Part shown: positions 1 through 64,000 of the stretch, piece by piece
Layout of the letters: the number at the start of each line of letters is the position of its first letter
How positions within the stretch are numbered: the first letter of the stretch is position 1
Source: an uncultured Clostridia bacterium
GTDB lineage: Bacteria > Bacillota > Clostridia > Christensenellales > UBA1242
Assembly (NCBI GenBank): GCA_934778125.1
Contig: CAKVOF010000001.1
Span: 18,429 to 82,428, forward strand
Length of the DNA stretch: 64,000 nucleotides
Reading direction: 5' to 3'
Made by a program: the position numbers and the translations under genes
The notes under the pieces: generated by a model
Database searches by the model: none
Told to the model about the DNA's origin: nothing
The model's input: only the letters and a program-made list of their open reading frames with translations

Positions 1-3000
1 TACCGCGCAATCTGAAACGATAACGCAATCAATAATACCTCTGTTTGTTCCTGCAACAATTGCAGTGCCATAGTCATTATTTGCGTAAACCTTAGAATTT
101 GTTACCTTAACCAACTCAATAGTTCCAAGATTTAATCCGCAAACAATTGCAGTGCCATAACTTGTTAATATTTTTCCATCGAATGTGTAAGAATTTCCGC
201 TAACCGTTAAATTATCAAACGTGATACCCGAAATTGTTCCTTCATTTTGTTGGAATAATGGCCCTGATAATTTCAAATTTTTAATCGTTACATTAAAGCC
301 TTTAAACTCATAACCTTTGCACAATTTAACAAGCGAGAACGCACCATATCTATTTGAAACTTTGCTAAAGTCTAGGTCGTTTAGAATATACACGTTTTTA
401 TTTAGTTCCGTTACTGAATAGTTTGGAACTTTTTTATCACCAGTTGCTTGACCAAGCACGTACCTTAAGAAATCTTTTTCGCTTCTAATTATGATGTTGT
501 TTGAACTTTCTTCAAACATATCATATTTGCTATCGTTTTCACCCGGTCCAGCATTGTTTGGTTTATCTTTAACTTTAAAATCGTTATTTGCTTCACTTAT
601 TAACCCTGAATCGCTATCAACTGTGTTTTGCTTGTATTCTTTTCCGGCAACACCACCACCCACTGCAACATTTGTGAAACTATGTTCATCATCGCTATTT
701 AAGTCTGAATTGATTCCAGTTGCGATCATAATTCCGTTATTTATATAATATGTGTTGTAGTTCTCATCGCTAGATGCTTTCTTCCAAACATTATATATAT
801 CTGAGCCTGGATTAATTTCATTATTTGATGAGTTAAAGCAAGCAATTTCGCCATCAATTATTTCATCTGAATAACTATTTCCATAAACGTTTATGAACCC
901 AGCCGTGTTTCCAGCAGTTGGAGTTTTGGCTTTCATTTCATATGCTCCAGATGCACTCTTTTCATATATATGAGTGTATTTAATAGCATCGGCATTGAAA
1001 TCTATAAAACTGCCTGAATGGAACGCATTCTCTAGTTTCGCTTTTGCATTCTCACCAGTTCTTTGATTATAAACTAATCCAGCCACTATAATTGAATCTG
1101 AAACCTCTCTATTTGGCGTGTATGATAATTTCTCAGTTGTGTAGAAATCTTTTCCATCAATTGTGATTTTATCGGCATATTCAACTTTGAAATCAGAACC
1201 GCCATACTTTTCGAAAGCAACTTTATAAATCTTTCCACTACCTTTAATAATTGTTAGAATTTTCTCCCCAATTCCGTTATCTTCAATCTTTGAACTTGCT
1301 ATATCTTTGAATATAACATAACCTGTTTTAATAACACCCGCACCTTCTATTTCTTCATTAAATGCATATGCACCTGTTATAACATTATTAATATCTTCTT
1401 CGCTATATACTTTTGCATAACAACTATCAGTTGTTATATATTCTGCTAGCTTATCTCCATTTTTATCAAAGGCCATATATGTTGACTCGCCAGTTGCTAA
1501 AGTTACTTGCAAAGAATTTGCGTTGTATTCTTTCAACACACCCACATATTCTTCGTTAGGGTTAGTTGATATATTCGCTTCGTTTGAAGTTGTTAGATTA
1601 TCGTAGTTTGCAAGAGAATATGAATCTTTAACAATTCCGTTATTTTCATTTGCGATTCCTGATATTTTCAAACTATTATTAACGTTATTGCCTTTAACTT
1701 CAATGTTTTCGGCTGTAATGTTTCCAGTAAATGAAACAACAGAACCACTTCTATATATCTGCCCGTTATTTTTTCCAACAAACGCAGATACGTTCTTTGA
1801 TGAGCCTTTTTGTAATTCAATTTCAGTTTTGCCATACGCCACAACATTAAATATCATTCCATTATTCACGCTTGCAATTGGTGAATAACCATCTCTAATT
1901 TTATTTTTGTTATCATAAACTTTAACTGAGAAACCAGATAGAATTCCAGTGCTGTGAATCGTTCCAATTAATGACTTATTAGAAGTTAAATATAACTCCG
2001 CATATTTTGCTTGCTTAGCAGTTTGCTTAACGCCAACAACCACATCATATAAATCCGAAATCGCATTATTAACTTCACTCTTACTTGAATCCATTGGTAT
2101 ATTTGCAATGATATATTTTTCATCACCAATATTACCTAAAGATTCACTTAGTTTTGATTTCAATGTAATGTAGTTATCAACCCTAAGTGGGTTAACTTTT
2201 GAACCTTCTTCGCTTGAAATTTCGTTTGCTGAAATTGGGCTTAATAGGCCAGTGATTCTAAGCAAGAAACTTTCAGTAAACACACCTAAACTATAATCCA
2301 CTTCAAACGAAACTGCAAATTCTGATTCGCCTTTTGATAAAATTTGAGAATAACCACCTGCATTCAAAACTCCTGATCTTTTAATTAATTCATAATCAAA
2401 ATCCGAATAGCCCACACCAACTGTTCCGTTATATGCTGGAGTATCTTTAATTGAATTGCGAAGTTCATCATATTGAACTGAGAACTCGTTAATATAATAA
2501 ACAATATTTGTGTTTGATGAATTTGATATATTTGAAATAGATGCAGTTTGAGCATTTAAAATGTTATCAACTAAAAGTTCGTTTTCATAGTTCAATTGAT
2601 ATGCATATAACCTTGAAATTGTGTAACCATAGCCTAAATTTACGCTATTTGCAATTCCACTTGCTAAAATAGGTGCGATTATATTTTTTGAGTCATCATA
2701 ATAGAAAATATTTCCATATGAAACAAATCCATATAAGTCACTCGCACTTGCATACCCAGCAATCCCACCAGCAACCGCTTTTGAATTTGAGTTTTCTGCG
2801 AGCTTAATATCTCCGGCGTTATACACATTTGCAACGTTGCCCATAGATATAAATCCGCAAACACCACCAACGTAAATTGTGCCTGTGCAATCATCACAAA
2901 CCTTAATTTCACCCAAATTATATGCATAAATCACTGATAATTTTTGACTAGCACTTCCAACAAATCCCGCTATTCCACCAACCATTGCTTCATTAATTGA

Positions 3001-6000
3001 GTTTATTTCAATATTAATATTTGATGAAACATTGTCGCTATATGAACTTATTGCTCCAAATAGCGATGAATTTCCTATCACTTCACCAGCCACGCCACCA
3101 ACTTTGCTAGTTGCATTTAATCCGTTAGTGTTTAACACTATTTTATGATTATTCAGCTCAACTAACCTATCACCATTTATTAGCATATCAATTTGAGTTG
3201 AATAAACACCACTATTATTAATAGAGCCACACGCGCCACCTAAAACGATGCTATATGAATATGTATTTTTATCTGAAATTGAATTTGGTTGCATCACGTT
3301 TGCAAACACATTCCCAACAAATATTGATTCATTTAAAGATGAATGAGTAAGCACGCCCACCAATCCAGCAAGATAAACATTGTGCTTTATTCCAGTGGTT
3401 TCGCTATCGCTTCCAGCCTTATAACTAACACTTGGGCTAAGGCTCAAAATTCTGCTATTGATTAATTCATCGGTGTCTTCAACTTTGAATTTTCCACCTA
3501 AACCAATAAAATTATTAAACCAAGTAACAACATTTGATTCCGTAACAAGCGTGCTGAAACGTTTTACCATTCTTCTAATTCCACCTAAAGCCATAGTGTT
3601 TTTAATAAGTGCATTTGATGCTATTAAAGCCTCGGTTAGAACTGAGTTCTTATTTATTAGAATTAAACTTGTGTGCGATGCATCGGCAACCACTCCACCA
3701 ATAATAATATCGTTATTCTCACCAGCTCTATTTTGGCTAAGAACGATATCAAACGAACCATTTTTATATTCATTTGCGTTTAATTCGCCTTTTCCACCAA
3801 CCATTGTTAACACATCAACCGTGTTCAACACGCAATTGCTTGTTTTTCCAATAAATCCGCCAATTGAACTTGCTTTCCCTGCATTAATTTTAATTGGTGA
3901 TAAAGTAATCACTTTGGTTGAATTTAATTTGCTTGCAACAGCATTTCCCATAACCAAACCAAAGTTTTTAGTAGCATATTTCTCACCCGTTTCGTTTGTT
4001 AATGTAGATAACTCAATATCAATTTGTTTGTTTTCATCATTTTCCACGCCACTTATAATAAAGTTGCAGTTTTCAAAAGTTGAATTAATAATTGAATGAG
4101 CAAACAATCCAAAACTTCCTTCACTACTTGCATTTGCATACGTGCTTCCGCTTGAAATTTCAAGCTCAAAATCAATATTCTCAAATGTTGCATTCATAAT
4201 TCTATTAAATAATGAGTAAAGGTTGTTTGCACTAGAATAATGAATTTTAACTCTTGGGTTATATCCGCCAACAGCACTTCCAATGATTGAACTTAAGTAT
4301 GTGCCTTGGAGTTTTGAATAGTTATAATTTTCATTAACATAAACATGATAAACTCCGCCTCCGCTTAGATTATCGGTTGCTAAGTTTTCTAGTTTGAAAT
4401 ATTTACTAACACCACTAACCGCTAACGCCTCGTTTAATTCTTCACTTGTTTTGATTATAACCACTGGGTTATATGGTTTGCTTGTAAATTTAACAATCGC
4501 AAATTCGTTTTCAGAAACATTTTTCCAAATTGAATTGGTTCTTGCATCAACTGAATCTAGCACCACAAACCTTGCGTCAATCACAATAGGAGAAATTGAT
4601 GTTATTCTATTTCCATTTGAATCATAGTTATAAATTTCTAGCGTTCTTCTAAATAGATTAATAGATGAATTTTCATCTTGAATTTTATGTGATGAGCCAT
4701 ATGGTTGATTATTCACATAGTTTCTAAAATAACCAGTAACACTTTGAAGATTTAGTTGAACAGTTCCACTTAGAAGTTTTTCAAAGTTTGCATCTCCAGT
4801 TACACTCGTTATATCAGTATTGTTATCTAAAATTGTTTTAGCACTGCCACTCAATTTTCTATATGCCAACGCATAATTTTCGCTATAACTCATTTCAATA
4901 TTTCCAGCCACATCATCTTCCATAGCAACTGTTAAGATATTATATGCCACACTTGCAGTGTTTTTAATTTTGGTTATATCTTTCACAAAGTTAACATTTT
5001 CAATGTAGCCATTTTTATTAAATAGGTTGCTATAATTCTCATATGAGTTGTTTGTGGTCATAGAACCAATAAGTGAGCCAGCATAGAACCTGATATTATC
5101 ATATGATGCAGTAAGATTTCCGTTGGAATTATAATAATATGTTTTATTTGCACCAATATCATTATAAGATGAAATATCATTAATCTCGCTAAATTTTTGG
5201 TTTCCAATTTCACTTAATCTTATAACAAAGTTTAAATTAGATTCGTTCAACTTATTTCCAGTTATGCTAAGAAGTTTATTTTTTAATTTGCTAACAATGT
5301 TATTATCCCATTTATTTAAAGCAATTGAGCCTTCAATATGAAGTTTGAAATCAATATTTCCTTCTTCACCAAATGGAATATTATAGAAACCAACAAGGCC
5401 ACCAACAACTTCTTTTGCAATAACCATCGATGTTGTTAATGATGAACCTATGAACGCATAGTTTTTAGCCAAGCCAACAAGCCCACCAGCCACAAACGCA
5501 TTTTCGTTCATAACTGGAACTTTACTCATTGAATCCACGACTATTCCGTTGTTGCTTCTTCCAACAACTCCACCAATAACTGCCACAACCCTACCTGCTT
5601 CATCTTTATCAATAAATATATTGCACTCAGGTGTTTTGCTTACAGCACCTTTATTCCAATCATTAATACTTTGGTCAAACTCATCTTGAGTTGTTATATC
5701 AATGTTATCACCATATGTGTTAACTTCTTCATAGGTGAAATAACATTTTTCAATAATTCCTAAGTTTTCACCAACCACGCCACCAGATGTGTTGTAACCT
5801 TTTAATAATTGATAGTAGTTTTCACCTTCTTGATTTGTTACTTCTGGTGAATAAACAATAAATCCCGAATTCTTAACTCTTGAATTTGCGCCAACGTAGC
5901 CAAACACACCGCCAACGGTATCGCTGATAAATTTAACGTTTCCGCTAACTTTTAAATTATTTATATAGTTATCTTCAGTCACATCGTTATCAATCAAAAT

Positions 6001-9000
6001 TTTAGATCTAAACGAATCAGTTGTGCTTTCTTCTTCACGATTAATTTCGCCAGCATTTTGAGCAATAATAACTCCAGCCACACCACCAACATATGAGATG
6101 TCTTTATTTTTACTATCATTTAGTTGGTTATAGTATGGTTTCTTATCGTTATCTAAATTAATTGATATTGAGCTTATGTTGTTTTTGTTTGTTTTGAATG
6201 TTTCATATACCCCATCAACTGTGGTTGAGTCAAGAGTTAATGCGGTATAATTACCATAGCTAGTTGAAATTTTAATGTTGCTAATGCTAATATCAACTAA
6301 TTTCACAGAAGGTTTATCGAAGTCATCTAACACAAGTCCAGCCACAGCACCCGCCATATTAACCGCATTAATTTGAATCTCGTTTCCAGATGCACTAGAA
6401 ATACTAACATTCACAATGCTACTATTATAAACTGAGCCCGCTAAGATGCCTGCTTTTTTCGCGTTGATTGAAGAATACTCTGAGCATTCAAAGTTAACGT
6501 TTTTAATCACAGCAACTTGAGTTTGAGATAATCCAAACTCTTTTGCTTGAACAATGCTATATCCAATTTGATTGAATAATCCATGATTTTCAAACGAACT
6601 TACTTCAATCTCGGTGCCAGAGCCTTGAGATAGATTTAAGTTGGTTATGTTTAATCCATTTCCATCAAAATTTCCTGCAAAACATAAATCTCTAACCCTA
6701 TATACCTTGTTGTTTGAGCCCACAATTGAATTTTGCAAAACATTTTTGTTATCAACAATTGAGAAATCCAAATTGTTTATTTGGCGAAGATATGCTGGTT
6801 TTGTGGTGATTTCCTTTGAATAGTTTGCACCAAATATCATCATATTATTTCCCGTTGCCACGCTCTTAACTGCACTTGAGCCTTCAAGCAAGTTTGCCAC
6901 AAAATATTCCGCTGAGTCTATTAGAATTGGATTTTCTTTTGAGCCAATTTGATTATTTAGATATTCATAATTGAATGAGTATTTAGAAACATCATTTAGG
7001 AATGTTTCAATATTGTCATCATTGATTTTTTGCCCTGCTTCTGATTCATCAACATTTCTAACACTAATAATCTTTCTATGAGAATAAGTGTTTAGATATT
7101 CTGTTGCAACTAGCACTGGTCTGCGTTTTCCTTTGTTTAAAACCCAGTTTGAGTCTAAAGATTCCTCATCGCAAAAACCGAAACTGCTAAAAGTTGCAAT
7201 TGATTTAAATGTATTTTCATTTTCTTCTTGAATTGTGCCATTTTCATTAAACACAAGTTTAATAGGTTCGGCATCGCTTTCGTTTTTATAACTTTCTAAA
7301 TCTTTAACTAAATAGTAAGAATTTTTAATAACTTGACTATCGCCCATTTCCCAAACGAACGCATAGTGAGCATAAGTTGAACCAATCTTTGTTTGAACAT
7401 CAATTGATGTTGTGTATGCATTATATATTTCACCTTGGTTATTAAATGCAAATCCAGCTGAGTTTTTCGCTGGCGCCATCATAGCAACCATACTATATGC
7501 ATTTTTAATTGTTCCATTATTTGAGAACACAAATCCCGATATGTCACCTGTTGAATATAGAATCTCATCAATTATTTCTGTGCCAGTTGCCATTGGTTCT
7601 TCAAACTTAGCTCTATATTGATTAATTGATGTTGGTTTGCCATCAATAGCAACTTTCAAAACACCTTCAATTGAGCAATCAAGAATATTTCCACTACTAA
7701 TGTTGTTTAAAACGAATCCTGCCGTTGAACTTCCATTGTTTGAACCTTCACGAGTATTTTTATTATATAGCCCAACTTCTTTTATATAACTTGAACTAAT
7801 AGTTCCACTATTTTCTAAAGCAAAGCCAGCAATATTTCTATGCCCAGCAATCACGAATGTGTTTGTTTGCATTGATGTTGTTGTATCTCCAGCACCTGTT
7901 TTAACTTGAACACCACCAATAATTTTATTCTTCCAGCTTTGAATATTTCCAATGTTTCCAATTGCCGAGTTTGTTATAACACCGTTGTTCACGCAAACTA
8001 ACCCACCGATTGATATTGAAGAGATATTTCCTTCATAATATTCACTTGTTAGAACTTGCAAGTATTTATTTTCTGAGTTATTTAAATTAACAACTTTAAT
8101 ATTTGTTAAAATTCCGTTATTTGTTCCAGCAAGCACACCAAATCGAACTGTGTTTTTGAACGCTAAGTTGATTGGGTGTTTTGAAATTTGAGACTGAATC
8201 TCACTTGTTACACTATCCGCAGTGTTAATGCTTTCAATCGTTTTTTCATAATTTGCCATAACAGTTTTTGAAACAAGCAAGTTTTGAATATTGATCGTTA
8301 GGTTTTTAACAATTGAGTTTGCACTTATTGTTGTGAACAACCCATAATCTCCAGTGTTTGTTTCGCTCACACCACTCATATTAAAGTTTTTAATAGTTAA
8401 GATATAACCATTGCCATCTAACGATTTGAAGTTTGCATCAAGTGGAACATAGTTTTCAAGTGTTATATCACTCATCATAATATAGTTGCCATCGGTCATT
8501 GCTTCAAACTCAGATTGAGTGTAGATAGGAGTTGGGTGATCATAGGTTGAATTATCTTTAACAATCAATGTGAAATCATATTCGATATGATAAAGTTTAA
8601 ATCTATATGATGTGATTCCACTTTCAAAATAAACATAATAATTATTTCCTAAAACGTCATTTAATCTATATCTTTCATCAATATCGTTTTTGCCATCACC
8701 ATTTTTATCAATAAACACAAACACGTTTCCATTTTCATCATAGAAATAGTCGATTGCAATTCTCATTTCAACTGAGCCATTTGTTAAACCAGTGATGCTG
8801 AAATATTCGATTAAATCATCTGAATTTATTTGCTTGTTTTTAGTTCTTCTTGAGAACTCAAAAAGTTTTGAGAATGATTCCTCTTTATAAACATCGGGAT
8901 TGGTAGATAAACGAACAAATTCACCCGCACCATTCTTAACGAAGAAGAAATTTGCATAACTTTCTATAGTTTTCCCAACGGTTTTGCTATATGGAATTGT

Positions 9001-12000
9001 TATTTTTTTATTTTCTTCATCAAGCTGATAAATTTCAATTCCTGAGAACAAGAATTCGGTTATCTTTTCGCTATTAAATTCGCTAACTTTATATCTATTG
9101 TCTTCTCTAAAATCATAAAGAGTGCCATTGAATGTGTTGTATACATATGTGTCTGGGGCGGTTTCTTCGCCTATCATAAATACTACTTTTTTAGAATCAA
9201 CTTTCACTTCAACAAAATCAAAGTTGTCTTTATTAGAAACTGTTAATTTAACAATATTTGCATCTGCTTCATCTATCGCATTATCTTTCATTGGCAACTT
9301 ATAATATGAATACTTGCTAGCACTGCCCGCATTAATCGTTTCTTTATCATACTTTGCAATCCTAACATAATCGCCATTTTCATCTGAAACATAACCGCCA
9401 CTTAATTTATTCCAATATAAATTTTGAATTTTGATTTCGCTATCCTCAGTTTGAATTTCAGCCAAGTAAACTATTGCCTCATTCACTAAAACATAATATG
9501 TGATAGAAACAACTTCTTCACCCTCTCTACGTTCTAACGCTTTAATGCTATCCCCATAATCGCTAAGTTTATATAGTGTTCCGCCAAGCATAAAGTGGAA
9601 ATTATACTCAGTATTTTTTAGGGAATCTTTTGTGGCCTCTTTATCAACAGTAATTATATCTTTAACCTTATATACTACCTGCACGCCATCAACTTCGTGC
9701 GTTGCATACTCTCCATCATTTATGTGTCTAACATTATCATCTCCACCAGCATATGCATAATTTCCTTGGTTAACGTATTTAAATCTATTGGTATCATTAA
9801 TTTTGATATATGAATTATCTGCAAGTAAATATAAATCAGCTCCATCAACTTTCCAATATTTCAAGACTTCATTAAGTTCATCATCTGTTACTTCATAAAT
9901 TGTTTTTGATTTTTCCGTTGCAATTATAAACTTAACTTGATATTTAATTTGTTCTAGTGTTTGGTATTCACCATTAAAGTTTATATATGTTGATGAATCC
10001 TTTGCATTTAGTGAATCATCTTTAACATATGATTGCTCAAATATTGAAGATTTTGCCTTATTTTTATTAACCTCTACTTGTAAGCCTGCATATGAACTAT
10101 TTAAAACTTCAAAGTTATTAACATCGCCAACTTTAGATGATCCAGCAAGCCCTATTGATAAAACTTCTGAATCAACAACTTGAGCACCCACTTCACTCAC
10201 ATCATCTAAAGTTATTCCGTTTAGTGTTCTCGTTGCTGTTGCAATAACCCTAACAGTTGCATTGCTTGCATATTGAGTTTCATTTAAACTCCATAAGTAG
10301 TTTGAATCCTTATCTTTTGCAATATCACTCAAAGTAACAAGCCAATATCTTTTATTTTTTCCGTTTTCATCTTTTTCAAATGTGTTTTTAAATTTATAGT
10401 CGGTTGGCATTAAAATTTTATTAGTGTACTTGCCAGTTACTGCATCTATATCGTATCTTACCTTAGTGTTGTCAGTTGTTTCAAGATTAATGCTTCCATT
10501 TCTAAATTCGAACTCATCTTCACTAACAATGACTATTTTTCTCTCGTTAATTGAGTTTTTAAAACTCAAATTGATTGATAGGTTAGTGAAGTTTTTTGCA
10601 CTCCAATAAATTTCTTTAATAGAGTTTTCTTCAATAACAACATCGTTTTCGTTGCCAATAGAAATAGCAACTTGTGGAAGAGGCTTAACTTCAAGAGAAA
10701 TTGAATCTGCTTTAAATATAACATTATCATTTTCATCAAGCGCGATGAAATCAAAGTTTATAAAAGCTTTTGCCCCACTTTCTTCATCTGTTGTTGGGCA
10801 ACCTTGCATTAAGAATAGTTTCACATAAAACAAGTCATCAAAAGTGCTATTGTTATCTAAGTAACTATTTGATGTTTTATCTAGAACTATTCCTTTTTGA
10901 GTTCTATCTGGAATTTCACTTGGCCCGCCAATGTCTTCATATTTATAGAAGATAGGGGCACTATCGGCCATTTTTGATTTATAAACCGCTCTTAATTGAG
11001 TGAAACGAACATAATTCCTATAAAGCGCTAAAGAGGATTCTGATAATCTTAATTGATAACTATACGCATTGTTTATTCCAGGAACAATCTTGAATTTTAA
11101 TAATCCGTTTGTTTCTGGTGCTAAATAGTCTGATTCTTTAGCGTTTGGTGAGAAATAGGTGTCGGCAGTTGATTTAAGTTCATTTGGGTAGAATGCCGAA
11201 ATAACGCTTGTGATGTTATCTGGTTTAAAAACTAAGAAATAGTCTTTAATTGTTTCATTCGTTTTAATTTGTCCATTTTCAATATCATCTGATTTTAGTT
11301 CTGAATTTTCAGTTGCAAAAACAAGTTTGAAATTCATTCCGCCTTGAGCAAAAATGTTGTCGTAGAATTGATTATTACTATTATATAAATCTTGGTTGAA
11401 TCCAACCTTGATTTTATATGTTAAAACAAACATTTGCTTAGAATCCACCACACCACTGAATTTAATTGAGCCTTCCAACAACTCAAAGGTTAAAATTGAT
11501 GAGTTATCTGTAGTTGTTGAATATATTGATGATAATGAATTAAAATCAATTTTATAATCTACTTCTTTGATGTATCTAATCGTTGATGTGTTTTGATATC
11601 TATAACCTAATAACCTTAAAGTTTCATTCGGTTTAACGTAGAATATTTCACTGCCTTTAGTTATTTCAAAATAACCCTCTTGATTCGTGTTTGACAAATA
11701 AACATTTGAAGTTTTAATCTCTGCCGTTAATGTAACACTTCCGTTGTTTGGGCTTATTCCCGCACTTGGGGTGTTATCCACAATTTTTAAATACTCTGGG
11801 CGAGAGCAAACCTCTAAGCAATATTCTTTTGTTAAATCATTAACAATTGCAAAGTGTTTTGTGGTGTCAACACTATTTAATTCATATTTATAAGAACTCT
11901 CAGCGCCAGTATCAGGGTCTGTTTGATTATAATTTTCATTCCAATATTTTTGAGTGATTGAATCTATTTCATTATCACCTATAACTGAATCCAAATAATA

Positions 12001-15000
12001 GAATGGAGTTACCTTGAATTTAAAGAATGATTTTTTATCTTGCCCCGCATTATCTCTAACTGCTTTCAAACTAAATGAACTTGCATTTCTTTCAACATTC
12101 TTAATAATAACAATATTATTTTTGAAACTATTCTCATCACTAACAGTGTTAAATGTGTGTTCTTCATTGCCAATTTTAACTGTTGCATTAACATTATCAC
12201 TAATGCTTTCTTTTGTTTGATAATTATAGCTTGAATCTAAGATTTCTAAAATCAATCCCATTTTTCCGTTGTTTTCAACGAATGATTGATATTGAACATT
12301 TTCTTTATTAACATAATTTGATTTATACGTGTTTTCAATGTTAGCAACGATATCTTTGCTTTCATCAATATATAATTTATCTTTATCACGAACAAGTTCA
12401 TCGCTTGATGTTAATTCTTTATTATTTTCTGATAATAATTTTAAACCGCTAATACCATCAACCACAATAACTTCCACAACCGCTTTAATTGTGTGGTCTA
12501 AGGCGCTAAAGATTGTTACTTCTGCAAATCCATAGCCTGTTGTTGAAACAATATTGCCACCATATCTAATGCTTTGCTTAACAACCCCTTCGTTTGAACT
12601 TCTAATTCCGATATTTTTGTTAACTTTAAGTTCTATGAAGTCCACACCATCAATTTCATTATTTCCAACAAATTTAATATTTGCTAATCTAACTACTTCA
12701 CTTGAAGATGCACGGAAAGAATTAGAAATGCCAAATTCATAATAATTACTAGTAACATTCCCATTCAATTGAGTGTTGTGGAACAACACCACTCTTTTTA
12801 TAACCTTATCGGCCTTCACATACGAACCTAAATCTATGTATTGTTTGTTGTAATAGTTAATTTTGTTATCTATAACAGTGTTAACCTTTAATGGAATAAT
12901 ATCAATCTCTATTCCACTTGGAACAATATCGTATAATGCTTCGTAATATACTGTTCTATTTTTGTCTTTTAAATATATTCCTTCGCTATGGTAAACCACC
13001 AATATAGGAAGTTTATCGTTAAGATTTTCATTTTGATACCAATTAAAACCTGGTATCTTCTCATTATTAACAACTTTAGTAAACGCTGGGTTATTAAATA
13101 AATCTTCTGAACTACCATTCGTTCCTGAATTAACAACAATAAATAAGCCACCATTAATATAAGCATAAGAAGTTTTAATATTGGTATAATCTTCTGTTGA
13201 ATCAAAATGTTTTATTGAACCATTAATCAAACTATTAGTTCTAACTTTTGCATATGCATTTGTGATAGTTGCAGTGCCATTATTTAATCCAATCAACCCC
13301 GCAACATTATTGCTATTAGCCTCAACGTTAATCGATCCATCAAAATATGACTTAATAATGCTTGCATTACCATTTAATTCACCTATCAAGCCACCAACAT
13401 CGGCACTCCATGTTGAATCTGGAGCATATAAATCACCATAATTATCACTGCCACCAACTTCATTAGTGTTAAAGCCCCTTGCGTATGATTGTTCGATTAT
13501 TAACTTTGCATCTGTTCCACTAACCTTTGCAGAACCAATAACACCGCCAAGCTTTGTGTATGCCACAAGACTTGCAGTTGATATGCCTTTATCTTCAGTG
13601 TTTGGGAAGTAAACCACCACATCTTTAATATAAACACCATTTTCACTAACTAGCCCAATCACGCCACCAACGTTGCTATACGAATACAAAGTTGGGAACA
13701 CTTGCACATCTGAAATGGTTAAATGACTTTCATTATACTCGCCTTTAATTTCACTCTTTCCTGCAACACCACCAACATTTGCTTTACTCAAGTTAACACT
13801 GCCAGATTCCACTGAACCCACTAAAATATATGTTTGCACTTTTAAGTCTTTTATGTTTGAATCTCCATCTGAACCTGCAAAGTCTATCAACCCAACAACA
13901 CCACCGATATTAATTTCGTTGTTTTCATTTTTAGTGTTGTTTTTTGTTAACTTAGCACTCATTTTAGAACTATATTGCGCAATTGTTAAATTTTCATTAA
14001 AACCGTAAATTTTTCCATTGGTAGTATCGTTTGTTAATTTACCAACCATTCCACCAATATTTAATTTGCTTATTATAGCTCCACTTGGTGAATCATCAAA
14101 TATAATATCCGTGTTTGCAACGCAATTTTCCATAACGCCCGCAAACTCACCACAAATTCCACCAATATTCAATTCAATAATTGTTTTATCTTCACTAACC
14201 ATTGTGTTGATAGTAAAGTTGGCATTCACAATTAAGTTTTTAATAGTTGCTAAGTTTGTTGTAATTTTTTTAAACAATCCAAAACTTGCATTTTTTGCAA
14301 GACTATCAAAAGGCATAACGCTAGCAGTATATGAAATAGTGTGATATTCTTCCTTTGTGTCACCATTGATTTTATATTCAAACAACCCATTTAAACTAAA
14401 ATTACCACCTTCATTATTTGTTATCTCTGGGAAATTAATATAATTTAATGTTCCATCAAGAGAAATATCGTTAGTTAAAATATAGTGATAGTATTTTCCT
14501 CTCTCCTTATTTCCATTTTCAACATCTTTAACAAAATAATTTTTATAATAACTCGCATTTGAAATTTCAAAAGGATTTTCACTTGATCCATCTGCCACTT
14601 TAATTCTAATTGTAACTTTTGTTGTTGCACTTTCAATTGAATTCTTCACAAAGCTATCTTCCGAAGCAATCGTTAAATATTCAGTTCCCGCTTTTGATTT
14701 AGGAATAATAACTAAGTCGTAATTACCCTCAACAATCCCACCAATAAGATCTTTCCAATTTCTAGAATTTTGCTTATCTTCCTTCGAAAGAGAACTTAAA
14801 ACTTTTTTAACTTCATAGCAATCATTAATATAGTTGCCAAGAACGATATTTTCATTGAAAACATTATTTGGTTTTATTATTTTTTCAACAACGATACTTG
14901 AATTGTTATATCTATTCTCACCAGCTTCAAAATAAAACCCTGAATCTTGAACATCTTTTAAAATTATCTTTTCAACCTTTTTTGCACTATTGATATTCAA

Positions 15001-18000
15001 TGTTAGTTGAGTAAACGCACTTTGAATATTAAATTGCTTTGCTTCAATTGTTATTGCCACTTTTATTGTGTTTTCAAATATCGCATTTAAGGCTTGCACC
15101 TTTTCATCTTCAGTGATTGCCTCTATATTAGGTCCACCAGCAGTTTTATGATTAAAATAACTTGCAATATACTCTTTCAAATTATCACTAAAGTTTGCAA
15201 ACTTTTTAACTTTAAATGATATGTGAAAATTTCTTATTTTATCTGTATTAATCTCAAAAACATCATCAAACACAATTTGATATTCACTAGTGTATTCATT
15301 AGCTGGCAATTTTGGTAGGTTTAATGAGTTGTGTGAGAGTTCAATTTCAACAGCTCCCTTTTCTCCAACATTTCCCTCAGCCAAACCACCAAGCCTAATA
15401 ACCTCTGGATTTAAAGCAAACTCTATGTTGTAATTAGACCTTTCCGCCTCAAGCCTATAGCCCACAGACTCAGGATTATACAATGTTGTTTTATTAGATG
15501 AAGTATCCGATGTGATTGTTACGCTGTTTAGAGCATCTAACACCCAAACAAAAATGTTATATGTAACTTTAATTGGTGTTTTTTCGATTTTATTACCTGC
15601 ATCTAATTTATAACCACTATATTCTATATTTATCACATAAGGCTTATTAGAATCCGTTGTTAAATTTTCACCAACCGTTATTATTCCATTTTCCATGCGA
15701 ACGCTTGAAGTTTCACTAATCAATTTAACCGTACAATTGTTTGTTATATCGATATATCTATAATCCGCACCATCTTTAAAGATATTGCTAAGCGTTAATT
15801 TAAGTTTGCTATTTGGAGTAACAACTAATCCTTGAATGTAATCATAGTCAATAGTTTCACCTTCACCACAAACATCATTTTCCTTAATTAAAGAATATGT
15901 ACTTCCATCATACTCAACTTTAAAATCACTTCCTGCCTCATAATTAAACATTTTATTCCAAAGAATCATTCCGCTATTTGAATCAATATCTATTTTGCTT
16001 GGAATAATTGAATCATATGAACTTTCCTCAGCTTTATATTTAAAACCAATAGGAACAACAAGTTTTATGCCAAGTTGAATTTCGTAACCATTAATTAATT
16101 TAATTTTAACATTTTTGATTTCCGCAGTTTTTAAGTCATCATTTGGCACAACCACAATACTTGACTTTAAAACGCCACCATCTTCTTTATTAAACACTTG
16201 CAATTTGAAAAACTCATTTGAATAAACGATACCTTCATTTACATCTTCACAAACCAAAACCGATTTTAAATCGAAACCAGAAATTGTCAATAAAGTATGT
16301 GTTTCTGACAATTTCTCTAAATCAAAATCACTAATAGCCACATTTAAAAAGTAAGAAGCATCTTTTATCTTTTCCATCTCAACAATAGTGGCATTTAAGT
16401 TTGCATTACTTACCAAGTTGATTTTTATCTCTTTTCTGCATAACTCATACTGGCTATAGTTTTCTGTTAATTGCTTTTCAGGGCAAACATCAAAGTGGTA
16501 AACAATAGTTGCAGTTATATCTTTAATATTTTTCAATTGCTCATTAGTTTCAAAAGTGTGCTTTAAATAAACCACTTCATTTAAATTAAGATTTGAATAA
16601 ACAATTGATTTGTTTGCTCCATCTGTGTATGTTAAAACATCGTTTTCATTATTATTTCTAAACACTTTTAATCCAGCCACATCGCCATTCTTTTTCAACA
16701 CATCAATTGATTCAGATGAAATAATTAGCGAATATGTTGGGCTATAAATTGCACTATTATCATCGTTATCAACATTTAAAATTGGCTTAATTTCTGAGCC
16801 ATTAAGCGTGCCTATATATTGAGTAAAAACACTAATGCTTGTTAAGTCTTTGTTATTATTGATAATCATATCTTCAGGCAAAGCAACCACATTAACAGTT
16901 ACTTTAATCTCTTTATCATATAATCCGCCTAAATCTAAATTTCCAGTATTATCAAAATATTCAAATTTGAATGTTAATTCCGCTTCACCTATTTTATCTG
17001 AATTTGTTTTTATTGCCCAGGTGAAACTATTACCTTCAAGTTTATCCGCCTTAATTAATTCACTATTAGAACTTACGCAAGTTACTTTATAACTCGAACC
17101 TAAATCTGAAATAACGGCATTTGCTTTATTTCTTAAATCAAATGTTAAAGTTCTTTGCATTAAATAATTATTTGTTGTTGCGATTGGAGAAAGAATTGGA
17201 TTAACTAAAATAACATTATATTTATCAAGAGAATTCTTAGATAGTTCAAATGTGCTTGAATCTAAACTATCTTTATTCGATTTCACACCAATATTATCGG
17301 CAACCTTCACAACAGCCAATGAAAATTCAAATGGTTGAGAATAATCAGTGGTTGAATCCAAAGTGTCGTGAGCATAAACTGATTTATTTTTTGATTTAAT
17401 ATTTATTTTAACTTTTTCAAAACCTTTCGTAAGCGCATCATTAGCACAAGTAAGTTTTGTTTTTGTTGAGTCTAATGTGAAAACGCTAGTTGAATCAATT
17501 CCATTAATAGTTTCATTAACTATGCTTATCTCAAAATCCCTTTGCTCCGTTTGCATTGGATAAAACTCAAATGCACGAGCTAGAATTTCATTTGAAGCGA
17601 AATCTATAGTTTGACCTTGAGCGATTGCAACTTTGCTTGATTCAAATTTTATTCTTTTCACTTCAACTAGTGATTTAAATGTAACTGATTTATATAAACT
17701 AGTTGGGCCCTCTTTTGGTTTGATCGTGAAAGTCCCCTTTCCGACCATATCTGTTGGGGTGATTGTTATTTTATTTAGCCCCAAAGCTTTATCGTATTCA
17801 ACTGTGAATGTTGCATAAGCATTGTTTTGAATCGGCTGAATTTCCTTGCTAACCGATTTCCCAACCCCAGAGATTTTAACCCAAATCACTGTTGGGATAG
17901 CTTCACCCGTTCCAGCTGGCGAACCAACACTCAACTCCTCATTTAAGTTTAATTCGTTTTTGCATTCAACATCGGTAAAAACAACCATAGTCATTTTAGA

Positions 18001-18084
18001 ATATGGGTTTCCACAGCTTGCCAAAAACATAATTGGGCTTATTAAAACCATTAATAAAACCATCAAGCACTTTTTCATTTTCAT
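1..18084 (-). CDS. Giant surface lipoprotein, partial (at least 6,028 codons; the C-terminus lies beyond the left edge). GLUG-motif-like / parallel beta-helix repeat adhesin.
   Basis: The gene is absent from the ORF track, presumably because no stop lies in the window. I translated the minus strand by hand with codons occupying plus positions 3k+1..3k+3. The start is ATG at 18084 or 18078, preceded by GGAGA (plus 18085-18089). The N-terminus reads MKMKKCLMVLLMVLISPIMFLASCGNPYSK, which is a signal peptide plus lipobox L-A-S-C. Spot checks at 1-120, 2701-2820, 4621-4680, 9001-9120, 10741-10800, 13201-13320 and 18001-18060 found no in-frame stop. The track lists no minus ORF in this frame anywhere in 1-18084, as expected for one unbroken ORF. 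Translated repeat examples are NSKAVAGGIAGYASASDLYGFVSYGNIFY (2701-2820), NVAGLIGLNNGTATITNAYAKV (13201-13320) and YGTAIVAGTNRGIIDCVIV (1-60). Confidence 0.85.
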   Translation of the reverse strand, partial: MKMKKCLMVLLMVLISPIMFLASCGNPYSKMTMVVFTDVECKNELNLNEELSVGSPAGTGEAIPTVIWVKISGVGKSVSKEIQPIQNNAYATFTVEYDKALGLNKITITPTDMVGKGTFTIKPKEGPTSLYKSVTFKSLVEVKRIKFESSKVAIAQGQTIDFASNEILARAFEFYPMQTEQRDFEISIVNETINGIDSTSVFTLDSTKTKLTCANDALTKGFEKVKINIKSKNKSVYAHDTLDSTTDYSQPFEFSLAVVKVADNIGVKSNKDSLDSSTFELSKNSLDKYNVILVNPILSPIATTNNYLMQRTLTFDLRNKANAVISDLGSSYKVTCVSSNSELIKADKLEGNSFTWAIKTNSDKIGEAELTFKFEYFDNTGNLDLGGLYDKEIKVTVNVVALPEDMIINNNKDLTSISVFTQYIGTLNGSEIKPILNVDNDDNSAIYSPTYSLIISSESIDVLKKNGDVAGLKVFRNNNENDVLTYTDGANKSIVYSNLNLNEVVYLKHTFETNEQLKNIKDITATIVYHFDVCPEKQLTENYSQYELCRKEIKINLVSNANLNATIVEMEKIKDASYFLNVAISDFDLEKLSETHTLLTISGFDLKSVLVCEDVNEGIVYSNEFFKLQVFNKEDGGVLKSSIVVVPNDDLKTAEIKNVKIKLINGYEIQLGIKLVVPIGFKYKAEESSYDSIIPSKIDIDSNSGMILWNKMFNYEAGSDFKVEYDGSTYSLIKENDVCGEGETIDYDYIQGLVVTPNSKLKLTLSNIFKDGADYRYIDITNNCTVKLISETSSVRMENGIITVGENLTTDSNKPYVINIEYSGYKLDAGNKIEKTPIKVTYNIFVWVLDALNSVTITSDTSSNKTTLYNPESVGYRLEAERSNYNIEFALNPEVIRLGGLAEGNVGEKGAVEIELSHNSLNLPKLPANEYTSEYQIVFDDVFEINTDKIRNFHISFKVKKFANFSDNLKEYIASYFNHKTAGGPNIEAITEDEKVQALNAIFENTIKVAITIEAKQFNIQSAFTQLTLNINSAKKVEKIILKDVQDSGFYFEAGENRYNNSSIVVEKIIKPNNVFNENIVLGNYINDCYEVKKVLSSLSKEDKQNSRNWKDLIGGIVEGNYDLVIIPKSKAGTEYLTIASEDSFVKNSIESATTKVTIRIKVADGSSENPFEISNASYYKNYFVKDVENGNKERGKYYHYILTNDISLDGTLNYINFPEITNNEGGNFSLNGLFEYKINGDTKEEYHTISYTASVMPFDSLAKNASFGLFKKITTNLATIKNLIVNANFTINTMVSEDKTIIELNIGGICGEFAGVMENCVANTDIIFDDSPSGAIISKLNIGGMVGKLTNDTTNGKIYGFNENLTIAQYSSKMSAKLTKNNTKNENNEINIGGVVGLIDFAGSDGDSNIKDLKVQTYILVGSVESGSVNLSKANVGGVAGKSEIKGEYNESHLTISDVQVFPTLYSYSNVGGVIGLVSENGVYIKDVVVYFPNTEDKGISTASLVAYTKLGGVIGSAKVSGTDAKLIIEQSYARGFNTNEVGGSDNYGDLYAPDSTWSADVGGLIGELNGNASIIKSYFDGSINVEANSNNVAGLIGLNNGTATITNAYAKVRTNSLINGSIKHFDSTEDYTNIKTSYAYINGGLFIVVNSGTNGSSEDLFNNPAFTKVVNNEKIPGFNWYQNENLNDKLPILVVYHSEGIYLKDKNRTVYYEALYDIVPSGIEIDIIPLKVNTVIDNKINYYNKQYIDLGSYVKADKVIKRVVLFHNTQLNGNVTSNYYEFGISNSFRASSSEVVRLANIKFVGNNEIDGVDFIELKVNKNIGIRSSNEGVVKQSIRYGGNIVSTTGYGFAEVTIFSALDHTIKAVVEVIVVDGISGLKLLSENNKELTSSDELVRDKDKLYIDESKDIVANIENTYKSNYVNKENVQYQSFVENNGKMGLILEILDSSYNYQTKESISDNVNATVKIGNEEHTFNTVSDENSFKNNIVIIKNVERNASSFSLKAVRDNAGQDKKSFFKFKVTPFYYLDSVIGDNEIDSITQKYWNENYNQTDPDTGAESSYKYELNSVDTTKHFAIVNDLTKEYCLEVCSRPEYLKIVDNTPSAGISPNNGSVTLTAEIKTSNVYLSNTNQEGYFEITKGSEIFYVKPNETLRLLGYRYQNTSTIRYIKEVDYKIDFNSLSSIYSTTTDNSSILTFELLEGSIKFSGVVDSKQMFVLTYKIKVGFNQDLYNSNNQFYDNIFAQGGMNFKLVFATENSELKSDDIENGQIKTNETIKDYFLVFKPDNITSVISAFYPNELKSTADTYFSPNAKESDYLAPETNGLLKFKIVPGINNAYSYQLRLSESSLALYRNYVRFTQLRAVYKSKMADSAPIFYKYEDIGGPSEIPDRTQKGIVLDKTSNSYLDNNSTFDDLFYVKLFLMQGCPTTDEESGAKAFINFDFIALDENDNVIFKADSISLEVKPLPQVAISIGNENDVVIEENSIKEIYWSAKNFTNLSINLSFKNSINERKIVIVSEDEFEFRNGSINLETTDNTKVRYDIDAVTGKYTNKILMPTDYKFKNTFEKDENGKNKRYWLVTLSDIAKDKDSNYLWSLNETQYASNATVRVIATATRTLNGITLDDVSEVGAQVVDSEVLSIGLAGSSKVGDVNNFEVLNSSYAGLQVEVNKNKAKSSIFEQSYVKDDSLNAKDSSTYINFNGEYQTLEQIKYQVKFIIATEKSKTIYEVTDDELNEVLKYWKVDGADLYLLADNSYIKINDTNRFKYVNQGNYAYAGGDDNVRHINDGEYATHEVDGVQVVYKVKDIITVDKEATKDSLKNTEYNFHFMLGGTLYKLSDYGDSIKALERREGEEVVSITYYVLVNEAIVYLAEIQTEDSEIKIQNLYWNKLSGGYVSDENGDYVRIAKYDKETINAGSASKYSYYKLPMKDNAIDEADANIVKLTVSNKDNFDFVEVKVDSKKVVFMIGEETAPDTYVYNTFNGTLYDFREDNRYKVSEFNSEKITEFLFSGIEIYQLDEENKKITIPYSKTVGKTIESYANFFFVKNGAGEFVRLSTNPDVYKEESFSKLFEFSRRTKNKQINSDDLIEYFSITGLTNGSVEMRIAIDYFYDENGNVFVFIDKNGDGKNDIDERYRLNDVLGNNYYVYFESGITSYRFKLYHIEYDFTLIVKDNSTYDHPTPIYTQSEFEAMTDGNYIMMSDITLENYVPLDANFKSLDGNGYILTIKNFNMSGVSETNTGDYGLFTTISANSIVKNLTINIQNLLVSKTVMANYEKTIESINTADSVTSEIQSQISKHPINLAFKNTVRFGVLAGTNNGILTNIKVVNLNNSENKYLQVLTSEYYEGNISSISIGGLVCVNNGVITNSAIGNIGNIQSWKNKIIGGVQVKTGAGDTTTSMQTNTFVIAGHRNIAGFALENSGTISSSYIKEVGLYNKNTREGSNNGSSTAGFVLNNISSGNILDCSIEGVLKVAIDGKPTSINQYRAKFEEPMATGTEIIDEILYSTGDISGFVFSNNGTIKNAYSMVAMMAPAKNSAGFAFNNQGEIYNAYTTSIDVQTKIGSTYAHYAFVWEMGDSQVIKNSYYLVKDLESYKNESDAEPIKLVFNENGTIQEENENTFKSIATFSSFGFCDEESLDSNWVLNKGKRRPVLVATEYLNTYSHRKIISVRNVDESEAGQKINDDNIETFLNDVSKYSFNYEYLNNQIGSKENPILIDSAEYFVANLLEGSSAVKSVATGNNMMIFGANYSKEITTKPAYLRQINNLDFSIVDNKNVLQNSIVGSNNKVYRVRDLCFAGNFDGNGLNITNLNLSQGSGTEIEVSSFENHGLFNQIGYSIVQAKEFGLSQTQVAVIKNVNFECSEYSSINAKKAGILAGSVYNSSIVNVSISSASGNEIQINAVNMAGAVAGLVLDDFDKPSVKLVDISISNIKISTSYGNYTALTLDSTTVDGVYETFKTNKNNISSISINLDNDKKPYYNQLNDSKNKDISYVGGVAGVIIAQNAGEINREEESTTDSFRSKILIDNDVTEDNYINNLKVSGNVKFISDTVGGVFGYVGANSRVKNSGFIVYSPEVTNQEGENYYQLLKGYNTSGGVVGENLGIIEKCYFTYEEVNTYGDNIDITTQDEFDQSINDWNKGAVSKTPECNIFIDKDEAGRVVAVIGGVVGRSNNGIVVDSMSKVPVMNENAFVAGGLVGLAKNYAFIGSSLTTSMVIAKEVVGGLVGFYNIPFGEEGNIDFKLHIEGSIALNKWDNNIVSKLKNKLLSITGNKLNESNLNFVIRLSEIGNQKFSEINDISSYNDIGANKTYYYNSNGNLTASYDNIRFYAGSLIGSMTTNNSYENYSNLFNKNGYIENVNFVKDITKIKNTASVAYNILTVAMEDDVAGNIEMSYSENYALAYRKLSGSAKTILDNNTDITSVTGDANFEKLLSGTVQLNLQSVTGYFRNYVNNQPYGSSHKIQDENSSINLFRRTLEIYNYDSNGNRITSISPIVIDARFVVLDSVDARTNSIWKNVSENEFAIVKFTSKPYNPVVIIKTSEELNEALAVSGVSKYFKLENLATDNLSGGGVYHVYVNENYNYSKLQGTYLSSIIGSAVGGYNPRVKIHYSSANNLYSLFNRIMNATFENIDFELEISSGSTYANASSEGSFGLFAHSIINSTFENCNFIISGVENDENKQIDIELSTLTNETGEKYATKNFGLVMGNAVASKLNSTKVITLSPIKINAGKASSIGGFIGKTSNCVLNTVDVLTMVGGKGELNANEYKNGSFDIVLSQNRAGENNDIIIGGVVADASHTSLILINKNSVLTEALIASNALIKNTMALGGIRRMVKRFSTLVTESNVVTWFNNFIGLGGKFKVEDTDELINSRILSLSPSVSYKAGSDSETTGIKHNVYLAGLVGVLTHSSLNESIFVGNVFANVMQPNSISDKNTYSYSIVLGGACGSINNSGVYSTQIDMLINGDRLVELNNHKIVLNTNGLNATSKVGGVAGEVIGNSSLFGAISSYSDNVSSNINIEINSINEAMVGGIAGFVGSASQKLSVIYAYNLGEIKVCDDCTGTIYVGGVCGFISMGNVANVYNAGDIKLAENSNSKAVAGGIAGYASASDLYGFVSYGNIFYYDDSKNIIAPILASGIANSVNLGYGYTISRLYAYQLNYENELLVDNILNAQTASISNISNSSNTNIVYYINEFSVQYDELRNSIKDTPAYNGTVGVGYSDFDYELIKRSGVLNAGGYSQILSKGESEFAVSFEVDYSLGVFTESFLLRITGLLSPISANEISSEEGSKVNPLRVDNYITLKSKLSESLGNIGDEKYIIANIPMDSSKSEVNNAISDLYDVVVGVKQTAKQAKYAELYLTSNKSLIGTIHSTGILSGFSVKVYDNKNKIRDGYSPIASVNNGMIFNVVAYGKTEIELQKGSSKNVSAFVGKNNGQIYRSGSVVSFTGNITAENIEVKGNNVNNSLKISGIANENNGIVKDSYSLANYDNLTTSNEANISTNPNEEYVGVLKEYNANSLQVTLATGESTYMAFDKNGDKLAEYITTDSCYAKVYSEEDINNVITGAYAFNEEIEGAGVIKTGYVIFKDIASSKIEDNGIGEKILTIIKGSGKIYKVAFEKYGGSDFKVEYADKITIDGKDFYTTEKLSYTPNREVSDSIIVAGLVYNQRTGENAKAKLENAFHSGSFIDFNADAIKYTHIYEKSASGAYEMKAKTPTAGNTAGFINVYGNSYSDEIIDGEIACFNSSNNEINPGSDIYNVWKKASSDENYNTYYINNGIMIATGINSDLNSDDEHSFTNVAVGGGVAGKEYKQNTVDSDSGLISEANNDFKVKDKPNNAGPGENDSKYDMFEESSNNIIIRSEKDFLRYVLGQATGDKKVPNYSVTELNKNVYILNDLDFSKVSNRYGAFSLVKLCKGYEFKGFNVTIKNLKLSGPLFQQNEGTISGITFDNLTVSGNSYTFDGKILTSYGTAIVCGLNLGTIELVKVTNSKVYANNDYGTAIVAGTNRGIIDCVIVSDCAV

Positions 18085-18132
18085 TCTCCTTTGCTCTAAA
18101 TATATTATTAAACAATTATATAATAATTATTT

Positions 18133-18155
18133 ACGCTCGCGCGTGCGCGTGCGTA
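18133..18155. other. Alternating pyrimidine-purine CG/TG tract (acgctcgcgcgtgcgcgtgcgta) in the giant-gene leader
   Basis: It is the only GC-rich patch in a 520-bp AT-rich intergenic region. Positions 18138-18155 alternate perfectly (CGCGCGTGCGCGTGCGTA). As RNA it can fold as ACGC-A-CGCG/CGCG-A-GCGU. Confidence 0.6.
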
Positions 18156-18176
18156 TTTATATAAATATACAAATAT

Positions 18177-18205
18177 ATTATATAAACTTTATAATATATA
18201 GTCAA
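18177..18205 (-). promoter_or_regulatory. Candidate sigma-70-type promoter of the giant gene
   Basis: On the minus strand I read TTGACT (plus 18200-18205), a 17-nt spacer, then TATAAT (plus 18177-18182). This lies about 95 nt upstream of the start codon. The background is AT-rich, so chance matches are common. Confidence 0.4.
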
Positions 18206-18606
18206 ATAAATGCACTAAAAAATCGCTTTTTACAATATTTTAAAATATAATGATTTAACTTGCTGAAAAATAATTTTAAGATTCCAAATTTTTATTTTAA
18301 TTTCAAGTTTGATTTTTTACCACAACATCAAAAACTAAAAATTATTGTAAAAAAATAAAAATTTGTAATATTGTCATAAACATATGCGTTTTTGTCAATA
18401 ACATAAGCATTATAAACACAACCCCTCATTTTGTTTTTCAACCCATTTAAAGTTTATTTGTGTAATTTAAATAAATAATTTAAAAGACATTCACATTTCA
18501 TTAATTATTTGATATAATAATTTCACGAAAATTAAAAACAAAAACAACTCATCTGTTTGTTACAATAAAGCAAACTATAAGCAATTTAAATAACTAAAGA
18601 AAACAT

Positions 18607-19479
18607 ATGAAAACAAAAAAAGATATAAAATTTATAGTCAATAAAGTATTAACGTGCTTCTCAGAAGCATTGTTTTACTTTGCGGTAATGCTTTCTCCGT
18701 TTATAGCATATGGATACATTCATAAAACTCCAGTAACTTTATTTGGCGCGAATGTTTCAGTCGTAACAACAGGAAGTATGATAAATAGTGGATTCAATAT
18801 TGGCGACACCCTTATTCTGAGGCGAATAAACCCACACAACATCAAAGTTGGCGATGCTATTGCTTTTTATTATGAAGCTAGTGAAATCCCAAATAGAAAC
18901 GAATTGCAAACATATGTGAGCGTGAAAACTGTTCCTAATAACCTTTCATTTAATGAAATGTTTGGCATTAATAATAAGTATTTTCTTGAAGCAAGCAAGA
19001 AGAATCGTTTCGTTTGCTTTCACCAAGTTGTAAACATCTATATTGATAAAAATGGTGAACTATGGTTTGAAACTTGGGGCACGAGCAACGTTGATAATGA
19101 AGGAAACAAGTATTATGATAAAAAACTAACCAACGAAAACTATGTGGTAGGCAAATATTCTAGAAGGCCATATCTCATTTGGATTATAACATCTCTCGCT
19201 TTAAAGTTTGGTCTTAAAAACGTTTTGATTTGCGTTTGCACTGTTGTATTCATATCAATTATAATTAGATACTCATTAGTTTTTAGAAAATTATATTTAT
19301 CAAATAAATTATACAAACGAGAGCTTTCCATAACAAATAAAGTTTTCACCCCAAAATTCTTTTTGGAAACCTCTTTAAAAGATAGAGCAAAGTTACTTTC
19401 ATCAGCCAAACCAAACGAACTTATAATTTATAAAGAAAAGTTGTTTAATAGTAAATATATCAATTATTATAAATCATAA
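18607..19479 (+). CDS. Signal peptidase I, SipW/ER-archaeal type (S26B-like), with a C-terminal TM segment and tail
   Basis: There is an N-terminal TM anchor, then VVTTGSM (the catalytic Ser context of S26 peptidases). The motif GDTLILRR...VGDAIAFY follows, and FHQVV resembles the conserved His box of SipW-type enzymes. A second TM lies near residue 200. This is a motif-level call only. Confidence 0.6.
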   Translation: MKTKKDIKFIVNKVLTCFSEALFYFAVMLSPFIAYGYIHKTPVTLFGANVSVVTTGSMINSGFNIGDTLILRRINPHNIKVGDAIAFYYEASEIPNRNELQTYVSVKTVPNNLSFNEMFGINNKYFLEASKKNRFVCFHQVVNIYIDKNGELWFETWGTSNVDNEGNKYYDKKLTNENYVVGKYSRRPYLIWIITSLALKFGLKNVLICVCTVVFISIIIRYSLVFRKLYLSNKLYKRELSITNKVFTPKFFLETSLKDRAKLLSSAKPNELIIYKEKLFNSKYINYYKS

Positions 19480-19579
19480 AGCCATAAAAGTTTTTAATTT
19501 TACATCTTTACCTAAACGCATCATGAAATCATAATTTAGCATAAAATATAAATGCTCACAATTTATTCGTTTAAAGTTT

Positions 19580-19607
19580 AAGAAGAAAGATTATTTCTTC
19601 TTTTTTT
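19580..19607 (+). terminator. Rho-independent terminator
   Basis: Stem aagaagaaa / tttcttctt with loop gatta, followed by a T-run. Confidence 0.7.
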
Positions 19608-19807
19608 ATTATTAATTTAAAAAAATGTGTAATTAATTTGTTTATTAAAATAACACATTAGATATTATTTAAGTTGTTATTATTTGACATTTGCATTGAT
19701 TTAAGTAATAATTTATTATGATATAAATTAAAAGCTTTAAAATATCAAACGCTTTAATCAAACTAATTTAAAAGCTCAACAAAACTTATCATTATATAGG
19801 AGTGAAT

Positions 19808-20563
19808 ATGTACAACAAAGAATTTAGCAAAATATACAAAGATTCAGGCTGGGAACTTTTTGCCGATGTGTTTGGCAACTTCCTAATTAAGTATTTCGTT
19901 AAAAAAGAAAAACCAATTTTATCACACTTAGATCTTGCATGTGGAACTGGTTATCTTTGCAACCTATTTAATTCATTTAACATTGAAACGAGCGGAATGG
20001 ATATTTCTGAAAGTATGCTTGAAATAGCACGCAAAAGTTATCCTAATATCACTTTCACTCAAGGCGATATGATCGATTTTAAAAACCTAAAAAAAGTTGA
20101 TTTAGTGACTTGCACCTGTGACTCACTCAACCATTTATCGAGCTTAACCAATGTTCAAAACGCAGTTAAAACCGCCTACAAAAACTTAAATGAAAATGGA
20201 TATTTTGCTTTTGATATTGTTAACACACGCAAAATTCGCCTAGAAAAAACATATGGCTTTAAAACTGAACACGGTGATATTGAATACTATTTCACAATAA
20301 ACGATGATGATAAATTAATCACTAACATAACTGTCACTGATAACAATGGCAAAGAATATAAAAAGAAAATTGAAGAGTTAGCAATCAACAAGAGCGATAT
20401 GAATTCTATTTTAACAGAAGTTGGTTTCAAAATAGAAAAAGTTTATCCATCAATTAAAGCAACTGGCACAAAACTAAACTTAAAATGGTTCTACATTTGC
20501 AAAAAAGAAACTCCAAAAAAGAAAAAGGAAATGGTTAAATATGGGAAACGTAGCAAAATTTGA
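19808..20563 (+). CDS. Class I SAM-dependent methyltransferase
   Basis: The motif LDLACGTG is the SAM-binding motif I. The ATG at 19808 sits 5 nt after AGGAG. The track's start at 19802 is a GTG two codons upstream. Confidence 0.75.
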   Translation: MYNKEFSKIYKDSGWELFADVFGNFLIKYFVKKEKPILSHLDLACGTGYLCNLFNSFNIETSGMDISESMLEIARKSYPNITFTQGDMIDFKNLKKVDLVTCTCDSLNHLSSLTNVQNAVKTAYKNLNENGYFAFDIVNTRKIRLEKTYGFKTEHGDIEYYFTINDDDKLITNITVTDNNGKEYKKKIEELAINKSDMNSILTEVGFKIEKVYPSIKATGTKLNLKWFYICKKETPKKKKEMVKYGKRSKI

Positions 20564-21053
20564 AAAAATTTCATTTGGCCAATTTTTAAAAGATTATCAA
20601 AGCACTTTCCCAAACATAGATGAAAACACTATCACTGGTTATTATAACAACTTAAAATTACCAAAACGCGCAACAATGGGTTCCGCTGGTTATGACTTTT
20701 TTATTCCGTTTGATTTAACATTAACACCAGGTGAAACTATAAAAATTCCAACCGGAATTAGAGTTCAAATCGATGAAGGCTACTTCTTGCAAATCACTCC
20801 ACGAAGCGGGTTGGGATTTAAATTCCGCCTTCAACTAGACAACACTCTAGGAATAATCGACTCTGATTACTACAATTCATCAAATGAAGGCCATATTTTT
20901 ATTAAAATGACCAACTTAAACTCTGAAAACAAAGTACTTAATGTTCTTCAAGGGCAAGCGGTGGCTCAAGGAATTTTCCTTGAATTTGGTATAACATACG
21001 ATGATGATTGCGAAGAAATTAGAGATGGTGGTTTCGGAAGCACAACAAAATAA
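20541..21053 (+). CDS. dut: dUTP diphosphatase
   Basis: The motifs GSAGYDF, RSGLG and the C-terminal GGFGSTT are typical of trimeric dUTPases. The gene overlaps the upstream gene by 23 nt. Confidence 0.85.
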   Translation: MGNVAKFEKISFGQFLKDYQSTFPNIDENTITGYYNNLKLPKRATMGSAGYDFFIPFDLTLTPGETIKIPTGIRVQIDEGYFLQITPRSGLGFKFRLQLDNTLGIIDSDYYNSSNEGHIFIKMTNLNSENKVLNVLQGQAVAQGIFLEFGITYDDDCEEIRDGGFGSTTK

Positions 21054-21083
21054 AACAACTTAAATTTTAATATAAAATGTTTT

Positions 21084-21109
21084 AAACTCTACTATATGTA
21101 GAGTTTTTT
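21084..21109 (+). terminator. Rho-independent terminator
   Basis: Stem aaactctac / gtagagttt followed by a T-run. Confidence 0.7.
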
Positions 21110-21171
21110 ACACACATTATAACACAATTTAAATAGTTGATTAAATAAATGTTATATGCTATAATTCAGAT

Positions 21172-21852
21172 ATGGACAGTGAAAAACTAAAAAATATAAT
21201 TGTTAAAAATTTAATAGATTATAGAAAGGCAAGCAAACTCACTCAAGCAGAACTTGCTGAAAAAATTAATTATTCAGATAAAGCAGTTTCAAAATGGGAG
21301 CGCGGAGAAGGCACTCCTGATATATTCGTGTTGCAAGAAATTTGCGAGGTTTATAATATCTCAATCAACGACCTTATAAGCGAACACAACACTCCAATAG
21401 AATTGAACAAACACCACAAGAAAAAAGATCGATTTATTTCTTTTACCACAAAAAATTTAATAACCCTATTATCGTTTGGGCTTGTTTGGTTTATTGCAAC
21501 AATTATTTATGCAGGGCTAGAAATCTTTACTAAAATCGATAGAGTGTGGCTTGTGTTTTTATATGCTATCCCAATTAGCGTGCTGGTTGTTTATATATTC
21601 ACGAGAATCTGGGGAACAAATTGGCTCAACTTTATTTTCCTTTCATTCTTCTCTTGGTCATTTACCACATGCATTTACTTAACATTTAAAATCAATATGC
21701 TTTGGCTACTTTTCGTTGCAATGGCAAGTTTCCAAGTTTTAATAATTCTTTGGTTCTTTTTAAAGCAAGAGAAATTTAAATCAAAGCAAAAAAATAAATG
21801 TAAACCCATCGCAGACAACTTAAAACAAGATAGTAAAACTAAATTAGATTAA
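21172..21852 (+). CDS. XRE-family helix-turn-helix protein with a multi-pass membrane domain
   Basis: The N-terminal sequence LTQAELAEKINYSDKAVSKWERGEGTP is a Cro/C1-type HTH. It is followed by about 4 hydrophobic segments. Confidence 0.7.
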   Translation: MDSEKLKNIIVKNLIDYRKASKLTQAELAEKINYSDKAVSKWERGEGTPDIFVLQEICEVYNISINDLISEHNTPIELNKHHKKKDRFISFTTKNLITLLSFGLVWFIATIIYAGLEIFTKIDRVWLVFLYAIPISVLVVYIFTRIWGTNWLNFIFLSFFSWSFTTCIYLTFKINMLWLLFVAMASFQVLIILWFFLKQEKFKSKQKNKCKPIADNLKQDSKTKLD

Positions 21853-21974
21853 ACCACATTAAATAAACATAAATTAGATTAAACTAAGTCATATAAAATC
21901 AAATTAAACAAAATTAAGTTAAATTAATTAAGTTAAATTAATTATATAAATTCTATTCAAACAATATTTAAATA

Positions 21975-22028
21975 AATAAGACTTAACAAAAAAAAACGGC
22001 ATTCACCGTTTTTTTGTTAAGTCTTATT
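21975..22028. terminator. Long bidirectional terminator hairpin
   Basis: The sequence aataagacttaacaaaaaaaaacgg ... ccgtttttttgttaagtcttatt forms a stem of about 23 bp with A/T runs on both sides. Confidence 0.7.
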
Positions 22029-22102
22029 TTATATTTTAAAAGCCTTTAACCACATATTAACCATTCTTTCCATAAAATTAAATAAATTAGCCATTTTAAT
22101 TT

Positions 22103-22155
22103 TAGCATAAATGACTATTTTGAAAATTAATCAGTAACGCAGTTTGCGATGCTTT
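22103..22155. repeat. Direct repeat copy A1 (53 nt)
   Basis: Sequence: tagcataaatgactattttgaaaattaatcagtaacgcagtttgcgatgcttt. It differs from copy A2 by 3 mismatches and 1 indel. It contains the quasi-palindrome TGAcTAtTTTgaAAAtTAaTCA. Confidence 0.85.
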
Positions 22156-22182
22156 GCCCTTTGCTTGTTATTTCCTATCACC

Positions 22183-22312
22183 CCATTTTGGAGTAAAAAG
22201 CAAGCAGAACAAGGCTCGATTTATTTTCAAGATAGGAGCATATTTAGCATATGTGACTATTTTGAAAATTAATCAGAAACGCAGTTATGCGATGCTTTTT
22301 ACTCCAAAATGG
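22183..22312. repeat. Perfect 20-bp inverted repeat pair flanking 90 bp
   Basis: The left arm ccattttggagtaaaaagca (22183-22202) is the exact reverse complement of tgctttttactccaaaatgg (22293-22312). The right arm contains the last four alaS codons (AILE) and the TAA stop. Confidence 0.9.
22245..22298. repeat. Direct repeat copy A2 (54 nt), abutting the alaS stop codon
   Basis: Sequence: tagcatatgtgactattttgaaaattaatcagaaacgcagttatgcgatgcttt. Confidence 0.85.
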
Positions 22313-24122
22313 CTTTGATACGGCGAACACCCGCCCCACAACTTTCCTCCTTAATTATCTTGAAATGCCCCAATTCTGCCGTGTTTTTTGCGTGTGGCCC
22401 ACCACATATTTCCTTTGAAACATTGCCTATGGTAAACACTTTAACTATATCACCATATTTGTTATCAAAAACTCCTATGGCACCACTTTTCTTCGCTTCA
22501 TCAACGCTCATTTGTGAGCATTCAACTGGTATGGCTTGCTTTATTGCATCGTTTACGAAATCTTCAACCTTAGCTATTTCTTCTTTTGTCATAGCTTTAT
22601 CGTAAGAGAAATCAAAACGCGCACGTTCACTTGTGATATTACTTCCTTTTTGGAAAACTTTATCGTTCAAAATTTTTCTTAAACCTGCATTCATTAAGTG
22701 AACCGCGGTGTGCAGTTTAGTTGTTTTTTCGCTATCATCAGCAAGCCCACCTTTGAACTTTCCCGCTGATGTTGTGCGGGCCAATTCTTGATGCTCTTGC
22801 ATTGCAAGCTTAAACCCTTCACTATCAACTGAGTAGCCTTGCTCATTTGCCATTTCAATTGTTATCTCAAGTGGAAAACCAAAAGTTTCATAAAGCCTAA
22901 ACGCTTGCTTCCCTGAAATAATTTTTTCAACCTTTTCGCCTGTCTTTTTAGCAAATTCAATGTGCCTTTCAATTCCATTTATAACCTTTTGGAATTCTTT
23001 AACGCCAAAAGAAAGCGTTTTCAAAAACTTTTCTTCTTCTTTGTTTAATTCAGTTATTATTCTTTCTTTGTTTTCTAAAAATTCAGGGTAATCATCTTTA
23101 AACATTTCAATATAACAATTTGCAATTTCGCCTAAATGCCCCGCTTCAATCCCAAGGTTTTTCATACATCTAATAGAACGGCGAATTAGCCTTCTCAAAA
23201 TATAGCCAGCATCGGTGTTTGATGGCACTATTCCTTTTCTATCCCCTAAAATTGCAGTTGCAGTTCTTATGTGGTCGGCTATAATTCTAAATGAACGTGT
23301 GTTTTCATCCCCATCATCACTATAAGATTTTCCAGAAAGTTTTTCAATAACTTTTAAAGGTTCTTCAAACAGCTCCGTTTCATAAATCGATTTTGCTCCG
23401 TTTAGGACCATTAAGTTTCTCTCTAAGCCAAAACCCGTGTCCACATTTTTTTGCTTTGCTGGGATATATTCAGTATCTGATATTTTTTCATATTGCATAT
23501 AAACATCATTACCAATTTCAATATACTTTCCGCAATCACAAGATGGATTACACTCTGGGCAACATTTTTCTTTTCCAGTATCTAAAAACATTTCGCTATC
23601 AGGACCGCACGGACCTCTAGAAATCTCCCACCAGTTATCTTTTTTAGGGCGATAAAAAATTCTATCTTCTGGCACACCCATTTTTAACCAACAATCGTGA
23701 GTTTCAGTATCTTTTGGTGCGTTTTCATCACCTGCAAAGCAAGTTACTGCAAGTTGATTTTCTTTTAATCCAATATATTTTTCACTTGTTAAAAACTCAT
23801 AACTCCAAGCAACTTTTTCTTGCTTAAAATAATCGCCCAAACTCCAATTTCCAAGCATTTCGAAAAAGGTTAAATGAGAGTTATCACCAACCTCGTCAAT
23901 ATCGCCAGTTCTTATACACTTTTGAACATCGGTCAACCTTTTCCCAGCTGGGTGAGATTCACCTAAAAGATATGGCACAAGCGGATGCATTCCAGCAGTT
24001 GTGAATAGCACGCTCGCATCGTTTTCTGGAATAACTGATGCAGATGGAATCACCGCATGACCTTTTTCCTTATAAAAATTTAACCATAAATTAATCAATT
24101 CTTTTCTTGTATATTTTTTCAT
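22299..24122 (-). CDS. alaS: Alanine--tRNA ligase, short form (607 aa, no C-Ala domain)
   Basis: The class II core is present (FTTAGMHP, TFFEMLGNWSLGDYFK). The editing domain carries HTAVHLMNAG and CGGPH. The ORF ends about 30 aa after CGGPH. Confidence 0.9.
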   Translation of the reverse strand: MKKYTRKELINLWLNFYKEKGHAVIPSASVIPENDASVLFTTAGMHPLVPYLLGESHPAGKRLTDVQKCIRTGDIDEVGDNSHLTFFEMLGNWSLGDYFKQEKVAWSYEFLTSEKYIGLKENQLAVTCFAGDENAPKDTETHDCWLKMGVPEDRIFYRPKKDNWWEISRGPCGPDSEMFLDTGKEKCCPECNPSCDCGKYIEIGNDVYMQYEKISDTEYIPAKQKNVDTGFGLERNLMVLNGAKSIYETELFEEPLKVIEKLSGKSYSDDGDENTRSFRIIADHIRTATAILGDRKGIVPSNTDAGYILRRLIRRSIRCMKNLGIEAGHLGEIANCYIEMFKDDYPEFLENKERIITELNKEEEKFLKTLSFGVKEFQKVINGIERHIEFAKKTGEKVEKIISGKQAFRLYETFGFPLEITIEMANEQGYSVDSEGFKLAMQEHQELARTTSAGKFKGGLADDSEKTTKLHTAVHLMNAGLRKILNDKVFQKGSNITSERARFDFSYDKAMTKEEIAKVEDFVNDAIKQAIPVECSQMSVDEAKKSGAIGVFDNKYGDIVKVFTIGNVSKEICGGPHAKNTAELGHFKIIKEESCGAGVRRIKAILE

Positions 24123-24193
24123 TATGTTTCCCTTTATTAATTTGCATTGAATACTCTATTAAAAGCAAATTATATGATTTACTAAACTTTAGT

Positions 24194-24222
24194 ATTTTAC
24201 CAAACTATGCTAAATTTTTCAA
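24194..24222 (-). promoter_or_regulatory. Candidate alaS promoter
   Basis: On the minus strand I read TTGAAA (plus 24217-24222), a 17-nt spacer, then TAAAAT (plus 24194-24199). It lies about 70 nt upstream of the ATG. Confidence 0.4.
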
Positions 24223-24250
24223 GGTTATTTCATATGATTTTATATTTAAT

Positions 24251-24386
24251 GCTTTTAAATAGGCAAATGGGCACGCTATCAGCCGAACGAAGTTCGGCTA
24301 GGGTGCGGGCGGGAATCAAACCCCGCACCCCGCTTGGAAGCAAAGCCTCCAAGCATAGCGTGCCCCATATTAACAAGCCTAAAAGC
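24251..24386. other. GC-rich four-way-junction (cloverleaf-like) structured element. Candidate ncRNA or mobile palindromic element; strand unknown.
   Basis: P1 is atgggcacgctat (24267-79) paired with atagcgtgccccat (24355-68), with one bulge. Arm 2 is gccgaac-gaa-gttcggc (24282-98). Arm 3 is gggtgcggg (24301-09) paired with cccgcaccc (24322-30). Arm 4 is gcttgga (24332-38) paired with tccaagc (24348-54). An outer extension pairs gctttt/aaaagc and aggc/gcct. The junction linkers are only 0-2 nt. Confidence 0.6.
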
Positions 24387-24461
24387 ATAGCTTGCTTTCA
24401 CTCATTCACAAACGCCTAATAATATTCATATTATGAAACGTAAGAAGGATTTGGAGAACAT

Positions 24462-25133
24462 ATGAGATACTACATAGATAAAAGTGTGTTATTAAACGAT
24501 ATAAAAGTGGTTGCTTTTGATTTTGATGAAACATTTTATTCGGCGGAAAATATGCGCGAATTATACTTAAATTATATTAAAAAAACATTTAAAAAACTTT
24601 GTGGTTTTGATGATAAAAAAACAAAAAAAGTTATGCATTCTTTGGGCTACACATTAGAAAGTAAAACCGCGCCAAGTTTTAGCCAAATATGCACAAATTT
24701 TGGCGTAAGCGATATTGAGTATCACAAATATAGAATAACAAACTATTTTGAAATTGATTACACAAAAGCTGAGATTGTTTCTAACGAAACACTAGAAAGG
24801 TTCGCCAAATTTTTTAATCTTTATATTGTGAGCAACGAAATCAACACAATTTTAGAAAGTAAAATAACAAAAATTAATTTGAATAAAGCCCTATTTAAAG
24901 GCATTTATTCAACGCCAATAACTGCCACCAAAACGAACTCAAAAGATATTCCATACCTAGATATTATTCATAGAGAACACATAAAACCTTCTGAATTGCT
25001 GGTTATTGGCGATAGATTTAAAGTTGATATCGAACCCGCAATTGAACTTGGCGCAAACGGAATTTTAATTGATAAACCAAGGGACTTAATTTCAATCATC
25101 TCACAAATCGAAGAACAAAAAAATATAAACTGA
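24462..25133 (+). CDS. HAD-superfamily hydrolase
   Basis: Motif I is FDFDET (DxDxT) and motif IV is GDRFKVDIEPA. Confidence 0.7.
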   Translation: MRYYIDKSVLLNDIKVVAFDFDETFYSAENMRELYLNYIKKTFKKLCGFDDKKTKKVMHSLGYTLESKTAPSFSQICTNFGVSDIEYHKYRITNYFEIDYTKAEIVSNETLERFAKFFNLYIVSNEINTILESKITKINLNKALFKGIYSTPITATKTNSKDIPYLDIIHREHIKPSELLVIGDRFKVDIEPAIELGANGILIDKPRDLISIISQIEEQKNIN

Positions 25134-25179
25134 TTAAAAAAACTTATGAACCACAATATTCATAAATTTTTTTAAAAAT

Positions 25180-26316
25180 TTAAAATTCACTATGCAAAAA
25201 TTTACACAAATCTTTTGTTGCGTTTGGTTTTGAAAATTTCAAGATGTTTTCTTTTGCACTATCAAGTAAACTTGGGTTTTCAATAAACTCATCAACAGTT
25301 TCATCTATTAATTTAAAGTTATTTACCATTAAAACTGCATTTTCTTTTTGAAGCACTTTAACATTTTCCACTTCCTCAAACACAAGTTTAGGAGTTGCCA
25401 CAATAGGAACACACTTATTCGCACACTCCGCCACAATCAAGCCTTGCGGATGGCAAATGCAAACATCACATGCACTTAAAATCAAATCTAAATTGTTTGT
25501 AATTCCATAAATCCTAACATTTTCAAGCTTATGTCTCTTAACGAATTTACTTAATCTATATCTTAGGTTTTGGTTTTTAACGCAAACAACAGAAACCATT
25601 ATTTGGTTTTTTGCTTTGCAAAGATTTTTAATTAACGCAACTCCTTCTTTAACGGAGTAATTGGGCACATAGCACACAACATTAAATAAATCATCTTTAA
25701 TTTTTAAAACATTGCATGCTTTAGTTTTTTCCACTTTTTTTTCAAACTTTTCGTTTGTTGGAACTCCAAAATCAATTATATTTTGATTCATATTAATTCC
25801 AAAATGAATAAACTTACTACTAAGCAGATCGTTTGGCGTGATTATATAATCCGATGTTTTAAAAAACCTCGCATTTACTGGAACATTATAGTTATGCACT
25901 ACCGACACAATTTTAACCTTTTCAAACAACTCTTTGCTATATGACTTAATATGGCAAACCATAGAACTAGGCAAAGAATGGGTGCATAAAACAACTGATG
26001 GTTCAAACATTTCAATTTTTTTAAGCAACTCGCTTTCAGCACCTTTCGTTAACTTAAACATCAACGTTTTCTCATAGTTTTTATTTTCTGATAGCAACTG
26101 TTTTTTATATATTTTGTTTGAAATTCTATTCATATTCCTGCAAAGCAAAGAATAGCCTTTGTTTAACAAAACGCCCTTAAATCCATCAACCATTTTCACA
26201 ACATCAAGTGTTCTAAAAACCACATCAGGGTATCTTTCACTCATATACCCCGTTATTGCTCTTGCTATTTCTTTGCTTTCTTCGCTTATATTCGCTGTTA
26301 GTAAAAGTAATCTCAT
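25180..26316 (-). CDS. Diacylglycerol glycosyltransferase-like protein (MGDG synthase / UgtP-like, GT28)
   Basis: The N-terminal LLLTANISE resembles the UgtP LILTANYG region. The segment YIITPNDLLSSKFIHFGINMNQNIIDFGVPTNEKF parallels the UgtP/MGDG-synthase core. The call rests on recollection of the family, not a search. Confidence 0.55.
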   Translation of the reverse strand: MRLLLLTANISEESKEIARAITGYMSERYPDVVFRTLDVVKMVDGFKGVLLNKGYSLLCRNMNRISNKIYKKQLLSENKNYEKTLMFKLTKGAESELLKKIEMFEPSVVLCTHSLPSSMVCHIKSYSKELFEKVKIVSVVHNYNVPVNARFFKTSDYIITPNDLLSSKFIHFGINMNQNIIDFGVPTNEKFEKKVEKTKACNVLKIKDDLFNVVCYVPNYSVKEGVALIKNLCKAKNQIMVSVVCVKNQNLRYRLSKFVKRHKLENVRIYGITNNLDLILSACDVCICHPQGLIVAECANKCVPIVATPKLVFEEVENVKVLQKENAVLMVNNFKLIDETVDEFIENPSLLDSAKENILKFSKPNATKDLCKFLHSEF

Positions 26317-26480
26317 TATTTTTCCTTTCTTTACTTTTGTAATTAAATCACATCAATTAAATAAATCTATTTTACCTATAGTCTATTTTGTTTAGGCCTT
26401 TTCATCACTATTTTAATGTTTTTAAAGCAAGTAGTCAACAAAAAAATCCCATTGAAATTCAATGAGATTTATATGGTTTA

Positions 26481-26990
26481 TTATTTTCTTTTGAATGCAA
26501 AGAACACCAAAATAGTGTAAACACAAGCAATGATTAACATAAACCAAGGCATAAATGATAGTGTTACCTTTATAGCTCCTAAGCCACCTGCACTAACAGA
26601 TATTTTACTAGCATAGATATAACCACAAATGATTGTGATAATTACTAAAGCACAAACTAAAATTGCAACTAGCTTAGCAAGGAAAATGCCCATTTTTTCG
26701 AATGCAAGTGATAGTAATGATAAAACACATAAAGCACCGCAACCAATAAGTGAGAATAAATAAGTCCATTGCATAGCAGTTAAAGCCTGACCAGCTTCAG
26801 AAGTACCATTATCGCCAATGTTCTTTAATAATTCAGCACCTGTTGTTGAAGTATCTGAAGATGAACCGATAATACTTGAGCCAGTTGTTTTAAATGTTGC
26901 AAAAACAAGTGATAAAAATGCTAAACCTGAAACGATTAAAAGAATAATCTTTAATGCCATAGTAGTGTTATTACTTTTAGATCTGCTCAT
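26481..26990 (-). CDS. Small multi-pass membrane protein, function unknown
   Basis: The protein has four hydrophobic segments. The ATG at 26990 (MSRSKSNN...) follows AAGGAGAGAG, so it is preferred over the track's start at 27017. Confidence 0.5.
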   Translation of the reverse strand: MSRSKSNNTTMALKIILLIVSGLAFLSLVFATFKTTGSSIIGSSSDTSTTGAELLKNIGDNGTSEAGQALTAMQWTYLFSLIGCGALCVLSLLSLAFEKMGIFLAKLVAILVCALVIITIICGYIYASKISVSAGGLGAIKVTLSFMPWFMLIIACVYTILVFFAFKRK

Positions 26991-27294
26991 AACTCTCTCC
27001 TTTATAAAATTTCGCAAAACTATAAAACTTAATTAAGAGTTTCAACTGCTTGGCGTGTATGTAATAATTACCCCTCACAAAGCAAAACAATTCACTAAAC
27101 TTTAAAGTTTCACTTAATAATATGATTATACACAATAAAAGATTATTAATCAAATTATTAAGCACATTATTAATTCATTAAACTGCAACTTTTTGTTTAA
27201 TTAACTAAAATATTTAAACAACAATTCAATACTTAATTTTTAAAAATTAAATAATAGAAACTCAAAACCCCAAACGATTAGCAAAACATTACAT

Positions 27295-27323
27295 AAAAAT
27301 GCAAGCACAAAGCTTGCATTTTA
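27295..27323. terminator. Bidirectional terminator downstream of cysS
   Basis: Stem gcaagc-acaaa-gcttgc, extended by A/T pairs, with T-runs on both strands. Confidence 0.7.
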
Positions 27324-27335
27324 TTGTTTATTTAT

Positions 27336-28766
27336 TTACTTTTTAATTATTTCAAAGCCATCTTTGCTATCTTTAATTTCATAGCCCAGTTCTAATAGTT
27401 TTGCCCTTATTTCATCGGCTTTTTCCCAATTCTTATTCTGTTTTGCTTGCCACCTTTCACTCGCAAGCTCTTTTATTTTAGCTGGAATATCATCTTGTTT
27501 GCCCTCGCCTGATTCTTTAGCAAACGCAAAGCCCAACACATCTTCTCCAAGAGATTTTATTAGGAAATTTACTTGTGCGAAAAGTTTCTCATCTTTTGAT
27601 CCCTTGTTTGCCAAAATAAACTTAATCAACTTATCAAACTCAACTAGAGCAAGTGGTGTGTTGAAATCTTCATTCATTGCTTCTTCGAATTTTGCTTTAA
27701 TCGCTTTTAGTTCATTGTTTTCCAAAACATTGCTTATTTTTGTTGTAATATTTTTTGAAGCCTTAACTTCTTCTAAAATTTTAGTAAATTGTTTTTTTGC
27801 TAACTCAAATTTCTCTTCATTAAAATCCACTGCCGATCTATATTGAAATTGCAATAAATAATATCTCACAACCATTGGATCGTACTTTTTAAATAAGTCT
27901 GGCAAAGTTATGAAATTACCAAGAGATTTTCCCATTTTTGTTCCATTAACAGTAACCAATCCATTATGCATAAAGAAATTCATTGGAATATGGCCATTCA
28001 CGATATCGGCTTGTGCACATTCGCATTCGTGATGTGGAAAAATATTATCTATGCCACCCCCGTGGATATCAAATCTATCACCTAAAAATTTTCTACCTAG
28101 AGTTGTGCATTCAATGTGCCAGCCGGGGCAACCCACACCCCAAGGCGAATTCCATTTCATAAGCGCATCATCACCAACACTTTTCCATAGCGCAAAATCT
28201 TCTGGGTTTTTCTTATCATCAGCCACTTCAATTCTTTCACCGCTCAACGCTTCATCAAGTTTTCTATTTGAAAGTTGACCATATTTTGAATATTTCCTAA
28301 CATTAAAATAAACGTTTCCAAGTGGTGTAACATAGCCATAACCTTTGTTTATTATATCCTCCACAGTTGCAATCATATCCGAAACAAACCCTGTTGCACG
28401 GCAAGAAATACTTGGTCTCAACACATTTAAACGGTCCATATTTTTAAAGTACTCGCATTCATATTTATATGCGATTTCATATGCATCAAGTTGCTCTTTT
28501 TTTGCTTGACGCGCAATTTTATCTTCACCATCATCGCCATCACCAACTAAATGCCCAACATCGGTTATATTTTGAACATATTTAACTTTATATCCCAAAT
28601 GTTTTAAATATCTAAAAACAACATCAAAGTTAACATAACTCTTTGCGTGCCCCACATGAGGCATTCCATAAACGGTTGGTCCGCATACATACATTCCAAC
28701 TCTACCTTCTTGAATAGGTTTAAATTCTTCTTTCTTTCTTGTGAAAGTGTTATAAATCTTTAACAT
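27336..28766 (-). CDS. cysS: Cysteine--tRNA ligase
   Basis: HIGH motif (HVGHAKSY), KMSKS motif (KMGKSLGN), and WHIECT zinc-site context. Confidence 0.92.
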   Translation of the reverse strand: MLKIYNTFTRKKEEFKPIQEGRVGMYVCGPTVYGMPHVGHAKSYVNFDVVFRYLKHLGYKVKYVQNITDVGHLVGDGDDGEDKIARQAKKEQLDAYEIAYKYECEYFKNMDRLNVLRPSISCRATGFVSDMIATVEDIINKGYGYVTPLGNVYFNVRKYSKYGQLSNRKLDEALSGERIEVADDKKNPEDFALWKSVGDDALMKWNSPWGVGCPGWHIECTTLGRKFLGDRFDIHGGGIDNIFPHHECECAQADIVNGHIPMNFFMHNGLVTVNGTKMGKSLGNFITLPDLFKKYDPMVVRYYLLQFQYRSAVDFNEEKFELAKKQFTKILEEVKASKNITTKISNVLENNELKAIKAKFEEAMNEDFNTPLALVEFDKLIKFILANKGSKDEKLFAQVNFLIKSLGEDVLGFAFAKESGEGKQDDIPAKIKELASERWQAKQNKNWEKADEIRAKLLELGYEIKDSKDGFEIIKK

Positions 28767-28778
28767 ACTATTTCCTTT

Positions 28779-29207
28779 CTAATCCAAACACAATTGAATT
28801 TGCTTAATCAATTCATTCACTTTAAGTTCAAGCAATTGCTTTCTCTCTGGTGGCAACTCTTCAAATTGTGCTTGTTGATTTCTATATATATTTTCTAATT
28901 CATGATAACCAGTTTCGGTTAAGTAATAGACTATTCCTCTAGTACTCGCGGTATTTTTCTTAACCCCAATAACAGAATCATCAATCAATGGTTTGCAAAG
29001 TTGAGTTAGGTTGCCTTTTGCTAAGCAAAGTTTATCAATAAAAAACTTTGGTGGCCTTTCGCCATATCTTCCTAGCAAGTGCAACATCTTACATCGAAAT
29101 GTTAGAGTGTTGTTCTTATTAAGTTCTAACGCATTGAATCCATCACAGAACTTATTTAATAGTATTCTAAGCTCTGTTAGTTGTTTTTCAAATCCAAATT
29201 CACTCAT
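28779..29207 (-). CDS. MarR-like winged-helix transcription regulator
   Basis: The protein has wHTH-like spacing (...LCLAKGNLTQLCKPLIDDSVIGVKK...YYLTETG). It probably starts at MSEFG (29207). It ends 12 nt upstream of cysS. Confidence 0.5.
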   Translation of the reverse strand: MSEFGFEKQLTELRILLNKFCDGFNALELNKNNTLTFRCKMLHLLGRYGERPPKFFIDKLCLAKGNLTQLCKPLIDDSVIGVKKNTASTRGIVYYLTETGYHELENIYRNQQAQFEELPPERKQLLELKVNELIKQIQLCLD

Positions 29208-29405
29208 ATAAAGTTTAACACCCACTTTTAGTTTGATTAAATTATCGGTTGTTTTTATTTTAAACAAACCAAATTGTTCACCATTCCAATTATACCTATA
29301 TTCTATTTAATTTGCAACATATTTTACTATAGTTGTAATAACATTATAACCGAAATCAGTGAATAAAAAACCATAATTTAAACAAAAATAATAGCAAGGT
29401 TATTT

Positions 29406-30821
29406 ATGAAAAAATTAAACTTTTTTGTTAAAAATAGTTATGGAGTTGGTAATTTGGCATATAGCGTGATAAGCCAAAATGTGACCAACTTTTATATGTT
29501 TTTCGGAACTGCCGTTTTAGGTGTTTCGGGCTTTTTAGTTGGGTTAGCCATCTCAATTGCCACAATGTGGGATGGGCTATCCGATTGCATAGTTGGCGGA
29601 ATTAGCGATAGATATAAAATTGGAAAATTAGGTTATAGAAACGGTTATATGCTAATTGCCACGATTGGAATGTCAGTTATAAACGTGTTGATTTGGTTTG
29701 CACCATTAAACGCACCACAAATATTGAAATTTATTTGGATTGGTGTTGGACTTTTAATTTTAGAAACATTCAACACCCTTTTTTCAACGCCCTATATGGC
29801 TCTTGGAAACGACATCGCAACCGACTCTCACGATAAAACAAGCATTCAAATATATAAAACAATGTTCTTCATTCTTGGAATCGCAATACCAAGCGTGCTT
29901 ATGTATCTTTTCCTACCAAACACAGAAAATTATCCAATAGGCCAATTAAACCCATATGGTTATAGAAAAATAAGTTTAATTTTAAGTGGAATTTGCTTAA
30001 TTGCGGGATTATTCTGCACATTTTCAACACTAAAATGTGTTGATAAAAATAGCAACGCTGATCAAAAACAAGACAAGTTTTCTTTCAAAAAGTTAATAGT
30101 TGATTTTTATTCATCATTTAAAAATAAGAACTTACGATGTTTAATAATTGGATTTGCACTATCTCAAATCACACCAACGGTTTTAACAGGTGCTGGAATG
30201 CACTTCTTCACATATTGCTTTCTTTACTCCACCAAACAAATAACTATTCTTTTATCAGTTTTAATGCTAGGAACTTTGGTCAGCCAGCCCGTTTGGTTTC
30301 ATCTAAGCAAAAAAAATGGAAAGTGCTCAACTATGATTTCGGGCATATTCGTTTCAATTTTGGGTGCTTTTTTAATTATGTTTTCTTACTTTCTAAGATT
30401 TAAACTCCTTGAATACTCCTACATTTTGGCTATAATTTCAATCTTTATTTGTGGCTTTGGAAGTGGCACGCTTTACACCTTACCAATCAGCCTATTTGGC
30501 GATGAAATTGATAAGATAAATAAGGAAACACGCTCAAATAGAACTGCCACCTATAGCGGAAATTTAACCTTTTCCGCAAACATTGCAAATGCAACTGCAC
30601 TTTTATTTATTGGCGTTCTATTAGATTTAATTCATTTTGATTCAAGCGTGGAAATTCAACCCCTTTCCGTTCAATCTGGACTTGCAATCATTCTATTTAT
30701 TGGCGTTATCATTCCCTTTTTATTAAGCACACTATTTTTCTATAAATATAAACTTTTAAATCAGTCACACTCCACAACAAATCCTAAGTTACTAAAAAAC
30801 ACCAATGACACCAAAAACTAA
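29406..30821 (+). CDS. GPH-family (MFS_2) glycoside/cation symporter-like transporter
   Basis: The protein has about 12 TM segments. The N-terminal MWDGLSDCIVGGISDR is the GPH signature region. Confidence 0.75.
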   Translation: MKKLNFFVKNSYGVGNLAYSVISQNVTNFYMFFGTAVLGVSGFLVGLAISIATMWDGLSDCIVGGISDRYKIGKLGYRNGYMLIATIGMSVINVLIWFAPLNAPQILKFIWIGVGLLILETFNTLFSTPYMALGNDIATDSHDKTSIQIYKTMFFILGIAIPSVLMYLFLPNTENYPIGQLNPYGYRKISLILSGICLIAGLFCTFSTLKCVDKNSNADQKQDKFSFKKLIVDFYSSFKNKNLRCLIIGFALSQITPTVLTGAGMHFFTYCFLYSTKQITILLSVLMLGTLVSQPVWFHLSKKNGKCSTMISGIFVSILGAFLIMFSYFLRFKLLEYSYILAIISIFICGFGSGTLYTLPISLFGDEIDKINKETRSNRTATYSGNLTFSANIANATALLFIGVLLDLIHFDSSVEIQPLSVQSGLAIILFIGVIIPFLLSTLFFYKYKLLNQSHSTTNPKLLKNTNDTKN

Positions 30822-31205
30822 ATTAACTAGCAAAAGTTAATTAAATAGTGATAGCTTGTATTATTTGAAGTTGTAGGCAAACAGTCCAAAGGGATACTTG
30901 CTAGCAACTGATGTTAATCAAAACTGTGATTCCTTGATTTATCAAGGAGTTGCGTTTATCAACTTAAAATTTAACTTGATCAAATTTTACATCACTTAGT
31001 TTGTAATATTTAATTATTCTTTATGTTGCACACAACTTGCAAGTGCATCATCTTGCTTTAAATATTTTAAGCGCTTGTTTTTAATTTATGAAATCAATTT
31101 AAAGATCACTTTTTTTACAAGTGATATCGGAATATTAAAATAAAAACCTAAAACGCTTTTTAACCACATAATAGCAAATAAAAATAATTTTTCATAATAA
31201 ATAAT

Positions 31206-31391
31206 ATGAAAAAAATGTCCCCAGAAGAAATAGCACTAATTGGAACAAGTATCGCCGTGGATTTGTGTAAGGGCAGAGATGAAGAAGAACTTGAATGCAT
31301 TAGAAACATCGCTAACCAAGTGTGTTGCACCATCGGGAATATGATATCCCAAAAATGCCTATGCAATAAATATAATCATAAAAAGTTTTAG
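31206..31391 (+). CDS. Small Cys-rich protein (61 aa), function unknown
   Basis: The ORF contains 6 Cys residues. The N-terminal MSPEEIALIGTSIAV resembles a small-protein family common in Firmicutes (from recollection). No strong RBS is visible. Confidence 0.4.
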   Translation: MKKMSPEEIALIGTSIAVDLCKGRDEEELECIRNIANQVCCTIGNMISQKCLCNKYNHKKF

Positions 31392-31472
31392 CAAAAGATG
31401 TTTTTAAATAACCCACCCCTTGCAAATTGATATTATTTATGATAAAATATATATAATAAGGGAGGTGGTGTT

Positions 31473-32405
31473 ATGGAGAAAATCACAAATATAAACGATG
31501 GTGCAATTGATGATAATTTCTGCGTTTCAGATATGCTTGGTTCGTTTAAATTGTCTGAATTTAATGGTAAAAATGTTTTCTATCAAGATGAAGCTGGCGT
31601 TACTCATGAAGATGAGGCTGTTAAATTTTTTATAACAAACGCAAACACATCTTTATCAGATGATGTTATAGAAAAAATTGCGCGTGCTCCAAAGTATGTT
31701 ATAAGCGGGCTTGGCACTTTCACGGACCACCCATCACTTAAAAACATTTCATCTATAGCAAGCGGAAAAACCGAATTGAAAGATGAGCGTTTGCAAACCA
31801 TAAAAGATGCCGACACTTACACCGCCTCAAAAGAAATGGGCCGTTACTATGAAACATATGAGAAAACAAATCCCGACATAAATAACGGCGGAGTTTACTT
31901 CTTGGCATCGGTTATTGATGGCAAAGTGCATATTATGTCTCTTAATGTTTCTGAAACTGGCCAAACTGGAAAATCTGTAACGCTTTCGTATCTTCCAAAA
32001 GGAAAAGCAAAAGATGCTGTTATGATTGAAAGACTGTGTTTGCATGGAACACTTGGCAATAAGCATGTTAATCCAGATGGCTCAATTATTGAAAACACCG
32101 ACCTTCACATTCATAGAAACTCTGAAGCATATATTGATAGCATCATTTCAGATCCAAATTTAAGCGAGCACGATAAAGTTGTTGCCTTAAACTCTCCTCC
32201 AGCGAAGCTAATCAGAAATAATGTATACGAAAACGATTTATCTTTAACTGAAATGACACAGATTTTAAATAAAGACTACGGATTAAACTATTGCGGAATC
32301 CTTGACCAAATTATAACAGACACAGATATGCCCGTGACCGACGCAATAATAAAAGAATGCAAAATTGCAGAAAAGTTTAACCCAACAAATGATAATCCAA
32401 CATAA
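31473..32405 (+). CDS. Hypothetical protein (310 aa)
   Basis: There is a strong RBS (GGGAGGTGG) 5 nt upstream of the ATG. I recognise no motif. Confidence 0.6.
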   Translation: MEKITNINDGAIDDNFCVSDMLGSFKLSEFNGKNVFYQDEAGVTHEDEAVKFFITNANTSLSDDVIEKIARAPKYVISGLGTFTDHPSLKNISSIASGKTELKDERLQTIKDADTYTASKEMGRYYETYEKTNPDINNGGVYFLASVIDGKVHIMSLNVSETGQTGKSVTLSYLPKGKAKDAVMIERLCLHGTLGNKHVNPDGSIIENTDLHIHRNSEAYIDSIISDPNLSEHDKVVALNSPPAKLIRNNVYENDLSLTEMTQILNKDYGLNYCGILDQIITDTDMPVTDAIIKECKIAEKFNPTNDNPT

Positions 32406-32486
32406 AATAGTGGATAATATAACACAAAAAAGGCGTTCCAATAGAAACGCCTTTTTATTATAAATAAAACATTATTAAAACAATCC

Positions 32487-33863
32487 TTAAAAGCTCATAT
32501 TAATTTTTTCGAATAAGAAGCGATTAAGGTCTTCAATTTTCATTCTTGTTTGTTCCATCGTATCTCTATCTCGAACAGTCACAGTGCCATTTTCTAAAGT
32601 TTCAAAATCAATAGTGATGCAATATGGTGTTCCAATTTCATCTTGACGGCGGTACCTTTTTCCGATTGAACCCGCTTCATCATAATCAACCATAAAGTTT
32701 TTCTTTAACATATTTGCAACTTCAGTTGCCTTTTCGCCTAAGTTTTTCTGAAGTGGAAGAACACACGCTTTGTATGGTGCAATGGCAGGATTAAAATGCA
32801 TAACAACTCTCATATCACCGCCTTCCAACATTTCTTCATCATATGCTTCGCAAAGAAGTGCTAAAGTTAATCTATCTGCCCCAATTGAATATTCAACAAC
32901 CGTTGGAATATATTTCTCATTTGTGTATGGGTCCATATAAAGCATTGATTTTCCGCTAAATTCTTGGTGGCGAGATAAATCCCAAGTTCCTCTATGATGG
33001 ATTCCGTTTAGTTCTTGCCAACCAATTGGAAAATTATATTGAATGTCGCAAGCGCACTTTGCGTAGTGGGCAAGTTTATCGTGGTCGTGATATCTTAGAT
33101 TTTCCGCCTTTAAGCCCAAATCTAGAAGAAAATCCCACGCTCTTTTTTTATACTCTTTATAATGTTCCATACTTTCGCTATCTTTGCAAAATAATTGATG
33201 TTCCATTTGTTCAAACTCAACCGTTCTAAATAAGAAGTTACCTGGTGTGATTTCATTTCTAAACGATTTTCCAATTTGAGCAATTCCAAAAGGAACCTTT
33301 GCCCTTGCAGTTCTTTGAATATTTAAAAAGTTAACATACTCACCTTGTGCGGTTTCGGGGCGAAGATACACCACATCTTTATCACCATCCACAGTTCCTC
33401 TTGATGTTTGGAACATAAGGTTGAAAGTTCTAATTGGTGTCCAATCGCATTTTCCGCAATTTGGACATTTGATTTCATGCTTTTTAATATAGTCTTCCAT
33501 CTCTTCATTTGTCATGGTATCTGGCACAACATCACAACCTTTGAAATTTTCGATAATCGTGTCGGCCCTGTGGCGAGTTTTGCAGTTTTTGCAATCCATT
33601 TTAGGATCACTAAAACTTGCGGTGTGTCCGCTAGCATCCCAAACTCTAGGATTCATAAGAATAGCCGCATCAACTCCATAACTGTTTTCGTTTTCTTGAA
33701 CAAACCTTTTCCACCAAGCTTTTTTAACATTGTTTTTTAATTCCACACCCACTGGTCCAAAATCCCAAGTGTTTGCAAAACCACCATATATATCGCTTCC
33801 TGGAAACACAAATCCTCTTGATTTGCATAGGTTCACAATTTTTTCCATACTTGTTTTTGCCAT
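32487..33863 (-). CDS. glyQS: Glycine--tRNA ligase (alpha2 dimeric type)
   Basis: At 458 aa it fits the alpha2 type. It has class II motifs (FRNEITPGNFLFRTVEFEQME) and the C-terminal anticodon-binding region GTPYCITID. Confidence 0.92.
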   Translation of the reverse strand: MAKTSMEKIVNLCKSRGFVFPGSDIYGGFANTWDFGPVGVELKNNVKKAWWKRFVQENENSYGVDAAILMNPRVWDASGHTASFSDPKMDCKNCKTRHRADTIIENFKGCDVVPDTMTNEEMEDYIKKHEIKCPNCGKCDWTPIRTFNLMFQTSRGTVDGDKDVVYLRPETAQGEYVNFLNIQRTARAKVPFGIAQIGKSFRNEITPGNFLFRTVEFEQMEHQLFCKDSESMEHYKEYKKRAWDFLLDLGLKAENLRYHDHDKLAHYAKCACDIQYNFPIGWQELNGIHHRGTWDLSRHQEFSGKSMLYMDPYTNEKYIPTVVEYSIGADRLTLALLCEAYDEEMLEGGDMRVVMHFNPAIAPYKACVLPLQKNLGEKATEVANMLKKNFMVDYDEAGSIGKRYRRQDEIGTPYCITIDFETLENGTVTVRDRDTMEQTRMKIEDLNRFLFEKINMSF

Positions 33864-33887
33864 AATAAAACTCCTTTATAAACCAAA

Positions 33888-34865
33888 TTAAGTATCGTAA
33901 TCTTGGTCATCAATATTTTCTTTTTCTTTCGGTTTTTTCTCTGGTTTTGGCTCGTAGTCAATATCAGTGAATTCCCACATTAGTGTGGTGCTTGGAAGAA
34001 TATTCTTATTAACCTCCTCCACTGAGTTCAACACATCATAATATTTATATTTATCTTTAGTTGCTTTTTTGCTTTTTACTAAATTATTAAACTCAGGCTT
34101 AAAAATGCCAAGTTCGTAACTATGTGTGGTGTCAACAATTTCATCGGCGTTTTTAACATATGGGTTAATATATTTTCTTTCCGCCTCACAAACTGTATCC
34201 CATGTTTTTAAAGTGTGGTCAATAGTGTTTCCTCTTCTTCCCACATCTCTGATCATTCTTCTAAGAAGCCTTAAATCATCTGAAGAAATCTTTCCCGCTT
34301 TGCCCTTAAATGAACTCATCGCATTAACATAGATTGTGAAATAATTTGTTTCATCAAGGTTATTTAGAATATATGGGTTCAACACATGCAAGCCTTCAAA
34401 TATTATGATTGAATTGTATTTAACTTTAATTTCTTTGGAATTTGGGATATTTTTTCCAGTGAAAAAATCATATACTGGAAACATTGCCTTACCAGTTTTA
34501 AATAACGTTGAAAAGCAGTCTTTTATTTGTTCCACATTGATTGTTGTTGGGTTATCATAATCCCTTAGTCCATTTGGAAGAAAAGGAGTGTCTTCCCTGT
34601 TTTTAAAAAAGTCATCCATAGAAACAGTAACAACGTGTTTTCCGCGTTTTTCAAATATCTCTTGCAAAAGTTTAGCAGTTGTTGTTTTTCCAGCACAAGA
34701 TGGCCCCGCAAGAAGCACCATATTAATAGACCTTTTACGCAAAATTTTATCTGCCAAAGCGAATAACTGCCCTCTATATTTGCTTTCCGCATCAAGAATA
34801 ACTTTTCTAACATCTGCATTTATTCTATTATTTAATTCGGTTATATTATATATATTTTTTTTCAT
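33888..34865 (-). CDS. P-loop nucleoside kinase (uridine kinase / PRK family-like)
   Basis: Walker A motif GPSCAGKTTTAKLL and PRK-like IIFEGLH. The C-terminal tail is acidic. Confidence 0.65.
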   Translation of the reverse strand: MKKNIYNITELNNRINADVRKVILDAESKYRGQLFALADKILRKRSINMVLLAGPSCAGKTTTAKLLQEIFEKRGKHVVTVSMDDFFKNREDTPFLPNGLRDYDNPTTINVEQIKDCFSTLFKTGKAMFPVYDFFTGKNIPNSKEIKVKYNSIIIFEGLHVLNPYILNNLDETNYFTIYVNAMSSFKGKAGKISSDDLRLLRRMIRDVGRRGNTIDHTLKTWDTVCEAERKYINPYVKNADEIVDTTHSYELGIFKPEFNNLVKSKKATKDKYKYYDVLNSVEEVNKNILPSTTLMWEFTDIDYEPKPEKKPKEKENIDDQDYDT

Positions 34866-34894
34866 AAGTTCTCCAAAATTTCAAGCATTAAATA

Positions 34895-37585
34895 TTAATC
34901 ATTTCGCTTAATTTGGCTCAAATCGAACCACTTGATAAACGCTGAATACACAGGATATGCAGTTTCCACAAACACAACAATAAACAAAATATTTTGAAGT
35001 GATAGATTAACGTATTCAAAGAAACTAAAAGGAATAAAGTTTAATGCTAAGATTAATAGGATTAATGAGCCCATAAACAATGCCCCTCTATACACATTGA
35101 AAGGTTTGCAAAGCCTTAGAAGCACAATTAACCCAGTAAACGTAACTGTTAATGAAGCCATAGTAACGTATTCTTCAATAGAAGTAACAAAATTAAATTT
35201 ATAAACTAAATAGCAAGCCATAAAACCAACAGTGAAAAGAAGCCCAGCGGGAAGTGATTTTGCCATCAAGTTTCTTAAGAAATTACCATTAATTCTATCG
35301 GCGTTTGGTTGCAACGCCAAGAAGAATGATGGGATTCCCACAACCAAAGTTTCAAGTAAGATTAAATGGTTCGTTATAAACGGATAATCCGAACCTAAAA
35401 GTGGCATAATTAACGCCACAAGCGCCACAAAAATTGTTTTCATTAAGAATAAAGATGATGAGTTTTGAACGTTGTTAACAACTCTTCTTCCTTCTGCCAC
35501 CACGCTTGGCATACAACTAAAGTTACTATCAAGTAACACTAAGTTGCTCACGTGCCTAGCCGCTTCCGAACCGCTCGCCATCGCAATTGAACAATCCGCT
35601 TCTTTTAAGGCTAAAATGTCGTTAACGCCATCGCCAGTCATCGCAACTTTATGCCCTTTATTTTTAAGCGCTTTCACAATAATGCATTTTTGCTCTGGAG
35701 AAACTCTTCCAAAAATGGTGTAGTTATCAACCGCTTGCATAACTTGCTCATCGTTTAACCCTTCCAAACTGATATATCTTTCGGCGTTCTCAACACCAAC
35801 ACGTTTGCTTACTTCACTAACAGTGATAGGGTTATCTCCCGATATAATTTTTATCTCAACCCCATTTTCTTTAAACCATCTAATAGTTTCTTCAGCATCT
35901 TCTCTAATATGATCCTCAATAACCATAAGTGCTATAGGTGTTTTGCTTGCTGGAAGCTTATCGTTTATTATCTCACCATCACACTTTGCCAACATAAGAA
36001 CTCTAAAGCCTTTGCTAGCATAGGTTTTCACTTGACTATCAATTTCCTTATTTTTAACCTTATATATAAATTCTGGCGCACCAAAAGCATATGTTTCACC
36101 GTTTTTGAAAGTAACCGCACTGAGTTTTCTTGAACTTGTGAATGGTAAAACCGTTTTAGCGGTGAATTCTTTACTATAACCAAAGTGGTTTGCCAGCGCC
36201 CTAGATGTTGCATTGTTGTCATCTAATGCGGTTAGCATTGAGCCCACAATATCACCAATTGGTGTGGATAGCAAATTATTGATTTGAATAACAGTGTTAA
36301 CTTTCATTGTTCCATCTGTTATTGTGCCTGTTTTATCTAAACACAACACATCAGTTCTTGCAAGCATTTCAATTGAGTAAAGGTCTTGCACCAATGTTCT
36401 TTTCTTTGCAAGCTTAATAACACCCGTTGCAAGAGCCAAACTTGTTAGTAAAAACATTCCCGCTGGAATAACACCAATTATAACACCAGCAGTTCTTTTA
36501 ATAGTGTAGGCAATTGTTGCCCCATCTTTAACAATATTATAATAAGTTAAAATTGCTAGCGGAATTATTGCAAGACCAATAACCCTAATAACCAATCTCA
36601 TACTTTTCAATAATTCGCTTTGTGGTTTTTTAAATTGAGTGGCTTTTTGAGATAGTTTAGAAACATAAGTTTTGCCACCAACTTTCTCAGCCCTTGCCAC
36701 ACACTTTCCACCAACAACAAACGAGCCAGCATAAATAGTATCGCCTTTGCGTTTCTTAACAGGAACACTTTCACCCGTTAACATACTCTCATTAACTTCT
36801 AATTCACCATCTAAAATTAAGCAATCCGCACAAATTTGTTTTCCAGTTGAAAACTTCAAAATATCATCTAACACAACTTCATCAGACTTTATTTCTTGCT
36901 CTAATCCATCACGAACAACTTTAACGAGTGGGTTTACCACAAGCTTAATTTTTTCAATTGTTTTTTTCGCTTTAATTTCCTGAATAATTCCAATAAGAAT
37001 GTTGGCAACCACAATGAATAAAAAGAAAACATTTGAATAAGCCCCAACAGCAACTAAGGCACCAGCAACTAAAAAACACAACAAGTTGAAAAATGTTAAC
37101 ACATTCGTTAAGATAATTTTCATATAAGATTTTTTATTTTTATCTTTAACAGCATTTACTAAACCTTTAGACTTTCTTTCATCAACTTGGCTAGAGTTTA
37201 AACCAGCAGAAATACTAGGATTAAACCTTTTGATTTCTTCTTTTTTACTCTCCTTTTTCGCACGCCTTTTTGTGTGTGGTTGAATAATCACAACTGAGCT
37301 TTCAATATCATTTGCACTTTTAACCGCCACCCTTTTTTGCCTGTTTTCTTTGCTACCTTTAGCATTAATTTCATCTTGGCTTTTATAATCGCTTGCCACG
37401 TCCGCTTGATTTTCATACGCTGTTTCATTTTCAATATTTTCTAAGTTTGTGGCACTTCCATCTATCAAAACATCATATTTTTGCTCGTTATCTTTCATAT
37501 TAACCTTTGCATTATTTTCATCTAGTGGTGTTTGATAATTTTTAACTTTTTTATTCTTAAATTTTTTATCGCGTTTTTTGACCAT
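34895..37585 (-). CDS. Cation-translocating P-type ATPase (P2-like) with a roughly 150-aa Lys-rich N-terminal extension
   Basis: The motifs TGES, DKTGTIT (phosphorylation site) and GDGVNDILALKEADCSIAM are present, with about 10 TM segments. Confidence 0.9.
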   Translation of the reverse strand: MVKKRDKKFKNKKVKNYQTPLDENNAKVNMKDNEQKYDVLIDGSATNLENIENETAYENQADVASDYKSQDEINAKGSKENRQKRVAVKSANDIESSVVIIQPHTKRRAKKESKKEEIKRFNPSISAGLNSSQVDERKSKGLVNAVKDKNKKSYMKIILTNVLTFFNLLCFLVAGALVAVGAYSNVFFLFIVVANILIGIIQEIKAKKTIEKIKLVVNPLVKVVRDGLEQEIKSDEVVLDDILKFSTGKQICADCLILDGELEVNESMLTGESVPVKKRKGDTIYAGSFVVGGKCVARAEKVGGKTYVSKLSQKATQFKKPQSELLKSMRLVIRVIGLAIIPLAILTYYNIVKDGATIAYTIKRTAGVIIGVIPAGMFLLTSLALATGVIKLAKKRTLVQDLYSIEMLARTDVLCLDKTGTITDGTMKVNTVIQINNLLSTPIGDIVGSMLTALDDNNATSRALANHFGYSKEFTAKTVLPFTSSRKLSAVTFKNGETYAFGAPEFIYKVKNKEIDSQVKTYASKGFRVLMLAKCDGEIINDKLPASKTPIALMVIEDHIREDAEETIRWFKENGVEIKIISGDNPITVSEVSKRVGVENAERYISLEGLNDEQVMQAVDNYTIFGRVSPEQKCIIVKALKNKGHKVAMTGDGVNDILALKEADCSIAMASGSEAARHVSNLVLLDSNFSCMPSVVAEGRRVVNNVQNSSSLFLMKTIFVALVALIMPLLGSDYPFITNHLILLETLVVGIPSFFLALQPNADRINGNFLRNLMAKSLPAGLLFTVGFMACYLVYKFNFVTSIEEYVTMASLTVTFTGLIVLLRLCKPFNVYRGALFMGSLILLILALNFIPFSFFEYVNLSLQNILFIVVFVETAYPVYSAFIKWFDLSQIKRND

Positions 37586-37910
37586 TGCATCACCTTTTAG
37601 TGTTCTAAATCAAAAATAATTATCTCTTAACTACTCTTAAAAGACAATTTTCAGACTCACTTTAAATTTTACTAAAATTTCCGCTAAATGTAAAGAAAAA
37701 GAATGTTAATAAATGCGATAGTGCATATTAATTAATAAACATCAAACATTTTTTTGCATTAGTAAATCCTCTCTTAATTTAAACGCACGCTTTTTAATAT
37801 TTAGTATGGCTATCCTAACCACTAATTTACAATCAAATAGGTTAAAAACTTGCCAAATAAAATTTTCAGTGCTATACTTTTGCCATAATAATATATAAAA
37901 GGAAAAAGTT

Positions 37911-39089
37911 ATGGCAAAAATAACCGCTGATGAATTATTAGAAAAAATCAAAAGAGTTGCAACCCATATCTACTCAATTGAGGATTTAGAAGAAAAAATT
38001 AAAAGTGGCAAAAAATTAAGAATAAAATTTGGTGCAGATCCATCAAGGCCAGACCTTCACCTTGGCCACACTGTTCCACTAAGAGTTTTAAAAGCTTTCC
38101 AAGATGCTGGCCACGAAGTTGTGTTTTTGATTGGTGACTTCACCGCTATGATTGGCGATCCATCTGGTAAAAGCAAAACTCGCCCAAGCCTTTCATTTGA
38201 AGAAACCCGAAAAAATTCTGAAACATACATCAATCAAGTTGTTAAGATTCTTGATATTGATAAAATTAAAGTGGTGTATAACTCTGAATGGCTATCTAAA
38301 ATGAGTTTTGAAGATGTTTTGAAACTTGGTGCTAAATATACCGTTGCAAGATTGCTGGAGCGTGATGACTTTGCAAAAAGGCTTGCCGAGCAAAAACCTA
38401 TTGGAGTTCACGAAATGTTTTACCCATTGATGCAAGGTTATGATTCTGTGGCTTTAAATTGCGACATTGAAATTGGTGGAACTGACCAAACATTTAACGT
38501 GTTAGTTGGAAGAGAGCTTCAAAGAGATTATAACCAAACTCCTCAAACCGTTATCACTTTCCCTCTTCTAGTTGGATTAGATGGCGTTGAAAAAATGAGT
38601 AAAAGTTTGGGGAACTATATAGGAATTTCTGAAGATGCTGAAACTATGTTTGAAAAAGCAATGAAGATTCAAGATGGCGTTCTTGAAACTTATTTTGAAC
38701 TAACCACCGATTATGATTTAGATAAAGCAAAAGACTTAATCAAAAACGATATAATTGAAGCACACGTGGAGTATGCAAAAACAATCGTTGAGATGTATCA
38801 CTCAAAAGAAGATGCAGTTAGAGCATATGAAAGATATAAGCAAGTGGCGAGTGGTGGCGTTCCAACAAACGTGGAAGAAACAAAAATTGGTAAAGATAAA
38901 GCAACTTTAATTGAATGCATTATGGCAAGTGGCCTTTGCAAAAGCACAAGTGAAGCTAGAAGATTAATCCAAGGAAACGGCGTTAAAGTTAATGGAGCTA
39001 TTTGCACAAACTTCAACGAAGAATTGGATTTAACAAAAGAAACAATTATTCAAAAAGGCAAAAATAAATTTTTTAAAGCAGTTAAGTAA
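37911..39089 (+). CDS. tyrS: Tyrosine--tRNA ligase
   Basis: HIGH-type motif (DLHLGH), KMSKS motif, and a C-terminal S4-like domain (RRLIQGNGVKVNG). Confidence 0.92.
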   Translation: MAKITADELLEKIKRVATHIYSIEDLEEKIKSGKKLRIKFGADPSRPDLHLGHTVPLRVLKAFQDAGHEVVFLIGDFTAMIGDPSGKSKTRPSLSFEETRKNSETYINQVVKILDIDKIKVVYNSEWLSKMSFEDVLKLGAKYTVARLLERDDFAKRLAEQKPIGVHEMFYPLMQGYDSVALNCDIEIGGTDQTFNVLVGRELQRDYNQTPQTVITFPLLVGLDGVEKMSKSLGNYIGISEDAETMFEKAMKIQDGVLETYFELTTDYDLDKAKDLIKNDIIEAHVEYAKTIVEMYHSKEDAVRAYERYKQVASGGVPTNVEETKIGKDKATLIECIMASGLCKSTSEARRLIQGNGVKVNGAICTNFNEELDLTKETIIQKGKNKFFKAVK

Positions 39090-39207
39090 AAAATTTTAAA
39101 ACAACTATTTATTTTAAAGCAATAGTAAGTTTTAAAATATCGTATACAATAGTAACAATATGTTTTAGTTTTTCATAAATAACAAAAGAAAAACATAAGG
39201 GGGAATT

Positions 39208-39645
39208 ATGAAAATCTCAACAAAATGGAAAAATATTATTGCGTGGGTTTCAAGTTTTGTTGGAACAATTGCATTTATTTTGGTTGGCGGATATATTTGG
39301 CAAAAAGGAACTGAGGAAGAAAAAAAGAATCTTAAAAATGTGTTTATAGTGCATTTAGTGTTTATAGCAATTGGCGCCCTAATCACTTTGGTGGATACCC
39401 TTGCATTTTCAATTTGTGGTGCATCATACTCTAGCGGATTCTATAATTTTTGGAGAATTTTCAAAGCGTTAGTGGTTATTGCAAGTTTAATAACTCACTT
39501 AGTGTTCGTTATAATTGAACTAACAAAAAAGGAATTTTCAGCAAACTCAAACGAAACAAAAACGCAAACTTTAGAATCAAAACAAACTAAAGTTAAAACA
39601 ACTAAAATTTCTGAAAACACAGACACAGAAAAAAGTGAAAATTAA
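39208..39645 (+). CDS. Small membrane protein, function unknown
   Basis: The protein has three to four hydrophobic segments. The RBS GGGGGA lies upstream. Confidence 0.55.
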   Translation: MKISTKWKNIIAWVSSFVGTIAFILVGGYIWQKGTEEEKKNLKNVFIVHLVFIAIGALITLVDTLAFSICGASYSSGFYNFWRIFKALVVIASLITHLVFVIIELTKKEFSANSNETKTQTLESKQTKVKTTKISENTDTEKSEN

Positions 39646-39660
39646 TAAAATTGTTTAAAT

Positions 39661-39693
39661 ACAAAAACTCCTAATTGAATTAGGAGTTTTTGT
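39661..39693. terminator. Bidirectional terminator
   Basis: The sequence acaaaaactcctaattgaattaggagtttttgt forms the hairpin. Confidence 0.75.
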
Positions 39694-39717
39694 ATTCTCA
39701 GTGATTTTTTAATTATA

Positions 39718-39960
39718 AAACACTCTTTCATTAAACTATAATCTTTAAAATAAAACTAGTCCACTATGTGGACTAGCTATGATTATTTCATAAAATCATC
39801 TTTTATCAAACTACAGTCTTTAAAAAACTAGTCCACTATGGTGGACTAGCCTTTCTTTATAAAAAACACCTTTATGATCTAGTCCGCTATTGTGAACTAG
39901 CCTTTCTTAACAGAACCCATCTCTCTAACAAAACTAGTCCACAAAATATGAGGACTAGTT
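39718..39960. repeat. Tandem array of four related hairpin units (CTAGTCCAC-N3-4-GTGGACTAG)
   Basis: H1 is 39756-39776 (9-bp perfect stem) and H2 is 39828-39849 (9-bp perfect stem). H3 is 39879-39900 (degenerate) and H4 is 39934-39958 (7-10 bp stem, larger loop). The flanks are also related: tcatcttttatcaaactacagtctttaaaaaa versus ctctttcattaaactataatctttaaaataaa, and agcctttctt follows both H2 and H3. On the minus strand H1, H2 and H4 are each followed by T-runs. Confidence 0.8.
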
Positions 39961-40018
39961 TTGATTTAATAATTAAATCATTTTTAGCAAACTATGAATT
40001 AGTTTAACTTTAACGCAT

Positions 40019-43000
40019 TTAATCATTTCGAGCAATCTCTATCATAACCTTGCAATCATCAAGTTCCACTGGAATTGAAATATCGCAAGACTCTAATTTT
40101 TCTTTAGCGAAAGACAATGTTTCGTTGCAAATCATATTTAAAGTTTTCTCATCGAAAGAAATTCCTGAAATTGAAATATTGATTCTATCTGTTATTCTGC
40201 AATTAATTTTTTTTCTTGCATCTTGAATGGTTCTAATAATATCTCTTGCAATTCCCTCATTTTTTAACTCATCGGTTATGGTGGTATCTAGTGAAACAAC
40301 TATTCCATTTTCGCTAGCCACTTGCTTACCTTCTTTTGCAATAAATGATAAGAAAATAATTGATTTATTATATAACCTTTCTTCTCCGCCAATTGAAACC
40401 AACACGCCTTTTTCATCGAACTTATAGTTTCCGCATTTAATCGCCTTAATCAAGTCACCCATTTTATCTGGGTATAGGCTTCTTATTTCGTTAAAGTTTG
40501 GTGCATAATTAACTTTTGCCACATCATCAACATTTTCCAAAACTGAGATTTTCTTAACATTTAATTCTTCTTTTATAACATCAAAAAACTCCGCAATTTT
40601 ATCTAATGTTCCTTTACTAGTGCTAGCAACCATCATTTCACCTAATGGCTGGCGATTTTTGATATTACTCTTATTCCTAATATTTCTTCCAAGATAAATA
40701 ACATTTTGAACTAGCTCAATTTGTTTTAATAGGTCATCGTTTTTAAATGTTTTTGGCACATCTACCCAATTAGATAGATGCACAGATTCACTCTCTGGAA
40801 CAAGATTTTTATAAACTTCTTCTGCAATAATTGGTGCAACAGGTGCAAGCAATTTAGAAATAACAACTAAAACATAATACAACGTTTCAAAAGCATCTTT
40901 CTTATCTTTTGAAAAACCATTACTCCAAAATCTTCTTCTCGACCTTCTAATATACCAGTTAGTTAAGCCATCAATGAGTTCTGCAAGTTCCCCAACATAG
41001 CAATCAACTTCATAGTTATCCATATGCTTTTTGATGCTCTTTTCCACATTATATAATTTTGCAAGCAACCATTTATCAAGTTGATTATCTGAATTTGGAG
41101 CAACCAAATCTTTTTGATAAAAGTCATCAATGTTTGCATAAGAAACAAAGAATTTGCAAGCATTCCAGAAAGGCAAAATAATTTGTTGATACGCCTCTTG
41201 AATGCCCTCATCATCAAATTGCAAGTCACCAATTAGCATTGCTTTTGTTTGATATAAATAAAGCCTAAAAGCATCAGTGCCGTATTTCTTCATAAGTTCC
41301 ATAGGATCGGTGTAGTTTTTTGAAGACTTAGAAAGCTTTTTACCATCTTTAGCCAAAATTGTTCCGTGAACAACGCAATTTTTGAAAGCAGGCTTATCAA
41401 ACAAAGCAACAGACAACACGTGAAGATAATAAAACCAGCAACGAATTTGACCAGTGTATTCCACAACAAAATCACTAGGCAAATGATTTTCAAACCATTC
41501 TTTGTTTTCAAAAGGGTAATGCTTTTGTGCAAAAGGCACACTCCCGCTTTCAAACCAGCAATCCAAAACTTCTGGAACTCTTTTCATTTCTCCGCCACAT
41601 TTAGGGCATTTGAAAGTAACCTTATCCATAAATTGGCGATGCAAGTTGGTTAGCCTTATTCCGCTAACTTTCTCAATTTCATCAACGCTTCCTAAAACTT
41701 TTTCTTCTCCACAATCTTCACAATGCCAAATAGGAATTGGCGTGCTCCAATAGCGGTTTCTAGAAATATTCCAATCTCTTGCACCCTCAAGCCAGTTCCC
41801 AAAACGGCCGTGTTTCACAGTTTCAGGAATCCAATTAATTTCCTCGTTTTTCTTAATCAACTCATCTTTAATTTTGTCGATATTAAAATAATATGCATCC
41901 ATCGCTTTATAAATTAATGGGCGTTTGCATCTCCAGCAATGTGGATAATTATGCTCTAAAGTTCCATCAGCAACTGCTTTCCCGTTGTTATATAAAAATC
42001 TAATAACAATCGGATTCATAGCAATAACGTTATCATCACCATTATCATTTTTTAAACCATAAAAATCGGTAACAGCTTCAGTGAATCTACCCTTTGAATC
42101 AACTGGATTAACAAGATCAATATTATTCTTCTTGCAAGTCCAATAGTCATCTTCACCAAAGGCGGGTGCAGTATGAACAATTCCCACACCTTCTTCAGCA
42201 CCAACATAGTCTGCTAACACAACCTTAAAAGCACCTTTTTCTTTTTTATCAGCAAAATATGGGAAAAGCGGTTCGTATGTTTTTCCAACTAATTCACCAC
42301 CCTTGCATTCTTTAATTATAGAAGGTTTTTCACCAAACACTTTTTTAAAATTCGCCAAAGTGTTTTTGCAAGCAACAAAAATTTCATCGCCAACTTCCAC
42401 AAACGCATAGTCTAATTTTTCACCAACTGCTAAGCATAAATTTGATGGCAAAGTCCATGGAGTTGTTGTCCATGCTAGGAAATACACTTGTTTGCCATTC
42501 AATTCAAAATTGTCTGCTTTAAATTTAACTAAAATCCAACGGTCTTGGCGAGGCCTTGTGGAATCTGACTCACGAGTATCTGAAATAGAAAGTGATGTTT
42601 CACAGTGTGTGCAATATGGGGTAACACGATAATCTCTATATATTAAGCCTTTATCGTAGCAAGTTTTGAACGCCCACATAACACTTTCCATAAATTCAGG
42701 AGTCATAGTTTTGTATGCGTTATCATAATCAACCCAACGAGCCATCTGCCTAACGTATTCACTCCACGCTTCGTTGTTGTTTGACACAATTTCAAAACAT
42801 TTATCATTAAACTTTTCAATTCCCAACTCTTGTTCAATTTGGTTTTTATCGGTTATTCCAAGTAAGTTTTCAGCTTGGTTTTCAATTGGAAGCCCGTGGC
42901 AATCCCAACCCCAAACTCTCGGAACACTATAGCCTTGCATAGTCCAATATCTAGCTATCATATCTTTTATAAAAGAAACCAAAACTGTTCCGTGATGTGG

Positions 43001-43159
43001 TTTTCCCGTTGGAAAAGGTGGGCCATCATAGAAAGTTATCTCTTTATTTTTATTTTGATTAACAGACTTTTCAAATATCTTATTCTTTTCCCAAAAATCA
43101 ATAACTTTTGGTTGTAATTCTGAATATTGTGGTTTATCATTCATTTCTTTGTAAGCCAT
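40019..43159 (-). CDS. ileS: Isoleucine--tRNA ligase (long, type-2-like)
   Basis: HIGH region (PHHGTVL), KMSKS variant (KLSKS), and zinc-ribbon Cys pairs. The ATG at 43159 sits 7 nt after AAGGAG. The track's start at 43165 is a TTG. Confidence 0.92.
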   Translation of the reverse strand: MAYKEMNDKPQYSELQPKVIDFWEKNKIFEKSVNQNKNKEITFYDGPPFPTGKPHHGTVLVSFIKDMIARYWTMQGYSVPRVWGWDCHGLPIENQAENLLGITDKNQIEQELGIEKFNDKCFEIVSNNNEAWSEYVRQMARWVDYDNAYKTMTPEFMESVMWAFKTCYDKGLIYRDYRVTPYCTHCETSLSISDTRESDSTRPRQDRWILVKFKADNFELNGKQVYFLAWTTTPWTLPSNLCLAVGEKLDYAFVEVGDEIFVACKNTLANFKKVFGEKPSIIKECKGGELVGKTYEPLFPYFADKKEKGAFKVVLADYVGAEEGVGIVHTAPAFGEDDYWTCKKNNIDLVNPVDSKGRFTEAVTDFYGLKNDNGDDNVIAMNPIVIRFLYNNGKAVADGTLEHNYPHCWRCKRPLIYKAMDAYYFNIDKIKDELIKKNEEINWIPETVKHGRFGNWLEGARDWNISRNRYWSTPIPIWHCEDCGEEKVLGSVDEIEKVSGIRLTNLHRQFMDKVTFKCPKCGGEMKRVPEVLDCWFESGSVPFAQKHYPFENKEWFENHLPSDFVVEYTGQIRCWFYYLHVLSVALFDKPAFKNCVVHGTILAKDGKKLSKSSKNYTDPMELMKKYGTDAFRLYLYQTKAMLIGDLQFDDEGIQEAYQQIILPFWNACKFFVSYANIDDFYQKDLVAPNSDNQLDKWLLAKLYNVEKSIKKHMDNYEVDCYVGELAELIDGLTNWYIRRSRRRFWSNGFSKDKKDAFETLYYVLVVISKLLAPVAPIIAEEVYKNLVPESESVHLSNWVDVPKTFKNDDLLKQIELVQNVIYLGRNIRNKSNIKNRQPLGEMMVASTSKGTLDKIAEFFDVIKEELNVKKISVLENVDDVAKVNYAPNFNEIRSLYPDKMGDLIKAIKCGNYKFDEKGVLVSIGGEERLYNKSIIFLSFIAKEGKQVASENGIVVSLDTTITDELKNEGIARDIIRTIQDARKKINCRITDRINISISGISFDEKTLNMICNETLSFAKEKLESCDISIPVELDDCKVMIEIARND

Positions 43160-43367
43160 AAACAAACTCCTTGCTTAAAACAAAATTGTAATTAAAACAT
43201 TATACAATATTTCACTCAAAAATGCAAAGCATATTAGCTTTTTATTAAAATAAGTCTAAGGCGGACACAAACAGCGAAAAAACAAAAAACTAACTCACGA
43301 TAGCGTGGGTTAGTTTTATAATTTGAGCATTATTTAAAATTAAATTTCAATTAACTTTTAACAAAAA

Positions 43368-43952
43368 TTAAACCAATTCGTTAATATAATCAAACAATTC
43401 AGCTTGATGGGTTAGGATATTAATTTGATAAGAAGATCTCATAGATGAAGCAAGTGAAACATTCTCAGTTTGAAAATAAATTTTTGTTTGAGTTAAATAG
43501 TCGTTATCTTTAACTTCCATAATAATTGAGTAGAATTTTACTTCAGTGTCATCAATTGTGATGGTTTGTTCGGTGTTGTATTTGAAAACTAAATGTTTGT
43601 TTTCTGTGTTTGTTAAAAGCGAATTAATATTTGAAGATGTTAACGAAACTTTCTTAAGTTCAAAAGACACATTATTTGTTTTTTGGAATATAGATGTTAA
43701 AACCTTTTCTTTTGATGCTTTATCAACCAACTTTCCAATTTTTGCAAAAATTTCTGGGTCTTTTTCATTAACTTCACCTTGCGCTAAAACATCTTTTTCT
43801 TTACCTTTTGAATAAACTGTTATTGATGTATAACCCTTTTGTAAATAGTTTGTATATGTTTTAGACACACAAGCCAAAGTTATAACAACGATAATAAGCG
43901 CTAAAACCACACCAACAACTGACCATAATGTAATTTTTTTTCCTGTACTCAT
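43368..43952 (-). CDS. Membrane-anchored hypothetical protein (194 aa)
   Basis: There is a single N-terminal TM segment. The gene lies 14 nt downstream of ftsH on the same strand. Confidence 0.55.
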   Translation of the reverse strand: MSTGKKITLWSVVGVVLALIIVVITLACVSKTYTNYLQKGYTSITVYSKGKEKDVLAQGEVNEKDPEIFAKIGKLVDKASKEKVLTSIFQKTNNVSFELKKVSLTSSNINSLLTNTENKHLVFKYNTEQTITIDDTEVKFYSIIMEVKDNDYLTQTKIYFQTENVSLASSMRSSYQINILTHQAELFDYINELV

Positions 43953-43966
43953 TTCTCTTTGCCCCT

Positions 43967-46381
43967 TTATTTCTCTTTATCTTTTTTTGTTGAATTTTTA
44001 GTTGTTTTCTTAACTGATTTTTTTTCTTTTTCAGCTTTTTCAGCCTTTTTAGCCACTTTTTCCACTTTCTTTGTGTGGGCTTTCTTAGGTTTTCCTGTGG
44101 TTTTTTGCTCTTCATCTGAAACTTTTTCTTGAGTTGAGTTTTCATTCTCGCTCTTGGCTTCATTTTCAGAATCAGTGCTATTTTCAGAATCAGTGCTATT
44201 AGCTTTTGCCTCTTGATATTTAGCCTTTATTCTTAGCGTGTCTAACTTTATCGCTTCAAGTTCTTTTTCTGAAATCACTCCAGCGTTTTTCAAAGCAATA
44301 GCTGTTTGTTCTTTCATTTCTTGCATTTTGATTTCTTGCATCATTTTTTGTTCTTCCTGACGCTTCCTATCAAACTCTTTCCTTTGTTTGATTTTTTCAT
44401 TCAATCTTTTAGCAACATCTTCATATTTTTCACCATTCATAATTGCATTTACTTCATCTTCATAAATTGTTTCTTCTTCTAAAAGTAAGTTAGCAAAATT
44501 ATCAAGAATATTTTTATTCGATTTCAAAATATTTGTTGTTTGCTCATAGCAAGTATCTAAAATATCTTTAATTTCATTATCAATAATAGTTGCAAAACTT
44601 TCACTATAATTGCTCTTTGTTTGATAATCTCTTCCAATAAACACTTCATCAGATTTTCCCAAACTCATGCATCCTAGTTTTTTGCTCATTCCCCATTCGG
44701 TAACCATTCTTCTTGCAATCTCGGTTGCTCTTTGAATATCAGAGCTTGCTCCAGCAGAGATATCACCAAACATAATTTCTTCAGCAACTCTTCCACCCAT
44801 AAGCATACAAATTCTTTTGTTTAGCTTATTTAAAGTGTATTGATCATCATCGTTAGCAGGGCGAGTCGAAGTGTAGCCCCCTGCCATTCCTCTTGGAATA
44901 ATTGAAACTTCATGAACTTCATCACCAAAGTCTAATAGTTTTGCAATAATTGCGTGACCTGCTTCGTGATAAGCGGTTAGTTTTTTAGTATTTTCAGTAA
45001 CGAGCCTACTTTTCTTTTGTGGCCCCATCAAAACTTTATTAATTCCTTCGGTGATATCACTCATATTAATAGTCACGTGGTTGTTTCTAGCGGCCATAAT
45101 TGCGGCCTCATTTAAGAAGTTTTCAATATCTGCGCCAGTGAACCCACTTGTTAACCTTGCAAGTGCTGTGAAATCAACTTCGCTATCAATTGGTTTATTT
45201 TTTGCGTGAATTTTGATAATTCCTTCTCTTCCCTTAACATCTGGAACATTAACATAAATTTGCCTATCGAACCTACCTGGCCTTAAAAGTGCAGGGTCTA
45301 AAACATCGGCTCTATTTGTGGCAGCCATAACAATAATCCCATCGTTACTTTCAAATCCATCCATCTCAACTAGCAATTGGTTCAAGGTTTGCTCTCTTTC
45401 ATCGTTTCCGCCACCAAGCCCAGCACCTCTTTGCCTTCCAACCGCATCAATTTCATCAATGAACACAATGCAAGGTGCATTCTTTTTAGCTGTTTCAAAC
45501 AAATCACGAACACGACTCGCACCCACACCAACATATAATTCAACGAAATCAGAACCGCTAATACTAAAGAATGGCACATTGCTTTCTCCCGCAACTGCTT
45601 TAGCAAGCAATGTTTTACCCGTTCCTGGTTGACCAACTAACAAAACGCCTTTTGGAATTCTAGCACCAAGCGCCTTAAATTTTTCTGGAGTTTTTAAAAA
45701 TTCAACAATTTCTTGTGTTTCTTCTTTTTCTTCATCAGCACCAGCAATATCTTTAAATCTTATATCGCTTCTTTCAACCATTCTTGCTCTATTTTTAGAG
45801 AATTGGTTTCCAACTCCGCCTTTTGAAGATAACATTCTAAACAACATAAACCCAATGAAAAGCATAACGATTGCACTAGCATAAGGTAAGATTGTTTCAA
45901 TAATTCCAGCAGATGGAGTTGAGCTAATTCTTTCAATTTTCTTATAATCTTTGAATGCTGTTATATCAGTTCCATCTGAATATGTGATAGTTGTGATTTC
46001 AGGATTCTCCACAACTTTAGCTTTTGCAAAGTCCACTTTTTTATTGAATTCTTCAATATATGAAATAACTTTTTCTAGATCAATTGCAGTGTTGTAAGTT
46101 AAATAATAATCGCTATATTTCGGGAACTGATTCTTTTTTATTGAACTACCACTCATTCTAATATAGATAGTTCCATAAGTATTATACCCTTCAATATAAA
46201 CATCTTCCATATGGTTTTCACCATTGCTATTCATAATGGCACTAATGCTTTTTTCACCATCAACCGTGATTTTTTCACCATTATCGCCACTATTAAATAT
46301 ATAAAAGCACACTATAACCACAAGCACTAATAAAATTAGCGATAGTAAAGTACGCCCATTAGATTTTTTCTTGTTTTCCAA
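43967..46381 (-). CDS. ftsH: ATP-dependent zinc metalloprotease FtsH with a long charged C-terminal tail
   Basis: Walker A (GQPGTGKT), the SRH region, and the zinc motif HEAGHA. Two TM segments are present. The last roughly 180 aa are rich in Lys, Glu and Ser. Confidence 0.92.
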
Positions 46382-46679
46382 AATAAAAAAGTCCTCCGAT
46401 AATTTTAGTCAATATGAATTATACCACACCGCAAAAACGTTGTAAAGCAATATTCAATTAACTTTACCTCTTTTATTATATATATAAACATTAAATAGGG
46501 CTTATAAAACGAGATAAAAAACTAAAAATGTCTAATTTAGAATTATATGCTATGCAAAAGGCAAAAAGAAACAATAATTAATCAAGATATTATGAATGTA
46601 AGCAACCTTCAATCAACGCTATTTGTTAAAATGTTACACTTGCTCATAGTCTTAATAGTGATCACATATAAACCACAAA

Positions 46680-47216
46680 TTAACTTGAAAGTTGCTTTGC
46701 AAATTTTAATGCAAAATTTATACTTTGCGCCATAAAATACGCCATCTTCAAAATGGAATTAATCCCTATATTGTTAATAAAATTATAGTCTTTCATTCCC
46801 ACATTCCCAACAACTCCAATAAGTGAAATATCGCCCATAATTTTAAGTTTTTTATTAAAAAACCCCGCTGGAATAACCCCACAATTTTGCATTTTCACGC
46901 AAAACATTTCTTGAGAATAAGATAGCGTTGCATCAACCACAATAATCTTAGAATTTGGGTGCTTTAACTTGATATATTCATATGCACTTTCCACATTTTT
47001 AGAGTTAATAGGGTTCGATAATGTGCCATACACAAACGCATTCACTTTAAACTTTTTTATTAAATACTCGCTCACAATTGGTGCCAATGCATCACCAACA
47101 ACCCTATCGCTCCCAACACACATAAACACAGGAATCTCTTTTTCATTTCTCAACTCATAGGCTAAATCCAAGCCCATTTTCAAACTTAACTCGTGTTTTT
47201 CAGAATTATAAATCAT
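46680..47216 (-). CDS. YyaC-like (DUF1256, GPR-related) putative protease
   Basis: The segment VFMCVGSDRVVGDALAPIV matches the signature region of the YyaC family, as I recall it. Confidence 0.6.
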   Translation of the reverse strand: MIYNSEKHELSLKMGLDLAYELRNEKEIPVFMCVGSDRVVGDALAPIVSEYLIKKFKVNAFVYGTLSNPINSKNVESAYEYIKLKHPNSKIIVVDATLSYSQEMFCVKMQNCGVIPAGFFNKKLKIMGDISLIGVVGNVGMKDYNFINNIGINSILKMAYFMAQSINFALKFAKQLSS

Positions 47217-47524
47217 AAATTTTCACCTTTTCTTTTTCTCTATTATTGACCACATTCTTTTAAAATTAACTCTCAAAACAAAAAATTTGAAAATATTAAT
47301 GACTTTTTTATATTTCTATGATAATATTTAAATATAAAAAAAGTATATTTGTTTTTATTTCGATTAATAATTGAATAGGCTTAAAAGAATTTTAAAATGC
47401 TAACAATGCAATGCTAAATAATTCTTTTTAAAATTTTAAACTGCATTACATTTTGTTATCACATTACTCTAGTTTAAGTTGATTTAATATCGACAATAGA
47501 AATAAAAGAAAACAAGGGGAAGAA

Positions 47525-48499
47525 ATGTCTTGGTTTGATATTATTTTTATCGCAATAGTTGCCATATTTGCAATTGTTGGGCTATGGAAAGGATTGCTGG
47601 ATAGCATTTTAGGCTTAGTCACAACCTTAGTTTCAATTGTTCTTTCTATTTGGTGGGCAAAACCAGTTGCAAAATTTTTAAGAAGAATTGTTGATATCGA
47701 CAACATCTTTTTTAAAATGCTAAAAGGTGCATTTGCAGAAAAAGAAACAATTAAAGTTTTAGGCGTTATTAGTTTAACGCGTGAAAAACTATCGGCATTT
47801 TTAACTGTTGCACTATCTGCTGTTATAATATTTATTTTGATAAGATTAGCTGTTTGGGTTGTTTCGAAATTATTTGATTCAGCAACCGCATCAAATAGTG
47901 CGCTATCTGGGCTGAATAGGGTTTTTGGGCTTGCGTTTGGCGTGGCTAAAGGCTTAGTTGTGTGTTGCGCAATTCTTGCTGGGCTTTATGTTATTGGAAA
48001 CACTGGGCTAGCAAAAAATCTAGACACAAAACTAGACAACACAAAAGTTGTTAGTTTCTTCTATAAGTATACTGGCGACTTTGTTACTGAAAAATTAAAC
48101 GCATCAAAAATTCAATCAATAATTGATGATATGAAAATTGAAAAGCGTGAAGATGAACTAAAAGACGACATAGCTAAAAATTCTGATGCTTGGTTTATAA
48201 AAGGAGCCTACAACGCAACAGATTCAGATAAAACAATGTTTATAAACGACTTAAACTATTCTAAAATCAATTATTTTAACAAAAAATCAGAAAAAACCGA
48301 AATTCGATTAAATAGCGAATCTATAAGCATTAAGTTCTTTCCTAATATGGAGGGTGCTGAAGCAATTTCTCTCGACTCAGTGTTCTCATTAAACGCGGGC
48401 GAAACAAGTAAAACGATTAAGATTAAAATAACCTACACCACATCTGATAAAGATTACAAACTAGAATATTTAATCACAATCAATAAACCAACCGAATAA
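47525..48499 (+). CDS. CvpA-family membrane protein with an extra C-terminal soluble domain
   Basis: The N-terminal MSWFDIIFIAIVAIFAIVGLWKGLL and the four TM segments are typical of CvpA. Confidence 0.7.
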   Translation: MSWFDIIFIAIVAIFAIVGLWKGLLDSILGLVTTLVSIVLSIWWAKPVAKFLRRIVDIDNIFFKMLKGAFAEKETIKVLGVISLTREKLSAFLTVALSAVIIFILIRLAVWVVSKLFDSATASNSALSGLNRVFGLAFGVAKGLVVCCAILAGLYVIGNTGLAKNLDTKLDNTKVVSFFYKYTGDFVTEKLNASKIQSIIDDMKIEKREDELKDDIAKNSDAWFIKGAYNATDSDKTMFINDLNYSKINYFNKKSEKTEIRLNSESISIKFFPNMEGAEAISLDSVFSLNAGETSKTIKIKITYTTSDKDYKLEYLITINKPTE

Positions 48500-48555
48500 A
48501 CATAAATCGCCTAATAACTTTTTATAACCCTTAACCCATCTATTTTAATCACACA

Positions 48556-48586
48556 AAAAGCCCCAATTAACATAGGGGCTTTTTTA
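48556..48586. terminator. Bidirectional terminator
   Basis: Stem aaaagcccc / ggggctttt with a T-run. Confidence 0.7.
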
Positions 48587-48645
48587 TTAAATCAAACTTA
48601 AAATTTAAAAATGTGTTAAATTGCTTTTTAAATCTCACCAAAAAC

Positions 48646-50130
48646 TCACACGCGGAACAACATCATTCCATCAAACACATCTTCGCTAGTTATATCAATT
48701 TTTAACTTTCTAAAAACTTCCTCGTTATTAGGAGTTAAAATAACCGATGAATGAGCTTTTGCTCCCGCTAGCAGTGGTAATGTTTCTAAAGCTTTTTTTG
48801 CCATATCATTTGTTGTGGCACAAACTGATAAAGCAATTAAAATATCCTTCAAACTCAATTTATAGTTTTTGTTGTTTAAATAATCCATTTTTAAAGTTGT
48901 GATAGGTTTTAAAATTTCTGGCGATATTAATTTAAATTCATCACCAATATTGGCCAAAGTTTTTAGTGCATTCAAAATCACGCTTGCACTTGCCGACAAA
49001 ACATCGGTTGTTTTTCCAGCAACTATTCTGCCATCGTTTAATTCAATTGCTATGCAAGGTGTTTTTGTTTTCATTGCTTTTTTAAGCGCTGGTTCAACAC
49101 ATTTTCTTATGTTTGGTGTTAAATTCATCTCCTTCATAAGCATCTCGTTTTTTTCAAATGCCGATAATATTTCTTGACCTCTTTTAAAATCAACCTTTGC
49201 TTTTAAAAATCTTCTAACTACCTCTTGCTCACATGCATCTTTCACTTTTTTTTCATCATCAATGCAAAAACCAACCATATTAACACCCATATCGGTTGGC
49301 GAAAAATATATATCTTTTCCATAAATATTGAAAAGAATTTGCCTAACAATTGGGAAAGTTTCTAAATCACGATTGTAATTAATAGCAACTTTTCCATATT
49401 TTTCCAAATGATAGTTATCTATCATATTAACATCACGCAAATCTGTTGTTGCAGCTTCATAAGCAATGTTCACAGGATGCTTTAAAGGTAAGTTCCAAAC
49501 TGGGAACGTTTCAAATTTTGCATATCCTGCTTCCACCCCACGCTTCTTTTCGTGATAAAGTTGGCTTAAGCAAGTAGCTAATTTTCCACTTCCCGGACCT
49601 GGCGCTGTTACAACCACAATTGGGCGAATTGTTTCCACATAATCATTCGCACCATATCCGCTATCGCTAACAATTGTTTCAACATCGTTAGGATATCCTT
49701 TAATGCACTTATGGTAGTAAACATTGATATTGTTTGCTTTAAGCAAGTTTGCAAATTTAACAGCATTTGGTTCTTGGTTAAACATCGTGATAACAACCGA
49801 ATTAACCATTATTCCAAGTTCCCTTAACTCATCGATTAACCTTAAAACTTCTCTATCGTAAGTGATGCCAAAATCTGCCCTAATCTTGTTATTTTCAATA
49901 TCTTTAGCACTCACACAAAAAAGGATTTCGATATCATCTTTCATTGTTTCTAAAAGTTTTATTTTGTTGTTTGGATTGTAGCCCGGCAAAACCCTTGATG
50001 CGTGCAAATCATCAAAAAGTTTTCCGCCAAATTCAATGTATAATTTTTTACCGAAAAGCTTGCACCTTTCTAAAATCTTTTCCTTCTGAATTTGTAAATA
50101 TTTTTCGCTATTAAATGCTTGTTTTTCCAT
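48646..50130 (-). CDS. UPF0371 / DUF1846 family protein
   Basis: The N-terminal [17 protein letters not shown]...[30 protein letters not shown] matches my recollection of the UPF0371 family. Confidence 0.8.
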   Translation of the reverse strand: [494 protein letters not shown]

Positions 50131-50340
50131 AAACTTCCTACCGTGTTTTTGTTTATTGTATTGTTTTGCTGGTTAACCTCCAAATAATTAAACACATCTT
50201 TTTTTAAAACTTTAAATTTTGTGCAACTTTAATGCTATTTGAATTATTCAAAACAACACTTTGCTTTGCTTTTCACATAACAACCTTTAATAAATATAAC
50301 TATTTTTCGTTTCAGATTTATATAATCATTATATTTTTAT

Positions 50341-50520
50341 GCGATAACTTTTCGTTTGATATTTATATTACACTTTATCTTTATATAATAAATCTTCATT
50401 TTGTTATATCTCCTCTCCGCTTATCATATCTTCAAATACACAACTAATAAAACCTTAATTTAGGCGTCCTTGTGCAAGGGAAGCTGTCACGAATCTTCAG
50501 TGAGTGACTGAAGGGTTGTT
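50341..50520 (-). repeat. Intergenic module E1 (box R, GC hairpin H, AT-rich module M), paralogous to 62838-63029
   Basis: H is 50463-50484 (aggcgtccttgtgcaagggaagc). R is 50491-50520 (gaatcttcagtgagtgactgaagggttgtt). M is 50341-50454 and is read on the minus strand. See the findings for the alignment. Confidence 0.7.
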
Positions 50521-50738
50521 TCCACTTATACTATCTCTTAATTGATTATTTTATCTTTAGTAAATTTTAGAATTTAAATCTAATTTATGCATTATTTAAA
50601 TTATAAAGCAAGTTTTATTTTATTCTATGTTAAAACTTAAGAATCGTAAAAAAAATAAAAGCCCTTTAAAAGCGCTCTTATTTCATTAAATAAAAAATAT
50701 TATGAAAAAACAATTAAAACCTAAAATAATCTTAATTA

Positions 50739-51455
50739 TCAAATCCCAAAAAGTTTATTTGCCCAAAACGAAAACTTGCTAGTTCCATAAGGCACAATTA
50801 TTTGCACTTTCCCTTGAATAGCACTTTTATCAACTGCGCCAAACTTTCTGCAATCCTCACTCACCAAGCGATTATCTCCCATACAAAAATAGGCGTTTTT
50901 AGGCACAACATACTCATAAAAATCATCACTTTCATCTGGCGTACCGTTATCGTTTTTAACAACAGTGCCCTCAACATAATTTTCGCCACCAAGCATAATT
51001 TTTTCCAGTTCATTGCCAGTTTTAGTTAGTTCATCGTGCCTTTTAAGTTCCTCTTTAATATAGTTTTCCTGTTGCAATTCACCATTAATAAACAACTCAC
51101 ATACACCCGTTACATCATTATATTCATAACGAATCCTATCTCCGCCAACCGCAATAACTCGCTTAATCAAACCCCTACCATTAACTTTCAAAACAACGAT
51201 ATCACCTTTTTTAATTTCAGCGAATCTATTCACATACACAACATCACTTTTATTTCCACCCTTTGCATTTAGAGTTGGTTGCATACTCGTTCCATCAACT
51301 TCCGCATCAAAAAAAACAATTGAAAACACAACGTATGAAAGCATAATCAAAAGAATAATAATATAAAGGGTGTTTGCCACCGCTTTATACCAACCATTTC
51401 TTTGCTTCTTATTAAATTGAAAATCTTCGCTAAAATTAAAAATTGGCTTATTCAT
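50739..51455 (-). CDS. lepB: Signal peptidase I (bacterial Ser-Lys type)
   Basis: GTSMQPTL (catalytic Ser box), a Lys box, and GDNRLVSEDCRKFG. The ATG at 51455 is preferred, because the track's start at 51494 is a TTG lying upstream of a TGtATAAT -10 element. Confidence 0.85.
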   Translation of the reverse strand: MNKPIFNFSEDFQFNKKQRNGWYKAVANTLYIIILLIMLSYVVFSIVFFDAEVDGTSMQPTLNAKGGNKSDVVYVNRFAEIKKGDIVVLKVNGRGLIKRVIAVGGDRIRYEYNDVTGVCELFINGELQQENYIKEELKRHDELTKTGNELEKIMLGGENYVEGTVVKNDNGTPDESDDFYEYVVPKNAYFCMGDNRLVSEDCRKFGAVDKSAIQGKVQIIVPYGTSKFSFWANKLFGI

Positions 51456-51633
51456 ATTTTTTTCCAATACTATTATACACTTCTTCAACGCCAATTAAAA
51501 CTGTTTTTATTAATAACCAACCTAATATTCCATATTTTATTTCACTTTTTGGTGAAATTGTGTATAATGAAATTGCTAACTTAAAATCACGGTTCTTGCA
51601 TAAGAGGGTTTTACCTATCATTAATCTTTATCA

Positions 51634-51767
51634 TTTATCAATTTTCCTTACTTCTATAGTGTTCAGAACCTGCTCGTGTTCTCGGGATTTCCCTCTTAGC
51701 TATAATGGTTTCTTCCTTGCCTTTCAACTTTATATCTTTTATCAATTTTCCTTGCTTCTATAGTGTT
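51634..51767. repeat. Two 30-bp direct repeats (29/30 identical)
   Basis: The copies are tttatcaattttccttacttctatagtgtt (51634-51663) and tttatcaattttccttgcttctatagtgtt (51738-51767). They lie in the divergent lepB/tRNA control region. Confidence 0.85.
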
Positions 51768-51842
51768 TTGAGATATACTTCGCCATAGTCTTTGGAACGC
51801 GTTAGCGTGGGTTTAGTAGCTTCCATAAAAAATTACTATTTT

Positions 51843-51910
51843 GCATCTGTGGCTCAATTGGATAGAGCATCAGTCTTCGGAACGATTGGTTGTGGGTTTG
51901 ATTATCCCAC
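51843..51910 (+). pseudogene. Degenerate tRNA-Arg-like fragment
   Basis: The D-arm is canonical (GCTCAATTGGATAGAGC). The anticodon loop CTTCGGA is identical to that of the downstream tRNA. However, the anticodon stem pairs only 2 of 5 positions, the T-loop is 9 nt (GTGGG-TTTGATTAT-CCCAC), and no 3' acceptor strand or CCA is present. Confidence 0.5.
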
Positions 51911-51929
51911 TAAAAAAATAATCAACTTT

Positions 51930-52004
51930 GCGTCCATAGTGAAATGGATATCACATAAGTCTTCGGAACTTAGATTTCGGGTTCGAGCCCTGATGGACGC
52001 ACCA
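51930..52004 (+). tRNA. tRNA-Arg (anticodon UCG), CCA encoded
   Basis: I folded the cloverleaf by hand. The acceptor stem is GCGTCCA/TGGACGC and the D-arm is GTGA-AATGGATA-TCAC. The anticodon arm is TAAGT-CTTCGGA-ACTTA and the T-arm is TCGGG-TTCGAGC-CCTGA. The discriminator is A, followed by CCA. Confidence 0.85.
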
Positions 52005-52172
52005 TAAAAAGCCTGATTTTATGGGCATTTCAGCAACTTTTTAGCAAGTCGCTGATTTTTTATTTTTTATCACACATACATCTTACACCTGTCAAGTATC
52101 CTTGTTTAAGGGTTCGAGTTTTTGATTTCAAAAATGTATTGATTTTTAGCCCAAATTTACCAAAAAATCGTG

Positions 52173-52216
52173 TTTTTCTAAGATTTTTCTAAGATTTTTC
52201 TAAGATAAAACTAAGA
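52173..52216. repeat. 11-bp tandem repeat (tttttctaaga x3 plus one variant)
   Basis: The sequence tttttctaaga tttttctaaga tttttctaaga taaaactaaga lies about 115 nt upstream of the peptidase ORF. Confidence 0.85.
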
Positions 52217-52331
52217 TTTTGTGCAAATTTTACTTAGTTTAACATAATTTTTTATGACTAAAATATGCAAACCCCACAAATAGCATATTTAGAAATTTCT
52301 ACTATTTAAAGTTGCTTGCTTAACCTAAATT

Positions 52332-54353
52332 ATGATAGAATGCGAATGTAAAATGATTAATATAAATTATAAAAGAAAAGCAAAACTTTTTTCTATAATA
52401 TGCTTAATTATTATGCTTTTATTGTGTTTTGATGCATTCAAGAAGCATAATACTATTTTTTCAAACACATTATTAAACGCAACCACTTTAAACACAATGA
52501 GTGTTGATGAAATTGCGAACCAAGAAAAATATAATAGTTGTGATTTCGATATTGTAACCCCCACTCTTGATCAAGGAGACACAAATATTTGTTGGGCTTA
52601 TGCAACTGCAAGTGCATCGGAAACATCAATTTTAAAAGATAAGTTAGATAACAACACAAAAGACACTTTAAGATTTTCTCCAACACAAATTGCATATAGA
52701 ACCCACAACAGAGATAAAGACCCTCTTAACAACACCGTAGGGGTTTATGATAACAACAAATGGAATGAACCAGGAAACCCATTCAACACATTTTTGATGT
52801 TGTCGCAATGGTGTGCCCCAGTGGCTGGCAATGTGCATATGATGGCTAATGCATATGAAAATAACTTATATAGATTACTAGATGCCGAACAGATAAACGC
52901 ATATGAAACTGGCACATATAGAATAAACGAAATCAAGCGAGCAATTGCAAAATATGGCGCTGTAACTGGTTCGTATAACAATGCACGAAATGCGTTTTAT
53001 TACAACACAAAAGGAGAGCCAAACCCAAACGGTATTCCTCACGCGATAAGTATTGTTGGTTGGGACAACACAATTCCCGCAAGTAATTTTCAGCCAAAAC
53101 CCGCAAGCCAAAACGGTGGTTGGATAATTAAAAACAGTTATAATTCTCTTCCTTATTTTTACCTTTCTTATGATAGCCATATTGGAAATGTTTTCGGATT
53201 TAAATATGCCAAAAAATCAGAGTTCGACTTTAATTATTTTTACGATAACGTTAATGATCCTATACCTCAACACGAAACCGTTTCTAAATGTGTTTCAAAC
53301 GTTTTTGTGGCAAAGAAAGGCAACAATGATCATAACGAATTTGTTAAGGCTGTTAATGTGGCAACTATTGGATATAATCTAACCTGCAAAGTTCAAGTCT
53401 ACACCAATCTAACCGACCCAAAAAATCCCGAAAGTGGAACACTTTCCGCTTTGGGCGAACGAGTTTTGAATTATGGTGGATACCACACAATTATGCTAGA
53501 TAATCTTGCTAAAATTGATAAAGACTCATATTATTCCGTTATTGTGAGTGTTAGTAGCTCAAGTGGAGGAAGTGCAACCATTTTATATTCAAAAAACAAA
53601 AACCAAAACACTCATTATAAATCTTCAAGCGGTTGGAATAGCACGGGTTATGCTGGAAGAATAAAAGCCTACACCGTTTTGCAAGAAAAAGGAGAACCTG
53701 AGCAAAAAATAGATATATCTTCTGCCGAACACAGCATTATTTCTCCGATGCTATTTACCGGTCAAGAACTTTGCCCACAAGTAAACATAACGCTAAATTC
53801 ACAAACCTTAACTAAAGATGTGGACTACACTGTTTCCTACAAAAACAATATCAATGTTGGCACCGCTGAAATTATAATAAGTGGGATTGGAAAACACTTT
53901 GGAAGTTTAAATTTGCAATTTCAAATTTTGCCAATTGATGTGCCTATTAAACCCAATAATGAAATTAATGTTTCAAGCACCATATCAACCCTATCTGAAA
54001 TTGTTTTGCCTGAAGGTTGGCAATGGGAAAATCCGAATTTGCTAGTTATAAATATAACTAGCGCAACCGCAATTTATGTGGGCGAAAATAAAGATAATTA
54101 TAAAAACACCAAAGTGCAAATATCTTTGCAAAAAGAAGAACCTAGCAATCCTAATCCCAATAATCCCAGCCCCGATAATCCAAATGACAACAACACTCCA
54201 AATGACAACAACAATGATAATAATAAACCAAGCAACAAAGCCCCAAACAAACCAGATGTTATTCCTATAATAATTATATTTTTCGGTGTTATTGGAGCAA
54301 CATCTATCACAATAATCGTAGTTATAAAAAAAATCAAACAAAAAAGAAAATAA
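52332..54353 (+). CDS. Papain-like (C1 family) cysteine peptidase with an N-terminal signal/anchor, Ig-like region, Pro/Asn-rich linker and C-terminal TM anchor
   Basis: The catalytic Cys context is QGDTNICWAYA, the His context is PHAISIVGWDN, and the Asn/Trp context is GGWIIKNSY. The C-terminus is PNPNNPSPDNPNDNN... followed by a hydrophobic helix and KKIKQKRK. The start may instead be the ATG at 52353. Confidence 0.75.
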   Translation: MIECECKMININYKRKAKLFSIICLIIMLLLCFDAFKKHNTIFSNTLLNATTLNTMSVDEIANQEKYNSCDFDIVTPTLDQGDTNICWAYATASASETSILKDKLDNNTKDTLRFSPTQIAYRTHNRDKDPLNNTVGVYDNNKWNEPGNPFNTFLMLSQWCAPVAGNVHMMANAYENNLYRLLDAEQINAYETGTYRINEIKRAIAKYGAVTGSYNNARNAFYYNTKGEPNPNGIPHAISIVGWDNTIPASNFQPKPASQNGGWIIKNSYNSLPYFYLSYDSHIGNVFGFKYAKKSEFDFNYFYDNVNDPIPQHETVSKCVSNVFVAKKGNNDHNEFVKAVNVATIGYNLTCKVQVYTNLTDPKNPESGTLSALGERVLNYGGYHTIMLDNLAKIDKDSYYSVIVSVSSSSGGSATILYSKNKNQNTHYKSSSGWNSTGYAGRIKAYTVLQEKGEPEQKIDISSAEHSIISPMLFTGQELCPQVNITLNSQTLTKDVDYTVSYKNNINVGTAEIIISGIGKHFGSLNLQFQILPIDVPIKPNNEINVSSTISTLSEIVLPEGWQWENPNLLVINITSATAIYVGENKDNYKNTKVQISLQKEEPSNPNPNNPSPDNPNDNNTPNDNNNDNNKPSNKAPNKPDVIPIIIIFFGVIGATSITIIVVIKKIKQKRK

Positions 54354-54378
54354 AAACTATTTAATTTATACTAGTTAA

Positions 54379-54406
54379 AATCTTATGGTATAATTATCAT
54401 AAGATT
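54379..54406. promoter_or_regulatory. Perfect 9-bp inverted repeat overlapping a TATAAT box upstream of dfx (candidate operator)
   Basis: The sequence is aatcttatg-gtataattat-cataagatt, with TATAAT at 54389-54394. Confidence 0.45.
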
Positions 54407-54466
54407 GCAAGAAACTCTTGCCTTACTCCACTTTGCAATCAAAAAAAAATAAAAGGAGAATTAAAA

Positions 54467-54841
54467 ATGGAACAAAATTTTTATTATTGCAAGCACTGCG
54501 GAAATATTATTATTAAGGTTAACGATAGCGGAGCGCCACTAATGTGTTGTGGTGAGAAAATGGAAGTGCTTAACCCAAACACCAATGATGGCGCAAAAGA
54601 AAAACACGTGCCGATTTATTCTGTTAGGTGTGGCAAAGTAACCGTTAATATTGGCGAAATTCCTCACCCAATGGCACCCGAACATTATATTGAATGGGTT
54701 AAACTTCAAACCAATAAAGGCTTTCAATTCAAAAGATTAACTCCCCACGCTGAGCCAATCACCACGTTCAATATAAACAAAGATGAAAAAATCGAAGCGG
54801 TTTTTGCATACTGTAATTTGCATAGTTTATGGAGAGGTTAA
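54467..54841 (+). CDS. dfx: Desulfoferrodoxin (2Fe superoxide reductase)
   Basis: The N-terminal CxxC...CC pattern (CKHCGN...MCCG) is the desulforedoxin-like centre. EKHVP, HPM..EHYIEW and CNLHSLW supply the His4Cys centre ligands. Confidence 0.85.
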   Translation: MEQNFYYCKHCGNIIIKVNDSGAPLMCCGEKMEVLNPNTNDGAKEKHVPIYSVRCGKVTVNIGEIPHPMAPEHYIEWVKLQTNKGFQFKRLTPHAEPITTFNINKDEKIEAVFAYCNLHSLWRG

Positions 54842-54952
54842 TGGTATAGTTTGTTTATAAACCAAAATTAATACATTTTTCATTATTGTCTATTGTAATA
54901 TCATTTATAATGTGCTAGAATAATACAAAAATATAAAAGGTGGAAATATAAT

Positions 54953-55582
54953 ATGGATTCATTAGACACTCTTAATTTAGAAACAGCTCGCTCTATTAAA
55001 GAGATTAGAGAAAAAGAAAAAGAAATTATTAAAAATTATGATAATAACCACTCAAGCGAAATGCTAACAGCAGGAATAATTGAATTGAATGACCTTAGAA
55101 ATAAAACCTATTTTGAACATAGCAATTCATATGAATTTAACAGCGCAATATATAGAGCGAGTGGTGAAGATAAAACAACAAGAAAACTAATTTATGGAGA
55201 ATACAAACAATATTGCAGGTTTATAGCAAGGCTAATAACGAAAGAAAGCTTGCCTTTTGATGATTTTGTTAGTATATCTAGAAACTTTTTAGAAAATTAT
55301 TCTATGATTAGCCGTATTGATTATAGGGATTCTGCCTATAACACAACATCAAAAACTGTTGACAAGTGTAAAGAATACTTTGCTGTTGCATCTGTGAATG
55401 ATAAAACAGATGCTTCGGCAACCAAGTACTATGCTCTTAATCAATTATATGGTGAATTAATTTTTTGTGGTAATTATCCAAAAGCAGAAAACGAAGATGA
55501 TTTCTACGATATCCAAGAAGCTTATGAATTTGACGATCCAAACGATGATCGTGTTAATGAAATTTACACTAGAGGAAGATAA
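54953..55582 (+). CDS. Hypothetical cytoplasmic protein (209 aa)
   Basis: The RBS AAAGGTGGA lies upstream. I recognise no motif. Confidence 0.55.
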   Translation: MDSLDTLNLETARSIKEIREKEKEIIKNYDNNHSSEMLTAGIIELNDLRNKTYFEHSNSYEFNSAIYRASGEDKTTRKLIYGEYKQYCRFIARLITKESLPFDDFVSISRNFLENYSMISRIDYRDSAYNTTSKTVDKCKEYFAVASVNDKTDASATKYYALNQLYGELIFCGNYPKAENEDDFYDIQEAYEFDDPNDDRVNEIYTRGR

Positions 55583-55663
55583 ATTGTTAAAGAAAAACGA
55601 CATTAACTAAAAAACCATCTCTTGCAAAAACCCAAATAACCCACAAACAAAAATAAATGTTCT

Positions 55664-56419
55664 ATGATTGAAAACCATAAAAAACTAAACTCAAACGCAA
55701 TAAAAATAATAGCAATTGTTGCTATGACAATCGACCACATTGCGTGGGCGATTTTTCCTAACTACTCAGTTAACGCCCTAGCAATTATTATGCACACTAT
55801 TGGCAGAATCACTTGCCCTATAATGTGTTATTTTGTTGCCGAAGGTTTCTACCACACTAAAAACATAAAAAAGTATAGTTTAAGATTGTTTATTTTCGCA
55901 CTTATCTCCCACATTCCCTATATGCTTATGTTTGGTTCGTTTGCTGAAAAAGGGGCAATAGCTTTAATTCCATTCGCCACAGGCTTTTTAAATCAAACAA
56001 GTGTGATATGGTCTTTATTTATTGGTCTTATGATGCTAAGAGTTGCGAAAAATGAGAAACTAAGCCAACTTTTAAAGGTTGAATACACACTAATCTTGTG
56101 CGTTTTAGCGTTACCTGCCGATTGGAGTTGCATAGCATCTTTATTTATTCTATGCATAGGCACAAACCGTGGTAAACCATTAAACCAAATTCTATGGTGT
56201 TTGTTCTACACCATTATCTATTCGGTTGTTTATTTCTTTGCATTTTCAAAAGTTTACGCCATAATCCAACTTGGAGTTATTTTAAGCGTTCCAATCTTAT
56301 TTTTATATAATGGCGAAAGCGGAAAAAACATCAAACTCAACAAATTTATGAAGTGGTTTTTCTATGCATACTACCCGATCCATCTGGTAATAATCAGTTT
56401 GATTTTAATACTATGTTAG
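55664..56419 (+). CDS. TraX-family membrane protein
   Basis: The N-terminal LNSNAIKIIAIVAMTIDHIAW is the TraX signature region. The protein is multi-pass membrane. Confidence 0.75.
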   Translation: MIENHKKLNSNAIKIIAIVAMTIDHIAWAIFPNYSVNALAIIMHTIGRITCPIMCYFVAEGFYHTKNIKKYSLRLFIFALISHIPYMLMFGSFAEKGAIALIPFATGFLNQTSVIWSLFIGLMMLRVAKNEKLSQLLKVEYTLILCVLALPADWSCIASLFILCIGTNRGKPLNQILWCLFYTIIYSVVYFFAFSKVYAIIQLGVILSVPILFLYNGESGKNIKLNKFMKWFFYAYYPIHLVIISLILILC

Positions 56420-56497
56420 AGCATTAAATTTATCTTTACATCATAAAACAATCTATTCAAACAAAAAAGTTTCATAAATTTATGAAACTTTTTATTT

Positions 56498-57271
56498 TTA
56501 GGTTATAGTCACCTCAAAAGTAACTTCTATTTCACCGCCAACTTCCAATGCACCAACTTCAAAACCAACCGTTGGATCGAACCCTTCATCGCTCAGTGCT
56601 TTGTTGATTCTAACGCTTTTAGGCACAAAAACCGTTCCTTGAGGTATTTCATCTTTAAAAAACACGCTAGTATTTCTTATTTTCCCTGTGTTTTTGATAA
56701 TACTTTGATACATAAGTGTATCTCCGCTAATAACAACTGTTTTATTCGATGTTTTATCAATAACGAGTTTATTTTCGGTTATTTTAACCACCACTTCAGG
56801 TGTGAACTCACTCATATCTTCAACTTCATTTGCATTAAAGGTGACTTTTGTTTTTAGAGCAACACTTGTTGCAGAAGTTTGCTCATCAATCACCAACACA
56901 TACGACACAACTGCACCACTCTTTGGCTGAAACGAGTTTGGCAATGTTATTCCAGCAACAATATCCATATCAGGGAATGGCACGTTATCTATCTCAACCG
57001 AGCCAGGTTTAAAACTAGCACCCTCGCCAATAATTTCCTCAAGCCTAATATTCGTGATTTCCGACAAGCTTTCGTTTGCCAGTAAAATACTTTGCAATAT
57101 TTCATCTTTAGGCGCTCCATAATCCAACAACGAAGATTTATCTTTAACAAACGCCACCGATAAATTTTCCACAACACTTTCGTTGCTTTCAAATGTTATT
57201 GTTTGAGTGGTTTGGTCAGGTGCGGTGTAATTAGCTCGAACCTGAGATTTGTTTTTTATTGTTTTTTCCAT
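56498..57271 (-). CDS. DUF11 (conserved repeat domain) protein, no signal peptide
   Basis: The C-terminal LMYQSIIKNTGKIRNTSVFFKDEIPQGTVFVPKSVRINK...ALEVGGEIEVTFEVTIT has the typical DUF11 pattern. The RBS is AAGGTGA. The gene lies 47 nt downstream of the collagen-like gene. Confidence 0.65.
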   Translation of the reverse strand: MEKTIKNKSQVRANYTAPDQTTQTITFESNESVVENLSVAFVKDKSSLLDYGAPKDEILQSILLANESLSEITNIRLEEIIGEGASFKPGSVEIDNVPFPDMDIVAGITLPNSFQPKSGAVVSYVLVIDEQTSATSVALKTKVTFNANEVEDMSEFTPEVVVKITENKLVIDKTSNKTVVISGDTLMYQSIIKNTGKIRNTSVFFKDEIPQGTVFVPKSVRINKALSDEGFDPTVGFEVGALEVGGEIEVTFEVTIT

Positions 57272-57318
57272 TTTTCACCTTAAAATTTTATATAATATTA
57301 TTAAACACAACCAACAAC

Positions 57319-59145
57319 TTATGCAATTTGCACAACGGTTAACATAGCGCTTGGTGCTCCAGAACTCGTTAGTGTTCGATTGCTCGATAGTGTTGGAACA
57401 AGCGTGATCACATCGTTTGCTTTCAACCTTAACACAATTGTGCAACTCACATTCGTGCTGGTGGTTAATGGGCGTTTTGTTCCACCAACCAACGTGTTGT
57501 TTGAATATATTCCCACACAATCACCCGCAGTTGCGCTCGATCCATTATTGATTGAAAAACTCACTATATATGTTCCAGTATACTGAATTGTGATAGAAGC
57601 ATTATTAATGCTCATTCCGTTGTTTGTTAGCGTTGTGCCAAACGTTAATGGCCTACCATTCGCAATTTCTTGAGAGTTTTCTTCGTATATCGTTGCATTA
57701 ATATTGTTAGTTGTTCCAGGAGGGCCTGCCACCCCTTGTTCCCCTTTCACTCCTTGCGGGCCTCTATCGCCTTGCGGGCCTTTTTCACCTGGATCACCCT
57801 TTTCCCCCGTTTTACCTTTTGGAATCTGAAAATCTAAAAAATGCACATCGTTTTCATATCTATCTTCAACTTTTGCAGGTTCATTTTCCCCAACTAAAGT
57901 TGTTGTTCCCGCCATTATTATTTCATCACCTTTTTCTCCACGTTCGCCTTTCTCTCCTTTTTCACCTTTGGGAATATAAAACGATAGGTGATGAATATAG
58001 TTTTCAAAATTATCTAACACTTGCGCATCTTCTTCTGGGTTGATAGTTTCAGTTAGGTCTATCGATATTCCTTCACTTCTTCCTATCTCGCCCGGCAATC
58101 CTCTTGGCCCCGTTTCACCCGTTTCCCCTTTCTCACCTTTTGGTATGCTGAAAGTTAGATGATGCGTTGTTCCATCAAAATTATCTTCCACAACCGCATT
58201 TTCATTAGGATTTGTTGTTTGGGTGGCATCAACAACTATTTTTTCACCCACGCCCGTTTCACCTTTTTCACCCGGATCACCTTTGCTTCCTTGAACGCCT
58301 TGAATTCCTTGAGCACCCGTTTCACCCTTTGCACCCGTTTTTCCCCTTGGAATCTGGAAATCTAAAAAATGCACATCGTTTTCATACCTATCTTCAACTT
58401 TTGCAGGTTCATTTTCCCCAACTAAAGTTGTTGTTCCCGCCATTATTACTTCATCACCTTTCTCTCCACGTTCGCCCTTCTCTCCTTTTTCACCTTTGGG
58501 AATATAAAATGTAAGAAAATGAGTGTTATTTTCAAAATTATCTTGAACATTCGCATTTTCGCTTGGCTCTATTGTGTGAGTTTTATCAATAATTATTGTT
58601 TCACTACGCCCATCTTTTCCCGGCTCGCCTTTTTCACCCGGCTCACCTTTATTTCCTTGAACGCCTTGAATACCTTGAGCGCCCGTTTCACCCTTTGCTC
58701 CCGTTTTCCCCCTTGGAATATAAAAATCGAAAAAATGCACATCGCCTTCATATCTATCTTCAACTTTTGCCACGTTGTTAGGTTCAATAGTGTTGGTTTT
58801 GCCCACTAATATTTTTTCTGGCACACCATTATATCCTCTTGGAATCTCAAATTCTAAATAGGTTGTGTTTTCAATGTGTGTTGATTTAACGTTCGCTTCC
58901 TTTTCTGGTGGAAGCGTTTTTGTTGATTTAACAACAAGATTTTCACCGCTTGGGCCTCTATCACCTTTCGGCCCCGTTGCGCCCGTTGCTCCAGTTACCC
59001 CAATTGCTCCAGTTGCGCCCGTTGCCCCAGTTGCGCCCGTTGCCCCAGTTGCTCCTCTTAGCCCCCTTGGGCCGTGCTTTATATTTTCATAACACACCCG
59101 CTTTGATGATAATTTTTGATTTAAATATCTACACCAAAATTTCAT
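57319..59145 (-). CDS. Modular collagen-like protein with a BclA/C1q-like C-terminal domain
   Basis: The protein opens with a (GAT)n tract. Seven modules of about 36 aa follow (x-I-x-V-x-x-T-x-T...V-x-D-x-[YF]-E...H-[FH]-L-x-F-x-I-P-[KR]-G), alternating with GXY runs. The C-terminal roughly 135 aa end in APSAMLTVVQIA, which resembles the BclA C-terminal domain. The RBS is AGGAGA. Confidence 0.85.
   Translation of the reverse strand: MKFWCRYLNQKLSSKRVCYENIKHGPRGLRGATGATGATGATGATGAIGVTGATGATGPKGDRGPSGENLVVKSTKTLPPEKEANVKSTHIENTTYLEFEIPRGYNGVPEKILVGKTNTIEPNNVAKVEDRYEGDVHFFDFYIPRGKTGAKGETGAQGIQGVQGNKGEPGEKGEPGKDGRSETIIIDKTHTIEPSENANVQDNFENNTHFLTFYIPKGEKGEKGERGEKGDEVIMAGTTTLVGENEPAKVEDRYENDVHFLDFQIPRGKTGAKGETGAQGIQGVQGSKGDPGEKGETGVGEKIVVDATQTTNPNENAVVEDNFDGTTHHLTFSIPKGEKGETGETGPRGLPGEIGRSEGISIDLTETINPEEDAQVLDNFENYIHHLSFYIPKGEKGEKGERGEKGDEIIMAGTTTLVGENEPAKVEDRYENDVHFLDFQIPKGKTGEKGDPGEKGPQGDRGPQGVKGEQGVAGPPGTTNNINATIYEENSQEIANGRPLTFGTTLTNNGMSINNASITIQYTGTYIVSFSINNGSSATAGDCVGIYSNNTLVGGTKRPLTTSTNVSCTIVLRLKANDVITLVPTLSSNRTLTSSGAPSAMLTVVQIA
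57821..58509. repeat. Intragenic near-identical repeats of about 160 bp, 528 bp apart
   Basis: By hand alignment, 57821-57980 and 58349-58509 differ at 5 positions. Confidence 0.85.
58970..59060. repeat. Imperfect 9-bp tandem tract encoding (Gly-Ala-Thr)n
   Basis: The tract encodes GATGATGATGATGATGAIGVTGATGATG. Confidence 0.8.
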
Positions 59146-59367
59146 AAATTCTCCTATTTTTCGCCTATACTTATTATATAAATATTTTATAAATTTTGTT
59201 CATTTATACCTATTTAAACAACAAGTTACATTATCAATTGGAGTAAGCTTGTTTGGAACATATTGAAAATAAAAAAGACATATTAGTGTTACTAATCTAT
59301 TAGATTAATCCAATAATACGTCTTTAATTTTAGATTTTTCTTAAAATAACATATCTTTTTATTATAA

Positions 59368-62300
59368 TTAAACAATTTTTCCAGAAACATATAATCTAAT
59401 ATTATTTGCTAAAGTACCATCTTCATTAAATAATTTCGATAAGCCATTAGAATGATTAAAATTGCCTTTTGCTGGAGTTGTTTTTCCAGGATCTACAAAT
59501 ACATCACTAATTTCATATTTTTCACCATTTGGTGATTCGTTCATTATTTTTCCCAATAATTTAACAACATAATCTTTACTTTCATCATCAAAACCACCAA
59601 CCAATTTTGCATATATTTCAGGAATGTTTTTAATCTTAATAAGGAAATGGCCCTTCTCATCAACTTCATAATCTAAATAATATGAGTATGAAGAATTTCC
59701 TATATTATCATCGGTTATATTTATCGATTCACCTTTGAAATTTTCTAAAGATTTGCCTCCCACTTCATTTGTGCCTAGGTCAAAGATTAAAGTATATTGT
59801 TGCTGATCAGAACTTTGTTCTCTTTGCGCAAAATAAATATCTGTGTTTGAACTTGGCCATGCAACAAAAGGTTTTGTTAATGTTTCATCAATAAAAATTC
59901 CAGAGAAATAATTATAATTAACCCCCTCATACATTTCTGTTAGCGATTTAAATAATTCGCTAAACGAGTAACCCTCTGGGCAAGATTTTGGAATTGTGAT
60001 TGTGTGTGTTATTTTTTGAATAGTGTTGCTTGAATTTGAATAATCTAGGTTATGAATATTAATGATTAGTCCTTCATCATAAACCGCTTCAAATTTTATA
60101 TTAGATGAAACACCACTAGTAATTTGACATGTTTTAGTTAAAACGGTATCGGCTCCGCCAACTAATTTCCAGCCTTTGAAAATATATCCACTTTTTTCAA
60201 CACTTTCTGGTAAATTAATCAAGGTGTTTCCTTCCTTAACTAGTTCGTTTCCTACTAACTTTCCACCTTTAGTGTCGTACTCAGCAATATAAAGTTTCGT
60301 GTATTTCGCATATAAGGTACGCTCTTCCCCAAGGTAAACAGATTCAACATCTATTTTATTTTCAATTTTAAAATCCGCATCTGAATAGAATCCCTCAAAT
60401 AGATAGCCTTTTTTATAAGGGTATCCATTCTCGCTAATGTTATCCGCAAGCTTAATAAATTTATATTCAAAGCTTTCCATTGTTCCACCATTTAATTCAA
60501 ATGTGATTTTTGGAAGGCTAACATACTTAGCATAAAGTTCCATAACATTCCCCGTTTTTGAAACAGTTAACTTGTCATCAACGAATGCTGGAACTTTAAA
60601 CTCACGATCTAAATACCAGTTTTCAATTTTATTATTTTTTATAATTTTATCTGAAATTGCGTTGTCAAAGTCAGTTTTCGAAATAGTTGAACCAGCTTTG
60701 ATATATTGATTATTTATCTTTTCTAGTGTAAAGTCTTCTCCAATGTTGCAAGCCTTAATTTTAATGCTTTCATTATTTTTTAAGCTTATATCTTTATGTT
60801 CCGAAAATTCTGGATAAACAAAGTTAGATGTATCTTTATTAAACTCAATTGAGTATACCATTTTCTCGTATGTGTAATCAGTAGAGTATTCATTCTCTGT
60901 ATCTTGATTCGTTAGTAAAAAGTTATCTTCTAACTTCCAAAAAACATTAACACTTGTCAATTTTTGGTTTGAAAAATTTATCTCGACTTTTTGATTGACC
61001 AATGGGTTATTTATTATATGCGACCTTGCTTCACTATTTATATAAACCCTATTATATTCATATTCTTCCAATAAGATTGTTTGTTCAATGATTGCTGTGT
61101 AGTTTTCTTTAGTTGCATTTTCAGCCATTCTAAATGAAAATTTATAAGTTCCCTCACCATAAAGAGAATTTATTTTATCTATATCTTTTTGATTAGCATT
61201 TAGTAATTCTTGAATTATATCAGCACTTGATAAATTAAGCAAATTTTGAACCTCTAAACTATACGCTTCATATTCTTGCTTACTCAATTCAACCTTTGTT
61301 TTCTCCAAGCATTCCCATGATGAACTATAAAATAAGCTAGGAGTTCCAGAATTTAAATTTAGCACAACGTTTAATAAATAATACTTTCCGTTATCTTCAA
61401 TTAAATAAGAGCATGTTACTCCTTCATAGCTATCGGGATTAATTGAGCCATATTTACTAATCATTTGATTTTCAATTTTTTCATTAAAATCATCACATAA
61501 ACAATAATCCGGGTTATCCTCACTGCTAGCCTTAACTTTTATTTTATCAGTGTTTACATCAACTGAAATATCATAATAGTAGAAATTTTCAAAACCTTGA
61601 ACTTTTTCACTATTGCTTTTATTTAATAAATCAACTAATATTTTATCAATTTCAACATCGCTTTTTTCATAAGATATTGTTGCTATGCGATAATCACCAC
61701 TTGATTGTGACTTACAAGTGAAAAAAACTTCTTTTGAATTGCTAGCCTTATAATAATCATATGTTATTTTATAATATTCTTCAGTGCCATTAGTATAAAC
61801 CGATTCGCAAATTAAATCATTCTTCACTTGCCTTTTTCCATTTTCTGAATTTGAAGTTAAAAACCAGTTCTTTTGAGCTTTGGTGAGTTTTTTTCCCTTG
61901 TTATATGTCGTCAGTCCTGATACTCCACTTGATGTAGATACATGATACCACTCTCCTTTATCATTATCATAACACAAATAAGTTTCAAAATCTGTTAAAG
62001 AATTAAAATCATCGGCATTTTTAATCAATCCATTATTTATTCCGCCAGTTGAAGTTGACCTAAAGTCGACACTTCCTATCTCATCTTCTGGATCAGCTTT
62101 AAGCACTTGTTTTGCATAGTAATAATTACCATTTTCATCTTTATAAACATATAGTTTTAGTTCCCTGATAAAGAAGTACTTACTCTTATCAATATTATCG
62201 AGTACTGCAATAACTTTTTTGCCATTAATTAATTTCGATACCGCTTCCTGTTTATATTCATCAGATCCAAATAAAATACTATCCATCCCTTTAGATGTTT

Positions 62301-62454
62301 CATCTGCTAGAACTTTTTGTATGTCCGCTAATGTATATTCTGATGGATTAATTTCAGGCTCCTTTGGCTTTGATTTTCCACAAGAGTTAAGCATAAATAA
62401 GCAAGGAATGATCAGCACAATGGCCAAAAATAAACTAATAATCTTCCTTTTCAT
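59368..62454 (-). CDS. Large surface lipoprotein (1,028 aa) with Listeria-Bacteroides (InlB B / Flg_new-type) repeats
   Basis: The signal peptide carries the lipobox LNSCG. The contexts GYLFEGFYSD and GYIFKGWKL are typical of Flg_new repeats. The RBS is AAGGAG. Confidence 0.8.
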   Translation of the reverse strand: MKRKIISLFLAIVLIIPCLFMLNSCGKSKPKEPEINPSEYTLADIQKVLADETSKGMDSILFGSDEYKQEAVSKLINGKKVIAVLDNIDKSKYFFIRELKLYVYKDENGNYYYAKQVLKADPEDEIGSVDFRSTSTGGINNGLIKNADDFNSLTDFETYLCYDNDKGEWYHVSTSSGVSGLTTYNKGKKLTKAQKNWFLTSNSENGKRQVKNDLICESVYTNGTEEYYKITYDYYKASNSKEVFFTCKSQSSGDYRIATISYEKSDVEIDKILVDLLNKSNSEKVQGFENFYYYDISVDVNTDKIKVKASSEDNPDYCLCDDFNEKIENQMISKYGSINPDSYEGVTCSYLIEDNGKYYLLNVVLNLNSGTPSLFYSSSWECLEKTKVELSKQEYEAYSLEVQNLLNLSSADIIQELLNANQKDIDKINSLYGEGTYKFSFRMAENATKENYTAIIEQTILLEEYEYNRVYINSEARSHIINNPLVNQKVEINFSNQKLTSVNVFWKLEDNFLLTNQDTENEYSTDYTYEKMVYSIEFNKDTSNFVYPEFSEHKDISLKNNESIKIKACNIGEDFTLEKINNQYIKAGSTISKTDFDNAISDKIIKNNKIENWYLDREFKVPAFVDDKLTVSKTGNVMELYAKYVSLPKITFELNGGTMESFEYKFIKLADNISENGYPYKKGYLFEGFYSDADFKIENKIDVESVYLGEERTLYAKYTKLYIAEYDTKGGKLVGNELVKEGNTLINLPESVEKSGYIFKGWKLVGGADTVLTKTCQITSGVSSNIKFEAVYDEGLIINIHNLDYSNSSNTIQKITHTITIPKSCPEGYSFSELFKSLTEMYEGVNYNYFSGIFIDETLTKPFVAWPSSNTDIYFAQREQSSDQQQYTLIFDLGTNEVGGKSLENFKGESINITDDNIGNSSYSYYLDYEVDEKGHFLIKIKNIPEIYAKLVGGFDDESKDYVVKLLGKIMNESPNGEKYEISDVFVDPGKTTPAKGNFNHSNGLSKLFNEDGTLANNIRLYVSGKIV

Positions 62455-62837
62455 ATAAACTCCTTAATATATTTTTAGTGATTTTGCTTATCATTATTCA
62501 ATTAAAGCAAATAAAAATATGGTAACATCAATACTTTTCATCGAACAATAATATTACTATAATTAGATTAACATAATTTTTGTTTTTTTTCAAATATTTT
62601 TATATGTAAAGAAGAAATATATTGTGAGAATAAATTAATATTGTAGGAAACGAAAATTTAGTCATAGTTTTTAAAATACTCATCGATGTGGTTTAGAAGT
62701 CGGGTTCTTGAGGATATAATTAAGTATTTGATAATGGATAGTAAACTTTAATAGACATAATAATTTTCGTTTTAAAATTATATATCTACCTTGCTTATTA
62801 TAACAACCAAAAACAATACAAATTAATCTTTGATTTA

Positions 62838-63029
62838 GGTGTCCCTGTGCACAAGGAAGCCTTATTTAGCGGTTTATTGGTTGTGTGTTTGAGAAAATAA
62901 TAAGCGAAGTTAGGCATATAAATCTAAAACGAAGATTTATTACATAAAGATAAAGCATAATATAAAACTCAATCGAAAAATTATTTTAACAACACAAGGA
63001 ATCTACAAAAAGTGACTGAAGGGCTGTTG
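62838..63029 (+). repeat. Intergenic module E2 (GC hairpin H, AT-rich module M, box R), paralogous to 50341-50520
   Basis: H is 62838-62860 (aggtgtccctgtgcacaaggaagc). M is 62871-62987. R is 62999-63029 (gaatctacaaaaagtgactgaagggctgttg). The 9-nt sequence cacaaggaa occurs at both 62850-58 and 62993-63001. Confidence 0.7.
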
Positions 63030-63167
63030 TTGCGTATATCACTACTCAACCAATTATTCCACATAATTATTAAAAAGCAATTAAGCAAATTTACAAAATA
63101 ATATATAAATTTAATTGATTATTTATAAAATAAATATTAGTATAATAATATATCAAGGAGAAATAAA

Positions 63168-63392
63168 ATGGAAGAAAAAACAACTTACAAATCAAAAGTT
63201 ATTTGCGATGCAATTTGCGGAATTTTAATGCTTCTATGCATTATATCTTATATTTGCGTTGGGCTTTTCGCTAAAGTATGGCACCCAACTTGGATTATCC
63301 TTGTTGGCGGAGCAGTTGCTTGCGGAATTATTGGAATCATTAATTCAACCGTTATTAATATGAAAGAAATTAATAACAAAAGCACCAAATAA
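63168..63392 (+). CDS. Small two-TM membrane protein (74 aa)
   Basis: The RBS AAGGAGA lies 8 nt upstream. The protein has two hydrophobic helices. Confidence 0.55.
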   Translation: MEEKTTYKSKVICDAICGILMLLCIISYICVGLFAKVWHPTWIILVGGAVACGIIGIINSTVINMKEINNKSTK

Positions 63393-63530
63393 CTTAAAAA
63401 CAATAAAAAATACTCTTCTTTATCTATTTTGATATTGTTATCATTATGATGAAGGAGGGTATTTTTTTTATAGTTAAATCTTTAACTTTTTATTTTTCAC
63501 TCAAATAATTAGAGTTTTTATATTCTAAAT

Positions 63531-63594
63531 AAAAAACATATTAGTTAGTTTTGAAGTTTTAATTTGTTGGCTTCAAATCACTAATATGTTTTTT
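63531..63594. terminator. Bidirectional compound terminator
   Basis: The outer stem is aaaaaacatattagt / actaatatgtttttt and the inner stem is ttgaag / cttcaa. Confidence 0.7.
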
Positions 63595-63635
63595 ATTTAA
63601 TATTATTTAATTTAAAATGTTTTCAATTATTTAAA

Positions 63636-64000
63636 TTAAGCAACTTTATTATATTTAGCAACTAGGTCTGCCCAAGCTTGTTGTTGTTCTGCAGTTAGTT
63701 TATTAACTTGAGTTTCGTATGTTGTTTTATATGTGTCTGCAAAAGATTTAACAGCTTCGTTATATTTACTTTCTAAGTCTGCTTTAATATTTGCATAATC
63801 TTTTTTAGCAGTTTCGATTAATTGAGTTTTAAACTTTTCAAATTCAACAACTAATTTATCGAATTCTTCTTCAGCGGTTTTTAAAGCAGATTTCGCATTT
63901 TTAACAGCTTGCTCAGCACCAGCACGAAGAGCACTATCTTTTGGAAGTTCGTTTAATGTTTTTTCAGCATTATCTAAAGCATCTTTAGCACCTTTGAATG
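63636..64000 (-). CDS. C-terminal part of a helical protein (partial; the start lies beyond the right edge)
   Basis: The gene is absent from the track. My hand translation ends ...DLESKYNEAVKSFADTYKTTYETQVNKLTAEQQQAWADLVAKYNKVA, with the stop at 63636-63638. No stops were seen in the frame checked through about 63780. Confidence 0.55.
   Translation of the reverse strand, partial: FKGAKDALDNAEKTLNELPKDSALRAGAEQAVKNAKSALKTAEEEFDKLVVEFEKFKTQLIETAKKDYANIKADLESKYNEAVKSFADTYKTTYETQVNKLTAEQQQAWADLVAKYNKVA

Follow-up and report, generated by a model that had tools for sequence, protein, structure and literature searches.

The gene alaS (22299–24122, minus strand), whose 607-aa product is an AlaRS that possesses the catalytic and the editing domain, and a gene for a HAD-family hydrolase (24462–25133, plus strand) are divergently oriented in the window, that is, the whole 64-kb stretch of DNA analysed here, and the 339-nt spacer between them harbours a core element of 97 nt (24269–24365; haplotype V1). 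The element has no strand of its own, as both strands fold equally well into a closed four-way junction, and its GC content is 64% as compared to ~31% for the window, the rest of which ranges between 26 and 37%. When 60-nt windows with at least 58% GC (maximum 67%) are considered, the core element is the sole intergenic one and the others lie within ORFs, which bears out the preliminary description of a GC-rich island in an AT-rich spacer. The window is an ordinary chromosomal stretch with several aminoacyl-tRNA synthetases, FtsH and a signal peptidase, and its only ARAGORN match is a tRNA-Arg at 51930–52004. No transposase, RAYT, Y1 transposase, integrase or reverse transcriptase is present among the ORFs of the 64 kb. 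The source species, an uncultured low-GC Firmicute, inhabits the human gut, and the sample names of its assemblies include Hadza metagenomes. Small mobile repeats are active in the genome, as exemplified by an insertion-polymorphic repeat of ~146 nt with duplicated TAAACTA ends.

Folded as RNA (RNAfold), the segment 24251–24386 reaches −69.9 kcal/mol on the plus strand (z −8.75) and −77.1 kcal/mol on the minus strand (z −8.13), and with DNA parameters the respective values are −42.9 kcal/mol (z −8.97) and −45.2 kcal/mol (z −8.93), while 0 of 200 shuffled sequences fold as well. The closed four-way junction with nearly all Watson-Crick stems, which had initially been drawn by hand, is reproduced by both RNA and DNA folding, and the strand comparison proposed at the same time yields the same junction on both strands with similar z values. 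Within the core, an 11-bp closing stem encloses three hairpins that are connected by linkers of 0–1 nt. The two halves of the closing stem, which are at the same time terminal inverted repeats, read GGGCACGCTAT (24269–24279; the same in seven of eight haplotypes, with one A>C change in V8) and ATAGCGTGCCC (24355–24365; the same in all eight). Of the 13 bp originally drawn for this stem, the 11 bp at 24269–24279/24355–24365 stand, but the extra two are AT/AT pairs with a bulged C. Arm 2 (24281–24299, AGCCGAAC-GAA-GTTCGGCT) has 8 bp and a 3-nt loop, arm 3 (24301–24330, GGGTGCGGG and CCCGCACCC around a 12-nt loop) has 9–10 bp, and arm 4 (24332–24354, GCTTGGAAGC-AAA-GCCTCCAAGC) has 10 bp with one A·C on the plus strand, which is G·U on the minus strand.

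The locus has been recovered from 15 further assemblies of the species through the AlaRS and HAD protein clusters. The element occupies the same site in all 15, no empty-site allele is found among them, and the four-way junction is retained on both strands in each of the eight haplotypes (energies on plus/minus of −63.0/−68.8 for V1, −67.1/−65.5 for V3, −68.8/−68.4 for V4, −53.3/−51.1 for V5 and −65.2/−69.1 for V8). In clade A (V1, which is the window, V2 and V7) the element is 97–98 nt long and is accompanied by a segment of ~32 nt in the right flank, while in clade B (V3–V6 and V8) it is 93–94 nt long and this segment is missing. The energy edge of the minus strand in the window results from two G·U pairs that are A·C on the plus strand, and is a clade A peculiarity.

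The segment confined to clade A (24366–24397) carries the GCCT...AAAAGC pairing with 24251–24264 and, judged by its sequence, looks as if part of the left flank (ATGCTTTTA plus AGGC) had been copied in inverted orientation, i.e., like a palindrome extension. It is not a conserved part of the structure. The flank pairings that the preliminary description had added to the closing stem (gctttt/aaaagc and aggc/gcct) do exist in the window, but they need these 32 nt, which are missing in five of the eight haplotypes. The accompanying idea that the element had been inserted into an older hairpin fails, because the outer pairings depend on the clade A segment: their right half is the 32-nt addition, and clade B keeps the left halves alone, without partners.

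A hand-made structural alignment of the eight haplotypes, on which the column counts rest, shows that 16 of 78 stem columns are variable as compared to 22 of 23 unpaired ones (Fisher p = 4e-11). The closing stem bears a single change, that of V8, which lengthens arm 2 instead; in V8 the stem register shifts and the total pairing is kept. The outer pair of arm 2 is A-T in clade A and T-A in clade B, which is the only compensatory pair of the element, and the loop of this arm reads GAA, AAA or AGA among the haplotypes. The core of arm 3 (GGTGCGGG/CCCGCACC) is common to six of the eight haplotypes, V5 and V6 carry 3–4 transitions in the outer four positions of its 5' half, and its loop, which is 12 nt long in the window, is 6–7 nt long and unrelated in sequence in clade B, with the stem register off by one pair. 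Arm 4 exhibits single-side transitions in V3, V5 and V6, and its loop is flipped from AAA to TTT in one locus, L046. Overall, ~5 single-side transition events give G·U on the minus strand and 3 on the plus strand, an asymmetry that favours neither strand.

Covariation support is minimal because 27 of the 32 consensus pairs never vary, although 98.8% of the cells are paired. The search for covariation in relatives, as proposed initially, has provided a fold that is kept in eight haplotypes, but one covarying pair only. The earlier judgement that a ligand-binding riboswitch fits poorly is upheld by the finding that 22 of the 23 unpaired columns vary within the species; the conserved unpaired nucleotides that form the pocket of a riboswitch have no counterpart in the element.

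The promoters discussed here are sigma-70-like consensus matches and not mapped starts. In front of alaS, the site TTGAAA-17-(TG)TAAAAT (24194–24222, minus strand) points away from the element, is identical in clade B, and has a similar counterpart upstream of alaS in the sister species, TTGAAA-17-(TG)TAAACT. A second minus-strand site, TTGCCT-18-TAAAAT (24237–24266), is a consensus match only, and its −35 hexamer, which is TTGTCT in clade B, ends 3 nt from the left edge of the element. The promoter-like site of the HAD gene, TTCACA-18-TATTAT (24405–24434, plus strand), likewise points away, and in clade B its −35 TTCACA begins 8–9 nt past the right edge. The placement of the element upstream of both outward predicted promoters, as first described, thus holds in both clades. 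No inward-pointing promoter reaches the scan threshold in either clade, and no terminator-like site is found on either strand around the element in either of them. The plus-strand promoter TTTCAA-18-TATATT that had been suggested to drive the element is present (24217–24222/24241–24246), but it is weak (8/12, sub-threshold), and clade B has TACATT as its −10. The −35 hexamer simply represents TTGAAA, the −35 of alaS, in reverse complement.

These positions bear directly on whether the element might be a cis-regulatory leader (a riboswitch, T-box-like RNA or tRNA-mimic) of alaS or of the HAD gene. It does adjoin alaS, and on the minus strand of clade A the loop of arm 3 reads GUUUGAUU and an A follows the closing stem on the 3' side, which lends it a superficial likeness to tRNA. 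However, a leader belongs in a 5' UTR, downstream of a promoter, and the element is not a leader because the best promoter candidates of the two genes are both located beyond its ends and directed outwards, with the element upstream of them. Furthermore, the sister species lacks it at alaS as well as at HAD, clade B has the unrelated 6–7 nt in place of the T-loop-like loop, and there is neither a tRNA or T-box match nor a conserved unpaired nucleotide. Mimicry of tRNA-Ala or of a T-loop for AlaRS was rejected in the same manner, as there is no G3·U70 and the loop is not conserved. The leader, riboswitch and tRNA-mimic readings are essentially excluded.

A location at roughly −40 to −140 from both candidate promoters would also suit a series of palindromic operators, recognised as duplex DNA by dimeric regulators, in which the half-sites (the stems) are conserved in sequence and the spacers (the loops) vary, as is the case here. 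Against this, three different palindromes with linkers of 0–3 nt lie inside a fourth repeat of 11 bp, which has the look of a folded single strand, the register shift in V8 keeps the total pairing, the spacer of arm 3 ranges from 6 to 12 nt, and an arm-2 half-site has been changed by a compensatory transversion. Such nesting and such pairing-preserving register shifts are the signature of a single-stranded fold and not of duplex operators, and the operator reading is very improbable.

Between the clades, alaS and HAD on either side differ at 24–31% of their four-fold sites, as compared to 6–12% of the stem positions and ~74% of the unpaired positions of the element. When V1 and V3 are compared, for example, 9 of 78 stem columns (five substitutions and a one-pair register shift) and 17 of 23 unpaired ones differ. 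The stems clearly evolve more slowly than synonymous sites (binomial p ~1e-3 or lower) and no more slowly than the promoter-bearing flanks of the spacer, which diverge by 2–6% between the clades, and the right neutral yardstick is therefore uncertain. The low divergence of the flanks may reflect constraint, or recent homogenisation by recombination. Recombination certainly occurs at the locus; L001 differs from the window at 26–27% of the four-fold sites in both genes and carries a near-identical tract of ~500 nt (23900–24400) that spans the element.

A further pair of loci, L045 and L046, is 99.9% identical over 10.8 kb, and 7 of the 11 differences fall inside the 94-nt element, all of them in loops or in a loop-closing pair. 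The left flank of L046 diverges completely 1 nt before the closing stem, and within the new flank lies a diverged copy of another repeat, which is dispersed and polymorphic for insertion, while the translation of this flank, searched as protein, returned nothing. L046 is either a second copy of the element located elsewhere, or a case in which the edge of the element served as a rearrangement breakpoint. Its different left flank, 1 nt outside the element, and the seven clustered differences are the sole hint of dispersed copies with turnover.

In the sister species (GCA_045638985.1; 83% identity in AlaRS and 59% in HAD) the element is absent both upstream of alaS and upstream of HAD, and among more distant relatives (AlaRS 71%) it does not occur next to alaS. 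The alaS–HAD junction is itself species-specific, because alaS follows an MFS gene in the sister species. The term one-off insertion, which the preliminary description had linked to a lack of homologues or covariation, is too strong, as the same fold occurs in 15 other assemblies, but the sister species lacks the element and a single pair covaries.

Searches for known families were consistently negative. Rfam 15 yields no match at gathering thresholds for the window or for the clade B loci, the best sub-threshold scores (E ≤ 10) being 15.5 and 16.4 bits against thresholds of 70 and 42, and this agrees with the initial failure to recognise a known RNA family. That the element is not a tRNA was also stated correctly, since ARAGORN is negative for tRNA and tmRNA and the arms are 11, 8, 9–10 and 10 bp long. 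The 70-aa and 52-aa ORFs that run across the element were rejected as protein-coding, as the haplotypes, with 93, 94, 97 and 98 nt, do not preserve the frame, and a phmmer search with the 70-aa ORF against 1.84 billion proteins retrieved only the clade B allele of the same locus. A resemblance to an ssoA-like origin was noted, as TAGCGT is present, but it is paired and not in a loop.

With regard to further copies, a covariance model of the element (R1) finds it once in the window, which makes it single copy in ~75 kb of DNA of the species, and not at all in ~30 kb of sister-species DNA; a repeat search and a GC-island scan likewise reveal no further copy in the window. Comparison of both clades with phages and plasmids (blastn) gives only chance matches of 26–32 nt, and five exact patterns, including one for the closing stem, have no match in IMG/VR. 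In GTDB, the 18-mer GCGGGGTTTGATTCCCGC, a poorly suited probe since it lies in the hypervariable loop of arm 3, has 27 chance matches of 18–20 nt in GC-rich taxa, none of which are tRNA T-arms. A 22-mer across junction 2 has no match in the JGI metagenomes, a weak negative given that the region itself is variable. The closing-stem pattern retrieves seven loci from the JGI metagenomes, all of which belong to a GTAG-tagged REPIN family on contigs with 58–73% GC. They share only the 11-mer GGGCACGCTAT with the element and score ~20 bits with R1, and this sharing is probably due to chance, because a palindromic query needs one 11-mer coincidence and nothing else matches. The hunt for additional copies recommended at the outset has thus recovered the same locus in 15 assemblies, but none elsewhere, with two of the three patterns used on the collections situated in variable parts.

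The shortlist given in the preliminary description, namely a structural ncRNA, a mobile GC cluster or palindrome, and a DNA cruciform or recombination site, remains appropriate. Structured islands of high GC content amid AT-rich intergenic DNA are the classic signature by which ncRNAs are discovered, and the folding z scores of −8 to −9, the fold preserved in eight haplotypes together with its compensatory pair, the stems that diverge less than four-fold sites, and the GC-rich helices retained against AT drift in a site that all strains have occupied, would all agree with an orphan structural ncRNA. In this scenario, transcription from a weak promoter in the spacer, or within a longer RNA, would be followed by trimming to the closing stem and yield a species-specific 97-nt junction. 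Its action would depend on the helices alone, and it might, for instance, serve as a scaffold for proteins, be cleaved by RNase III or provide a module that resists exonucleases. The two clade A A·C mismatches of the plus strand, which are G·U on the minus strand, and the 3–4 arm-3 transitions of V5 and V6, which wobble-pair on the minus strand only, would even indicate a strand for such an RNA. However, three other changes favour the plus strand and the energies are equal on both, no promoter at threshold leads into the element and no terminator follows, the loops and linkers vary within the species to the point that one loop is inverted, which leaves no conserved single-stranded recognition surface, and the invariance of most pairs keeps covariation low. 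Taken together with the lack of an Rfam match and of the element at both loci of the sister species, this leaves a structural ncRNA as the main rival, possible but doubtful.

The lack of a strand preference, of an inward promoter or terminator and of any conserved unpaired nucleotide suggests that the structure is important, or persists, at the level of DNA or on both strands alike. The loop flip, the palindrome extension of one clade, the clustering of mutations in loops and the rearrangement at the edge of the element argue in the same direction. One way in which DNA structure might be put to use is a double cruciform, driven by supercoiling between the back-to-back promoters, that would act as a topological buffer or switch. 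Divergent transcription would underwind the spacer, a four-way junction would be extruded from each strand and absorb about nine helical turns, and extrusion would bring close together the two −35 regions that abut the ends of the element. This model is mechanistically coherent because of these abutting −35 hexamers, 3 nt off the left edge and 8–9 nt off the right edge (in clade B), and it accounts for the strand-symmetric fold with a DNA-parameter z of about −9, for the 3-nt loops of arms 2 and 4, and for the loop flips and the palindrome extension, which, read from sequence comparisons, may be taken to indicate that the hairpins form in DNA in vivo. AT-rich flanks, moreover, favour cruciform extrusion (C-type kinetics). 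On the other hand, the arms are short (8–10 bp), the loop of arm 3 is 7–12 nt long, the halves of the closing repeat are 75 nt apart, which is unfavourable for the nucleation of extrusion, and the 32-nt insertion of clade A alters the geometry at no apparent cost. To our knowledge, no bacterial switch made of three hairpins in this way has been documented before, and the cruciform is quite improbable as the explanation.

The reading that is tentatively favoured here is that the element represents a lineage-specific composite palindromic GC cluster, either REP/BIME-like or similar to mitochondrial GC clusters, that has been fixed at a rearrangement junction. In the ancestor of the species, where alaS came to lie back-to-back with HAD, a set of three short, GC-rich palindromic hairpins within an 11-bp inverted repeat would have been acquired or assembled, and every sampled strain would have carried it since then at that single site. 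The element would behave as a DNA palindrome, either strand of which snaps into the four-way junction once it becomes single-stranded, be it during replication, upon supercoil-driven opening or in any read-through RNA. Selection for the ability to fold, or correction or conversion templated by the hairpins, would keep the helices; loops and linkers, being exposed, would mutate, flip and change length very fast, and the ends would be recombinogenic. The fold, its symmetry and persistence, the contrast between stems and loops, the flipped loop, the extended palindrome and the absence from the alaS and HAD loci of the sister species are direct observations. The element would presumably be of selfish or mobile origin and devoid of sequence-specific function.

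Several observations run counter to the GC-cluster reading. A single copy is seen in the ~75 kb of species DNA and L046 is merely suggestive of a second one, and the occupation of the same site in all strains, with no empty allele, is unlike an actively mobile element. Furthermore, GC-rich helices are held against AT-biased drift and the stems are about as conserved as the flanks, which a function at the level of the host fits at least as well. A host-selected, structure-only device that would be new to bacteria, either a stable all-helix RNA or a supercoil-triggered double cruciform that couples both promoters, is left as an unlikely candidate, because the helices are kept despite the 24–31% divergence at four-fold sites and their GC is held against AT drift. 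Were the element transcribed or extruded, it would constitute a minimal four-way junction made of structure only, with no conserved loops, which is unusual both for functional RNAs and for promoter architecture.

If the palindromic GC cluster is the correct reading, the element would be the equivalent, on a bacterial chromosome, of the palindromic GC clusters known from AT-rich mitochondria, and one for which population data document loop hypermutation, flipping, palindrome extension and rearrangement at the edge, and it would offer a useful case for the study of hairpin-DNA evolution in small AT-rich gut genomes. It also conveys a warning, in that a GC-rich and superbly folding intergenic island does not by itself amount to an ncRNA gene. 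Until its copy number and expression have been established, the element is of modest practical use under either reading.

The element belongs to no known family and is of the palindromic, GC-rich extragenic kind rather than a demonstrated new RNA class. It resembles tRNA in having four helices at a junction and in its clade A minus-strand arm-3 loop (GUUUGAUU), but the stems of tRNA are 7, 4, 5 and 5 bp long as compared to 11, 10, 10 and 8 bp (arm 3 with 9–10 bp), and the T-like arm is the middle one, an anticodon loop is missing, the arm-3 loop is not conserved, and both ARAGORN and Rfam are negative. As a long, GC-rich and well-folding intergenic region in an AT-rich genome, it is also similar to the structured ncRNA candidates that Stav et al. 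reportedly found in 2019 as GC-rich intergenic regions. However, validated ncRNAs of this sort possess conserved unpaired nucleotides, a defined strand and cross-genus covariation, none of which are seen in the element.

Bacterial MITEs with structured transcripts include the Correia, BOX and bcr1 types. The element shares with these a size of ~100 nt, an intergenic location, strong folding and terminal inverted repeats, which are the 11-bp GGGCACGCTAT/ATAGCGTGCCC with one change (V8). In contrast to MITEs, no direct repeat flanks it as a target-site duplication, no copy family has been found, and its GC content is twice that of the host. Nor does it exhibit presence/absence polymorphism, as the site is occupied in all 15 other assemblies, and the gene order of the sister species differs and so provides no true empty site. 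Integron attC sites, which are bounded by RYYYAAC...GTTRRRY, differ from the element in their ends (GGGCACG.../...CGTGCCC here), and there is no integrase in the window.

Closer in kind are the REP, BIME and REPIN sequences of Proteobacteria. In these extragenic GC-rich hairpin palindromes the stems are conserved and the loops are free, and units are sometimes joined as mosaics or as inverted doublets with a single common fold (Bertels & Rainey 2011, PMC3116915; Di Nocera et al. 2013, PMC3733652; Messing et al. 2012, PMC3479197). The element differs from them in that the GTAG (or CGTC) tag is missing, with AATG in its place (flanks AAAT-GGGCAC...GTGCCC-CATA), while the JGI REPIN loci that share the 11-mer do carry GTAG...CTAC. 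In addition, no RAYT is found among the ORFs of the window, there is one copy in ~75 kb, and three different hairpins lie within a long-range repeat instead of one REP or an inverted pair.

The mobile GC clusters of yeast mitochondria (e.g., GC42) evolve above the synonymous rate in their loops and below it in their stems, merge into composites, and are exchanged by recombination together with their flanks (Wu & Hao 2015, PMC4478555). The element, as a GC-rich palindromic island in an AT-rich genome, displays the same ordering of stem and loop rates, with the yardstick rendered uncertain by flanks that have diverged by only 2–6%, and is likewise a composite of small hairpin units that recombination exchanges along with its flanks. 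The yeast clusters are organellar, multi-copy and present or absent at homologous sites, whereas the element is documented at one locus of a bacterial chromosome that is occupied in all strains, and its architecture, a closed four-way junction of 93–98 nt, is unlike theirs. While a member of none of their sequence families, the element is closest in kind to the REP/BIME/REPIN modules and to the mobile GC clusters of yeast mitochondria.

The neighbourhood of alaS is a rearrangement hot spot. When positions 1-7800 of L054, a comparison locus from strain ERZ27286955, are set against window positions 14600-22300, wholly different genes are found downstream of alaS (Obg, YhbY, HhH-GPD and an aminotransferase), while the alaS-HAD side of this locus is identical to that of a further comparison locus, L053. 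In addition, in the same-species alaS-HAD locus L045 the dUTPase is replaced by an ATP-grasp gene, and an additional ABC transporter follows the MFS gene.

A second dispersed repeat, with the core CAGTTGCTGGCAAGTATCCCTTCGGGCTGTTTGCC and a small hairpin inside it, occurs at window 30800-30950 on the minus strand, at 7253-7398 in L053/L054, at 7150-7300 in L054 and at 1-64 in the same-species locus L046. In L053/L054 a unit of about 146 nt lies downstream of alaS, is missing at window position ~21886, and has TAAACTA duplicated at both of its ends. Furthermore, another copy is located after the MFS gene in the window, and the same place is empty in the comparison locus L051. The second repeat looks like an active MITE-like element of this species.

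The AlaRS of the window (22299-24122) is short, with only 607 aa; it contains the catalytic domain and the tRNA_SAD editing-domain motif, and the C-terminal C-Ala region is missing. At least 8000 similar AlaRS proteins of about 607 aa are present in uncultured relatives, one of which is named Clostridia bacterium. Just downstream of alaS, two 44-nt direct repeats that are 93% identical are found at 22101-22144 and 22243-22286, with a spacing of 142 nt and the sequence TTTAGCATA..GACTATTTTGAAAATTAATCAG.AACGCAGTT. Next to them, at about 21990-22015, lies a strong hairpin that resembles a bidirectional terminator.

In the databases, the genes of this species have been called under genetic code 4 and continue through TGA. 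At window 25131-25175 and 20561-20640, this concerns the HAD hydrolase, whose call of 237 aa translates the TGA as W, and a methyltransferase called at 279 aa. Because the long conserved genes of the window are free of in-frame TGA and TAA is the stop codon in 23 of the 29 long ORFs, code 11 seems to be correct, and the longer HAD and methyltransferase calls look like artefacts.

At the left end of the window, a giant minus-strand ORF runs from position 1, past which it extends, to about 18100; its calls in other assemblies are 9341, 9328 and 7985 aa long, and no Pfam match is on record for it. Inverted repeats of about 130 nt (50344-50476 and 62848-62984; 79-86% complementary) flank a 12.4-kb segment that may be invertible or mobile, and that carries tRNA-Arg, a papain-like or lectin protein, TraX, a DUF11 protein, a collagen-like repeat protein and a 1028-aa Listeria-Bacteroides-repeat protein. 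The other GC islands of the window are explained by the GC-rich 9-nt periodic repeats, coding for collagen-like Gly-X-Y, of a 608-aa minus-strand ORF (57319-59145).

The JGI metagenome contigs L038-L044 (58-73% GC) hold a REPIN-type family of 90-109 nt, in which GTAG and a GGCACGC-TAT(T)-GCGTGCC hairpin are followed by an inverted copy and CTAC, and L044 contains a tandem or nested version of the unit. This family shares the 11-mer GGGCACGCTAT with the closing stem of the four-way-junction element, a match that is probably due to chance.

Follow-up and report, generated by a model that had tools for sequence, protein, structure and literature searches.

Genomic context of the E1 and E2 loci

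The DNA analysed here (64 kb, referred to as the window) contains two unusually long intergenic spacers, E1 and E2, of 608 bp (50131–50738) and 713 bp (62455–63167), respectively. Neither spacer carries a called gene in the gene predictions made on the strain contigs, and the local G+C content at the modules described below is approximately 27%. E1 lies beside the DUF1846 gene (48646–50130, minus strand; confirmed by Pfam). E2 is situated between divergent genes, one of them the ORF at 63168–63392 (plus strand) that encodes a 74-aa membrane protein without a Pfam match. The spacer lengths and flanking genes agree with the original prediction, which was made by reading the sequence.

On the other side of E1, the S26 peptidase gene is followed by what looks like its intrinsic terminator: at window 50650–50690 on the minus strand, 50–90 nt past the stop codon, lies a hairpin (AAATAAGAGCGCTTT/AAAGGGCTTTTATTT) with a T-run behind it. 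Transcription of E1 together with this upstream gene is therefore improbable.

The block between E1 and E2 (window 52332–62454) encodes mainly predicted surface proteins: a papain-like peptidase that carries a lectin-like domain, a DUF11 protein, a 1028-aa Listeria-Bacteroides-repeat protein and a collagen-repeat/BclA-C protein, the repeats of which differ from strain to strain. A stop-free frame of at least 6,042 codons occupies window 1–18126 on the minus strand, begins with a lipoprotein-like signal (MKMKKCLMVLLMVLISPIMFLASCGN...) and runs off the window start. With this start and a length of more than 18 kb, it is a giant gene for a surface protein or lipoprotein; the window end cuts it, and it is missing from the ORF list for that reason. 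At window 22299–43165 there are five aminoacyl-tRNA synthetase genes (Ala, Cys, class II HGTP-type, Tyr and Ile). No T-box leader was detected in the 64 kb at the Rfam gathering score; the absence of T-box leaders beside such synthetase genes is unusual for a Firmicute-like genome.

Sequence similarity between E1 and E2

The E1 region 50481–50317 (minus strand) aligns by blastn with E2 62842–63009 (plus strand) at 76.5% identity over 170 columns (E = 2.5e-28), and 130 of the 163 ungapped positions are identical (79.8%). The Smith-Waterman score of this pair is 80. Scores for 300 dinucleotide-preserving shuffles were 20.7 ± 2.5, with a maximum of 30 (z = 24), and 84 other real segments of the AT-rich window, taken on both strands, scored no higher than 33. 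Chance is excluded as the source of the similarity. Paralogous modules at 50454–50341 (minus) and 62871–62987 (plus), about three quarters identical by hand alignment, had been proposed together with a comparison against shuffled controls. That proposal is borne out, and the computed alignment is somewhat longer than the hand-made one. No third locus was found inside the 64-kb window when it was searched by nhmmer with the copy profile, which returned E1 and E2 only.

Modular architecture of the repeat

Alignment of the copies, including those found on other strain contigs (see below), gives the module order T-hp-H, then U in one or more units, then M, then T'. The coordinates are listed in Table 1. 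The elements are approximately 250–400 nt long, lie in spacers and are non-coding. Module T (~45 nt) is placed at the 5' end in E1, E3a and E3b and occurs inverted at the 3' end in E2_R and E3b; from this placement it looks like a terminal inverted repeat. Both terminal modules are intact in no single simple copy, and the 3' end of E1 is a degenerate match. The core H is built round the palindrome TGTGCACA. U (~77 nt) is tandemly amplifiable and is followed by a TATAA(T/A/C) box that is conserved in all copies. M is AT-rich, consists of AAAACGAA-centred sub-repeats and falls into two subtypes, one shared by E1 and E2_R and the other by E2_L, E3a and E4.

Table 1. Positions of the repeat modules in the window and of the copies on strain contig L059.
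Feature	Location	Strand	Remarks
E1 terminal module T (AATAATCAATTAAGAGATAGTATAAGTGGAAACAACCCTTCAGTCACT)	50502..50550	-	Aligns with the 5' end of E3a and with the reverse complement of the 3' ends of E2 and E3b
E1 small hairpin hp (CTTCAGT-CACTC-ACTGAAG)	50495..50513	-	RNAfold -7.7 kcal/mol
E1 core H (GCTTCCCTTGCACAAGGACGCC)	50463..50484	-	Weak and different fold (-3.6 kcal/mol); conserved core TGCACA
E1 unit U (GGTTTTATTAGTTGTGTATTTGAAGATATGATAAGCGGAGAGGAGATATAA), one copy	50402..50453	-	3.7 tandem copies of the 77-nt unit here in strain L018
E1 AT-rich part M, subtype 1 (GAAGATTTATTATATAAAGATAAAG...)	50317..50401	-	Best-conserved block common to E1 and E2_R
E1 degenerate tail	50241..50316	-	Read from sequence; tentative assignment
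E2 left arm, inverted H-U-M subtype 2	62671..62849	-	Points towards the 1028-aa surface-protein gene; nhmmer E = 5e-48
E2 core H, palindrome centre	62837..62862		GTGCAC at 62847–62852; -8.1 and -10.2 kcal/mol on the two strands
E2 long imperfect palindrome	62750..62950		Hairpin of ~190 nt, arms ~90 nt
E2 right arm, H-U-M subtype 1	62850..63009	+	U at 62871–62912; part aligning with E1
X1 hairpin (ATAAATCT/AGATTTAT)	62918–62940		Within the E2 right arm
E2 inverted terminal module T'	63011..63057	-	Plus strand reads AGTGACTGAAGGGCTGTTGTTGCGTATATCACTACTCAACCAATTATT; reverse complement aligns over ~45 nt with the 5' T of E1 and E3a
E3a/E3b	L059 8421–8822	+	NUDIX to P-type ATPase spacer; E = 4e-59 and 2e-31
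E4	L059 11621–11420	-	MgtE to ArsR-like gene spacer; E = 1e-38
E5	L059 13554–13663	+	MgtE to DegV spacer; E = 4e-7

A 17-nt motif (AACAACCCTTCAGTCAC) lies 5' of H in E1 (50520–50504) and, inverted and with one mismatch, 3' of M in E2 (63012–63028); these two matches in the window compare with 0.13 expected. In the tail of E1, more AAACGAAAA sub-repeats are tentatively recognised, together with an incomplete U-like beginning (GGTTGTTATGTG) and what may be a degenerate T in inverted orientation (GTGTTGTTTTGAATAATTC); nhmmer gives only a weak match there (50324–50277, E = 0.0085). The hp position is occupied in E3 by a different hairpin (TCGAC-ACT-GTCGA), set apart from that of E1 by a matched G/C insertion.

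E2 matches its own reverse complement at 67.8% identity over 230 nt (blast, E = 3e-22). Since this self-palindrome is centred on GTGCAC inside H, the left arm represents an inverted copy and H the fusion point; judged by its sequence, E2 consists of two copies joined head to head at GTGCAC. The M module of the left arm matches E3a and E4 and does not match E1. The segment 62750–62950 has a minimum free energy of -48.1 kcal/mol compared with -30.1 ± 3.6 kcal/mol for shuffles (z = -4.95), and none of 200 shuffles folded as well. A GC-rich hairpin H had been predicted to precede M at both loci; both of the quoted sequences are there, and the hairpin is stable in E2 only. The AAATCT...AGATTT hairpin noted earlier is present as X1, with an 8-bp stem.

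Further copies and differences between strains

Contigs of other strains were found through exact-protein look-ups, and copies on them were located with the family HMM (nhmmer). A count of copies, as recommended with the original prediction, yielded more copies in the same species, in three further spacers of strain L059 (Table 1), each of roughly 770–800 bp. In E3, a 98-nt stretch made up of T-hp-H-U is directly repeated; its second copy passes straight into an inverted T, and the element opposes the 3' end of a convergent gene. E4 and E5 are without H. Some strain contigs have a short unannotated gene call at E4.

Altogether, five spacers with copies are known in approximately 80 kb of species DNA, all of them within approximately 25 kb. 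No copy was detected in window 1–50 kb or in six more species contigs covering window 21–42 kb, and the latter six contigs also showed no polymorphic insertions. Strains differ in unit number and in the mosaic rather than by clean presence or absence. For example, strain contig L018, from a Hadza gut metagenome, is 98% identical to the window, and at E1 the 77-nt U is present in 3.7 tandem copies in L018 (TRF score 335) and L019 compared with one in the window. The tandem units of L018 repeat at 78% identity. A CRISPR array was considered for this tandem array and rejected: the would-be spacers are themselves repeated at 78% identity, and no cas genes lie nearby. The E5 mosaic differs between strains L059 and L090. 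The synteny of L059 with L056 ends at L059:8335, 279 nt past the NUDIX gene, and the family-HMM match to E3 begins at L059 8421, 86 nt beyond this break. Among 11 strains, the E2 module contains 13 segregating sites in 340 positions and the rest of its spacer 30 in 371, and this lower polymorphism could reflect constraint.

Other repeats and a gene difference were observed in the same contigs. E5 is flanked by a 112-nt direct repeat with internal hairpins, module B (GACTCACATAAGAATGATGACTATGGCTGAG...GCCATATCA; L059 13434–13545 and 13637–13747), for which no Rfam match was found; L090 has one B and a different neighbouring module. Approximately six copies of the motif AATGTTTCAAT (variants ...TTCATT and ...TTCAATGTGG) occur at ~55–65-nt intervals at L059 11064–11440 on the minus strand, between E4 and the start of an ArsR-like (HTH_5)/P-type ATPase operon. 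This stretch is 99% conserved in L090 and may represent either a series of operators or one more tandem repeat. Contigs L081–L083 carry an extra 527-aa ABC transporter gene (7894–9477) between an MFS transporter gene and a 310-aa ORF. The window (~30821–31473) and L080 are without this gene, and no repeat copy lies at the site.

Sister species and database searches

Orthologous loci were compared in sister species with 66–79% protein identity (DUF1846 72–73%, 74-aa protein 66%, MgtE 79%). No copy was found at the DUF1846, 74-aa protein or MgtE loci of the sister species. The sister-species DUF1846 gene follows CvpA after a 118-nt spacer without the module and has the opposite orientation to that in the window, so E1 fills an inversion junction. 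The 307 nt upstream of the sister-species 74-aa protein, part of which is a called ORF, are likewise without a copy. When window 47525–51494 is compared with sister contig L012 (5270–9679), two small genes (159 and 162 aa), located in the sister species between DUF1846 and the S26 signal peptidase gene, are missing in the window.

Searches of larger collections gave chance-level results. A 21-nt core pattern had 7 chance matches in the GTDB representative genomes, among which the source species is not included. In the JGI metagenome contigs, from which the source species is absent, a strict U pattern had 0 matches and a looser U/M pattern 14, none extending past the pattern. Three patterns run against IMG/VR returned chance matches only, and blastn against plasmid and phage collections returned no match. 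As far as searched, the family appears to be confined to one uncultured human-gut Clostridia-like species.

RNA structure and transcription signals

One explanation for the paralogous modules is that H, U and M act as transcribed RNA, either as 5' leaders of the genes for DUF1846, the 74-aa protein, the 1028-aa surface protein and the ArsR-like regulator, or as trans-acting sRNAs. The modules match no Rfam family. At the gathering score the only match in the 64-kb window is tRNA-Arg(TCG) at 51930–52004, the best E-values for E1 and E2 at permissive thresholds are 1.5–6, which is the chance level, and L059 8–14 kb has no match. RNAalifold on eight copies predicted 0 consensus pairs. Single copies fold no better than shuffles (z of -0.4 for E1, +0.5 for E2_R and -0.3 for E3b), and the head-to-head junction of E2 is the only segment with a significant folding z. 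H is stable only in E2 (-8 to -10 kcal/mol; -3.6 in E1 and -1.5 in E3). In the 11 strains with E2, four of five variable paired sites break the pair and 0 are compensated.

The structure and covariation check recommended earlier left only the local hairpins X1 and hp with a few paired changes. Between E2_R and E2_L, X1 shows two compensated pair changes, and the hp stem is kept through paired changes between E1 and E3. In E1 and in variants from other strains, the X1 stem is disrupted. Palindromes can gain paired changes by template switching, and for this reason the changes in X1 and hp are not taken as proof of selection.

Only one terminator-like hairpin was scored at the E1 and E2 loci; it is internal to E1 and on the opposite strand. 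Promoter-like sites are not commoner than in shuffles. A sigma-70 promoter in U was considered and rejected: the TATAAT is conserved, but a workable -35 spacing exists only in E2_L (TTGTTA-18-TATAAT).

Gene orientation fits the leader reading in part. E1, both arms of E2 and E4 lie upstream of and co-oriented with the next gene, so that four of the five oriented arms are directed at a gene downstream; the earlier statement that each module has this placement holds for these and fails for E3, which faces the end of a convergent gene. Given the terminator-like hairpin after the S26 peptidase gene and a promoter-like site before E1, E1 could be contained in a long DUF1846 leader. Transcribed RNA is also favoured by the conserved box after U, by an E2 module less polymorphic than the rest of its spacer and by the paired changes in X1 and hp. 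Against these points stand the folding and Rfam results above, the pair-breaking strain substitutions and the sister-species orthologues without an upstream module, on which ground a conserved leader was rejected. A variation from one to four units between 98%-identical strains is also unusual for a functional RNA. A conserved regulatory RNA is not supported, and we regard a leader or sRNA family as unlikely.

Probable origin and proposed spread of the repeat family

E1 and E2 are probably loci of a mosaic, BOX/MITE-like family of interspersed non-coding repeats. The similarity of the copies, their modular architecture with inverted terminal modules, the tandem variation and the strain mosaicism are consistent with this reading, as are the copy-free orthologous loci of sister species and the missing conserved RNA structure. 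The original prediction had offered either a function, as an sRNA family or a shared regulatory region, or a mobile or duplicated element; the evidence sides with the mobile or duplicated element and against the RNA.

Copies may have spread between spacers by transposition in trans, through a transposase, or by recombination. Slippage or unequal crossing-over would then have altered the number of U units (1 vs. 3.7), a head-to-head fusion at the palindromic core would have produced E2, and modules would have been exchanged between copies. The copies may be substrates or scars of genome rearrangement. Because E1, both E2 arms and E4 are upstream of and co-oriented with genes and E3 is not, an incidental effect on neighbouring genes is possible. 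Such an effect, through a 5'-leader hairpin or an added -10-like TATAAT, would be a by-product and not the cause of conservation.

Manual inspection of the E1, E2 and E3 flanks, which has low power at such imprecise boundaries, found no target-site duplication, and similarity between element ends fades gradually outward. No clean filled-versus-empty site was seen among the strains, and no transposase or recombinase among the Pfam-scanned window ORFs. No parent IS with the same ends was found in the window ORFs or in the plasmid, phage and IMG/VR collections searched for the repeat. Since target-site duplications, filled and empty sites and a transposase were not found, and since the copies lie within approximately 25 kb, the family is classed as working like BOX/MITE elements and not as a proven MITE.

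The clustering of the copies also fits a purely local segmental duplication, in which one spacer was copied a few times in a ~25-kb variable region and decayed, with neither mobility nor function. All five copy-bearing spacers lie in that region, window 1–50 kb and 21 kb of the six further contigs are free of copies, and the missing target-site duplications and transposase point the same way. Local duplication does not readily account for copies in both orientations with differing module combinations and inverted terminal modules; the sequence beside the copies was not duplicated along with them, and the tandem amplification and strain mosaic changes indicate ongoing turnover. We consider local duplication by itself very unlikely.

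A DNA-level role was also weighed, in which a protein, for instance a dimeric regulator or a site-specific invertase, would recognise the core (CCTTGTGCACAAGG) and the sub-motifs as operators or recombinase sites, and the modules would identify the members of a regulon or delimit invertible segments. In its favour, what is conserved in H is a palindromic sequence and not a covarying stem, and E2 is placed between divergent genes. Furthermore, E1 and E2_R are mutually inverted and bracket the 12-kb surface-protein gene block, E3 and E4 are inverted and bracket the P-type ATPase and ArsR-like genes, and DUF1846 is inverted relative to the sister species. The window, however, contains no recombinase or obvious cognate regulator, E4 and E5 are without H, and no strain has the bracketed blocks flipped (L018 and L056–L058 are collinear with the window). 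The genes beside the copies have no functional relation to one another, and copies at 76% identity are poor substrates for homologous inversion. Binding or recombination sites of this kind are quite improbable. By eye, no convincing resemblance to dif, parS, DnaA-box, Spo0A-box or CodY-box sequences was seen in the modules. A DGR template/variable repeat pair was considered and set aside: neither copy codes for protein, and no RT domain showed up when the window ORFs were scanned with Pfam.

A strain-variable regulatory cassette, in which a transcribed leader or an element near the promoter, with one to four U units and changeable orientation, would tune or phase-vary the adjacent genes (DUF1846, the 1028-aa surface protein, the 74-aa membrane protein, and the metal ATPase with its ArsR-like regulator), is kept in consideration because of the low polymorphism of E2, the orientation bias and the paired changes in X1 and hp. 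We give it a slim chance.

As a BOX/MITE-like family, these repeats are a previously undescribed mosaic interspersed family of an uncultured, small-genome gut Clostridia-like species that occurs in Hadza and other gut metagenomes. They explain the unusually long spacers and mark sites prone to rearrangement and to breaks in assembly. They could serve as strain-typing loci, like BOX, and could mislead ncRNA-discovery screens that rely on within-genome paralogy. The kind of repeat is well known, and the finding raises no new biological question.

Comparison with known repeat systems

REPs are GC-rich hairpins of ~35 nt that are recognised by RAYT transposases. BIME/REP and NIME elements of proteobacteria share with the present family palindromic units and a mosaic of a few motif types, placed in direct or inverted orientation in spacers. 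In contrast to REP, the palindromic core of this family is stable only at the E2 junction, and the host is low-GC and Firmicute-like rather than proteobacterial. No RAYT-like gene or Y1-transposase domain was found in the window ORFs. The family does not correspond to REP/REPIN elements.

MITEs such as Correia/NEMIS in Neisseria, RUP in S. pneumoniae and bcr1 in Bacillus cereus resemble this family in being small (~250–400 bp), non-coding and AT-rich; all copies are below the ~500 bp expected of such elements. Hairpin potential, location in spacers and association with rearrangement are further shared features (MITE criteria: PMC3049150). The terminal modules occur in inverted orientation and look like terminal inverted repeats, and the copies are multiple, in five spacers within approximately 25 kb. 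Unlike MITEs, the family has yielded no target-site duplication, no parent IS or transposase and no insertion polymorphism, and its terminal modules are not both intact in one copy.

BOX elements of pneumococcus and the BOX-type elements of Streptococcus suis are likened to this family by their published description, sequence similarity not being expected, and none of the 7 chance matches to the core pattern in GTDB is in a streptococcus. The internal unit boxB is ~45 nt long, compared with 77 nt for U, and dispersed BOX copies in a pneumococcal genome number roughly a hundred, compared with approximately five loci in one 25-kb region here. The head-to-head dimer that gives E2 its ~190-nt palindrome is not described for BOX. 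In BOX, terminal boxA and boxC flank a strain-variable tandem number of boxB, as boxA-boxB(n)-boxC (Croucher 2011, PMC3049150). BOX and MITE elements are typically AT-rich, with terminal inverted repeats and stem-loops, and BOX copies lie in spacers, form clusters, nest within one another and are reported to affect nearby genes as a side effect (PMC3049150). Both BOX and the present family are intergenic, non-coding, AT-rich and modular, have terminal modules able to pair and an internal module in strain-variable tandem number, and form clusters in which copies insert beside or into one another (PMC3049150). From its module order, the family appears to be a composite of the BOX type, with terminal modules enclosing a tandem internal module of variable number.

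What the first reader, a model, noticed from the sequence alone, without database searches (positions are those of the whole stretch)
56498..59145. Beads-on-a-string collagen protein with a BclA/C1q-like head, paired with a DUF11 protein, neither with a signal peptide
The 608-aa protein alternates seven globular modules of about 36 aa (consensus ..I.V..T.T..P.E.A.V.D.[FY]E...H.L.F.IP[KR]G) with GXY collagen runs of 4-14 triplets. It ends in a domain of about 135 aa whose layout and C-terminus (…SSGAPSAMLTVVQIA) resemble the TNF/C1q-like BclA head of Bacillus and Clostridioides exosporium filaments. Similar heads occur on some phage fibres.

The usual BclA-type architecture is one uninterrupted collagen stalk. 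Regularly interrupted stalks with repeated knobs are unusual.

A DUF11 protein follows 47 nt downstream. Neither protein has a recognisable secretion signal, which would fit assembly from the inside (spore or exosporium-like layers) or phage-like export. A YyaC-like gene (46680-47216) hints at sporulation ancestry, but no other spore genes are visible here.
Basis: partly seen in the sequence, partly recalled or inferred. Interest (0 to 1): 0.6.

Follow-up and report, generated by a model that had tools for sequence, protein, structure and literature searches.

The report
Knobbed collagen spore-filament gene pair
An uncultured gut Clostridia bacterium carries a two-gene operon for a long collagen-like filament with seven small knobs and a BclA-type head, plus a small two-domain partner protein, and it most likely builds hair-like fibres on the spore surface.

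Summary
Window 59145-57319(-) encodes a 608-aa protein: a 24-aa Cys-containing N-terminus, seven GXY runs (5-15 triplets), seven 34-36-aa modules and a 129-aa head. After a 47-nt spacer, 57271-56498(-) encodes a 257-aa DUF11/CLIPPER protein. Neither has a signal peptide. Terminator-like hairpins on both sides isolate the pair as one operon.

The modelled head best matches B. anthracis BclA-CTD (TM about 0.8) and F-BclA-CTD. All 25 family heads match Pfam BclA_C.

The interrupted stalk is the norm for a family of about 30 clusters and 21 loci in gut Clostridia MAGs, which carry 2-5 modules. The window reached seven through a 528-nt internal duplication. The module has no Pfam family or solved structure, but it recurs in phage-fibre-like proteins.

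The DUF11 gene neighbours the collagen gene in eight or more loci, in three arrangements. No phage genes or phage homologues were found. Relatives sit next to SpoIIE and YetF genes, and the window has YyaC.

Closest precedents are the L-BclA/Ena3A pair and the P29/GP85 spore-appendage fibrils of Clostridium taeniosporum. The spore location is inferred, not shown. I rate it a new variant of a known kind, of moderate interest.

The parts
59262..59335 (-). AT-rich hairpin plus U-run that ends the upstream lipoprotein gene and isolates the operon at its 5' side
   Evidence: Fold energy -18.2 kcal/mol, z = -5.6 against shuffles, followed by UUUUUUAUUUU. The consensus scan missed it because the stem is AT-rich.
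59173..59202 (-). Promoter-like site TGAACA-18-TATAAT upstream of the collagen gene
   Evidence: It matches 10 of 12 positions of the sigma-70 consensus. Upstream regions of orthologues split between TTnACA-N17-TATAATG and AC-N17-CATAnnn motifs, so the sigma factor cannot be assigned.
57319..59145 (-). Gene for the 608-aa module-interrupted collagen-like protein with a BclA/C1q-type head
   Evidence: ORF and AGGAG ribosome-binding site; Pfam Collagen and BclA_C; architecture.
59074..59145 (-). N-terminal 24-aa basic peptide with Cys5 and Cys18 (MKFWCRYLNQKLSSKRVCYENIKH), a putative anchoring connector
   Evidence: No signal peptide and no exosporium-leader hit. In the family, 19 of 21 N-termini have at least 2 Cys and 8 of 21 have a CC motif, with Cys density about 7 times that of control N-termini. 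The KRVCYExIK motif is shared with P0014/L025.
58939..59073 (-). First GXY run (15 triplets, mostly GAT/GPx)
   Evidence: 9/18-nt tandem repeat at 58971-59052.
58711..58938 (-). Double module (aa 70-145): two 34-36-aa modules joined by YNGVPE, the most conserved stalk element of the family
   Evidence: A [76]-aa or split element is present in all 21 orthologous loci. phmmer finds 179 representative clusters with this module. It has no Pfam family and no PDB sequence match.
57709..58710 (-). Alternating GXY runs (12, 5, 11, 7, 5 and 12 triplets) and five single modules (aa 146-479), including a 528-nt internal duplication (57734-58033 and 58262-58561)
   Evidence: 82% identity over 300 nt.
57322..57708 (-). 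C-terminal 129-aa head with a BclA_C / C1q / TNF-type jelly roll
   Evidence: Pfam BclA_C 37.8 bits, E = 2e-9, covering profile positions 16-128 of 128; all 25 family heads match. Foldseek gives BclA-CTD TM about 0.8 and F-BclA-CTD TM about 0.73. The head profile hits OX40L/TNF.
57272..57318 (-). 47-nt spacer with an AGGTG ribosome-binding site and no terminator, implying co-transcription
56498..57271 (-). Gene for the 257-aa cysteine-free DUF11/CLIPPER protein: a conserved N-terminal arm (aa 1-48; 57128-57271), beta-sandwich domain 1 (aa about 49-165; 56777-57127) and a truncated CLIPPER domain 2 (aa 166-257; 56501-56776)
   Evidence: Pfam DUF11 28.1 bits (cutoff 24.6) over profile positions 2-84 of 114; TIGR01451 60 bits. 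AF2 pLDDT 79.6, with two confident beta domains and a low-confidence arm. Foldseek gives generic tandem Ig-like matches. The family has 39 clusters, nearly all 252-257 aa.
56452..56500 (-). Hairpin plus U-run terminator immediately after the DUF11 stop codon
   Evidence: Fold energy -12.5 kcal/mol, z = -4.6, followed by UUUUUUGUUU.

Best explanation
The two genes form one operon that makes a hair-like filament for the spore surface of an uncultured, anaerobic gut Clostridia bacterium.

Shown:
- The first protein has the parts of a BclA-type filament: a short N-terminal peptide, a Gly-X-Y stalk and a BclA/C1q-fold head.
- Its stalk is cut into seven collagen segments by seven 34-36-aa beta modules.
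- Its N-terminus is a basic, Cys-containing peptide, not a signal peptide and not a Bacillus exosporium leader.
- The second protein is a cysteine-free tandem beta-sandwich (CLIPPER/DUF11) protein with a strongly conserved N-terminal arm.
- The two gene families are repeatedly neighbours.

Inferred:
- Both proteins are made in the mother-cell cytoplasm during sporulation, which would explain why they need no export signal.
- The head trimerises and nucleates the triple helix, and the modules act as trimeric nodes that re-register and stiffen or hinge the stalk. With 201 residues in GXY at about 0.28 nm per residue, plus seven knobs and the head, the filament would be roughly 70-80 nm long.
- The Cys-rich N-terminus fixes the filament base by disulfides to Cys-rich coat or exosporium proteins, or to the other chains of the trimer. 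It cannot bond to the partner, which has no Cys.
- The CLIPPER protein is the companion subunit or adaptor of the fibril. This parallels P29 with the collagen-like GP85 in C. taeniosporum appendages, or Ena3A with L-BclA.
- The exposed, swappable head mediates adhesion or spore-spore contacts.
For: - Architecture and operon structure.
- Head: the best structural matches are BclA-CTD (TM about 0.8) and F-BclA-CTD; 25 of 25 heads hit BclA_C.
- Family: the same layout is found in 21 loci of gut Clostridia MAGs and about 30 representative clusters. 19 of 21 N-termini have at least 2 Cys and 8 of 21 have CC. Published L-BclA and the candidate S-ENA ruffle are likewise collagen plus a C1q head plus a CC-containing N-terminal connector, without an exosporium leader (PMC11362473; PMC12357932).
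- Linkage: the DUF11-family gene is adjacent in the window, L004-6, L012, L013, L016, L018, L028 and L031, arranged downstream, upstream or divergent, including members only about 39% identical. It is the most frequent recurrent neighbour in 10-kb flanks.
- Sporulation context: YyaC is in the window. SpoIIE lies 1.6 kb upstream of the gene in L014 and next to the cluster in L031. YetF/DUF421 genes, which encode spore inner-membrane proteins in Bacillus (PMC12548441, abstract), are adjacent in L010, L024, L028 and L031. A GT2 glycosyltransferase is adjacent in L021.
- Precedent: C. taeniosporum spore appendage fibrils are made of 269-aa two-repeat DUF11 proteins (P29a/b) and collagen-like GP85/CL2, encoded as adjacent pairs with larger DUF11 paralogues nearby (PMC5749712). 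L029 and L030 show such larger paralogues. The clostridial F-Anchor-3 contains DUF11 domains.
- Stalk length varies between near-identical strains (L012 424 aa, L013 311 aa), as is known for BclA.
Against: - No experiment or expression data place either protein on a spore.
- The window promoter looks sigma-A-like (TGAACA-18-TATAAT), and upstream motifs across orthologues are ambiguous.
- The DUF11 gene is absent within 10 kb of the collagen gene in about 15 of 21 loci, and L001 has the DUF11 gene without a collagen gene, so the partnership is not obligatory.
- The partner has no Cys, so the disulfide docking used by L-BclA/Ena3A cannot apply to this pair.
- Its fold matches are generic Ig-like, not Ena or F-ENA.
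- Homology to P29/GP85 could not be tested, and no 269-aa protein appeared in the profile search.
- The modules could not be modelled (pLDDT about 27-42).
- Whole-genome sporulation capacity of the window organism was not checked; only YyaC is visible.
- The MAG taxonomic labels (Christensenella, Catabacter) include groups whose cultured members are described as non-sporulating; this last point rests on my own knowledge.
Confidence: 0.55

Rival explanations
1. This is a vegetative cell-surface or matrix fibre. The pair would build an adhesive fibril on growing cells or in a biofilm matrix, released by a non-classical route or by lysis, with no link to sporulation.
For: - The window has a sigma-A-like promoter, as do several orthologues.
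- CLIPPER domains are typical of fibrillar adhesin stalks on cell surfaces (PMC12617251).
- The window is rich in surface proteins.
- Many loci have no sporulation gene nearby.
Against: - Neither family has a signal peptide, LPXTG motif or other anchor in about 21 collagen and 45 DUF11 sequences, while neighbouring surface proteins in the same window do have signals.
- The closest structural and architectural relatives of the head and N-terminus are all spore filaments.
- SpoIIE, YetF and YyaC are neighbours.
Confidence: 0.18
2. This is a phage or tailocin fibre remnant. The collagen protein would be a domesticated or decaying tail fibre and the DUF11 protein its assembly or adaptor partner.
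For: - The 36-aa module is shared, at a distance, with long multi-module proteins, one of which carries Pfam Phage_fiber_2.
- PHROG tail-fibre profiles hit the protein, mainly through collagen.
- Collagen plus C1q-type heads are common in viral proteins.
- Phage structural proteins also lack signal peptides.
- Heads are swapped between family members.
Against: - No phage gene lies in the 64-kb window or in the flanks of about 25 related loci, which are housekeeping regions at varied positions.
- tblastn of the head and of the double module finds nothing in 50,697 phage genomes.
- Pattern scans of IMG/VR find no relative of the head or of the DUF11 protein.
- The DUF11 protein has no PHROG hit.
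- Head-only viral matches are structurally weaker (TM 0.5-0.66) than BclA (about 0.8).
Confidence: 0.07
3. The two genes are neighbours without working together: a BclA-like filament gene and an unrelated small CLIPPER protein gene that happen to be co-transcribed here.
For: - About 15 of 21 collagen loci lack the DUF11 gene within 10 kb.
- L001 has the DUF11 gene alone.
- L029 and L030 pair it with multi-CLIPPER proteins instead.
- No shared Cys chemistry is possible.
Against: - Adjacency recurs in eight or more loci, across members down to about 39% identity and in three different orientations, which is hard to explain by shared ancestry of one arrangement.
- It is the most frequent recurrent neighbour.
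- L015 keeps a remnant of the gene beside the collagen gene.
- In the window the operon is tight: a 47-nt spacer with no terminator, and terminators on both flanks.
- The same kind of pairing is proven for C. taeniosporum appendage fibrils.
Confidence: 0.12

Closest known systems
BclA of Bacillus anthracis/cereus (exosporium hairy-nap filament; PDB 1WCK, 2R6Q)
   Same: The layout is an N-terminal attachment peptide, then a GXY collagen stalk, then a C-terminal C1q/TNF-fold trimerising head. It has no signal peptide. The head is the best structural match (TM about 0.8) and matches Pfam BclA_C. Stalk length is polymorphic.
   Different: The stalk is interrupted seven times by 34-36-aa modules. 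No exosporium leader (TIGR03720) is detected; a Cys-containing basic peptide takes its place. Head identity to BclA is only about 16%. The host is an uncultured anaerobic gut Clostridia bacterium.
L-BclA / Ena3A (l-bclA-ena3A bicistron, L-ENA of B. paranthracis) and the candidate S-ENA ruffle AGE80398.1
   Same: A collagen-like protein with a C1q head and a Cys-containing N-terminal connector, without an exosporium leader. Its gene lies immediately upstream of, and is co-transcribed with, a small beta-sandwich structural protein (PMC11362473; PMC12357932).
   Different: The partner is a two-domain CLIPPER/DUF11 protein, not an Ena-core (DUF3992) jellyroll, and it has no cysteine, so disulfide docking to it is impossible. 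The window protein has two separated Cys rather than a CC motif; 8 of 21 relatives have CC.
Clostridium taeniosporum spore appendage fibrils: P29a/P29b with GP85/CL2
   Same: A protein of about 29 kDa built of two DUF11-containing repeats is encoded next to, and in the same direction as, a collagen-like protein. Larger DUF11 paralogues (CRD1 and CRD2, 413-564 aa) lie nearby, as in L029 and L030. These are proven spore-appendage components (PMC5749712).
   Different: In the published gene order P29 precedes the collagen gene, whereas here the collagen gene comes first; relatives show both orders. According to the paper the fibril head is formed by P29, whereas here the collagen protein carries its own C1q-type head and knobs.
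F-BclA (tip fibrillum of F-ENA, B. thuringiensis; PDB 9H38)
   Same: It is the second-best structural match for the head (TM about 0.73, 22-24% identity). It is a collagen-like tip filament of a spore appendage whose N-terminus mimics the subunit-subunit docking element.
   Different: No DUF4183 (F-ENA) gene is seen nearby. The N-terminus is unrelated. The stalk is interrupted.
CLIPPER (DUF11, PF01345) domain of fibrillar adhesins (PDB 9IFR)
   Same: Domain 2 of the partner matches PF01345 and TIGR01451 above their cutoffs. The Lys and the acidic residue at the positions of the isopeptide Lys715 and catalytic Asp748 are present and co-vary (PMC12617251).
   Different: The domain ends at profile position 84 of 114, before the Asn-bearing strand. 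The protein has no signal peptide and is a stand-alone 257-aa protein rather than a long tandem stalk. 9IFR was not among the top Foldseek matches.
Collagen-containing phage or viral fibre proteins with repeated 'ATIxVGxVTTGxPGSxAxVTNxGTxxxAVFDFxIPxG' modules
   Same: The same 36-aa module type is placed between GXY runs, with 6-25 copies per protein. Some carry C1q-like heads.
   Different: Similarity is remote (about 30-35% identity over the module). Those proteins have other termini, for example Phage_fiber_2. The window family is chromosomal, is absent from phage collections, and has its own three module subtypes.

Membership tests
BclA-type collagen-like spore filament | C-terminal BclA_C / C1q-TNF-fold trimerisation head | tested here: met
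   Pfam BclA_C E = 2e-9 and 37.8 bits (cutoff 38) over profile positions 16-128 of 128; 25 of 25 family heads match. Foldseek to 1wck, 2r6q and 3twi gives TM 0.79-0.81 and rmsd 2.4-2.7 A. The model's head pLDDT is only 57-80.
BclA-type collagen-like spore filament | Central GXY collagen-like region | tested here: met
   67 triplets in seven runs; Pfam Collagen 100 bits. Unlike BclA, the region is interrupted by seven modules.
BclA-type collagen-like spore filament | N-terminal exosporium leader peptide (TIGR03720) that docks to ExsFA/BxpB | tested here: not met
   No NCBIfam hit at E <= 0.01. The N-terminus is MKFWCRYLNQKLSSKRVCYENIKH. L004, L012 and L013 have '...INLPPIGQQG', which only loosely recalls the leader.
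BclA-type collagen-like spore filament | Located on the spore surface; expressed in the mother cell; glycosylated | not testable with these tools
   Only context is available: YyaC, SpoIIE, YetF and GT2 neighbours in relatives, and an ambiguous promoter.
L-BclA-type ENA tip fibrillum ('ruffle') | Cys-rich N-terminal connector with a CC motif and no exosporium leader | tested here: inconclusive
   The window protein has Cys5 and Cys18 but no CC. In the family, 19 of 21 N-termini have at least 2 Cys and 8 of 21 have CC.
L-BclA-type ENA tip fibrillum ('ruffle') | Encoded with an Ena-core (DUF3992) fibre subunit that offers Cys for disulfide docking | tested here: not met
   The partner is DUF11/CLIPPER, has 0 Cys, and has no Ena or F-ENA structure among its Foldseek matches.
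C. taeniosporum P29/GP85-type appendage fibril pair | A protein of about 29 kDa with two DUF11-containing internal repeats | tested here: met
   257 aa with two beta-sandwich domains (AF2 pLDDT 79.6). PF01345 matches domain 2, and PF24346 (CLIPPER_2) is precomputed for domain 1 in several family members.
C. taeniosporum P29/GP85-type appendage fibril pair | Adjacent, co-oriented collagen-like protein gene | tested here: met
   47-nt spacer on the same strand, bounded by terminators; recurs in eight or more loci.
C. taeniosporum P29/GP85-type appendage fibril pair | Sequence homology to P29a/b and GP85/CL2 | not testable with these tools
No 269-aa hit appeared in the profile search of 5.8 billion proteins.
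CLIPPER (DUF11, PF01345) isopeptide domain | Profile match above the curated cutoff | tested here: met
   PF01345 28.1 bits (cutoff 24.6); TIGR01451 60 bits (cutoff 24).
CLIPPER (DUF11, PF01345) isopeptide domain | Intramolecular Lys-Asn isopeptide with a catalytic Asp (Lys715/Asn806/Asp748 in 9IFR) | tested here: not met
   K173 and D207 are present at the right spacing and co-vary: 38 of 38 sequences with K keep D, and 5 of 7 without K also lack D. However, the protein ends about 7 residues before the Asn position; the profile match covers only positions 2-84 of 114. No in-cis partner was identified.
Phage tail fibre | Encoded within a phage structural module, with relatives in phage genomes | tested here: not met
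   Chromosomal housekeeping context. No tblastn hits in 50,697 phage genomes. None in IMG/VR.

The most novel reading that the evidence does not exclude
The 257-aa CLIPPER protein may be the subunit of a new kind of endospore appendage, in addition to the described S/L-ENA, F-ENA and A-ENA classes.

Its last domain is a CLIPPER fold that lacks its final, Asn-bearing strand, yet it keeps the isopeptide Lys and catalytic Asp. Its strongly conserved N-terminal arm (M-x-K-I-x-N-x-S-x-x-T-S-K-Y-T-L-P-D) is unplaced in the monomer model.

The arm of one subunit could complete the truncated domain of the next, possibly locked by an intermolecular Lys-Asn isopeptide. That would give a covalent, cysteine-free fibre to which the knobbed collagen filament attaches as a tip or anchor.

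Intermolecular isopeptide-linked spore fibres have precedent in A-ENA (PMC13111695).
Probability: 0.1. Interest if true: 0.8.

Novelty: new variant of a known kind. Interest (0 to 1): 0.5.

Why it matters
Spore-surface filaments govern how spores stick to hosts, to surfaces and to each other. They have been worked out almost only in Bacillus and in a few cultured Clostridium species.

This locus defines a conserved, unnamed family in uncultured human-gut Clostridia that combines three elements:
- a BclA-fold head;
- a collagen stalk punctuated by a small module that has no Pfam family or solved structure, although it occurs hundreds of times, including in phage-fibre-like proteins;
- a recurrent CLIPPER-domain partner like the one in the ribbon appendages of C. 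taeniosporum.

If confirmed, it would extend the collagen-plus-DUF11 fibril design from one curiosity to a broad group of gut anaerobes. It would give a handle on spore transmission of commensals that resist cultivation. It would also offer a natural system for studying how short beta modules register and segment bacterial collagen, which is of interest for designed collagen materials.

Tried and rejected
1. PDB sequence searches with the head, the double module and the DUF11 protein found nothing significant. A 47-sequence module profile against PDB gave only chance hits.
It was repeated with the 5 closest heads.
3. AF2 could not model modules 6-7 as a monomer (pLDDT 27-42), so no fold could be assigned to the module.
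5. Promoter typing was ambiguous. The window and some orthologues look sigma-A-like and others resemble sigma-K or sigma-E promoters, so it was not used.
6. I tested the idea that the DUF11 arm is homologous to the terminal strands of canonical CLIPPER domains, or to the collagen N-termini. An HMM of the arm hits only the family's own N-termini among 3,207 ORFs. The phi-phi-N-[KQ] motif in collagen N-termini is only weakly enriched (4/21 against 10/339; post-hoc p = 0.006). This is kept only as a low-probability lead.
7. N7 remains conserved in members that lost K173/D207, which argues against N7 being solely an isopeptide partner.
8. P29 and GP85 sequences were sought in PMC5749712 and its supplements and not found.
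9. P0040, an apparent DUF11-collagen fusion, is most likely an assembly chimera. The same organism group has separate genes in L004, L012 and L013.
10. The Pfam hit to Caud_bapl16_1st (E = 0.0015, no stretch passing on its own) was dismissed as noise.

Full report
**Observation**

The finding is real. On the minus strand, 59145-57319 encodes a 608-aa protein and 57271-56498 a 257-aa protein.

The first protein reads: a 24-aa N-terminus (MKFWCRYLNQKLSSKRVCYENIKH), 15 GXY triplets, a 76-aa double module, and then alternating GXY runs (12, 5, 11, 7, 5 and 12 triplets) and 35-36-aa modules. It ends in a 129-aa domain finishing ...SSGAPSAMLTVVQIA.

A 528-nt stretch is duplicated inside the gene at 82% identity. 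This explains how the copy reached seven modules.

Start codons are supported by AGGAG and AGGTG ribosome-binding sites. The 47-nt spacer has no terminator. AT-rich hairpins with U-runs lie just upstream of the promoter region (z = -5.6) and directly after the second stop codon (z = -4.6). The pair is therefore an isolated bicistronic unit.

Neither protein has a signal peptide. The neighbouring 1,028-aa protein and the giant ORF both start with clear lipoprotein signals.

**The head**

Pfam BclA_C matches residues 496-608 over almost the whole profile. It scores 33.5 bits in the full protein and 37.8 bits for the head alone, against a cutoff of 38.

All 25 heads of the family match BclA_C (best E = 2.4e-11). 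Six also match C1q and five match TNF. A profile of the heads hits TNF-superfamily ligands in the PDB through the 'NG..L.DN.LVVP..G.YLIS' motif.

An AF2 model of residues 358-608 is poor for the modules but moderate for the head (pLDDT 57-80, all beta). Its best PDB matches are:
- B. anthracis BclA-CTD (2r6q, 1wck, 3tyj, 3twi, 2z5w; TM 0.77-0.81, rmsd 2.4-2.7 A);
- the F-ENA tip fibrillum F-BclA-CTD (9h38; TM about 0.73, 22-24% identity);
- then C1q-like proteins, collagen X NC1, ExsFA/BxpB and TNF ligands.

**The family and the modules**

An exhaustive phmmer search with the collagen-free double module found 179 representative clusters. About 30 of them have the same full layout.

A scan of species-representative genomes found 21 loci. 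All are in uncultured gut Clostridia MAGs, with labels such as Christensenella sp. UBA7868, Catabacter sp., Oscillospiraceae and many Hadza MAGs.

Every orthologue has the same order:
- a short basic N-terminus;
- a GXY run;
- the double module;
- a GXY run;
- zero to three further modules separated by GXY runs;
- a 129-131-aa head.

The interrupted stalk is thus the norm in this family, with 2-5 modules per protein. The window holds the maximum of seven.

Close relatives differ in module and triplet number: L012 has 424 aa, L013 has 311 aa, and there is a 72-nt collagen length difference between L004 and L013. This resembles the known length polymorphism of BclA.

The same stalk carries at least three head types.

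The module itself has no Pfam family, even in proteins with 10-25 copies, and no PDB match. A more distant version (ATIxVGxVTTGxPGSxAxVTNxGTxxxAVFDFxIPxG) fills long proteins, one of which ends in Phage_fiber_2 repeats.

**The N-terminus**

No exosporium leader is detected. Instead the N-termini are basic and Cys-rich. Of 21, 19 have at least 2 Cys and 8 have a CC motif, and the Cys density is about 7 times that of control N-termini from the same loci.

Published work describes exactly this combination for L-BclA, the tip 'ruffle' of L-ENA, and for the candidate S-ENA ruffle AGE80398.1. Both have collagen, a C1q head and a CC-containing N-terminal connector, and lack an exosporium leader (PMC11362473; PMC12357932).

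**The partner**

The 257-aa protein belongs to a tight, unnamed family of 39 clusters, nearly all 252-257 aa.

AF2 (pLDDT 79.6) gives two confident beta-sandwich domains and an unplaced N-terminal 48 residues. Foldseek gives generic tandem Ig-like matches only.

Domain 2 matches DUF11/CLIPPER and TIGR01451 above their cutoffs, but only over profile positions 2-84 of 114. Almost every family member ends within one or two residues of the 'VTFxVxV' strand. That is before the strand that carries the isopeptide Asn in the solved CLIPPER domain (PMC12617251; 9IFR alignment).

The Lys (K173) and Asp (D207) at the positions of the isopeptide Lys and catalytic Asp are nevertheless conserved and co-vary. 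All 38 sequences with K keep D, and 5 of the 7 without K also lack D.

The first 19 residues are unusually conserved (N7 91%, S9 87%, Y15 82%, D19 80%), and cysteine is almost absent.

The idea that the arm supplies the missing strand, in cis or in trans, is attractive. It is not supported by an HMM test, and N7 persists where K/D are lost. I keep it only as the low-probability novel reading.

**Linkage of the two genes**

The DUF11-family gene is adjacent to a family collagen gene in the following loci:
- the window (downstream);
- L004-6, L012 and L013 (upstream);
- L016 and L028 (divergent);
- L018 and L031 (downstream).

This includes members only about 39% identical to the window protein. 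L015 retains a remnant. It is the most frequent recurrent neighbour in 10-kb flanks.

In about 15 loci it is not within 10 kb. L001 has it alone. In L029 and L030 it follows larger multi-CLIPPER proteins of 440 and 567 aa that also lack signal peptides.

The link is therefore strong but not obligatory.

**Context and rivals**

The window is ordinary chromosome. It holds five aminoacyl-tRNA synthetase genes, FtsH, signal peptidase, desulfoferrodoxin and TraX. It contains one sporulation marker, YyaC, which passes the NCBIfam equivalog cutoff.

In relatives:
- a complete SpoIIE lies 1.6 kb upstream of the collagen gene in L014 and next to the cluster in L031;
- YetF/DUF421 genes are adjacent in L010, L024, L028 and L031, and near in L021;
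- a GT2 glycosyltransferase is adjacent in L021.

YetF-family proteins are spore inner-membrane proteins in Bacillus (PMC12548441, abstract).

No phage genes occur in any locus. The head and the double module have no tblastn match in 50,697 phage genomes. Neither family is found in IMG/VR. Viral collagen-C1q proteins share the head fold, but less closely than BclA does.

**Closest precedent**

Clostridium taeniosporum spore ribbons consist of fibrils made of P29a/P29b and the collagen-like glycoprotein GP85. P29a/b are 269-aa proteins with two internal repeats that both contain DUF11. The genes are arranged as adjacent P29-collagen pairs, with larger DUF11 paralogues (CRD1 and CRD2) alongside. 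The same paper lists DUF11 spore proteins CrdA-C in the B. cereus group (PMC5749712).

The window pair has the same design.

**Conclusion**

The most likely reading (confidence about 0.55) is a mother-cell-made spore-surface filament. It would be a trimeric, BclA-headed, collagen-like stalk of roughly 70-80 nm, based on 201 GXY residues at about 0.28 nm per residue (figure taken) plus the knobs and head. The stalk would be segmented by seven beta knobs and fixed through its Cys-containing N-terminus. It would work together with a CLIPPER-domain companion subunit.

The architecture, head fold, family distribution, gene linkage, operon structure and absence of phage context are shown. Trimerisation, the role of the modules, spore localisation and the partner's function are inferred.

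It is a new variant of a known kind, not a new category.

Noticed in passing
window 1-18126 (-): A single open reading frame of more than 6,042 codons runs off the window start. Its N-terminus is a lipoprotein signal (MKMKKCLMVLLMVLISPIMFLASCGN). There is no Pfam hit in the first 1,500 aa and no strong internal repeats. It is a giant surface lipoprotein of unknown type.
   Followed up: partly
window 18607-19479 (+): A 290-aa protein with a sub-threshold match to archaeal/SipW-type signal peptidase I (TIGR02228, 45 bits against a cutoff of 51.9) is encoded divergently from the giant ORF. A second, ordinary S26 signal peptidase is at 50739-51494.
   Followed up: no
window 59368-62454 (-) and 52332-54353 (+): Two further large surface proteins flank the operon. 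One is a 1,028-aa lipoprotein with Listeria-Bacteroides repeats. The other is a 673-aa papain-like (C1) peptidase with a lectin-like domain, an Asn/Pro-rich tract and a C-terminal membrane anchor.
   Followed up: partly
L010 4491-5204; L024 8397-9083; L021 13267-13947; L028 5119-5808; L031 6231-6920: YetF/DUF421 genes, a family of spore inner-membrane proteins in Bacillus, lie beside the collagen-head gene or the DUF11-family gene in four different genomes (L010, L024, L028, L031) and three genes away in a fifth (L021). This makes them a second recurrent neighbour.
   Followed up: partly
L028 5805-6749 (-); proteins P0024, P0030, P0022, P0026, P0033: The same Cys-rich N-terminus, double module and collagen stalk carry at least three different C-terminal heads. 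One type has no Pfam match. Another is a second BclA_C-like type (33.9 bits).
   Followed up: partly
L004 9712-10576 (also L005, L006); protein P0040: In one species the collagen gene is broken by a premature stop plus a 1-nt indel relative to L013, and this is seen in three assemblies. A separate database protein (P0040, 426 aa) joins residues 1-201 of the DUF11 protein directly to module 1 of the collagen protein and is probably an assembly chimera.
   Followed up: partly
L029 5657-6979; L030 5284-6987: Proteins of 440 and 567 aa start MAFIKRYS/MPFIQRYS...GGIIFTGNTLGLSK. They have no signal peptide, a large unknown N-terminal region and one or two CLIPPER domains, and they end, like the 257-aa family, right after the 'VTFxVxV' strand. 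Each lies immediately upstream of a family member.
   Followed up: no
L031 7001-11239: One genome has an extended cluster: SpoIIE, YetF, a DUF11-family gene, a 75-aa Cys-containing ORF, an RsgI_M-domain lipoprotein, a collagen-BclA_C gene (306 aa) and a second, shorter CLIPPER protein (242 aa) that lacks the conserved arm.
   Followed up: partly
L001 10001-10804: The public gene call for P0010 (267 aa) reads through a TGA stop that ends the protein at 260 aa under table 11. This suggests the contig was annotated with a TGA-recoding table. A stretch of about 1.8 kb with no ORF of 60 aa or more precedes the gene, downstream of smpB.
   Followed up: no
window 22299-43165: An unusual concentration of five aminoacyl-tRNA synthetase genes lies within about 21 kb: Ala, Cys, one class II enzyme with an HGTP anticodon domain, Tyr and Ile.
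   Followed up: no
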